This document shows positions 1-32,000 of a DNA stretch of 32,000 bases, one piece after another; within the stretch, counting starts at the first letter, position 1; every line of letters begins with the position of its first letter. The DNA is from Halogeometricum borinquense DSM 11551 (GTDB taxonomy: Archaea; Halobacteriota; Halobacteria; Halobacteriales; Haloferacaceae): positions 150,001-182,000 of the forward strand of contig NC_014736.1 of assembly GCF_000172995.2 (NCBI RefSeq), written 5' to 3'. A program made the translations under genes and the position numbers. The notes under the pieces were generated by a model that ran no database searches, was not told the DNA's origin, and saw only the letters and a list, made by a program, of their open reading frames with translations.

Positions 1-679
1 CAACACCACGGTCGTCCCACACTCGGACATCGGTCTTCCCGGACGCGACGTAGGGAAGGTCGTAGATGAGTGCCGACGAGTCGGTCGGTGCGTCACTCGT
101 GGCGACAAGGGCAACGTCACCGAACTCCGTAGCTGTCGTTGCGGACGGCGTTGCTAGCTGAACCTCGTCTGCAACGGGATCGAACCAACGCATACGGGTC
201 GCCGCCGCAGGGATACCGACCGCCGTAGACTGTGCGGGATTGTTCGTGATGTCGTTCTGCGTATCCGAGACGTTCATCTCGACTGACCGCCAGTGCGACT
301 GGCGGGTGCCAGCTTCCTCAAGTACCGCGCCAACATGCTGGAGGCTTCCAGCCGCAGTGGCGTCAAGTGGTTCTGACTGTCCAGAGTGGGCGACGTAGTA
401 CCCATCGTACTCGGTTGACTCACCGACGCCGAAGAACGGGATCACTCCGTAATCCGAATCGAGGAGTTCGCTAAACTGTGCAGCGAGGCGTCCCGCTCCG
501 TCGCCCCCGAGGAGAAACTCAAATCGGAGTTCACCCGGTTTGTGAGAGAGCGGTTTCGACATGAGGGCGCAGTCATCATTCGATACCGAGGAAACAGAGG
601 TCGTCTTGCGGTAGTCGCTATTTCCTAGCTGAACAATCCATTGATCACGCGTTGATAAGGTGTACAGTCTTCGTTTCAT
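1..679 (-). CDS. hypothetical protein, N-terminal ~226 codons (gene continues past the left window edge)
   Basis: ATG at 679-677 on the minus strand. I read the frame by hand down to nt 2 and found no in-frame stop. It starts 2 nt after the stop (681-683) of the upstream gene. It is absent from the ORF track only because it has no stop in the window. No family recognised. Confidence 0.55.
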   Translation of the reverse strand, partial: MKRRLYTLSTRDQWIVQLGNSDYRKTTSVSSVSNDDCALMSKPLSHKPGELRFEFLLGGDGAGRLAAQFSELLDSDYGVIPFFGVGESTEYDGYYVAHSGQSEPLDATAAGSLQHVGAVLEEAGTRQSHWRSVEMNVSDTQNDITNNPAQSTAVGIPAAATRMRWFDPVADEVQLATPSATTATEFGDVALVATSDAPTDSSALIYDLPYVASGKTDVRVWDDRGV

Positions 680-680
680 G

Positions 681-1307
681 TTAGAACTCCTCCTGTTCGG
701 TGAGCGCACCTGCTGGTTCGAGTGACCCAACAGGGACGCACGTGAGTGAAATTTCGACCGAGGACGCTTCGTCGGCTGCTTCGACGACGTGGGGGCCGTT
801 GGGGATGTAGACCGCCCGCGGTTCGCCGAACAGTCCCGGCTCACCGTCGGTTGTGTACGTGCCGTCGTGGTAGTGACCGAGATGGAGTGTCGCAGGGTTT
901 AACGAGTCCGTCGTCGCTTGCTCGATGTACCGGGACAGAACATCTGCTTGTGTTCGTGGTCCCGCACCGGTCGCATCGAGAGCAGTGAGCGTCGTTTCGT
1001 CGCCCGTGTTCCCCATCTGGAGATACTCGCCGTTATGAGTCGTCTCTGAGAGGGTGGCACGGATCTTGTACGGGACCTTTCCGCCGCCAGCATCGATAAT
1101 ATACGGCTGTCGGATGTCGTCTGGGGATCCGTCCGAAGGGAAATTGAGCGCGCGGTTGAGAACTTCGTCCGCCGGATTGACGGCGAACGATTTGTTGATG
1201 TCGCCAGTACAGTTGTAGTTCTTTGCCAACTCGAAGATGCCAGTTCGCTGTGCACCGTCGAGTCGGGCGTCGATTTCGAGAACGCAGTTGTTCAAGCGTG
1301 TAACCAT
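681..1307 (-). CDS. hypothetical protein (~208 aa)
   Basis: ORF 681..1337. The track start at 1337 is GTG; the in-frame ATG at 1307 (MVTRLNN...) is more likely. Acidic, Thr/Gly-rich composition. It abuts the next gene. No family recognised. Confidence 0.6.
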   Translation of the reverse strand: MVTRLNNCVLEIDARLDGAQRTGIFELAKNYNCTGDINKSFAVNPADEVLNRALNFPSDGSPDDIRQPYIIDAGGGKVPYKIRATLSETTHNGEYLQMGNTGDETTLTALDATGAGPRTQADVLSRYIEQATTDSLNPATLHLGHYHDGTYTTDGEPGLFGEPRAVYIPNGPHVVEAADEASSVEISLTCVPVGSLEPAGALTEQEEF

Positions 1308-1543
1308 TTGTGAGAGAATGTGGCGGTGTGACCCCACCGCCGCGGGTGTTCGTCTGCCGATTCCGTAACCTGTGATCCGTTGTATTCGTACCGCTCACGA
1401 GATTCCTATCGACGTCCCGAGATCGAACCCGAGTTTTCCGCTGCGGTCAGTGCCGTTCTTCGAATCTCGTTCCGTCCCAGTCAGACCTCGCTCGCGCGGA
1501 GAGTTGGGTCGCTTCCGCGCTCTCGGTCATCGGTCTGCATTGT

Positions 1544-1864
1544 TCAACGTTGGTCGTCGTCTCGAGACTGGACAGGTGGGTTACCACCTTGGATCATCGC
1601 CCACGCGGCGGCAAACTCGCCGTACTCGATCCCGAGTAGCGGGATGAGCAACGCGACTGTCCCGGCGAAGACGATTGTCGGGTCAGCGCCCTGTCGGGCG
1701 AGCGTGAAACCGTAGCCGAGGATTGCAGCGGCGAAGACGGCGTTCTTGACGAATTTCCATCGTTTGAGGTTCATTGGGGGACACCTCTGGCGAAGAAATT
1801 GATCGAGAGCACGATTCTGGTCGGTGAGTTCTGTGGGAACGAGTCCCTGTCGTGTTTTGGTCAT
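1544..1864 (-). CDS. small membrane protein (two predicted hydrophobic helices)
   Basis: ATG at 1864. Hydrophobic stretches AVFAAAILGYGFTL and IVFAGTVALLIPLLGI. Same strand as its neighbours. Confidence 0.5.
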   Translation of the reverse strand: MTKTRQGLVPTELTDQNRALDQFLRQRCPPMNLKRWKFVKNAVFAAAILGYGFTLARQGADPTIVFAGTVALLIPLLGIEYGEFAAAWAMIQGGNPPVQSRDDDQR

Positions 1865-1950
1865 GAGTCAAAGGTTGTGCGAACGTGATCGGGCAGCTGA
1901 ATCGAAACTCGGGGAATTGAGCGACAAAGAGGGAACACTGTCGCCAGCCG

Positions 1951-2445
1951 TCAGGCGGTCACCCGCTTTCGAGACGCCTCCGAAACACGCACGATGGCGT
2001 GCGACGTGCCAGCGGACAACGATTCAGTTACGCAATCGCCGTCATGGCGCGCCTGCAAGGCGTGAGAGGCGAACGCTTGCCGATCAAGCGTGATGCCCTT
2101 GTCTTCGAGAATCCGAATCGTCGCTTGCACGAGTCGTCGGAACTGTTCGGCGTTTACATCGGCCGTTTTGTTTTCGTCCTCGGGAAGCGGTTCATCGTCC
2201 CAGATGCGGACGTAACTGCCTTCGACGCCGCAGTCACACCAGATTCCTTTCGCGTCGGAGACGGCGTCTGCGGGTCCGTAGGCGACAGTCGTCGTTTTTC
2301 GGTTCCGAGCCCACTTCGATTCGCTGGTGGACGCGTCAGTACTGTACTGTCGTTCCGGGCGGTTACGCTCGACGCGGATGCGTCGATGACAGTTCAGGCA
2401 GACGTCTGGCGCGTTGAACACGCGTTTTTGGAGTATCTCGTGCAT
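1951..2445 (-). CDS. Cys-motif (CxxC ... CxC) protein, possible zinc ribbon; function unknown
   Basis: ORF 1951..2472. The track start is TTG; an ATG lies at 2445 (MHEILQKR...). Motifs CLNC and CDC. Acidic C-terminal half. Confidence 0.55.
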   Translation of the reverse strand: MHEILQKRVFNAPDVCLNCHRRIRVERNRPERQYSTDASTSESKWARNRKTTTVAYGPADAVSDAKGIWCDCGVEGSYVRIWDDEPLPEDENKTADVNAEQFRRLVQATIRILEDKGITLDRQAFASHALQARHDGDCVTESLSAGTSHAIVRVSEASRKRVTA

Positions 2446-2599
2446 GGTCTCGAATCTCGTGTCTGATTTCAAAGAAGCAGCTACGGCCCCACTTTCGGGT
2501 GGTCACGTCCCCGTGGTGGTTGGCCACTCACGGCGGGTGTCTGCGTACCTATTACTTTATTCTGGACTAGAAAAAGCGCTCTGCTAGCGGTCTAAATGC

Positions 2600-2854
2600 C
2601 TATTCTTCGTCGGGAACCGAGATGGTGTACACCCGCTGTCGAGCGTCCTCGAACGACGGGTGCGAAACGACCACACCGAGGTCTTCGAGGCGGGTCAGTG
2701 CGTGCCGAACCGTCCGCGGAGCGAGTGTCGTTTCCTCGATAATCCCCTGTTGGGTAAGCTCATCCTCAGCTCGATCCATGACGAGGTAGACGAGTTTCGC
2801 GCTTGGGGTGAGATCTTCGAGCCGCCCATCGTCGAGGTCGTATAGTGTACTCAT
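2600..2854 (-). CDS. small winged-helix DNA-binding protein (84 aa, MarR/TrmB-like wHTH)
   Basis: Pattern SAKLVYLVM...LTQQGIIEETTLAPRTVRHALTRLEDLGVV is typical of a wHTH. Its ATG overlaps the stop of the upstream gene (ATGA at 2851-2854). Confidence 0.7.
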   Translation of the reverse strand: MSTLYDLDDGRLEDLTPSAKLVYLVMDRAEDELTQQGIIEETTLAPRTVRHALTRLEDLGVVVSHPSFEDARQRVYTISVPDEE

Positions 2855-3339
2855 ACGCTTGTCTCCAGTTCGCCGGTTTCATTCGAACACCACGCGACCT
2901 CTTTCGGCATCGGATCACACGTGATGACCGCTTCGGTGACCGCCCGAAGATAGTCTTCGGTTGCCGCACAAAGGTCGTCTTCGGTCGCCGTACGAAGATA
3001 GTCAGCGTCGCCAGCGTACACGCTTGCTGGGATACTCGTCGTTCGGACAGTTGTGCCGATGCGGTGCCGCGCGGTGAACGTCGGTTGCCGTCGCCGGCGG
3101 TGTGTTCGTTGTCGCTGCTGTGTCTGTTGCTGTCTTCGTGTCCACTGTTGCTCTTGTGCCGGTCGTCGGGGTCGCATTCTCTGCCGGCGTTGTATCCTTT
3201 GTCGGTGTTGTATCTTCTGCCGGTGCTGTATCCTCTGTCGGTGTTGTTCTGTCGTCTTGGGCGTGTTATTGTCTGCTCTCGTCGTCATCGGAGGTTCGTG
3301 TCGGGTGGATGTCGGGTACCCGTCTCGTCCCGTTCTCAT
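2851..3339 (-). CDS. Arg/Gln-rich repeat protein with acidic C-terminal domain; function unknown
   Basis: This is the only frame with a start codon (ATG at 3339 or 3288) that runs through to the ATGA junction with the wHTH gene. The central tract is IQHRQ(R/K) hexapeptide repeats. The C-terminus is acidic with a halophile-like composition. Start and frame in the repeat tract are uncertain. Confidence 0.45.
   Translation of the reverse strand: MRTGRDGYPTSTRHEPPMTTRADNNTPKTTEQHRQRIQHRQKIQHRQRIQRRQRMRPRRPAQEQQWTRRQQQTQQRQRTHRRRRQPTFTARHRIGTTVRTTSIPASVYAGDADYLRTATEDDLCAATEDYLRAVTEAVITCDPMPKEVAWCSNETGELETSV
3182..3253. repeat. 18-bp tandem repeat x4 (tgYCGGYGYTGTATCYTY)
   Basis: Units read directly at 3182-3199, 3200-3217, 3218-3235 and 3236-3253. 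Confidence 0.9.
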
Positions 3340-3359
3340 CTACTCGTCCGACCACCGAT

Positions 3360-3592
3360 CTTACAGGTGTTGTAAGGCGCTTTTTTCGCGTCTCTGTTTC
3401 TCTATCGCGGAAGAAAGACGCAGAAAAAGACGCACCATACACTAACAGGGCGAGCTTACGCAAGCACAGTCGTGTATCGGTCCAAACGTGGTTTATTTGG
3501 GCGGTGGAATACCGCGGAAGAGTACCTTGCCGAGAGCGTGAGTGAGGGCCGTATAACACCTTTCTCCCTTGGACAGCCTTACAACACCTGTA
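3360..3592. repeat. 16-nt perfect inverted repeat pair bounding a ~200-bp ORF-free spacer
   Basis: TACAGGTGTTGTAAGG at 3362-3377 is the exact reverse complement of CCTTACAACACCTGTA at 3577-3592. The left copy is itself a hairpin (CTTACA ggtgt TGTAAG, 3360-3376) followed by T6 at 3381-3386. Confidence 0.85.
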
Positions 3593-3611
3593 CGGTTCTT
3601 TTCTGTCGAGT

Positions 3612-4385
3612 TCATTCCGTATGTACCCCAAGTTTGAGTCGCCATACCCCGTTGGTCTTCTTCACTTTGGAGTAGCGCGTGGAGTCGTCTGTCCAGTCGT
3701 CGATCTGGTCGAGTACACGTTTCACCTGCGTGGACTGTAATGACTCGTTTCGGGCGATTTCGAGCCTCTCTTTCACGTTACCGGCGTGCAGTAAAACGGC
3801 CGACCCGTTAGCGTCCGTCTTGACCGTTCCCCAGTCGGCGAGGTTCTGCAAGACGAGTTCGGCCCGTTCGTGTTTACCGTACACTTTCGACTCGACGGAC
3901 GCGACACCGTCTTTGACGACCTTTGCGACTTTATCGTCGCCGGGAACGGAGTCGAGGAGTTCAATATCGGTCTCATCAGCGAGATGGGTCACCTGTCGTT
4001 TGATGCGGGCAATGTCACGTTTGACCGACTGGTGGTTCCTGATCTGTTTCTCGCGGATGGCGTCGATCTGGGTGGTCTCCACTGAATCGGACAGAGAGAG
4101 AACGGCATCACCAATCGATTCGTGGTCGAGGTGCGCGAGAAGTTCCGAGGAGAGCCACTCGCCGAGGATGGCGTTTTCGAGGTCGAGAACGTAGTTTCGG
4201 AGCCACTCGTGGTCGTCTTCGAGTTCTTCGATGCGTTCGTTCTTCGCGTCGAGTTCCCGGTGCAGACGTTCGTTCTCCGCTTCGAGATCGTCAAGGCGGG
4301 ATTCGAGGTCGTTGAGGGAGGATTCGAGGGCGTCGAAGCGGTCGTCAGTCTGTGCGTTGGTCGTCGGATGGTGGCTCGTGGACAT
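3612..4385 (-). CDS. coiled-coil protein, function unknown
   Basis: ORF 3612..4403. The track start is GTG; an ATG lies at 4385 (MSTSHHPTT...). The N-terminal region LNDLESRLDDLEAENERLHRELDAKNERIEELEDD is heptad-like. Very acidic. Confidence 0.6.
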   Translation of the reverse strand: MSTSHHPTTNAQTDDRFDALESSLNDLESRLDDLEAENERLHRELDAKNERIEELEDDHEWLRNYVLDLENAILGEWLSSELLAHLDHESIGDAVLSLSDSVETTQIDAIREKQIRNHQSVKRDIARIKRQVTHLADETDIELLDSVPGDDKVAKVVKDGVASVESKVYGKHERAELVLQNLADWGTVKTDANGSAVLLHAGNVKERLEIARNESLQSTQVKRVLDQIDDWTDDSTRYSKVKKTNGVWRLKLGVHTE

Positions 4386-4540
4386 TGTGATATTGCTGAT
4401 CACTCTTGCTTGGCGTCCGATGCTGTCTGTTCCAACCCAACTTGACGACGCGCAGATGCACGGCTAGTCGAAACCCATCTGAGCGCTGCTGATCTGTGCC
4501 GTGGCGTCGTGATCTCGCCCCGCGTGTTCTCCGGTCATGA

Positions 4541-5281
4541 TCACGTTCTCGCGATTCTGGGCGCAAGGAAGTTTGTCACCGCAACGTTCCCTTCACTCAG
4601 TTCGTAGAACCATGTGAGCGGGAATTCGTCACCGACCTTGACGACCACCTCGGTATCGTTTTCAATGGGATCGACGAGTTCGGTCAGGTACCCGATAGAG
4701 AACAGCGATGACACGGCTTCGGGGATGTCCGTCTGCAAATCCTCGGAGTCCATACGAATTGAGACATCGTCAGTATCCCCTTCTGCTGTTGCGCGGAACT
4801 CACCGCTCTCGGCATCACCCTCGAATCGGGTGTGGTCGCTTGCGAGATCACATCCTTTGATTCCGCGTTCGAGACGATGACCGTAGACACGGATGCGTGC
4901 TGGAAAGTCAACTTCCGCGATGTCCGGCTCTCGCCGGATACTCTCGGGGTCGATCAGCCCGAGGTCGTAGCCGAATCCGTCGTACTCGATTTCGAGTTTT
5001 CGAGTCTCTGTGTTGAGTTCGAGTAAGACGAGATCACCCGTACTCGCAAAGCCGAGTGCATCATCCAACTTTTCGAGGTTGATTCCGAGAACCTCTCCGT
5101 CGGTCTCAAACGACTCGCAACCGTCCGAGGCGAGCGTCGTCTCAACCTGCGCAACCTGGGCTGGATCGGTGGCAGTGATGCGAAGATGGTCCTCAGTACA
5201 GCGGAGCCGGCACTCGTGGACAACCGCCATAGCGACGTTGAGGAACGTCTGCAGACGAGAGTACTCGACGATAACGTTCAT
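4541..5281 (-). CDS. pcn: PCNA (DNA polymerase sliding clamp) paralogue, divergent
   Basis: 246 aa, the usual archaeal PCNA length. Blocks shared with haloarchaeal PCNA as I remember it: ETRKLEI..DG..Y.L.LIDPESIRREPDI, AEGDTDDV, SLFS.GYL, GDEFP, and a C-terminal LAPRI. Confidence 0.85.
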   Translation of the reverse strand: MNVIVEYSRLQTFLNVAMAVVHECRLRCTEDHLRITATDPAQVAQVETTLASDGCESFETDGEVLGINLEKLDDALGFASTGDLVLLELNTETRKLEIEYDGFGYDLGLIDPESIRREPDIAEVDFPARIRVYGHRLERGIKGCDLASDHTRFEGDAESGEFRATAEGDTDDVSIRMDSEDLQTDIPEAVSSLFSIGYLTELVDPIENDTEVVVKVGDEFPLTWFYELSEGNVAVTNFLAPRIART

Positions 5282-5560
5282 TCAGGCGACCTCCTCGAGA
5301 TCGACAGTGACCGTACTCGACAACCAGCGACCGTCGTTCGTTCCAATGACGTAATCCTCGGGAGAGACGATGTATCGACCGGTCGGTGTCGAACCACCAC
5401 AAAGTTCGACCGGTGCCGGATCACTACAGAGTTCGGTTGATGCCGGATCACCACAAAGTTCGACCGGTGCCGGATCACCACAGAGTTCAGTCGCTGTCTC
5501 GTCGCTGTCGAGGTTCTCGAAGACGTTTTCATCGAACGACGCCAGCCGGTCGTGACTCAT
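5282..5560 (-). CDS. 92-aa acidic miniprotein with four ELCGDPAPV-type Cys repeats
   Basis: ATG at 5560 (MSHDRLASFDEN...). The longer track ORF to 5698 is basic and implausible. Its TGA (5282-5284) directly abuts the PCNA ATG (5281-5279). Confidence 0.55.
   Translation of the reverse strand: MSHDRLASFDENVFENLDSDETATELCGDPAPVELCGDPASTELCSDPAPVELCGGSTPTGRYIVSPEDYVIGTNDGRWLSSTVTVDLEEVA
5397..5490. repeat. 27-bp tandem repeat, about 3.5 copies
   Basis: Units 5397-5423 and 5451-5477 are identical (ccacaaagttcgaccggtgccggatca). Unit 5424-5450 is diverged. A partial unit starts at 5478. Confidence 0.9.
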
Positions 5561-5790
5561 TGATCGCACCCCTGGATGAGCGTTCGCTGACTCTGGTCTG
5601 TGGCAGGGCAGCGGACCGTGCCACGTGATTCGAGACTGCCGAGAGTAGGGTCGGAGTGTCTTACGAGAGACATATTCAACAAATCCGCCCGGTCGCATAT
5701 AAGCGACTGTCCCGCGTTTCTAGAAATAACCCCTATTCTGGGAATAGGCGTGCTGAAACCGTGGAGAATACGTGTGCAAGACGATTTTCC

Positions 5791-5795
5791 AAAAA
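5791..5795 (-). terminator. oligo-T (T5) tract 5 nt after the orc-like stop codon
   Basis: The minus strand reads TGA atcgc TTTTT. Archaeal termination commonly uses oligo-T tracts. Confidence 0.3.
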
Positions 5796-5800
5796 GCGAT

Positions 5801-6820
5801 TCACGAAAAAGATTCTATTTTTTGATACTTTCTGTTACGAGTTGAGCCGACGGATTCGACGAGATTGTAATCTTCGAGTTTGCCAAGGTACGTCGTCGTC
5901 GTCCGGCGAGTAACAGGATCAAAACCCCGGTTTGCGCACTCTGCTTCGTATAGTTCGTGGACACGCCGAGGTGCGATACTGTCGTGATCGCGGACGATGT
6001 CGAGCATGAGACGTTCGTGCGTTCCGAGTCGGTCGGATGCTTTCTGGCGAATGAGATCAGCGGCGTCGCCAACTGCCGGACCGATGTCGGTCATGGTGAC
6101 GCGTTCGTCGCCACGTTGGTGGGCACGAAGAGCAGCCTCGCGGAGTGAGACAATGGCGTGGCGTGCGTTTCCGCCAGCCCGGTCGGCAATCTCTTCGAGG
6201 ACGGAGTCGCTCACTGTCCCATCGACGAGTCCTTGGCGACGGCGCGGTTCCAGGATGGAAACAAGGTCGGTGACCGAATAGGAATCGAAGGCAACGCGTG
6301 TGTTGATAGCGAGACGGGACGAGACGTGTGAATCGAGATTTGCCATCAGCCTGTCTTCGTCGTTCGCAATAAGAACGAGACCAGCATCGAGGGAGGCAAA
6401 ATCGCGGAGCAATCCAAGGTCGGACAGCATCTCGACTTCGTCGACGATGAGAACAGTCGGGTGAGAGATGGCATCGCGGATGGCGTCGAGGAGATCTCCA
6501 CGCGATGGAGTCCGCGCAGTTATTGTTGCCCCGCCGAGTTGGTCGAGTACTCGCTGTAGCGTCCGTGTTGTTGTTCGCGCATCCCACGCATCAACGTACG
6601 CGCTTTTGGTAGCGATCTCTTGCTGTAGTTGGTCGACAGCGTACCGAGCAGTCACAGTTTTCCCCGACCCGGATGCGCCAGTGAGAAGAGCGTTCCGTGG
6701 CCGGTAGCCGTCGAGAGCGCAACTCAACGCTCGGGAGAGTTCGTTCAGTTCGCGGTGACGACGCCGGAGGTCGCCAGGGACGAACTCATCCACGTCGAAT
6801 ACATCTTCTCGAATAATCAT
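5801..6820 (-). CDS. Orc1/Cdc6-family AAA+ initiator-like protein, short form (339 aa)
   Basis: Walker A LTGASGSGKT, Walker B LIVDEVE, and a C-terminal winged-helix-like segment TYLGKLEDYNLVESVGSTRNRKY. The N-terminus VPGDLRRRHRELNEL resembles the Orc1 (V)P..L..RE.E motif. Confidence 0.85.
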   Translation of the reverse strand: MIIREDVFDVDEFVPGDLRRRHRELNELSRALSCALDGYRPRNALLTGASGSGKTVTARYAVDQLQQEIATKSAYVDAWDARTTTRTLQRVLDQLGGATITARTPSRGDLLDAIRDAISHPTVLIVDEVEMLSDLGLLRDFASLDAGLVLIANDEDRLMANLDSHVSSRLAINTRVAFDSYSVTDLVSILEPRRRQGLVDGTVSDSVLEEIADRAGGNARHAIVSLREAALRAHQRGDERVTMTDIGPAVGDAADLIRQKASDRLGTHERLMLDIVRDHDSIAPRRVHELYEAECANRGFDPVTRRTTTTYLGKLEDYNLVESVGSTRNRKYQKIESFS

Positions 6821-6845
6821 ATTCCCGATGACGTACCCTAGATTT

Positions 6846-6851
6846 GATATA
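6846..6851 (-). promoter_or_regulatory. TATA-like box (TATATC) about 28 nt upstream of the orc-like ATG
   Basis: The minus strand reads cgTATATCaaatc...ATG. The spacing fits a leaderless haloarchaeal transcript. Confidence 0.35.
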
Positions 6852-6919
6852 CGCTTACCGTCCGGTGAAAGTGATTATGAGAACTGTCGGAAGGGTGAAT
6901 CTGTCTAAAGCCAGCAGAA

Positions 6920-6939
6920 GTCTGTCTGTCTGTCTGTCT
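6920..6939. repeat. (GTCT)5 tetranucleotide microsatellite
   Basis: Read directly: gtct gtct gtct gtct gtct. It lies in the divergent spacer between the orc-like gene and the 6978 ORF. Confidence 0.95.
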
Positions 6940-6977
6940 ACATCGTGTCTGGGAAATGTAGTCAACAAATTTATGAT

Positions 6978-7223
6978 ATGTCGGACACAGTAACATATGA
7001 TATGAGTGAAACTGAAGCTCCAGAAGAGCGTATCGAGGAAACCACTACCTGGCCGGACCTAGCTGTCAGCCTTTACGACCGGCTTACGGGCCGTGGTGCC
7101 GAGATAATCTACGAGTTCGAGGATATGCATGTTGACGTGCCGAGCGGTACCGGCGAGGACGCCGAACACGCTCACTGGCGACTCAACGGCACTGTCCGCG
7201 TGACGACCCGTGAGCAAGACTGA
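6978..7223 (+). CDS. small acidic hypothetical protein (~81 aa)
   Basis: ORF 6945..7223. The track start is GTG; ATGs lie at 6978 and 7002. Strongly acidic halophile-like composition. Confidence 0.45.
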   Translation: MSDTVTYDMSETEAPEERIEETTTWPDLAVSLYDRLTGRGAEIIYEFEDMHVDVPSGTGEDAEHAHWRLNGTVRVTTREQD

Positions 7224-7593
7224 TCTCGTCGCACCACTGTCGGTTGCCACTGATGACCTGACCCTTACCGTCGCAGGGGTTACGATGCCGGTTCGCTCAA
7301 CCGGTGACCGGTTGTTCGTCGAAGTGCCGACGCTTCGGAGCGCGGTTCGGGTCGCTCGTGCAGTCAATGCCGTCCCGAGCGGACCCACACGTCTACTAAC
7401 GGTAACTGACCTGACGACTGAACTCAGGGTCCGTGGGAGGACCGTCGCGGTCTTTGGTGCTCACACCCGGCCGGGACCGCTTGCCCGCGAACTTGGAATC
7501 GCCCCGGCCGAGTTCAGACTTGGAGGCGCGTTGGCCGCCGCTAGCAGCGGTGCGACTGCCGCCGTAGATCACCTTCTCACATGGCTTCGCTGA
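7210..7593 (+). CDS. hypothetical protein (127 aa from GTG; ATG alternative at 7285)
   Basis: An open frame overlapping the previous ORF by 14 nt. Ala/Val/Thr-rich. No family recognised. The start is uncertain. Confidence 0.35.
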   Translation: MSKTDLVAPLSVATDDLTLTVAGVTMPVRSTGDRLFVEVPTLRSAVRVARAVNAVPSGPTRLLTVTDLTTELRVRGRTVAVFGAHTRPGPLARELGIAPAEFRLGGALAAASSGATAAVDHLLTWLR

Positions 7594-7665
7594 CCTGAGA
7601 CGTAAGTGGGGTTCTGGTGTGATGATCCGCTTCTCTTCAGGTAACGGCGTCTGCCGCTCGTCGGA

Positions 7666-7684
7666 CACCACCATTTCCAGTAAT
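7666..7684 (-). promoter_or_regulatory. ORB-like element 1 (degenerate)
   Basis: The reverse complement reads attactggaaatggtggtg. Confidence 0.55.
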
Positions 7685-7728
7685 ACAGTTATCTGAGCAG
7701 TATTTTCGGTTGTAATTTCTCACCTCGC

Positions 7729-7755
7729 CACCCCCTCCCCACTATTTCCAGTAAA
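7729..7755 (-). promoter_or_regulatory. ORB element 2 with G-string
   Basis: The reverse complement is tttactggaaatagtggggagggggtg, identical over 27 nt to element 3. Confidence 0.85.
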
Positions 7756-7973
7756 GCGGGAACAGAAAGCCACCCTAGCTATCACTACGGTCCGTTTCGG
7801 CGTTTATTCTTGCCGGATAACCTGGACGGTTCCACGTAAACTTCACATCAACTCCAGATGACTCTCCGTACAACCTCTCATCTAGCTAGCCTACGGACCA
7901 ACTTGTCTGACTACCATATGAATATTTCTAATTTCAGTATGTGTTCTCAGCCAACGGGCTGTATTTGTGGTGG

Positions 7974-8000
7974 TTTACTGGAAATAGTGGGGAGGGGGTG
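7974..8000 (+). promoter_or_regulatory. ORB element 3 with G-string
   Basis: tttactggaaatagtggggagggggtg. It forms a perfect 27-bp inverted repeat with 7729-7755, separated by 218 bp. Confidence 0.85.
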
Positions 8001-8058
8001 TTGCACTATCCTTATTTACCTCAGCCCTTCGCAGTCTACCGATTTCGTTCTCACACTA

Positions 8059-8078
8059 TTTTATTGGAAACAGTGGTG
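8059..8078 (+). promoter_or_regulatory. ORB-like element 4 (degenerate)
   Basis: ttttattggaaacagtggtg. Confidence 0.5.
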
Positions 8079-8101
8079 TTCGACTATCTTATAAAGAATG
8101 C

Positions 8102-8124
8102 TTTACTGGAAATACTGGAACACC
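8102..8124 (+). promoter_or_regulatory. ORB-like element 5
   Basis: tttactggaaatactggaacacc. Confidence 0.6.
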
Positions 8125-8212
8125 TCGGTCTGCCTTCATCCGGGCTGCTTTCGTTCAGGCTGTCTTCATTCGGACTTCCTCCATCGTGATAGACACACGC
8201 CGGCAACCGACG

Positions 8213-8233
8213 TTTACTGGAAATAGTGGGGTG
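8213..8233 (+). promoter_or_regulatory. ORB element 6
   Basis: tttactggaaatagtggggtg. Confidence 0.8.
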
Positions 8234-8257
8234 TTCCTCCCTCGTGTGTCCCGAATG

Positions 8258-8276
8258 TTTACTGGAAATGATGGGG
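8258..8276 (+). promoter_or_regulatory. ORB element 7
   Basis: tttactggaaatgatgggg. Confidence 0.75.
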
Positions 8277-8312
8277 TCTCACACGAGTAGTAGAAACATC
8301 ACCCATTGGTGG

Positions 8313-8334
8313 TTATACTGGAAATACCGGAAAC
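8313..8334 (+). promoter_or_regulatory. ORB-like element 8 (degenerate)
   Basis: ttatactggaaataccggaaac, about 50 nt upstream of the orc1 ATG. Confidence 0.55.
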
Positions 8335-8381
8335 GTCGGTCGAAACAATTTTCCTCGCAGACTGAATCAGTCGAGTACAAT

Positions 8382-9620
8382 ATGGCTCCCCGATTCCAAC
8401 CTGACGATACGCTGTATAAACGTCGGAATACGCTCAAGGTAGAATATGTTCCGGACGATATCGTCGGACGAGATAACGAAATCGAGGAGTACGAAGCAGC
8501 TCTCCAGCCGATCATTAACGGGGAGTATCCCGACAACATATTCATTTACGGCAAGACTGGTGTGGGGAAGACCGCCGTCACGAACTTTCTCCTCAACGAG
8601 CTCCAAGAGTCGGCGGAACACTTTGAGGTCGACCTCTCTGTCATCTCACTCAACTGCGATGGGCTCAGCACGAGCTACCAAGCTGCGATTAGCCTGGTAA
8701 ACAACCTCCGGGAACCCGAACACCACATCGCTGAGACCGGGCATCCGCAGTCCAAAGTCTATCGGCTACTCTGGGACGAACTCAACAAACTGTCCGGGAC
8801 TGTGATCATCGTTCTCGACGAGATCGATCACATCACAGACGACACGTTCCTCTACCAGATAACTCGTGCCGACAACAACGGATATATCGACAATATCCAA
8901 CTCGGTCTCATCGGCATCAGTAACGATTCGACGTTTCGGGAGCAACTTGACGCGAAAGTTCAGTCGTCTCTTTGTGAAACTGAAATTTCGTTTCCGCCGT
9001 ATGGGACCGAAGAACTCCAGAAAGTCCTCGAACAGCGAGCTGATATCGCGTTCCACCAGAGCGCACTTGAGGACGGTGTAATCCCGTTATGTGCTGCACT
9101 CGGCCGTCAGGATGGCGGTGATGCTCGCCGGGCAATCACCCTCCTCCGAAAGGCTGGTGACCTCGCCCGAACGGAGAATGCAGAGTCGGTGACGACCGAC
9201 CATGTCGAACGCGCCCAAGAGAAACTTGAGGCACAACAGAGCATGGACATTATGCGTGACCTCACCGAACACGAGCAACTCACGCTCTATGCGTTGACTA
9301 CGCTCGCTGCCGAGAATGCGACGCCTGCTCGCTCGCGCGTTGTCTATCAACGCTATAAAGAACTCTGTGAATACCAGGGTCGAGACCCTCGTACGGCGCG
9401 TCGGATGCGTAGCTTCCTCTCTGATTTCGAGATACTCAACCTGACGCTCTCACAGATGGTGCACCGTGGTCAGGACGGCGGGACGTACCGTGAGCATGAA
9501 CTCAACCGCGACATCGCAACTGTCGTTGACGCACTCCAGACTATCATCAGCGAATTCGGTGCCCATCGGAGTATTATCGAGTATCTCCCTGACTCCGGCG
9601 AAGAGTTCGTTGCGATGTAA
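8382..9620 (+). CDS. orc1: Orc1/Cdc6 replication initiator (412 aa)
   Basis: ATG at 8382 (MAPRFQPDD...YVPDDIVGRDNEIEEY). Walker A YGKTGVGKT, Walker B IIVLDEIDH, and a C-terminal winged helix. The track start at 8226 would translate through ORB elements 6-8 and is rejected. Confidence 0.9.
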   Translation: MAPRFQPDDTLYKRRNTLKVEYVPDDIVGRDNEIEEYEAALQPIINGEYPDNIFIYGKTGVGKTAVTNFLLNELQESAEHFEVDLSVISLNCDGLSTSYQAAISLVNNLREPEHHIAETGHPQSKVYRLLWDELNKLSGTVIIVLDEIDHITDDTFLYQITRADNNGYIDNIQLGLIGISNDSTFREQLDAKVQSSLCETEISFPPYGTEELQKVLEQRADIAFHQSALEDGVIPLCAALGRQDGGDARRAITLLRKAGDLARTENAESVTTDHVERAQEKLEAQQSMDIMRDLTEHEQLTLYALTTLAAENATPARSRVVYQRYKELCEYQGRDPRTARRMRSFLSDFEILNLTLSQMVHRGQDGGTYREHELNRDIATVVDALQTIISEFGAHRSIIEYLPDSGEEFVAM

Positions 9621-9637
9621 GCCGAGCGACTCTTGAC

Positions 9638-9697
9638 TAGCAAAACTGAAGTTAGTAAAATCTAGATTAGTAAAATCCTAATTTACAAAACCGATAC
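9638..9697 (+). repeat. four phased 15-bp repeats (TAGTAAAAYC core)
   Basis: tagcaaaactgaagt / tagtaaaatctagat / tagtaaaatcctaat / ttacaaaaccgatac, starting at 9638, 9653, 9668 and 9683. Confidence 0.8.
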
Positions 9698-9727
9698 TAC
9701 TATCTCATCCACTCATCAAATACAGGT

Positions 9728-11122
9728 ATGAGCCATCCCCGTTTTGTCAATCGCGAAGACGAACTAGAGATGTTGACATCACGGTTCGACCGTGACACAG
9801 CAGAGTTACTCGTTGTGTACGGTCGGCGGCGACTCGGCAAGAGTGCGCTTATCCGCGAGTCGATCCGGGAACGCGATGACGCAGTCTACTGGCAGGCGAC
9901 CGAAGAGACGCCGGACGTGCAACTTTCGAGTTTTGTCGAGACTGCACGCGAGACGTTTCCCGTCGTCGAAGACATCAAACGGGACTGGGAAGCACTGCTC
10001 CGAACGCTCGGACGACAGGATGCGATTGTCGTCCTTGATGAGTTCCCCTATCTGATCGACTCGGACGATTCGCTCCCCTCGAAAATTCAGCGTGTCTGGG
10101 ATCTCCACCTCGAAGAGACCGGGATGTCGCTCGTACTTGTGGGGTCGTCGATCAGCGTCATGGAAGAGAAGGTCCTCAGTGGTGGAAGTCCGTTGTACGG
10201 GCGTCGAACCGGGACGATAGACCTCCCACCGCTCGACCTGAGCGACGCACAGCAGTTCTATCCCGATGCGGATCCCGAGACCGCTATCGAGACGTGGAGT
10301 GTCTTCGGTGGCACGCCGTATTACCTCCGTGCGCTCACTCCTTCAGCATCGCTTTCAGAGAATATTCAGTCGCACATCCTTTCGGAACACGGCGTTCTTC
10401 ACAACGAACCGGAGTTCCTGTTACGCACTGAGTTCGGTATTCGAGAGCCGCAGACGTACTACACGGTCCTTCGAGCGATTGCCACGGGCAAGCGTGAAGC
10501 GAGCGAAATCGCTACTTTCGCCGGCATGGATTCGAACTCCCTCGGCTCGTATCTCTCGAAACTACGGAGACTTCGGTTGATAACCCGAGATATTCCGGTG
10601 ACGGCAAACCCCAATGCAACGAGGAAGAGTCGCTACCGACTCAATGAGCCATTGTTCCGGTTCTGGTTCCGCTACGTGTATGGGCAGGAAGGAAAGCTCG
10701 CACAACTCGGAGATGATGCGTACGATGAATTGGTCGCGCCCTCGTTCTCGGACTACATGGGTCCAATGTTCGAAGTCGTCTGCCAAAACGCCTTACCGAC
10801 GCTTATTCCCAAAACGTACCACGGAATCGGGTACTGGTGGCACAAGCACCACGAACTCGATGTTGTCGGCCTTGCGAGCGATGGCACGCTCGTCGCGGGT
10901 GAGTGCAAGTACACAACTCGTGAAATGAACGAGGGAGACCTCGCTGATCTCGAGCGAAGTGCTGCACAGGTAGACTGGACGCCCCCGGAAGGCGGCGACC
11001 CGACGTACCACTACTGCTGCTTCGCTCGTTCGGGATTCTCTGATGGGCTGCGGGCAGTCGCTGAAGAGCGGTCGGACGTCTCGCTGTTCACTCCGCAAGA
11101 CATCGTAGAGATGCAAATCTGA
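9728..11122 (+). CDS. archaeal ATPase (Arch_ATPase/AAA-like) with a C-terminal DUF234-type PD-(D/E)xK nuclease-like domain
   Basis: N-terminus FVNREDEL...VVYGRRRLGKS (Walker A), VVLDEFPYL (Walker B). C-terminal segment HELDVVGL...LVAGECKYT resembles a restriction-endonuclease-fold D...ExK motif. Confidence 0.8.
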   Translation: MSHPRFVNREDELEMLTSRFDRDTAELLVVYGRRRLGKSALIRESIRERDDAVYWQATEETPDVQLSSFVETARETFPVVEDIKRDWEALLRTLGRQDAIVVLDEFPYLIDSDDSLPSKIQRVWDLHLEETGMSLVLVGSSISVMEEKVLSGGSPLYGRRTGTIDLPPLDLSDAQQFYPDADPETAIETWSVFGGTPYYLRALTPSASLSENIQSHILSEHGVLHNEPEFLLRTEFGIREPQTYYTVLRAIATGKREASEIATFAGMDSNSLGSYLSKLRRLRLITRDIPVTANPNATRKSRYRLNEPLFRFWFRYVYGQEGKLAQLGDDAYDELVAPSFSDYMGPMFEVVCQNALPTLIPKTYHGIGYWWHKHHELDVVGLASDGTLVAGECKYTTREMNEGDLADLERSAAQVDWTPPEGGDPTYHYCCFARSGFSDGLRAVAEERSDVSLFTPQDIVEMQI

Positions 11123-11346
11123 CCTTCGGTTCTTTATCTTTGACGACGCGCCCGATGCACAACACAGAATCCGTCTCACGGTTGTAAATGGGGAACCAGG
11201 CGTCACGTAGTTCCATCAGACGCTTATAGTCGGAGTTTCACCCGAAGTTCTCGAACTGCTCGTCGGCGGGAATCTTGTCTTGGTTTCATCATAATTCACG
11301 CTGGAGGTGAGGAAGGACTATCGTGATGGGTGTGCTATAACAACAC

Positions 11347-11859
11347 ATGAATATCCGTACTGCGACCGAAAGCGATACCCACGCCATCCTCCGGATAGCG
11401 GAACAGTCATGGAAAACCGATTATCCGGAGATTCTCACACGCGAAACCGCTGAAGAAGCAGTCACAGACTGGTATACTTCCGAACAAATCGAAGCGGAAC
11501 TTAATGAGGAGCAGACAATGATTCTCGTTGCCGAACGCGAGGGGGCAGTTGTCGGTTTCGCACACGCGGCGTGGAATGACTCCGAAGAAGATGGATACAT
11601 CCTCCGAATCTACGTCCATCCCGAGCACCGTCGAGAGAACATCGGCCGTGAGTTGCTTGAGCGGACGTGTACTAACCTTGCCGAGCAGGGAATCGAACGA
11701 ATCAACGCGATGGTTCTCGTGGAGAACGACCCCGGCAACGCATTCTACAAACGATTCGGGTTCGAACACGTGGATGAGAGCCAGACTACTCTCGGTGGCG
11801 AACCGCACCCCGAAAACAGGTACGTACTCGAACACCCCTCTGAACTGGGCGGCGGATAA
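11347..11859 (+). CDS. GNAT-family N-acetyltransferase
   Basis: 170 aa. Acetyl-CoA motif A is RIYVHPEHRRENIGRELL. The FYKRFGF tail is typical of GNATs. Confidence 0.85.
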   Translation: MNIRTATESDTHAILRIAEQSWKTDYPEILTRETAEEAVTDWYTSEQIEAELNEEQTMILVAEREGAVVGFAHAAWNDSEEDGYILRIYVHPEHRRENIGRELLERTCTNLAEQGIERINAMVLVENDPGNAFYKRFGFEHVDESQTTLGGEPHPENRYVLEHPSELGGG

Positions 11860-11987
11860 CCAGCCTGACTGTTCTGGCTGTCCAATGAGGACGATACACC
11901 GTTATGGGAACTCGCGTAGGAAACTCCCAAAACTGCCACGTTCCGGAGTACAAACGTTTTTTGCCCTGAGAGCGATTGTGTTCGTGC

Positions 11988-13943
11988 ATGTCGAACGGCC
12001 GGGGACCGGACTCCGAGACGGGGTTGGGCGAGTACGAGAAAATCGATCCTCCGACCTCGTTCGCCGAACAGGCAACTGTTACTGACGAGTCCATCTACGA
12101 CGAGTTTAATGACACCTGGCCCGACTGTTGGGAACGGGCGGCAGCGACAATCGACTGGAGCGAACCGTACGAGTGCGTCCTCCCGAATGACGAACCGCCG
12201 TTCGAGTGGTTTGCCGGCGGGACGCTGAACGCTTCCTACAACTGTCTGGACCGACACATCGAAGCCGGGGCGAAGAATCGCGTCGCCATCAAGTGGGAGA
12301 GCCATCTCGGCGAGACCCGGACGTACACGTATCAGGACCTCTACCGCGAGGTTAACGAGTTCGCGGCTGCACTTCGCGCACAGGGCGTCGAGGAAGACGA
12401 TGTCGTCACCCTCTACATGCCGATGATACCGGAGTTGCCTATCGCCATGCTCGCATGTGCCCGCATCGGTGCCCCGCACAACGTCGTCTTCGCGGGCCTG
12501 TCAGCGGATGCACTCGCTACGCGACTGGAGAGCGCTGACTCGGAGTATCTCGTCACCTGTGACGGCTACTACCGTCGAGGGAACGCTATCTTCCTGAAGA
12601 GCAAGGCCGAGGACGCCCGTCTCAAAACACCTCACGACCTCAGCGAGATGGTCCTTGTTGAGCATCTCGGCGAGGCCGAACATCTCGGGGAGACTCAGCA
12701 CACGTACGATGAACTGGTCAGCGAACACGCCGGTGCGGAGGTTGCACCGGTTGACCGGTCGGCCGACGATGTTCTCTTTCTGATCCACACTTCGGGAACT
12801 ACGGGTGAGCCAAAGCGAGTCGAACACGTCACCGGCGGCTATCTCGCCCACGTCACGTGGACGTCGCAGGCGGTGTTAGACCTCAAACCCGGGGATACGT
12901 ACCTCTGTACGGCGAACATCGGATGGATTAGCGGTCACTCGTACGTCGTTTACGGTCCGTTAGCGGTCGGAGCTACGACGGTCATGTACGAGGGGACTCC
13001 CAACTATCCGGAGAAAGACCGTATCTGGAGCCTCATCGAGCAGAATGCCGTGGACGTGTTCTACACGGCCCCGACGGCGATTCGCGCGTTCATGAAATGG
13101 GGTGCAGAGTATCCTGCACAGCACGACCTGTCGAGCCTCCGCCTTCTGGGAACGGTCGGTGAACCGATCAACCCCCGCGCGTGGCAGTGGTACTACGAGC
13201 ACGTCGGCAATGAGGAGTGTCCGATAGTCGATACGTGGTGGCAGACCGAAACCGGCGGTATGATGATCGCCACCCTTCCCGGCATCGACGCGATGAAACC
13301 CGGGGTAGCCGGCCCACCGCTTCCGGGAACCGACGCGAAAATCGTCGATGGAAGTGGCGAGGCAGTCCCGCCAAACGACGCAGGGTATCTCGTCCTTACT
13401 CGACCGTGGCCCGGGATGCCGCTCGCACTGCGACACGGGCGGCGATGGGGTCGTGAGGGTACCTCGGAGATCGAAGTGAACGGGTGGAACTACTTCACGG
13501 GTGACGGTGCGCGAGTAGACGAGGACGGCTATATCACCGTCCTCGGACGGATCGACGACGTCATCAACGTTTCGGGATACCGTCTCGGGACCATGGAGAT
13601 CGAAAGCGCTATCGTCGATGTCGAGGGCGTCGTCGAGGCCGCCGTCGTCAGCGTCGATAACGCCGAAACGGGCGGCGTCCACGCGTATGTCACGCTTGAG
13701 GCGGCTCTTTCCGGTGACGAGCAGATGCGCGAGCGAATCGCCTCCCACGTTCGCGAGCGTATCGGTCCGATTGCTACGTTGGATGCTGTCGTTTTCACGC
13801 CCGACCTTCCGAAGACACGGTCGGGGAAGATCATGCGTCGCTTCCTCGAAAATATCGCAAACGGCGAGGAGTTCGGTGACACATCAACGCTCCGAAACCC
13901 CGAAATCGTCGGCGAACTCAAGTCCATCGTTCGGGACGACTGA
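11988..13943 (+). CDS. acs: acetyl-CoA synthetase (AMP-forming), divergent copy
   Basis: ATG at 11988; the track start at 11976 is TTG. Motifs YTSGTTGEPK-like (HTSGTTGEPKRV), WWQTETGG, GEPINP, DDVINVSGYRLGTMEIESA, PKTRSGKIMRR. Confidence 0.9.
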   Translation: MSNGRGPDSETGLGEYEKIDPPTSFAEQATVTDESIYDEFNDTWPDCWERAAATIDWSEPYECVLPNDEPPFEWFAGGTLNASYNCLDRHIEAGAKNRVAIKWESHLGETRTYTYQDLYREVNEFAAALRAQGVEEDDVVTLYMPMIPELPIAMLACARIGAPHNVVFAGLSADALATRLESADSEYLVTCDGYYRRGNAIFLKSKAEDARLKTPHDLSEMVLVEHLGEAEHLGETQHTYDELVSEHAGAEVAPVDRSADDVLFLIHTSGTTGEPKRVEHVTGGYLAHVTWTSQAVLDLKPGDTYLCTANIGWISGHSYVVYGPLAVGATTVMYEGTPNYPEKDRIWSLIEQNAVDVFYTAPTAIRAFMKWGAEYPAQHDLSSLRLLGTVGEPINPRAWQWYYEHVGNEECPIVDTWWQTETGGMMIATLPGIDAMKPGVAGPPLPGTDAKIVDGSGEAVPPNDAGYLVLTRPWPGMPLALRHGRRWGREGTSEIEVNGWNYFTGDGARVDEDGYITVLGRIDDVINVSGYRLGTMEIESAIVDVEGVVEAAVVSVDNAETGGVHAYVTLEAALSGDEQMRERIASHVRERIGPIATLDAVVFTPDLPKTRSGKIMRRFLENIANGEEFGDTSTLRNPEIVGELKSIVRDD

Positions 13944-14085
13944 CCGCTATTTCGGAATTATTTGATAAGCCGAAACCGATGCTCGGAGAGTGATCGGTTC
14001 TATCGCGTGAAATACACCTCTCACCGACCGAAAATACCCCCGCCACCGAACGATTTAGTTCGCTTTAGGTAGAATAAGCGAAAGA

Positions 14086-15858
14086 ATGGGGCGTACGAAG
14101 TCCGGTACGACGCAGTTGGCCGAGGGGGACTACGAGCGACTGCGGCGGGCAACCGAAACGTATCGAGAGGACCTCGTACTCCGACTGGGTGCGGAAGTGG
14201 GTCTCAAGCCGGCCGAAATGAGCCAGTTCAAGCCCACACATGTAGTTCGTCGGACACATCGTGGAACGGACCTGTATCTACTCGCCGTCCCGGCCGATGG
14301 TCGAAACGCGTATCTGCCGAGCGATGTCGAACACGACGTTCGCAAGTACGTCCGGGCCAACAATATCGATGAGACGGAACGAGTGTTCCCGGTCACCCCA
14401 CGGCGTCTGCAGATGCTCGTGTCGTCAGTCGGTGAGCGGGCCGCCGAAAAGACCGGCCGCGAGGAATTAGTTGACGTCTCCTCGCGCGACCTCCGACGGT
14501 ACTTCGCCCGAACACTGCTCTCTGACGGTATCCACCCGTCTATCGTTATGCGTATCGGCGGGTGGGACCGGATAGAAAGTCTTGCTCCGCTCCTCGATGA
14601 TCCGGGAGAAGACGCAATACTTGACGCGCTCTCGCCGGAATCCGATGAGAGTGACGTGGAGCCTAACCAGGTCGAGACAGACCGGTTGCGGCAGGTCGTA
14701 GAGACTGCCCGAACCGTTGGCTCGGCGCTCCCGACCGTCAGTACGCGTAACGAAGTCGAACAGACTGTCTGTGATCGGTTCAGTGATTCAGCTCTCTATC
14801 AGTTCGCGTGGATCGAATCGGATACAACCGACGCGCGGGCATCGCTCGCCGCCGCCGCTGGTCTCGACGAGGCCTCGCTGGAAGCAATCCGTCAGTCGCT
14901 CTCGGGTCGGGATACCGATTCCGCCGACCGTGCATCTCGGACCCGTACCGTACAGACGGCTACGGCCGCTGACCTCCCTACGGGGACCGCACGTGGATCG
15001 CTCGCCGTCGTCCCACTGGTTCATGGCGAAACCGTGTACGGAGTTCTGTATCTCGCACTCGACCGGGGTGACGTGACCGACCCCGAAGCGGACGTGTTGT
15101 TGACGCTTGGACACCACATCGGGCAGGCTATCACCGCCGCAGAGCGCAGAAAATTACTGCTGGCCGATACGGTCGTTCAACTGGAGTTTCAGTGCTCGGA
15201 CCACAACGACCTATTGGTTCGACTCTCCGCGGACCTCAGTTGTACGGTTCGTCTTCGTGGGGTCGTTCCCATTGAAGCACAGTCCTTACTGTGTTTCCTC
15301 ACTGTCCGCGGCGCGGCGACCGAAGCAGTGTTCGACGAGCTAATGGCGGCGGAAGCGGTCGAAAACATCCGTTTGATTCGTGACCGTGGTGAGGAGTCAC
15401 TCCTCGAAGTCGCCCTTTCCGCTGGATCGACAATTATGACGCTCACCTCCTACGACGGCACCGTTTCGCAGTTCGTCGCGGAGGACGGTGTCGCCCGTTT
15501 CGCCGGCGAGTTTTCGAACGAAACGCCACTGCGGGACGTCATGGCCGATCTCACCGACACGTATCCAGACACCGAACTCGTGGCCAAACAAGAGATCGAA
15601 CGCCCCGCCCGTAACACGGCCGACTTTCGGCAGTCCCTGGCGACGCGACTCACTGATAAGCAACAGTCAGTTTTGCGGGCGGCCTACCTTGCCGGTTACT
15701 TCGAATGGCCACGCGGCAGTACCGCCGAGGACCTCGCCGATTCCATCGATATCTCCTCACCAACGCTGCATCAACATCTTCGAACTGCCCAGCAGAAACT
15801 CCTCACGTCTTTCTTCGACGATGAATCCGAGGGGCAAGACTCGACCCTAGGCCTTTAG
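14086..15858 (+). CDS. Bat-type transcription regulator: degenerate tyrosine-recombinase-like N-domain + GAF + BAT + HTH_10
   Basis: The C-terminus LTDKQQSVLRAAYLAGYFEWPRGSTAEDLADSIDISSPTLHQHLRTAQQKL is a classic HTH_10. The middle VPLVHGETVYGVLYLAL is GAF-like. The N-terminus LRLGAEVGLKPAEM ... SSRDLRRYFARTLLSDGIHPSIVMRIGGW resembles integrase box I/II. Confidence 0.8.
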   Translation: MGRTKSGTTQLAEGDYERLRRATETYREDLVLRLGAEVGLKPAEMSQFKPTHVVRRTHRGTDLYLLAVPADGRNAYLPSDVEHDVRKYVRANNIDETERVFPVTPRRLQMLVSSVGERAAEKTGREELVDVSSRDLRRYFARTLLSDGIHPSIVMRIGGWDRIESLAPLLDDPGEDAILDALSPESDESDVEPNQVETDRLRQVVETARTVGSALPTVSTRNEVEQTVCDRFSDSALYQFAWIESDTTDARASLAAAAGLDEASLEAIRQSLSGRDTDSADRASRTRTVQTATAADLPTGTARGSLAVVPLVHGETVYGVLYLALDRGDVTDPEADVLLTLGHHIGQAITAAERRKLLLADTVVQLEFQCSDHNDLLVRLSADLSCTVRLRGVVPIEAQSLLCFLTVRGAATEAVFDELMAAEAVENIRLIRDRGEESLLEVALSAGSTIMTLTSYDGTVSQFVAEDGVARFAGEFSNETPLRDVMADLTDTYPDTELVAKQEIERPARNTADFRQSLATRLTDKQQSVLRAAYLAGYFEWPRGSTAEDLADSIDISSPTLHQHLRTAQQKLLTSFFDDESEGQDSTLGL

Positions 15859-16054
15859 GGATGGGAACAACTGACGCACAATCATTCATTACTATCTAAT
15901 ATTTACTACTGCATACTAGAAATAGCTATTCTCGGGTATCAGTGCCTATGAGTAGATATTTTGCGCCAATCATTAATACGTATCTACTTTCTGACTATTT
16001 TTGATAGTTAGATGGACTACTTATGTCCTTTGTCGTGGCTCGTTAGCATGAACT

Positions 16055-18049
16055 ATGGTAGATGGTGACATTGAAATGGAGACACGGCTGGAAGACGAAG
16101 TAGCGTTCGAACCACCTGAGGATTTCGTCGCGCAGGCGAACGTCTCGGATTCGTCGATATACGACGAGTTCGCGGCGAACTGGCCCGAATGCTGGGAACG
16201 GGCCGCCGACCTGCTCGATTGGGACGACGAGTACGAACAGGTCCTCGACGATTCGAATCCGCCCTTCTACAAGTGGTTCACCGAGGGCAAACTGAACGCC
16301 TCTTACAACTGTCTGGACCGCCACGTCGAAAACGGCGACAAGAACCGCGCCGCCATCAAGTGGGAGGGTGAACTCGGCGAGACGCGCACGTACACGTACC
16401 AAGACCTCTACCGCGAGGTCAACGAGTTTTCGGCTGCACTTCGCGCACAGGGTGTCGAGGAAGACGATGTCGTCACCCTCTACATGCCGATGATTCCCGA
16501 GTTGCCCATCGCTATGCTCGCGTGCGCTCGAATCGGTGCGCCACACTCGGTGGTGTTCGCCGGGTTCTCCGCCGAAGCACTTGCGACACGAATGAACTCC
16601 GCCGACTCGGAGTATCTCGTCACCTGTGACGGCTACTACCGTCGCGGTGACTCCCTCGACCATCTCGACAAGGCGAACGAGGGCCTCGACGGTGTCGATC
16701 ACGATGTCGAATCCGTCGTCGTGGTCGATAGACTCGGCGGCGATGGCTTCGACCGTGACCTGCGGGACAACCAGCACGACTGGGACGACTTACTGGCCGA
16801 ACACGACGGTCATCGCGTCGAACCCGTCGAACGAGACGCCGAAGACATGATCTTTTTGATGTACACGTCGGGAACGACCGGCCAGCCCAAGGGGGTCAAA
16901 CACACCACCGGCGGGTACCTTTCGTACGCGGCGTGGACATCGCATGCAGTCCTCGATATCGAACCCGAAGACACCTACTGGTGCTCTGCGGACATCGGTT
17001 GGATCACGGGCCACTCGTACATCGTCTACGGCCCGCTTGCACTCGGCACGACGACGGTGATGTACGAGGGGACTCCCGACTACCCCGAGTGCGACCGCCT
17101 GTGGGAAATCGTCGAGAAGTATTCGGTCGATATCTTCTATACGGCACCGACGGCGATTCGTGCGTTCATGAAGTGGGGTGAGAAATTCCCCGAGTCGCGT
17201 GATCTGTCGTCGCTCCGCCTCCTCGGAACCGTTGGCGAACCGATCAACCCGCGTGCGTGGAAGTGGTACCACGAGCATATCGGCAACGGGGAGTGCCCAA
17301 TTGTCGATACGTGGTGGCAGACCGAAACCGGCGGTATGATGATTACGACATTGCCGGGAATCTCTACGATGAAACCCGGTGCGGCCGGTCCGCCGCTTCC
17401 TGGTATCGACGCCCAAATTGTTGACACGACCGGAGACGAGGTCGAAGCCGGGCGGGCAGGCTACCTCACGGTGAACAAGCCGTGGCCCGGTATGCTCCGG
17501 ACGCTGTATAACAACGACGAACGCTACATCTCCGAGTACTGGGAGGAATACTCCGACACTGACAGCGACGACCCTGACGACTGGGTGTACTTCCCCGAGG
17601 ACGGTGCAAAAATCGATGCGGACGGCTACATCACCATCCTCGGCCGAGTGGACGACGTAATCAATGTCTCCGGACACCGCCTCGGAACGATGGAAATCGA
17701 GTCAGCCATCGTCGGCGTCGAGGGCGTCGCAGAAGCCGCAGTCGTCGGCGGCACCCACGATATCAAAGGTGAGGCTGTCTACGCCTACGTCATTACTGAA
17801 GACGGCTACGAGGGCGACAGCGACTTTCACGAACGCATCATCGAAGGCGTCAACGACGCAATCGGCCCCATCGCACGGCCCGAAGAGGTCGTCTTTACGC
17901 CCGAACTACCGAAGACACGCTCGGGGAAAATCATGCGCCGCCTGCTCGAAGACGTAGCGAACGGGGACGAACTCGGCAATACATCGACGCTCCGAAACCC
18001 CGAAATCGTCGAGGAGATCGAATCGAAGGTCAACGCGCAGAGCGACTGA
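16055..18049 (+). CDS. acs: acetyl-CoA synthetase (AMP-forming), canonical copy
   Basis: Motifs YTSGTTGQPKGV, WWQTETGG, GEPINP, DDVINVSGHRLGTMEIESA, PKTRSGKIMRR. 664 aa. Confidence 0.92.
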   Translation: MVDGDIEMETRLEDEVAFEPPEDFVAQANVSDSSIYDEFAANWPECWERAADLLDWDDEYEQVLDDSNPPFYKWFTEGKLNASYNCLDRHVENGDKNRAAIKWEGELGETRTYTYQDLYREVNEFSAALRAQGVEEDDVVTLYMPMIPELPIAMLACARIGAPHSVVFAGFSAEALATRMNSADSEYLVTCDGYYRRGDSLDHLDKANEGLDGVDHDVESVVVVDRLGGDGFDRDLRDNQHDWDDLLAEHDGHRVEPVERDAEDMIFLMYTSGTTGQPKGVKHTTGGYLSYAAWTSHAVLDIEPEDTYWCSADIGWITGHSYIVYGPLALGTTTVMYEGTPDYPECDRLWEIVEKYSVDIFYTAPTAIRAFMKWGEKFPESRDLSSLRLLGTVGEPINPRAWKWYHEHIGNGECPIVDTWWQTETGGMMITTLPGISTMKPGAAGPPLPGIDAQIVDTTGDEVEAGRAGYLTVNKPWPGMLRTLYNNDERYISEYWEEYSDTDSDDPDDWVYFPEDGAKIDADGYITILGRVDDVINVSGHRLGTMEIESAIVGVEGVAEAAVVGGTHDIKGEAVYAYVITEDGYEGDSDFHERIIEGVNDAIGPIARPEEVVFTPELPKTRSGKIMRRLLEDVANGDELGNTSTLRNPEIVEEIESKVNAQSD

Positions 18050-18097
18050 TAGAACTCAACACCACATTATCGAGAAACAAGACAAGACGGACAAACT

Positions 18098-18541
18098 ATG
18101 TCAAACGAAACGACTGAGTCAGAGATTGACTCACACGAGACGCAAGCCGGTCGTGACACGGCCGCCCGGCACGAACAGATCGATTACCTAAACAGAGAGG
18201 TGAACCTGCTGAAACCGAGCACCCCGTTCATGCGGGACCACTTGAAGGTGGTCTGGGTCAGCTTTATCACGTGGGCACTCCTCACGTTCGGGCCGCCGGT
18301 CCTGACCTACTTCGCGCCGGAGTTAATGACCACGCAGCTACCGGTTATCGGCTTCCCGGCACACTACTTCTTGGTCGCAGTCTTAACGCCGACCAGTTCG
18401 CTCGTGCTCGCGTTCATCTACTCCCGCAAGCGTGACCAACTCGACGAGAAGTACGGCATCGACCACACAACCACGACGGAAGACACGTCGAGTGAGAAAG
18501 GCGGTGAAACCGCCGTCACCGACGGGGGGAGTATCGAATGA
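18098..18541 (+). CDS. DUF4212-type small membrane subunit associated with a Na+/solute symporter
   Basis: Two hydrophobic helices with acidic tails. Its stop overlaps the symporter ATG (ATGA at 18538-18541), the usual small-plus-large subunit arrangement. Confidence 0.7.
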   Translation: MSNETTESEIDSHETQAGRDTAARHEQIDYLNREVNLLKPSTPFMRDHLKVVWVSFITWALLTFGPPVLTYFAPELMTTQLPVIGFPAHYFLVAVLTPTSSLVLAFIYSRKRDQLDEKYGIDHTTTTEDTSSEKGGETAVTDGGSIE

Positions 18542-20184
18542 CGACGAGTATTCTTCTCCAGTCGAGTGATCTGCTCCCCGAGGCGCTCAACATCTCGTTC
18601 AAACTCATCCCGGCCATCATGGTCGTGGGAATGTTGACCCTCTTCCTCGTTATCGGCTACGTGTTCAAGGTCGCCGACACCGAGGGGATGTGGGTTGCCG
18701 GTCGTTCCATCGGGAATATCGAAAACGGCATGGCAATCGGTGCCAACTGGATGTCGGCCGCCTCGTATCTTGGACTGGCAGGCTTAGTTGCCCTCGCGGG
18801 CTTCTACGGCCTCGCCTTCATCATCGGGTGGACGACCGGCTACTTCGTCCTCCTCATCTTCCTAGCCGCGCAGATGCGCCGGTTCGGGAAGTACACCGCA
18901 CCCGACTTCGTCGGTGACCGTTTCAACTCGGACACTGCACGCGCTATCGGCGCGCTCACAACGATTCTCATCGGGTTCGTCTACTCGGTCGGGCAAGCAC
19001 GCGGCATGGGCCTCGTCGGCCTGTACGTTTTCGGGACCGACTATATCACGATGGTCGTCGTGATGATGGCCATTACGGTCGGATATCTGACCATCTCCGG
19101 AATGATGGGCGCAACCAAGAACATGGCCGTCCAGTACGTCATCCTCATCGTCGCATTCCTGACGGCCGTCTACGTCGTCGGCTTCACCGGCGGCTACTCG
19201 ACGGTGTTGCCACAGATCGAGTACGGACAGCTGATCGGTCAGCTCTCGGCGGAGTTCTCAGAACCGTTCGCCAACGCGGGATTCTACCTCTGGATCGCCA
19301 CGGCGTTCTCGCTTATCTTCGGGACCTGTGGCCTCCCGCACGTGTTGGTGCGGTTCTATACGGTCGAAAACGAAAAGACCGCCCGTCAGTCCACCGTCTG
19401 GGGGCTGTTTTTCATCCTGCTTCTGTACTGGAGCGCCCCCGCGCTGGCGGCGTTCGGTGTCGATCTCTACAACGCCTCGCAGTACGGTCCGACGTTCGCT
19501 GCGAACGGCGGCATGAGTGGCGGTGAAGGTGACCTCATCGTGGTGCTGGCGGCTCAACTCTCGAATCTGCCGACGTGGTTCGTCGGCCTCGTGGCCGCAG
19601 GCGGTATCGCCGCCGCGATTGCGACGACGGCCGGACTGTTCATCACGGCCTCGTCTGCCGTCTCGCACGACATCTACACGAACATCGTCAATCCTGACGC
19701 GACCCAGCGCCAGCAAGTGCTGGTCGGCCGGGCCACGATTGTCGCACTGGGTCTCATCGTGACGATTACCGCGTTCGACCCGCCGGCGCTCGTCGGCGAA
19801 CTAGTCGCACTGGCGTTCTCGCTCGCGGCCATCGTGCTGTTCCCGATGTTCTTCCTCGGACTCTGGTGGGAGAACACGAACCGGCAGGGAGCGCTCGCCG
19901 GGATGACCGTCGGCCTCACGCTCTGGGTTGCCGCGGTCGTCAACGACCTCATCTTCCACTTCAGCGACGCCTTCGCTGAATTCGTGCCGGCTATCGGCGC
20001 CGCTCTCGTCGGGACGCCACTGGTGTTCATCGTCACGATTGCCGTTTCACTGGCGACGGATGAACCGCCACAGCGGATCAAGAAGATGGTTCGACAGTGC
20101 CACAGTCCCGAACCGATGGGACAGCAACAGTCTGCAGAAGACGTTGTGAGTACCGACGGGGGCCAGACCCCCGCGGACGACTAA
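18538..20184 (+). CDS. sodium:solute symporter family (SSF) permease, probable acetate/monocarboxylate importer
   Basis: 548 aa with many TM segments. SSF-like blocks GRSIGNIENGMAIGANWMSAASYLG and GLPHVLVRFYT. Genomic context with acs. Confidence 0.88.
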   Translation: MTTSILLQSSDLLPEALNISFKLIPAIMVVGMLTLFLVIGYVFKVADTEGMWVAGRSIGNIENGMAIGANWMSAASYLGLAGLVALAGFYGLAFIIGWTTGYFVLLIFLAAQMRRFGKYTAPDFVGDRFNSDTARAIGALTTILIGFVYSVGQARGMGLVGLYVFGTDYITMVVVMMAITVGYLTISGMMGATKNMAVQYVILIVAFLTAVYVVGFTGGYSTVLPQIEYGQLIGQLSAEFSEPFANAGFYLWIATAFSLIFGTCGLPHVLVRFYTVENEKTARQSTVWGLFFILLLYWSAPALAAFGVDLYNASQYGPTFAANGGMSGGEGDLIVVLAAQLSNLPTWFVGLVAAGGIAAAIATTAGLFITASSAVSHDIYTNIVNPDATQRQQVLVGRATIVALGLIVTITAFDPPALVGELVALAFSLAAIVLFPMFFLGLWWENTNRQGALAGMTVGLTLWVAAVVNDLIFHFSDAFAEFVPAIGAALVGTPLVFIVTIAVSLATDEPPQRIKKMVRQCHSPEPMGQQQSAEDVVSTDGGQTPADD

Positions 20185-20187
20185 CCA

Positions 20188-20652
20188 ATGTACGAACACA
20201 TCCTCGTTCCGACTGACGGGAGCGAAACGGCGGAGTACGCAGTTGATCAGGCGATTGACATCGCCTCGAAGTACGGCTCGACAGTCCATGCACTGTACGT
20301 CATCGATGTCGATGCGACCAGTTACTCGCTGGGCACAGAACAGGTTGACCGCATCCGACAGGGACACCTCGACGAGATGCCCGAAGTGAGAGCGGAGGCC
20401 GACGAAGCGACTGGATACGTCGCGGACATCGCGTCCGAACACGGACTCACCGTCGAAGAACACGTCACGGCTGGCGAACCGGCACGGGCCATCAGAAAGT
20501 TCGTGGAAGACAACGACATCGACCTCATTGTGATGGGGTCGCACGGTCGTTCCGGACTCTCTCGGGTCATCCTCGGGAGTGTAACCGAGAAGGTTCTCCG
20601 GCGAACTCGGCTTCCCGTGCTCGTCGTCGATGCCCACGAGAAAGACGCGTAA
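20188..20652 (+). CDS. universal stress protein (UspA family)
   Basis: ILVPTDGSE...HALYV...LIVMGSHGRSGLSRVILGSVTEKVLRRTRLPVLVV. Confidence 0.88.
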   Translation: MYEHILVPTDGSETAEYAVDQAIDIASKYGSTVHALYVIDVDATSYSLGTEQVDRIRQGHLDEMPEVRAEADEATGYVADIASEHGLTVEEHVTAGEPARAIRKFVEDNDIDLIVMGSHGRSGLSRVILGSVTEKVLRRTRLPVLVVDAHEKDA

Positions 20653-20777
20653 TTCATCAAGATGCAAGGCGGATACCCCGAGGCAGTTGACGCATGCCAC
20701 GTCCCACACGAGAACGTGCGTCAACCTCACACGAGAATGAATCAATCTCACACACCGCCGAACGGGAGTGACTGGCC

Positions 20778-20993
20778 ATGAGCCTCGCCGAGACGATTCG
20801 CAACCACGTACGCGAACATCGTTCGGGGATGCTGACTGACCTGTTGTTCGCGCTCGTGTGGGTGACGGGCGTGTCGGTCCTGTTCGACGTACTGAACGGG
20901 CCGCAGTGGGCCTACTACCTCTGTCTGGGTGCGGGCGTCGTCGCGTACTACGGCTTTTTCGCCTCGTTGGAGGCCGCACGCGAGCGCGAGTGA
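20778..20993 (+). CDS. small membrane protein (71 aa, two TM)
   Basis: ATG start. Hydrophobic segments LLFALVWVTGVSVLF and YYLCLGAGVVAYYGFFA. Confidence 0.45.
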   Translation: MSLAETIRNHVREHRSGMLTDLLFALVWVTGVSVLFDVLNGPQWAYYLCLGAGVVAYYGFFASLEAARERE

Positions 20994-21413
20994 TGCGTTA
21001 GAAATAACCCAAATTCAATAACGCCGAAGAAGGCTATGACACCGGCATAACATCTCAAAACAATACAAACACTGCGTTAAAACGTCCAAATATGTAGAGT
21101 CCCACCGTGACTAATGCGATTATGTACAATCCAGATACAATCGCTCATGAGGGGGAGATATTAGGTCACTGACTATATCGGTTGTTATGAATATGGGGCT
21201 TCTATTCATCCTGATTCCGGAACTGTTCGTTTAGTACCGGATGGCTCTATTGCAATCCTCAATTGGTGATCGGTTGTCGAGACCGTGCTGAATACAGAGC
21301 GCATAGTCCGCATTCGGTTGTTGTATTTCTACAGACGTACCGTTGTATCTGGAGTAGTCTGTAGGTTGTGAGGGACCTGTTTTTCGGTTCCTACGGCAAC
21401 TCCATCTCGTGTG

Positions 21414-22247
21414 ATGTCGTATTCGTGGGTAATGCCCAGCATTCAAACGGACGATATTGAGACCTACTACAAGGTGTGTGGAACTGGCCCACCGATCATC
21501 TTCATACCCGGCGCATTGTCCGATCATTCAGCAGCAACACAACAGTTGCAAGCGTTCAGCGACACCCACACCGCCATTGCATACGATCTCCGAGGCCACG
21601 GCAACACCCCGAACCCTCACCACACACCGTACTCAATCGACCAGCTGGCAGAAGACCTTCACGCATTCATCACCGAAATGGGCCTTGACCGTCCGATTCT
21701 CTGTGGAGTCTCGATGGGTGGGATGATCGCCCAAGTCTACGCGAGTCGCTATCCGGATCAGCTCAGCGCCCTTGTCCTCGCGGACACGTTCTCCCCGACA
21801 TTTCTGAGCCGGCGCGACCGCATCGAGCGATTGACACTGATGAATGCCATGGCGGGGCTCATTCGCCTCGTGGGGTACAATCGTGCGAAGGGTTTCATAC
21901 TGTGGTTCGGACGCAAACTGGAGCGGAATCAGACTCCGGCTCTCCGGGCGGATGCCTTCCCGGATATGGATACCGTAGACGCCGTGAATGCTGTCAAGGC
22001 AGTTGCTGGCTTCCATACCACCGACGTCAATCTCTCCTCAATCACCGTCCCGACACTCATTCTTTATGGAGAACACGAAACCTCGATTATCAGACGCCAC
22101 GTGCCGACACTGTCCGCGCAAATCCCTGACTCAATCGTTCAAGAAGTCCTTGACGCAGGTCATGCTTCTCCTTGGGACAACCCGGAGTTCTTCAACAGTA
22201 CAGTTCGGACGTTCCTCACGGACCAGACTCCAATTGAGACAGAGTAG
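21414..22247 (+). CDS. alpha/beta-fold hydrolase
   Basis: Nucleophile elbow GVSMGG, HG-type turn FIPGALSDH, C-terminal GHASPWDNPE. The track start at 21411 is GTG; an ATG lies at 21414. Confidence 0.8.
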   Translation: MSYSWVMPSIQTDDIETYYKVCGTGPPIIFIPGALSDHSAATQQLQAFSDTHTAIAYDLRGHGNTPNPHHTPYSIDQLAEDLHAFITEMGLDRPILCGVSMGGMIAQVYASRYPDQLSALVLADTFSPTFLSRRDRIERLTLMNAMAGLIRLVGYNRAKGFILWFGRKLERNQTPALRADAFPDMDTVDAVNAVKAVAGFHTTDVNLSSITVPTLILYGEHETSIIRRHVPTLSAQIPDSIVQEVLDAGHASPWDNPEFFNSTVRTFLTDQTPIETE

Positions 22248-22538
22248 AGCCGCGCTTGTCTTGTTGCATGCACGCTCTGTCTGTTGCACGCCGATCCTGT
22301 CAATCACTGAGGATTCAAATAGAGACTACAGGACATTTCGCAACCGGGACTAGTTTCAAAAAGAAGGTCTGTATCGTAAACGCTCGGCTCGTCGCTCTAC
22401 CGGACGGCTATTTCACTCGTCTTCGATATGTATCCCTTTTTCACTGTGCTCACACCGATTCAGCAGATTAACGTCCGTTGCCAGTTCTCTGGGATACATT
22501 TATTGTACTGTAAAACTATTGATACTAGTGATCCGCCA

Positions 22539-23012
22539 ATGACAGAAGATAGTCGAGAGACTGACGTCAGTGCATTGTTACTACGACTCGGACTTGGTGT
22601 TGTCTTCGCGGTGCACGGATTCGGAAAGTTGGACATCGGGCCCTTGGCGAACGGGGCCGGCGTCTCGGGCGTCACCGGCTTTTTTACACAACTCGGCATC
22701 CCGCTTCCCGGAATCATGGCGTGGATTGTCACGCTCGTTGAGGTAGTCGGTGGCTTGCTGCTCCTGCTCGGAGTGTTTACCAGGGTCGCGTCCCTCCTCC
22801 TTACAGTTGATATGGCCGTTGCGACTGTGTTGGTCCATCTTCCCAATGGATTTGGAGTCGGCGACGGTGGCATCGAGTTTACGCTCGTGCTGTTCTTTGG
22901 CGTGCTCGCACTCGTCTTCCTCGGCCCGGGACGATACTCGTTGGAAGTGGTCGTCCTCGGCCGGGAGCTGGTTCCGAGCTTGGGTGAAGAAACGTTAGGT
23001 CGCAGCGTCTAA
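22539..23012 (+). CDS. DoxX-family membrane protein
   Basis: ATG at 22539 (MTEDSRETDVSALLLRLGLGVVFAVHGFGKL...). Four hydrophobic segments. The upstream part of the track ORF is AT-rich and non-coding-like. Confidence 0.75.
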   Translation: MTEDSRETDVSALLLRLGLGVVFAVHGFGKLDIGPLANGAGVSGVTGFFTQLGIPLPGIMAWIVTLVEVVGGLLLLLGVFTRVASLLLTVDMAVATVLVHLPNGFGVGDGGIEFTLVLFFGVLALVFLGPGRYSLEVVVLGRELVPSLGEETLGRSV

Positions 23013-23274
23013 GGACCTCTCACCAACACTTCTTGTCAGCTTCACCGATAGCGGTCCGCACCTACTGCATTTCTTCGTATCGACCTATCGTCACAGTACC
23101 CCGCCGAGCAGGATGAGCAGTCCCTAAGCTGCGATGCCGGTCGCGGCCGCATCGGTCAACTTTGTTTTCGTCTCAACGGTCGATGAGTCGATACGATTCA
23201 CGATGGCACGGTCTAAAATGAAATAAAATTGAAGTATTTTCGCTGACAACACTCCCTTGTCGTTGCGATTCGAT

Positions 23275-24333
23275 ATGAACGCCCTCCAAACTAACACATC
23301 AGTAGTGTATACCGGAACAGATAACGGTACGCTGTACGCTGTCGATAGTCGTTCGGGAACCTCCAGATGGTCGTTTACAGCGCCATCCGGAGCGATCCAC
23401 TCCGCTCCAACAGTAATGGATGGTACGGTCTACGTCGGTGCAGGCGACGGAACGCTGTACGCTGTCGAAGCGACAGCCGGAACGCGTGCGTGGACGTTCT
23501 CCAAGCCAAGCGAACCAATCGTCTCGTCGCCGACCGTGTCGGGAAGTGCTGTGTATTTCGGTGCGGATGACGGCGTGCTGTATGCAGTTGATACAGAGAG
23601 CGGCGACCGAATCTGGACGTTCGACGAACCAACAGGCAAGGTGTCTTCGTCACCGACCGTTTCTGACGGAACTGTCTTTGTCGGCGCAGACGATAAAACG
23701 CTGTACGCAGTTGATGCAGACACTGGTGACCAAGTCTGGACGTTCGAAAAGCCCGTCGGTCCGGTCTCGTCGTCGCCAACCGTTTCGCAGGGCATCGTTT
23801 ACGTCGGGGCTGATGACCGGCGACTATACGCGGTTGACGCTGAGAGCGGCGAGCAAGTCTGGGTATCCGATGACCCGACTGGACCCGTATACTCGTCGCC
23901 GGAGGTAACTGATGGGACTGTTTTCGTTGGCTCGTGGGAGCGTCTGTTAGCTATCGACGCCGACACGGGGAACACAACGTGGACGGCCGACGTTCCGAGA
24001 ACTGGAATCGACTCCTCACCAACGGTCGTCGAAGGGGTCGTGTATGTGGGAGTTCTCGACGGCACGCTGCGAGCGCTTTCCGCCGAAGATGGAACAGAGC
24101 ACTGGTCGTTCACTGATCCCGCTGGCTTGATCGCATCTTCGCCGACCGTCTTGGAAGGAGTTGTCTACGTCGGAGCTACCGACGGATCGCTATACGCGGT
24201 CGAGTCAGCTTCTGGCGAACAACGGTGGGAGTTCACTGACCCCGACGCGGGTCTTTTTTCGTCTCCGACAGTCGTCTCATCCCTCGAAGCTGCAACTAGT
24301 GCGGGAAGCCGGGTAGATTTCGCGTACCAATGA
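23275..24333 (+). CDS. PQQ-like beta-propeller repeat protein (about 8 blades), no signal peptide seen
   Basis: Eight repeats of about 40 aa, of the form GTLYAVD..TG...W.F.......SSPTV..G.VYVG..D. ATG at 23275; the track start at 23257 is TTG. Confidence 0.75.
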   Translation: MNALQTNTSVVYTGTDNGTLYAVDSRSGTSRWSFTAPSGAIHSAPTVMDGTVYVGAGDGTLYAVEATAGTRAWTFSKPSEPIVSSPTVSGSAVYFGADDGVLYAVDTESGDRIWTFDEPTGKVSSSPTVSDGTVFVGADDKTLYAVDADTGDQVWTFEKPVGPVSSSPTVSQGIVYVGADDRRLYAVDAESGEQVWVSDDPTGPVYSSPEVTDGTVFVGSWERLLAIDADTGNTTWTADVPRTGIDSSPTVVEGVVYVGVLDGTLRALSAEDGTEHWSFTDPAGLIASSPTVLEGVVYVGATDGSLYAVESASGEQRWEFTDPDAGLFSSPTVVSSLEAATSAGSRVDFAYQ

Positions 24334-25616
24334 AACGACGCGAACTGTTAGCGGCGTCCGGGACAGTGCTGACTGTGAGTGTGACTGGCTGTGCTGCGCC
24401 TCGAAGCGGCCAAGATGTGAGTTCTGGGAATTCAGCTTCCGGTACTCCAAACCGTTGGTCGATGTTCTTGCACGATAGTACGCACCAACGGGCGTTCACC
24501 AGCGAACGCGCCGTCGTAGCGCAACCATCGATTCGGTGGTCCTCGGAGACTGACGGTGCGGTGTGGTCGAGTCCGGTCGTTGCAGATGGGATGTTATACG
24601 TCGGGTGTTACGACGGGAATCTGTATGCGATGTCGAGCGAGACGGGTAACCTGCAGTGGCGATACCAAACAGGGGACCGGATTGATGGAAGTCCCGCAGT
24701 CGCAAACGGGATGGTCTACTTCGGCTCCTTCGATAGGAATATCTACGCGCTCGACGCGAAAACCGGCGAGGAACGGTGGATATACGGAACGCGTGGAATC
24801 GTCCGGAGTAGTCCGACTGTGAAGAATGGCGTCGTGTATATTGGTGCGCACTGTCGGACAGAGGAGTGTAACGCATACTACGATGTGCAGTGGCCTGAAA
24901 CGGGCTATCTCTATGCATTCGACGCCGAGACTGGTCGTCTGCTGTGGCAACACGAAACGAACGATGGCGTGATCAGTTCGCCTGCGGTCCTTGATGGGAC
25001 CGTGTACGTCGGTAGCTCTGATGCAACGCTGTACGCTCTCGACGCCGCTACGGGCGACATACTGTGGCGTTTCGACGCGGATGGCCCGATAATGAGTAGT
25101 CCGGTCCTTGACGATGGCCGCGTCCTCTTCGGCACCGTCTCGGGAGTGCTCTATTCAGTCCGTGCTAAGTCTGGCGACCTCCAGTGGTCCTTTGACTTGA
25201 ATCGAAGCCGCGGCGGCGGTGTTGAACTGTCGCCGGTCATCACGTGCTCGCCTGTCGTCAGTGACGAGACGGTGTACGTGGGATCGATGGTCCCCGGTGA
25301 CGAGATCATTGGGAAACTGTACGCTGTTTCCTCGGCTAACGGAACTCCGCGCTGGGCCGAGTCGAGGTTCGCACAGGCAATCGGGAGTAGTCCGGTCGTT
25401 GTGAACGATGTCGTCTGCTTCGGAGCCCATATCTTTGGCCCGTCTGCGAACGTTGAATCCGGGCTCTATGCTGTCGATAGCGACGGCAGTATCCAGTGGA
25501 GTATTACCTATGATGGAACCGAACACAACGGATTCGGGAGTAGTCCGGCTGTCGTCGGTACGACGCTGTATATCGGTAGCACGGAGAGTCACGTCCTCGC
25601 ATTCGATCTGGCATGA
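24330..25616 (+). CDS. PQQ-like beta-propeller repeat lipoprotein with Tat-type signal
   Basis: The N-terminus MKRRELLAASGTVLTVSVTGC has a twin-Arg motif plus a lipobox Cys. Repeats of the form LYA.D..TG...W.......SSP.V. Its ATG overlaps the upstream stop (ATGA at 24330-24333). Confidence 0.8.
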   Translation: MKRRELLAASGTVLTVSVTGCAAPRSGQDVSSGNSASGTPNRWSMFLHDSTHQRAFTSERAVVAQPSIRWSSETDGAVWSSPVVADGMLYVGCYDGNLYAMSSETGNLQWRYQTGDRIDGSPAVANGMVYFGSFDRNIYALDAKTGEERWIYGTRGIVRSSPTVKNGVVYIGAHCRTEECNAYYDVQWPETGYLYAFDAETGRLLWQHETNDGVISSPAVLDGTVYVGSSDATLYALDAATGDILWRFDADGPIMSSPVLDDGRVLFGTVSGVLYSVRAKSGDLQWSFDLNRSRGGGVELSPVITCSPVVSDETVYVGSMVPGDEIIGKLYAVSSANGTPRWAESRFAQAIGSSPVVVNDVVCFGAHIFGPSANVESGLYAVDSDGSIQWSITYDGTEHNGFGSSPAVVGTTLYIGSTESHVLAFDLA

Positions 25617-25829
25617 CCCGCGCGGGTCGTCTTTGCTGCCGTGTTTGTGGTTACCGATACGTCTCCTCTCTTGTGACGCAAGCCGCAGATATGTTCGTTA
25701 ATTCTGGCTAACCGGGCGTCGTGAGAAATAAAAATCGGCTCAAAAGCCCGTTTAAACGGGAGTAACCCGACTAAATTGGGCTGGACGGCTATCCCCATTG
25801 AAGTACCGATAGGCCATTCGACGACCTGT

Positions 25830-26981
25830 ATGTCACGACAGACTCTCCAAGCGCTCCTCGTAGCCAGTGTGGTTCTCCTCGCTGGCTGTGCGGGTGGGAT
25901 CTCCGGTTCACCCGGATCCCCGACAACGAATTCCCCAACTACGGACGCGGATCAGACCACCTCCTCACCGACATCAACGTCGCCTGACGCAGGTACGGTC
26001 GCCTTCTACATCAGTGACGAAGAGAACGCAATCAGCGACTTCCAGCATCTCAACGTGACCGTTACGCGCGTCGGCTTCGAACGCGCGGGTACAGACGGTG
26101 GCGGCTGGGCCGAACGCGAGGTTGACAACGAGACAGTCGATCTGACGACGCTCCAAGGCGCGAACGCCACGCTCGTTAATCAGTACACCATCCAGAATGG
26201 CACCTACAGCAAGGTGTTCGTGCACGTCAGTAACGTGAACGCGACGCTCCAGAACGGTGAACAGGTACGCGTGAAGCTCCCGAGCGAGAAACTCCAACTC
26301 ACGAACGATTTCACCGTCACCAGCGGCTCCGATGTGGACTTCGTCTTTGACATCACGGTCCACAAGGCTGGCAACAGCGGAAAGTACATTCTCAAGCCGG
26401 TCATCAGCGAATCCGGAACCGACGTTCCGATCAAACCGACCGGTAACGAAGAACGGCGTGAGGACCTGAAACTCCAGTTCGTCGGCAATCTCTCGCAGAG
26501 TGCGAACGCCACTGTTGAAGTCACCCGCGACGGAGAGGCGGTTGCGAACGCGACCGTCCTCGTCAACGAAGAGGATGTCGGCACGACCGATTCGAACGGC
26601 CGGGTTACGTTCGGTGTCCCTCGTGACGAGAACCTGAAAGTCACGGTCACGAAAGATGACCACCAGGCCGAACTCGAAGTGACGCTCGACCACGACAGCG
26701 AAACAGATAACCAAGCAGGTGAGAAAGCCGATGCGGAACTGAATGCAACGTTCGTCGGCACTGTCTCACAAGGCGAAAATGCGACGCTGAGCGTGACGCA
26801 GAACGGTAGTGCTGTCGAGAACGCGACGGTCGTCGTGAACGACGAGACTGTTGGAACCACCGATACGGATGGCAAACTCACAGTTGCAGTCCCCAACGCG
26901 GACACCCTGACGGTGGTTGCACAGGTTGACGATGCGGAGGTCGAACTCGAATACGAATTCGAGTCCGACGATAACAGCTAA
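25830..26981 (+). CDS. DUF4382-like surface lipoprotein with two C-terminal CarboxypepD_reg-like repeats
   Basis: ATG at 25830, MSRQTLQALLVASVVLLAGC (lipobox). Ser/Thr/Pro linker. FQHLNVTVTRV...YILKPVI matches my memory of DUF4382. Two domains of about 85 aa each (EVTRDGEAVANATVLVNEEDVGTTDSNGRVTF and SVTQNGSAVENATVVVNDETVGTTDTDGKLTV). Confidence 0.75.
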   Translation: MSRQTLQALLVASVVLLAGCAGGISGSPGSPTTNSPTTDADQTTSSPTSTSPDAGTVAFYISDEENAISDFQHLNVTVTRVGFERAGTDGGGWAEREVDNETVDLTTLQGANATLVNQYTIQNGTYSKVFVHVSNVNATLQNGEQVRVKLPSEKLQLTNDFTVTSGSDVDFVFDITVHKAGNSGKYILKPVISESGTDVPIKPTGNEERREDLKLQFVGNLSQSANATVEVTRDGEAVANATVLVNEEDVGTTDSNGRVTFGVPRDENLKVTVTKDDHQAELEVTLDHDSETDNQAGEKADAELNATFVGTVSQGENATLSVTQNGSAVENATVVVNDETVGTTDTDGKLTVAVPNADTLTVVAQVDDAEVELEYEFESDDNS

Positions 26982-27007
26982 GCGCCGCGTATCCTTCCGG
27001 CTATCTC

Positions 27008-27013
27008 TTTTTT
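27008..27013 (+). terminator. oligo-T (T6) tract about 27 nt after the lipoprotein stop
   Basis: ctcTTTTTTct, flanked by the inverted 7-mers CCGCGTA and TACGCGG. Confidence 0.3.
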
Positions 27014-27176
27014 CTACGCGGTCGGCAGTACGTCATGCGATACTGACCGCCGGTGACGGTACTGATAGAGCGTTTTCCAATTACCGCTGTAATTCTGTTT
27101 CAAATTCCGTCACGTTGCTCATATTTCTCATCCCCAGCCCCAAACCGTTTGATGCTGTCGTCCGTCTCTCTACATT

Positions 27177-28709
27177 ATGGTCACTGCCTGCAAGTACCAC
27201 GAACAAACGAAACATACTCCAGAACGCGTCCGAACTAACACGTTCTCGCTCGATTTCGAGAATAAACCGCGACCATACAAGATCTACGAGGACATCTCAC
27301 AGATTTCGCTCGGGGAGTCACTCCAGTCACTCGACAAACCAGCGCTAGCTGCAATCGCCACTTCGTCACCTGAACCACGTCTGGATGCTGATCCGCCATC
27401 GCTCGACGCGCAGTCGCTCCAAACGCTCTGTCACTATGCGACAGGTGTGACCAAGACGTTGAAAAGGCGGGGCCGGAAAATGCGCTTTCGGGCCGCTGCC
27501 TGTACGGGAAAGCTCTACCACGTTGATCTCTATGCCGTCATCGGTGCTGTCGATGGTCTTGATCCCGGCGTCTACCATTTCGATCCGGATACCGAGTCGT
27601 TTGACGTGCTTCGGGTGGGTGATTATCGCGGTGTACTCGCACAGGCGACAGACGACTTCTCGGCGGTTGCGAACGCACCGATGACGTTCGTCGCTACCTC
27701 TCAGTGGTGGCGTAATGCGTGGAAGTATCGCAACCGAACCTACCGTCACGCGTTCTGGGATTCCGGGACGATTCTCGCTACTCTGCTGGCTGTCGCATCT
27801 GCTCTCGGCCACGAATCGTCGGTCGTCGCCGGTTTCGCGGACGAACCTGTGGTGCGTCTGCTCGGTATCGATCCGGAAGAAGAAGCGCCGCTCGAACTTG
27901 TGCCGGTCGGGTCCGGGAGTCCAGCACCGGACGCACAGGACATCGAACAGATCGACCCCGACGAAGTCCCGCTGTCGGATCATGTCGTTGCATACCCGCT
28001 CGTCTTTGACGCTTGGCGACAGAGCACACTTGGGGATAATGAGGCCGTCCGTGCGTGGCGTCAGCAGTTCACCGAGGTTGACGACCACGCGTTTGGGACA
28101 CACGACCGGGGCGATGGCCGACTGGTCACACTTGACCCCGTTGACACTTCGACCGCGTCCAGTCGTCCAGTCACGACGACCATCGAACGTCGCGGATCGC
28201 TGCGTGAGTACAGTCATGACGCTATTAGCGACCGCAAAGTCGCCACGATTCTGGACCGGGCGCTCAGGGGCGTTCCAACCGATTGCGGCGAGGCCGCTTC
28301 ACACCTCGTGGATTACTACTGCCTCGTTCACGCCGTCGAGGGTATCCCGAGCGGCGCGTACCAGTATCATCCCGAAGCAACCGTTCTCGAACGCCTCGGT
28401 GAAACCAGCCGGCAAACCGCTGGTCATCTCGCACTCGACCAAAGCGTCGTCGGCGAGGCCGCTGTAAACGTGTACATAATGGCGGATGTTGACTCCATCG
28501 TCGAGCAGGTCGGTAACCGTGGCTATCGACTGGCACAACTGCTGGGCGGTATCAGCCTTGGACGACTCTATCTTGCGACGTACGCTCATCGGACGCTGGG
28601 TGGACGCGGCTTCACGTTCTACGATGACCTAGTCTCCGAACATCTCTCGCCACGTGCAGCGAACCAGACTCCGATGACGCTTTTTGCGTTCGGAAAGCGA
28701 GTGGAATAG
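27177..28709 (+). CDS. SagB/ThcOx-type dehydrogenase (double nitroreductase-fold protein)
   Basis: The N-terminus YHEQTKHTPERV is the signature start of SagB-type dehydrogenase domain proteins as I recall them. 510 aa with two nitroreductase-like halves (YRHAFWDSG...; YRLAQLLGGISLGRLYL). Confidence 0.75.
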   Translation: MVTACKYHEQTKHTPERVRTNTFSLDFENKPRPYKIYEDISQISLGESLQSLDKPALAAIATSSPEPRLDADPPSLDAQSLQTLCHYATGVTKTLKRRGRKMRFRAAACTGKLYHVDLYAVIGAVDGLDPGVYHFDPDTESFDVLRVGDYRGVLAQATDDFSAVANAPMTFVATSQWWRNAWKYRNRTYRHAFWDSGTILATLLAVASALGHESSVVAGFADEPVVRLLGIDPEEEAPLELVPVGSGSPAPDAQDIEQIDPDEVPLSDHVVAYPLVFDAWRQSTLGDNEAVRAWRQQFTEVDDHAFGTHDRGDGRLVTLDPVDTSTASSRPVTTTIERRGSLREYSHDAISDRKVATILDRALRGVPTDCGEAASHLVDYYCLVHAVEGIPSGAYQYHPEATVLERLGETSRQTAGHLALDQSVVGEAAVNVYIMADVDSIVEQVGNRGYRLAQLLGGISLGRLYLATYAHRTLGGRGFTFYDDLVSEHLSPRAANQTPMTLFAFGKRVE

Positions 28710-28752
28710 GTACTTCGTCGATGGTGAATGAGTATGAGTTGTTAACCTAGTT

Positions 28753-29037
28753 TCACCGGTGGAGGAAGCATTCTCCACCACCCAATACGAGATAGAAGAC
28801 GACGTAGAGGGATGTAAGTCCACTCGCATAGAATCCGAGACCGAACACGGTTTCAGTGGTTAGGATACCGTTCACGAGACCGTAAGCGGCCCACCCGAAG
28901 ACGATGAGGCTGAGTATCGAAAGCGGAGAGTGAAGCCTTCGGATATAGCCAGCATTCACCGATGTGTATCTTGGGGCGATTGCCAACGTATTCTCTAAGA
29001 TACGAAAAATAACTCCAGCTACACTAGATTTCTGCAT
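28753..29037 (-). CDS. small membrane protein (94 aa)
   Basis: ATG start. Two to three hydrophobic segments (ILSLIVFGWAAYGLV, GLGFYASGLTSLYVVFYLVLG). Lies in an AT-rich spacer. Weak call. Confidence 0.4.
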   Translation of the reverse strand: MQKSSVAGVIFRILENTLAIAPRYTSVNAGYIRRLHSPLSILSLIVFGWAAYGLVNGILTTETVFGLGFYASGLTSLYVVFYLVLGGGECFLHR

Positions 29038-29253
29038 TCAAGCTATAATTTTACACTGTGACACCACTATCGTTGTAATCAATTGGTAGTTTTGATCCTC
29101 CTTTTTGGCATGTAAAATACTATCTCCAGTTGACCCAATACAGTACCTGTTTTTGAATTTGATCCAAAAATAACATGCTCTGTACAGCATCTTCCGAAAA
29201 CGACGAGAGACGCGACCCTACGCGTTCACGGACAAAATAAAACAAGAACTGCG

Positions 29254-30639
29254 TTAGTCGTCGGCGGTCGATGCGATATTCTTGCGGAGGTCGTTCTCGA
29301 TTGCTTCGAGAGAGCGACCTTTCGTCTCCGGAACGAGTGCGTAGGTGAAGACAAGGGCAACAAGGCTACACACACCGAAGACCCAGAACGTCGATGGCGT
29401 TCCGAGATTAGCGGTCATCACCGGGAACATGAGCGACACGAGGAGATTCGCGCCCCAGTTGGCGACGGTAACTATCCCCATTGCACTCCCGCGGACGGCA
29501 AGCGGGTAAATCTCGGAGATGAGGAGCCAGAAAACCGGTCCAAGTCCGATGGCGAAAAAGGCCACGAACAGCATGAGGCTGACCGTTGCGATGATACCGA
29601 GTCCACCCGAGAATCCTGGTAGGTAGAAGACGGCACCGAGGATTCCCAGTGTGACGACCATGCCGCCGACACCGGTGAGGAGGAGCGCCCGCCGACCGAC
29701 GCGGTCGATGAGCGCGATTGCAACGATAGTCATCACGACGTTGATAACCCCGATGCCTACCGTTGCGAGGATCGACGTTGCATTTCCGAACTCGGTCGAT
29801 TCGAGGATTGTCGGTGCGTAGTAGATGACGGCGTTGATGCCGGTCACCTGCTGGAAGACGGCGAGTCCGAGGCCCACTACGAGCGCCGGACGGAGCCACG
29901 GTTCGAGGAGGTCGCGCAATCCGGTATTCGATTGCTTCGAGACGGTTCCACGAATCTCCTCGAGTTCTTTTTCGACGTCGCCACTTCGCGTCTGCTGGAG
30001 GATAGCACGTGCTTCCGCTTCCTTACCGTGCTCGAAGAGCCAGCGCGGGCTCTCCGGCATTTTGAGGATTCCGATAGCGAGGATCACGGCAGGGACCATC
30101 CCTGCTCCGAGCATGGCTCGCCACGATTCGCTATCGGCGAGGGCGAAGTTCACGAAGTACGACGAGAGGATGCCCACAGTAACCATAAGCTGGTTCAACG
30201 ACGTGAGCGCCCCGCGGATTTTGGGCGGTGCGATTTCCGAAATGTAGAGTGGGCCGACAATCGAGGCGAATCCGATTGCGACGCCGTCGATAAGTCGTCC
30301 AGCTACCAGTACCGGAACGTTTGGCGCAACCGCCATCGTGAGCGACCCGATGAAGAAGACGATTGCACTGATCAGGATGAGCCGTCGGCGACCCAGTCGG
30401 TCTGCGAGTTTTCCACCGACCGCAGCGCCAACTGCTGCACCCGCCATTGCACCGCTGACGACAATCCCCTCCACCAACGAGGACATCGTGAATTCATTTT
30501 CGATAAACAGGAATGCTCCCGAAATGATCCCTGTATCGAACCCGAACAATAGCCCGTTGAGAGCGGCCAACGCGGCGGTGACGTACACGAATCGACCACC
30601 ACCTCCGCTCAGAATGTCCTGTATATTAGAGGTTGACAT
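29254..30639 (-). CDS. MFS sugar-porter family transporter
   Basis: Motifs GFDTGIISGA, DRLGRRRLILI, PESPRWL, PETKGRSLE. ATG at 30639 (MSTSNIQ...); the track start at 30657 is TTG. Confidence 0.88.
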   Translation of the reverse strand: MSTSNIQDILSGGGGRFVYVTAALAALNGLLFGFDTGIISGAFLFIENEFTMSSLVEGIVVSGAMAGAAVGAAVGGKLADRLGRRRLILISAIVFFIGSLTMAVAPNVPVLVAGRLIDGVAIGFASIVGPLYISEIAPPKIRGALTSLNQLMVTVGILSSYFVNFALADSESWRAMLGAGMVPAVILAIGILKMPESPRWLFEHGKEAEARAILQQTRSGDVEKELEEIRGTVSKQSNTGLRDLLEPWLRPALVVGLGLAVFQQVTGINAVIYYAPTILESTEFGNATSILATVGIGVINVVMTIVAIALIDRVGRRALLLTGVGGMVVTLGILGAVFYLPGFSGGLGIIATVSLMLFVAFFAIGLGPVFWLLISEIYPLAVRGSAMGIVTVANWGANLLVSLMFPVMTANLGTPSTFWVFGVCSLVALVFTYALVPETKGRSLEAIENDLRKNIASTADD

Positions 30640-31080
30640 TATGGGACTCCATCCCAATAGTTACTACATTAGTTAAGAAATCTTTTGATTCATTATCAAT
30701 GTATAATTGTGTGGATCTATCTCATTTTTTAATGAGAGTGAGTTATCACCAATCCTATTGTAAACACGACTAGCACTGATTACAAAATCTCATTTCACGA
30801 ACCAGTATTGGTCTGTTGACAATAGAATCTTCGTGTTCGATAACGCCGTACGCAGACGTGTCGAATTCTCCCCTATATTGGTCTAGGGAGTGGATCATAC
30901 TTTCATACAGGATTTCTAGAAATAGTAATGCTGATTTGTATTCTGAACTTTACTATCCCATTCTCAGATGATGTCTTTAGCGGTGATGGGACGTAATCAG
31001 GTTCCCCGGCAAAGAGTAGCTACTAGCAGTGAACCAGAATACAAACGACCAAACCACGTGTGAACAAATACACCGTACTG

Positions 31081-32000
31081 ATGTCGGACAGTGTCGTGAC
31101 TCGCGTTGCAACTTTGGTTGATGAATATCTCCTGATCTGGGTACTTCTCTCAGTCGGCGTCGGGCTGGCCGTCCCGTCAGTAGCAGTTCTTACGCCACTG
31201 TCGACGCCAATTCTGGCGGTTATGATCGGTGCGGTTTCACTAACACTTGCTCCCGAGCGATTTCGTCAACTTCGCAGTCCGGTTTTGCTCACGATTCTCG
31301 TCGTGCAGACTGGGATGCCCTTGCTTGCGTTTGCCATTGCCCGGACGTTTGGCCTTTCCCCTGCACTTACGGCCGGATTTGTGGTCCTTGGCGCAGTGAC
31401 GCCCGAACTCGTGACGCCAACGATGACTGAACTCAGCGGGGGCGATACCGCCCTCGCAACGGTCATCCTTGTCGTTGTCGGCCTCGGTACACTCGTGTTC
31501 GTTCCTGGGGTCGTCACCGTTTTGCTGGGCGCATCGGTTTCGGTTGATCCACTGCTAATCGTCGAACAGTTGTTGCTCGCTGTGGTTCTCCCAATGAGTC
31601 TTGCGGTCGGGGTCCGATACCGGTGGTCAGACCGCATCGGACAGTATGACGACCTCTATCCGTCGGTGTCGGGACTCATGGTGATTCTCATCATCGGAAT
31701 CGTCGCTGCAGCGAACGCATCGCTCGTTCGTAATGGCGGTGCAGTACTCCGCTTGGTCACGCTCGGCGCAGTCGTTCTCAATTGTACTGGTTACGCTACC
31801 GGGTGGCTCGTGGGTTGGAACTTCACTCGTGAAGAGCGTATCGCTGCGACGCTTTCGGTCGGGATGCGTGACTTCGCCGTGGCGGCCGCCCTGCTTGTCG
31901 GAGCGGGCTTTCCGACGGCGGCAACACTCCCAGCGGTCGTCTTCGGGATCATCGAAATGACGACGAGTGCGGGACTCGCAAAGTGGTTCAGTCGACCACG
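31081..32000 (+). CDS. bile acid:Na+ symporter (BASS/SBF-like) family transporter, partial (runs off the right edge)
   Basis: ATG at 31081. I translated to nt 31998 by hand and found no stop. Multi-TM, Leu/Val/Ala-rich, and it looks like an SBF-family transporter. Absent from the ORF track because it has no stop in the window. Confidence 0.6.
   Translation, partial: MSDSVVTRVATLVDEYLLIWVLLSVGVGLAVPSVAVLTPLSTPILAVMIGAVSLTLAPERFRQLRSPVLLTILVVQTGMPLLAFAIARTFGLSPALTAGFVVLGAVTPELVTPTMTELSGGDTALATVILVVVGLGTLVFVPGVVTVLLGASVSVDPLLIVEQLLLAVVLPMSLAVGVRYRWSDRIGQYDDLYPSVSGLMVILIIGIVAAANASLVRNGGAVLRLVTLGAVVLNCTGYATGWLVGWNFTREERIAATLSVGMRDFAVAAALLVGAGFPTAATLPAVVFGIIEMTTSAGLAKWFSRP

Follow-up and report, generated by a model that had tools for sequence, protein, structure and literature searches.

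The window, a 32,000-nucleotide stretch of DNA from Halogeometricum borinquense DSM 11551, begins with ten co-directional minus-strand ORFs located on the 210,350-bp replicon pHBOR03, a 210-kb plasmid (bioRxiv 10.1101/2024.04.11.588991). The ORFs were found as the original prediction had described them, including their tight junctions: the stop codon of ORF 681-1307 occupies 681-683 and is followed by an ATG at 679-677, an ATGA overlap at 2851-2854 links the Arg/Gln-rich ORF to the following gene, and the stop codon of the Cys-repeat ORF at 5282-5284 abuts the PCNA start codon at 5281. The locus was extended leftwards with contig AOHT01000004.1 of GCA_000337855.1, which contains an exact match to the 208-aa protein p208 (locus tags C499_00865 and Hbor_39400). 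Window positions 1-6820 and approximately 4.3 kb to their left make up a block of about 11.1 kb with 11 genes. The features of the locus are listed below.

5801-6820, minus strand: short virus-type Orc1/Cdc6 of 339 aa, first gene of the block
5282-5560, minus strand: "ELCGDPAPV" repeat ORF of 92 aa (the "Cys-repeat" ORF), with a 27-nt tandem repeat at 5384-5488
4541-5281, minus strand: PCNA sliding clamp of viral lineage, PF00705 (PCNA_N) above the Pfam cut-off
3612-4385, minus strand: coiled-coil protein of 257 aa, generic coiled-coil matches only
2851-3339, minus strand: Arg/Gln-rich repeat ORF, 104-162 aa depending on the gene caller
2600-2854, minus strand: winged-helix regulator of 84 aa, weak MarR_2 and HTH_24 matches
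1951-2445, minus strand: CxxC...CxC protein of 164 aa, phrog_27334 at 1.5e-41
1544-1864, minus strand: protein of 106 aa with two hydrophobic segments, as seen in its sequence
1308-1950, no strand: putative deletion-junction interval, placed by comparing the BJ1 map with the block
681-1307, minus strand: putative tail-tip protein p208 of 208 aa in the distal-tail-protein position, phrog_20675 at 9e-72
1-679, minus strand: N-terminal 226 of the 378 aa of the putative tail-tip protein p378, the remaining 152 aa lying left of the window
11766-15602 of the extended locus L002, left of the window: fn3-rich fibre p1278 of 1278 aa, following p378
6945-7593, plus strand: pair of small divergent ORFs, one of 73-92 aa and one of 127 aa, separating the block from the plasmid origin

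The block had been expected to run off the left edge as a complete inducible provirus or integrated replicon with its structural genes beyond it, and a tightly packed, co-directional gene set in which a virus-type Orc and PCNA are followed by structural genes agrees with such an element. However, the extension that the original prediction proposed yielded only the rest of p378 and a single further gene, p1278, with no capsid or packaging genes, and the left end of the block lies some 4.3 kb beyond position 1. Beyond p1278 lie ORB repeats and a plasmid-type Orc of 416 aa, and past this Orc stand housekeeping genes (CTP-transferase-like, Usp, Na/Pi cotransporter, and NAPRTase). No tRNA lies in the window and none of its large ORFs has an integrase or transposase domain, which bears out the reported lack of a tRNA and an integrase, and the proposed search of the flanks revealed neither direct repeats nor an att site in the window and the 9.3 kb past its left edge. 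Capsid, portal, terminase, tail-tube, and tape-measure genes were equally absent from these regions, and the block of about 11 kb contrasts with Graaviviridae proviruses of roughly 40 kb flanked by att repeats (PMC8651126, S7 table). An inducible provirus at this locus is thus refuted by the extended contig, barring a mis-join common to four assemblies, and we give this reading almost no credence.

Seven of the 11 block genes, namely the short Orc, PCNA, wHTH, CxxC, and the three tail-tip genes, have homologues with 28%-45% identity in the Graaviviridae siphoviruses BJ1, CGphi46, and Humcor1, and they follow the viral order. The block is therefore virus-derived, as had been proposed, and its succession of replication, regulatory, and structural genes is that of a haloarchaeal virus genome.

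The block Orc contains AAA_22, Cdc6_lid, and Cdc6_C domains above the Pfam cut-offs, matches archaeal Orc1 structures across its full length, and carries a Walker A motif GASGSGKT and a Walker B motif LIVDE in its translation. It matched phrog_7998 over its full length at 1.4e-52, a family that the two plasmid Orcs nearby matched at about 1e-21, and was 31% identical to BJ1 ORF16 over the full length (E 2e-37) and 30%-33% identical to the Orc1 proteins of ChaoS9, Harhisp1, LSV-48N, SNJ2, Humcor1, and HJTV-4. The PCNA is 44% identical to CGphi46 HALG_00033 (E 2e-62). It had been called divergent, which holds to a lesser degree given its full-length match to the Haloferax volcanii PCNA 3hi8 at E 6.6e-60, while the view that neither protein is a housekeeping one was upheld, both being of virus type. 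The 84-aa regulator is 37% identical to BJ1 ORF39 (pairwise E 5e-9), and its pairing with the downstream CxxC gene recurs in BJ1 and in one IMG/VR contig. The CxxC protein is 38% identical to BJ1 ORF41, 45% to CGphi46 HALG_00011, and 44% to Humcor1 HrrHm1_310, and its gene is the final early gene ahead of the packaging module in complete relatives. Its translation likely starts at the ATG at 2445 rather than at the TTG of the longer version 1951-2472, because a 14-nt indel in another strain falls within the latter. No homologue of the coiled-coil protein was detected outside H. borinquense, the IMG/VR scan returning coiled-coil noise only, and the 106-aa protein had no significant homologue in the searches, which included Pfam and PHROG.

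Homologues of p208 are BJ1 ORF64 and CGphi46 HALG_00048, and in the related loci L008, L010, L011, L013, and L015 the p208 homologue is the first forward-strand gene past the presumed tape-measure gene, sometimes preceded by an antisense rhomboid gene. The window part of p378 matched a PHROG family at E 7e-63 and the full protein matched phrog_18406 at 1.6e-111. It is 32% identical to BJ1 ORF65 (E 3e-37) and 33% identical to Humcor1 HrrHm1_095, whose gene comes right after the annotated tape measure, and a fold search in BFVD matched a viral protein at 1.6e-29. The fold search of the p208 and p378 models against the PDB returned nothing significant, the AlphaFold model of p208 being poor (pLDDT 54). 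The fibre p1278 is 39% identical to BJ1 ORF67 over 732 aa (E 1e-139); the best PHROG match within the block reached 2.6e-266. Gene position and family membership point to a putative tail-tip role for p208 and p378, in line with the suspicion that these two proteins are structural. Several products said to be unplaceable thus found a family, since ORFs 681-1307, 1-679, and 1951-2472 and the Orc all match PHROG virus families.

Homologues of the BJ1 terminase, portal, protease, MCP, tail, MCM, and exonuclease genes were absent from the window and the extended locus, tblastx against eight related loci revealed no further virus genes, and the block contains no helicase or primase. In BJ1, about 15 kb (ORF42-ORF63) separates the homologues flanking 1308-1950, an interval in which no fragments of head or tail genes are left and which aligns collinearly and without gaps across the other strains. 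In every other context examined (BJ1, CGphi46, Humcor1, L008, L010/L022, L011, L013, L015, L016, and L028), head or tail genes stand upstream of the tail-tip genes, and the truncated architecture was absent from all other genomes, IMG/VR contigs, and metagenome contigs searched. A search of Halogeometricum for a tail-tube gene found no homologue, although with a limited sensitivity that left BJ1's own tail tube unlisted, so that head and tail genes at other places in the genome are conceivable. Since the genes from exonuclease to tape measure, the integrase, and the helicase are absent, the block is a defective provirus remnant and not an inducible provirus. Judged by its gene content, it cannot be an autonomous virus, nor can it excise itself, package DNA, or assemble particles unaided.

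The identical truncated block, with the same junction and flanks, occupies one locus in all four available H. borinquense genomes, the other three being GCA_040679015.1, GCA_004150395.1, and CP048739.1. The original prediction had set universal synteny without virus or plasmid hallmark folds against a viral origin; the block is indeed syntenic in the four genomes, but it clearly carries virus homologues. The deletion probably predates the strain split.

Seven genes of the block are under purifying selection. Among estimates that represent effectively two lineages about 5% apart, the dN/dS values were 0.05 (Orc), 0.12 (PCNA), 0.15 (coiled-coil protein), 0.18 (CxxC protein), 0.24 (p208), 0.22 (p378), and, outside its mosaic patches, 0.15 (p1278). 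Overall, the main genes span 0.05-0.26 and the tail-tip genes (5.6 kb) 0.15-0.26 with intact frames, and every ORF of the block, the coiled-coil gene included, is intact in the four strains. The 106-aa protein had a value of 0.32, based on eight substitutions only. The two divergent ORFs at 6945-7593 had no Pfam, PHROG, or plasmid matches and were kept in all four strains with dN/dS of 0.13-0.42.

A recently truncated provirus too young to have decayed, in other words neutral junk, is the default expectation for prophage remnants, and the two repeat-built ORFs, with dN/dS near 1 and changing copy numbers, fit it. However, the junction is common to lineages with dS of about 0.05-0.1, and the 429 substitutions in the seven main ORFs introduced no stop codon, while none of 2000 random-substitution simulations left all seven stop-free. 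Amino-acid-changing substitutions made up 41% of those observed against 70% expected from the simulation, and all indels within the seven ORFs were multiples of three. We therefore regard neutral junk as quite unlikely. The main genes lack the marks typical of a dead prophage (stop codons, frameshifts, or dN/dS near 1), and "remnant" accordingly describes the origin and not the present activity of the block, which appears to be maintained rather than decaying.

The repeat-built ORFs behave differently from the main genes. Tandem Repeats Finder (TRF) reported a period of 27 with 3.9 copies in ORF 5282-5560, which encodes 92, 74, 95, and 95 aa in the four strains owing to in-frame indels of 54 nt and 9 nt (dN/dS 0.94). 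The Arg/Gln-rich ORF contains, according to TRF, unstable arrays of an 18-nt unit (3179-3247) and a 24-nt unit (2931-3003) and differs between strains by indels of 18, 90, and 3 nt, with dN/dS from 0.8 to >1. Repeat copy number varies among strains in both ORFs, while both frames remain open in all four. From these patterns, protein-level constraint on the two ORFs appears doubtful, as does the coding status of 5282-5560.

Repeated recombination has occurred in the fibre gene. All three possible strain groupings occur along p1278: residues 1-400 set DSM and S2 against ELS19 and G3I44, with about 60% nucleotide identity between the groups, residues 440-480 set DSM and G3I44 against S2 and ELS19, and residues 800-1020 follow the background grouping of DSM and ELS19 against S2 and G3I44 at 67%-83% identity. 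Elsewhere identity is about 95%-100%. Within the patches dS rises to about 0.5, from 0.1 in the background, and the alleles are intact in all four strains.

The block is flanked on both sides by an ORB-repeat origin with a plasmid-type Orc, and the suggested alternative of a plasmid or minichromosome backbone applies to these surroundings but not to the block itself. Under this alternative, an Orc and PCNA of viral ancestry replicate pHBOR03 and are under selection while the other genes hitch-hike. The position between two such origins, fixation in four of four strains, and an Orc constrained (0.05) like the plasmid Orcs (dN/dS 0.00-0.01) favour it. Nevertheless, the block Orc has no adjoining ORB cluster, only two orc/cdc6 genes and two predicted origins were reported for pHBOR03 (Wu et al., 2012; PMC3528665), seven genes keep the virus order, and hitch-hiking fails to explain 5.6 kb of tail-tip genes with dN/dS of 0.15-0.26 and intact frames. 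We consider it improbable.

Very probably, the block in pHBOR03 is what an internal deletion left of a temperate BJ1/CGphi46/Humcor1-like siphovirus (Graaviviridae-like, Caudoviricetes). Measured against a BJ1-like tailed virus, it retains about one quarter of the genome, comprising replication and tail-tip genes. Such a virus would have been embedded between the two Orc/ORB origins, and a single internal deletion between the CxxC and p208 genes would have removed the equivalents of the exonuclease, terminase, portal, protease, capsid, connector, tail-tube, and tape-measure genes. An early module (short Orc1/Cdc6, PCNA, coiled-coil, wHTH, and CxxC) and a distal tail module (p208, p378, and fn3-rich p1278) would have been kept, presumably as their products still act. 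We favour action in trans when a related virus infects, in which the locus would be replicated by its own Orc and PCNA and tail-tip complexes would be supplied to, or interfere with, the infecting virus; exaptation by the plasmid or host would be the alternative to such action.

A further reading holds that the block is a helper-dependent or anti-viral satellite-like cassette, which upon infection by a related siphovirus replicates with its own Orc and PCNA and places its own tail tip in helper particles, with the outcome of spread with its own host range or of non-infective progeny that protect the population. The kept set is coherent (initiator, clamp, regulators, and tail-tip trio) and wholly under purifying selection, and the fibre is diversified by recombination like host-range genes. 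Nevertheless, the block has no integrase, packaging gene, or recognisable ends, sits immobile at one site in all four strains, and has an architecture not found in other genomes, IMG/VR, or metagenome contigs. To our knowledge, no helper virus of H. borinquense has been described. Archaeal spindle-virus satellites do pair replication with incomplete morphogenetic modules (bioRxiv 10.1101/2025.02.15.638363), but on balance we deem this reading unlikely.

The closest known systems include Halorubrum virus BJ1 (Beejeyvirus), CGphi46 (Seejivirus), and Humcor1 (Graaviviridae, Kirjokansivirales, Caudoviricetes), which share the seven homologues in the same relative order. Their genomes of 40-46 kb encode a terminase, a portal, a protease, an HK97-type capsid, a tail tube, and a tape measure, as well as an integrase with attP and an MCM or primase, whereas the block, at about 11 kb, has none of these; in these viruses no counterpart was detected of the coiled-coil protein, the 106-aa membrane protein, or either repeat ORF. 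The closest tail-tip relatives belong to complete Graaviviridae-like proviruses from Halobellus, Haloferax, and metagenomes (L008, L010/L022, L011, L013, L015, L016, and L028), with 51%-57% identity for p208 and 40%-49% for p378. There, p208, p378, and the fibre are ordered as in the block, but they are immediately preceded by the portal, protease, capsid, tail-tube, and tape-measure genes. In several of these proviruses an antisense rhomboid gene precedes the p208 homologue, and in L008 and L010 an integrase lies downstream. The satellites pSSVx and pSSVi and the haloarchaeal SRCEs likewise pair replication genes with an incomplete set of virion genes. They exist as small, free circular plasmids associated with spindle-shaped viruses, whereas the block is immobile within a 210-kb plasmid and of tailed-virus descent, its helper dependence being only putative.

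The cryptic prophages of E. coli K-12 are examples of defective bacterial prophages. Bobay, Touchon and Rocha reportedly described such domesticated or cryptic elements in PNAS in 2014. These elements are also truncated, inherited vertically at a fixed locus, and under purifying selection in their remaining genes, with tail-fibre genes recombining with other phages. By contrast, the host here is archaeal, a domain in which defective proviruses are scantly documented (PMC11705971), and the location is a megaplasmid. The block is ordinary in kind save for its selection-preserved genes and recombining tail-fibre gene, and it keeps replication and tail-tip modules where the bacterial cases keep lysis, tailocin, or GTA-type modules.

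The ten co-directional minus-strand ORFs predicted in the first 6.8 kb of the window were all recovered on translation, as were their tight junctions (stop 681-683 and next ATG 679-677; ATGA overlap at 2851-2854; stop 5282-5284 abutting the ATG at 5281). The block had been expected to continue past the left edge of the window. The leftward extension (locus L002; window position = 11308 minus L002 position) added only the rest of the partial gene, which is complete there at 378 aa, and a single fn3-containing gene of 1278 aa. Beyond the latter lie an inverted ORB-like repeat cluster and a plasmid-type Orc, followed by VanZ-like, CTP-transferase-like, Usp, Na/Pi-cotransporter and NAPRTase genes. 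The block is an insert-like unit of 11.1 kb and 11 genes between two plasmid origins; its proteins, fibre to short Orc, have the accessions ADQ69253-ADQ69263.

Features of the block and its flanks (window coordinates unless marked L002; block genes on the minus strand)
L002 16340-17590: third Orc, 416 aa, lying with its origin about 4.5-6.3 kb left of window position 1
L002 15780-16220: second origin, of another ORB type, with inverted copies of GTTACAAACGCGAGGGTGGTGTGT, upstream of the third Orc
Left of the window: 1278-aa fibre gene (p1278)
1-679: N-terminal part of the 378-aa gene (p378)
681-1307: 208-aa gene (p208)
1544-1864: 106-aa membrane protein
1951-2445: CxxC protein
2600-2854: wHTH protein
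2931-3003: tandem array of 24 nt inside a predicted ORF
3179-3247: tandem array of 18 nt inside a predicted ORF
3612-4385: coiled-coil protein
4541-5281: PCNA
5384-5488: tandem array of 27 nt inside a predicted ORF
5801-6820: short Orc
7664-8332: ORB-type origin with at least 5 direct and several inverted copies of CCCCACTATTTCCAGTAAAC, a perfect 27-nt inverted pair among them
8382-9620: 412-aa plasmid-type Orc, adjoining the CCCCACTATTTCCAGTAAAC origin

Since an origin/Orc pair stands on each side, the viral remnant is bracketed by the two. The host replicon, pHBOR03, is a 210-kb plasmid (bioRxiv 10.1101/2024.04.11.588991), which was counted with two orc/cdc6 genes and two predicted origins (Wu et al. 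2012, PMC3528665), presumably the pair flanking the block. The gene for the 412-aa Orc shares 82-85% DNA identity with orc genes on other haloarchaeal megaplasmids; a pair of these sits at the record start or at most about 350 bp from it. The stretch 7664-8332 with 8382-9620 is probably a pHBOR03 origin. This intergenic origin region is also the most diverged non-repeat stretch between strains, with its Orc protein 100% conserved. No direct repeats bracketing the block were found, and base composition marked no border (57.3% GC in the block, 52.6-57.2% in the rest of the window). As predicted, the 32 kb contained no tRNA (ARAGORN), and no large ORF carried an integrase or transposase domain (Pfam). 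A (GTCT)5 microsatellite occupies the promoter region between the viral Orc and divergent small ORFs (6920-6939) and differs by an 8-nt indel between two strain lineages. Outside the window, pHBOR03 also encodes an experimentally studied, T6SS-like contractile injection system (Hbor_38640-38890), about 50 locus tags from the remnant, whose 378-aa gene is Hbor_39400.

The first lead to a viral origin of the block genes was a PHROG profile search, which matched p208 (E 9e-72), full-length p378 (E 1.6e-111), the CxxC protein (E 1.5e-41), the block Orc (E 1.4e-52) and the 1278-aa protein (E 2.6e-266). A nucleotide search of 1-6900 against phage records gave no match, and only protein-level searches were informative. 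The phage records matched by tblastn were solely those of BJ1 and CGphi46, two siphoviruses of Halorubrum that belong to the Graaviviridae. Homologues were assigned by local tblastn against the genomes of BJ1, CGphi46 and Humcor1.

Viral homologues of block genes (identity; E value where noted)
Orc: BJ1 ORF16 (31%, 2e-37)
PCNA: CGphi46 HALG_00033 (44%, 2e-62)
wHTH: BJ1 ORF39 (37%, pairwise E 5e-9)
CxxC: BJ1 ORF41 (38%), CGphi46 HALG_00011 (45%), Humcor1 HrrHm1_310 (44%)
p208: BJ1 ORF64 (28%)
p378: BJ1 ORF65 (32%, 3e-37), Humcor1 HrrHm1_095 (33%)
p1278: BJ1 ORF67 (39% over 732 aa, 1e-139)

Seven of the 11 block genes are thus homologous to genes of these three viruses, in the same order, and the virus-like gene order of the original prediction is that of BJ1, CGphi46 and Humcor1. 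The two proteins that could not be placed at that stage, p208 and p378, both match PHROG families and BJ1 genes. IMG/VR scans with Orc, CxxC or coiled-coil protein as single queries returned nothing useful or coiled-coil noise. The 106-aa membrane protein was considered as the counterpart of a same-sized two-TM protein upstream of the Humcor1 terminase, and the match was not significant.

The short Orc is an archaeal Orc1/Cdc6 protein: for the AAA+, lid and C-terminal winged-helix parts, AAA_22, Cdc6_lid and Cdc6_C (Pfam) scored above their cut-offs, residues 10-330 aligned to 2v1u in a full-length alignment to archaeal Orc1 structures, and the translation holds Walker A (GASGSGKT) and Walker B (LIVDE). 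This short type is found in haloarchaeal viruses of several morphologies (ChaoS9, Harhisp1, LSV-48N, SNJ2, Humcor1 and HJTV-4 among them), and the block Orc is a far closer match to the viral PHROG than either of the neighbouring plasmid Orcs. No ORB cluster adjoins it, the nearest (7664-8332) belonging to the plasmid-type Orc at 8382-9620. The PCNA assignment also held (PCNA_N 25.9 bits against a cut-off of 20.3), with residues 4-244 aligning to Haloferax volcanii PCNA over both domains at full length (E 6.6e-60). As an alternative to a use in viral infection, Orc and PCNA may have been exapted by the plasmid. Pfam likewise agreed with the coiled-coil protein and, by a weak match, with the wHTH.

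In BJ1, about 15 kb separate ORF41 from ORF64 and carry a tRNA, an exonuclease, the small and large terminase, portal, protease, capsid protein, connectors, tail tube and presumed tape measure. In the block the homologues of these two ORFs are 643 bp apart, with the 106-aa membrane protein as the sole ORF between them. No fragments of BJ1 structural or helicase genes were found in the window or extension; BJ1 terL, portal, protease and MCP gave no hit in the window or L002 and were absent from the gene tables of the extended contig, and tblastx with eight related loci added no further match. Every Graaviviridae member encodes an integrase (PMC8651126). The window and extension contained no Phage_integrase domain and no att direct repeats. 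The provirus reading of the original prediction therefore stands as to viral origin, with seven homologues in virus order, and falls as to a complete virus, since the head, packaging and integrase genes are absent. Gene content and collinearity are shared with autonomous proviruses; capsid, portal, terminase, integrase and att site are not. The block has virus genes in virus order and lacks the essential morphogenesis and excision genes, as a defective provirus does. Its most plausible source is a provirus of about 40 kb that was reduced by deletion.

A split provirus with its head genes elsewhere was considered and gained no support: the rest of the window holds no structural-gene homologue, and no Halogeometricum protein occurred among 26 tail-tube relatives in a search of limited sensitivity. 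In every other readable context of the tail-tip genes, a head or tail module lies upstream, and in two of them an integrase lies downstream. These contexts come from Halobellus rubicundus, Halobellus sp. H-GB7, two Haloferax Atlit strains, Hfx. mucosum, Hfx. elongans, a 42-kb Logan contig, a 65-kb JGI contig and the three isolated viruses BJ1, CGphi46 and Humcor1. Since all of them carry a head or tail module, the truncated arrangement is specific to H. borinquense, and it was not found outside this species in species genomes, IMG/VR, JGI metagenomes or protein neighbourhoods. The species-genome scan with the p208 alignment recovered only two Haloferax loci, missed H. borinquense itself and is unusable as a census; the IMG/VR scan with the p378 alignment gave only two already-known Haloferax contigs, and the metagenome scan gave one complete BJ1-like contig.

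In complete relatives, the homologues of p208 and p378 directly follow the presumed tape-measure gene, ahead of the fibre genes, and in Humcor1 the tape measure that the p378 homologue follows is an annotated one. Because of this position between tape measure and fibre genes, p208 and p378 are called tail-tip proteins. The adjacency to the tape measure is found only in the complete relatives; the block has lost its tape measure. AlphaFold gave a poor model of p208 (pLDDT 54), the best PDB hits of this model being phage baseplate or tail-tip chains that were not significant (Foldseek, E at least 0.02). The p378 model (pLDDT 71.5) had no significant PDB hit (Foldseek); in BFVD it had two significant matches to unnamed viral proteins, and the hits named distal or minor tail protein were not significant. 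Complete relatives also carry an antisense gene for a rhomboid-family membrane protease between the tape-measure gene and the p208 homologue (L008 9329-9937, L011 8568-9176, L013 9296-9928, each from one such relative). The H. borinquense remnant lacks this gene, and no annotation of it was found in BJ1.

The comparison with relatives proposed in the original prediction was run, and the block proved syntenic in all four H. borinquense genomes. Cluster look-ups found it in three genomes besides that of DSM 11551, on a 205-kb contig of GCA_040679015.1, an 848-kb contig of GCA_004150395.1 and the 3.99-Mb replicon CP048739.1, with the same gene order, junction and flanks, as for a vertically inherited fixed locus. 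The 848-kb contig and the 3.99-Mb replicon carry a pHBOR03-like region with both origins and the remnant; the megaplasmid appears to be fused to larger replicons in some strains.

Elsewhere in the window, 11976-20652 holds an acetate-utilisation-like cluster, in which two acetyl-CoA synthetase paralogues surround a GAF/BAT/HTH_10 regulator and precede DUF4212, an SSF transporter and Usp, with 99% identity in GCA_004150395.1. In that genome a 14.7-kb island separates the GNAT acetyltransferase gene from the first acetyl-CoA synthetase gene (L024, the 848-kb contig, 1-4915; L007, another H. borinquense locus, 1-3361). Both island flanks carry window bases 11898-11905, which suggests an 8-bp target duplication. 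The island encodes a 1438-aa ORF, a 756-aa ORF, a DUF8574 protein and further ORFs that have no Pfam match, has only 44% GC at one end, and is possibly a defence island or a mobile one.

The strains fall into two lineages whose DNA differs by about 5%, in block and flanks alike, and dN/dS was computed between them. Values were 0.05 for Orc, 0.12 for PCNA, 0.15 for the coiled-coil protein, 0.18 for CxxC, 0.24 for p208, 0.22 for p378 and 0.15 for the fibre outside its mosaic patches, compared with 0.00-0.13 in flanking plasmid genes. All indels within these seven main ORFs were multiples of three. When the observed numbers of substitutions were placed at random 2000 times, all seven ORFs stayed free of stop codons in none of the 2000 simulations, and 70% of substitutions changed an amino acid (minimum 63%) versus 41% observed. 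Mutational decay, typical of a cryptic provirus though not defining it, was not seen, the seven ORFs being intact with dN/dS of 0.05-0.26. Given the low dN/dS, the in-frame indels and the lack of stops relative to the simulation, purifying selection has acted on the main genes from the truncation onwards, provided that the shared junction means an ancestral truncation.

Two further ORFs, predicted as a Cys-repeat and an Arg/Gln-rich protein, do exist as frames, but tandem DNA repeats of 27, 18 and 24 nt underlie them. The three arrays vary in copy number between strains by in-frame steps, and two strains have lost the whole 24-nt array. The two ORFs have dN/dS of about 0.9 or higher and repeat-unit indels of 9, 54, 18 and 90 nt. 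The 27-nt array, about 240-310 bp downstream of the viral Orc, is a candidate binding site and could be a protein-binding array instead of, or besides, coding sequence. Logan contigs of 7.3-7.5 kb, considered as possible transcripts, cover the late half of the block; their ends vary and fall at or close to repeats, and nothing was concluded from them.

DSM 11551 and ELS19 are about 99% identical across the block, whereas their fibre proteins are just 84% identical. A four-way sliding comparison of the strains DSM 11551, S2, ELS19 and G3I44 resolved this into a mosaic. The background groups DSM 11551 with ELS19 and S2 with G3I44. Contrary to it, fibre residues 1-400 occur as two allele types of about 60% nucleotide identity, which group DSM 11551 with S2 and ELS19 with G3I44. 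S2 is the outlier at residues 400-440, and at 440-480 DSM 11551 groups with G3I44 and S2 with ELS19. Residues 800-1020 follow the background grouping, yet at 67-83% identity and with a 20-aa insertion. In the divergent patches dS is about 0.5 and dN/dS 0.22-0.26; they were therefore imported from diverged functional alleles and did not arise by local mutation. All four alleles are open, with 1278, 1296 and 1297 residues and, in ELS19, 1253 to the locus end (annotated product 1277 aa). By analogy, such mosaicism resembles the behaviour of host-range or surface-recognition genes; in a head-less remnant it is the only trait here that might surprise a specialist. As an alternative to use in a virus tail, the fibre may have been exapted as a surface protein.

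The block is viral in origin and has lost the functions for excision, packaging and particle assembly; it persists as one locus with its main genes under selection and its fibre recombining. Its products would still be in use, most likely during infection by related viruses, which must exist because fibre segments were imported. In such an infection, Orc and PCNA might amplify the block locus, and the tail-tip trio might enter or disturb the invader's tail assembly. A satellite would combine a replication module with an incomplete virion module, as the block does (Orc, PCNA and the tail-tip trio only), and would be expected with the same architecture in independent hosts. The block was not classed as one: there is no sign of mobility, and its architecture was not found outside H. 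borinquense. It has no integrase or packaging gene, and the locus is fixed in four strains.

We consider it unlikely that the block is no chance truncation on its way to decay but a stable, selected, capsid-less cassette of initiator, clamp, regulators and a complete, recombinationally diversifying tail-tip complex that acts in trans on infecting tailed viruses, as a satellite-like hitch-hiker or as a population-level defence mis-equipping virions, or whose fibre was exapted by the host as a variable cell-surface recognition or adhesion device. If true, either case would be a first description of its kind for head-tailed viruses of Archaea. No tailed archaeal virus is known to have a satellite or parasite (bioRxiv 10.1101/2025.02.15.638363). 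Since H. borinquense is transformable and gene-disruptable (bioRxiv 10.1101/2024.04.11.588991), use of the retained tail tip is testable in this organism.

Explaining the 'hypothetical proteins', extra Orc and extra PCNA of pHBOR03 as a Graaviviridae-derived remnant is mostly annotation tidying, and the extra Orc does not belong in a count of plasmid origin initiators. Less ordinary are a head-less, integrase-less remnant held intact by selection in four strains and deeply divergent fibre alleles shuffled independently of the genomic background. No published description of a provirus in H. borinquense was found, Halogeometricum is not listed in the provirus table of PMC8651126, and very little has been documented on defective proviruses and their domestication in Archaea (2024 survey, PMC11705971). 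Closest among known systems are the viruses and proviruses of the Graaviviridae, homologous to the remnant and in the same gene order but complete. Domesticated defective prophages of bacteria come next; they evolve in the same way as the H. borinquense remnant.
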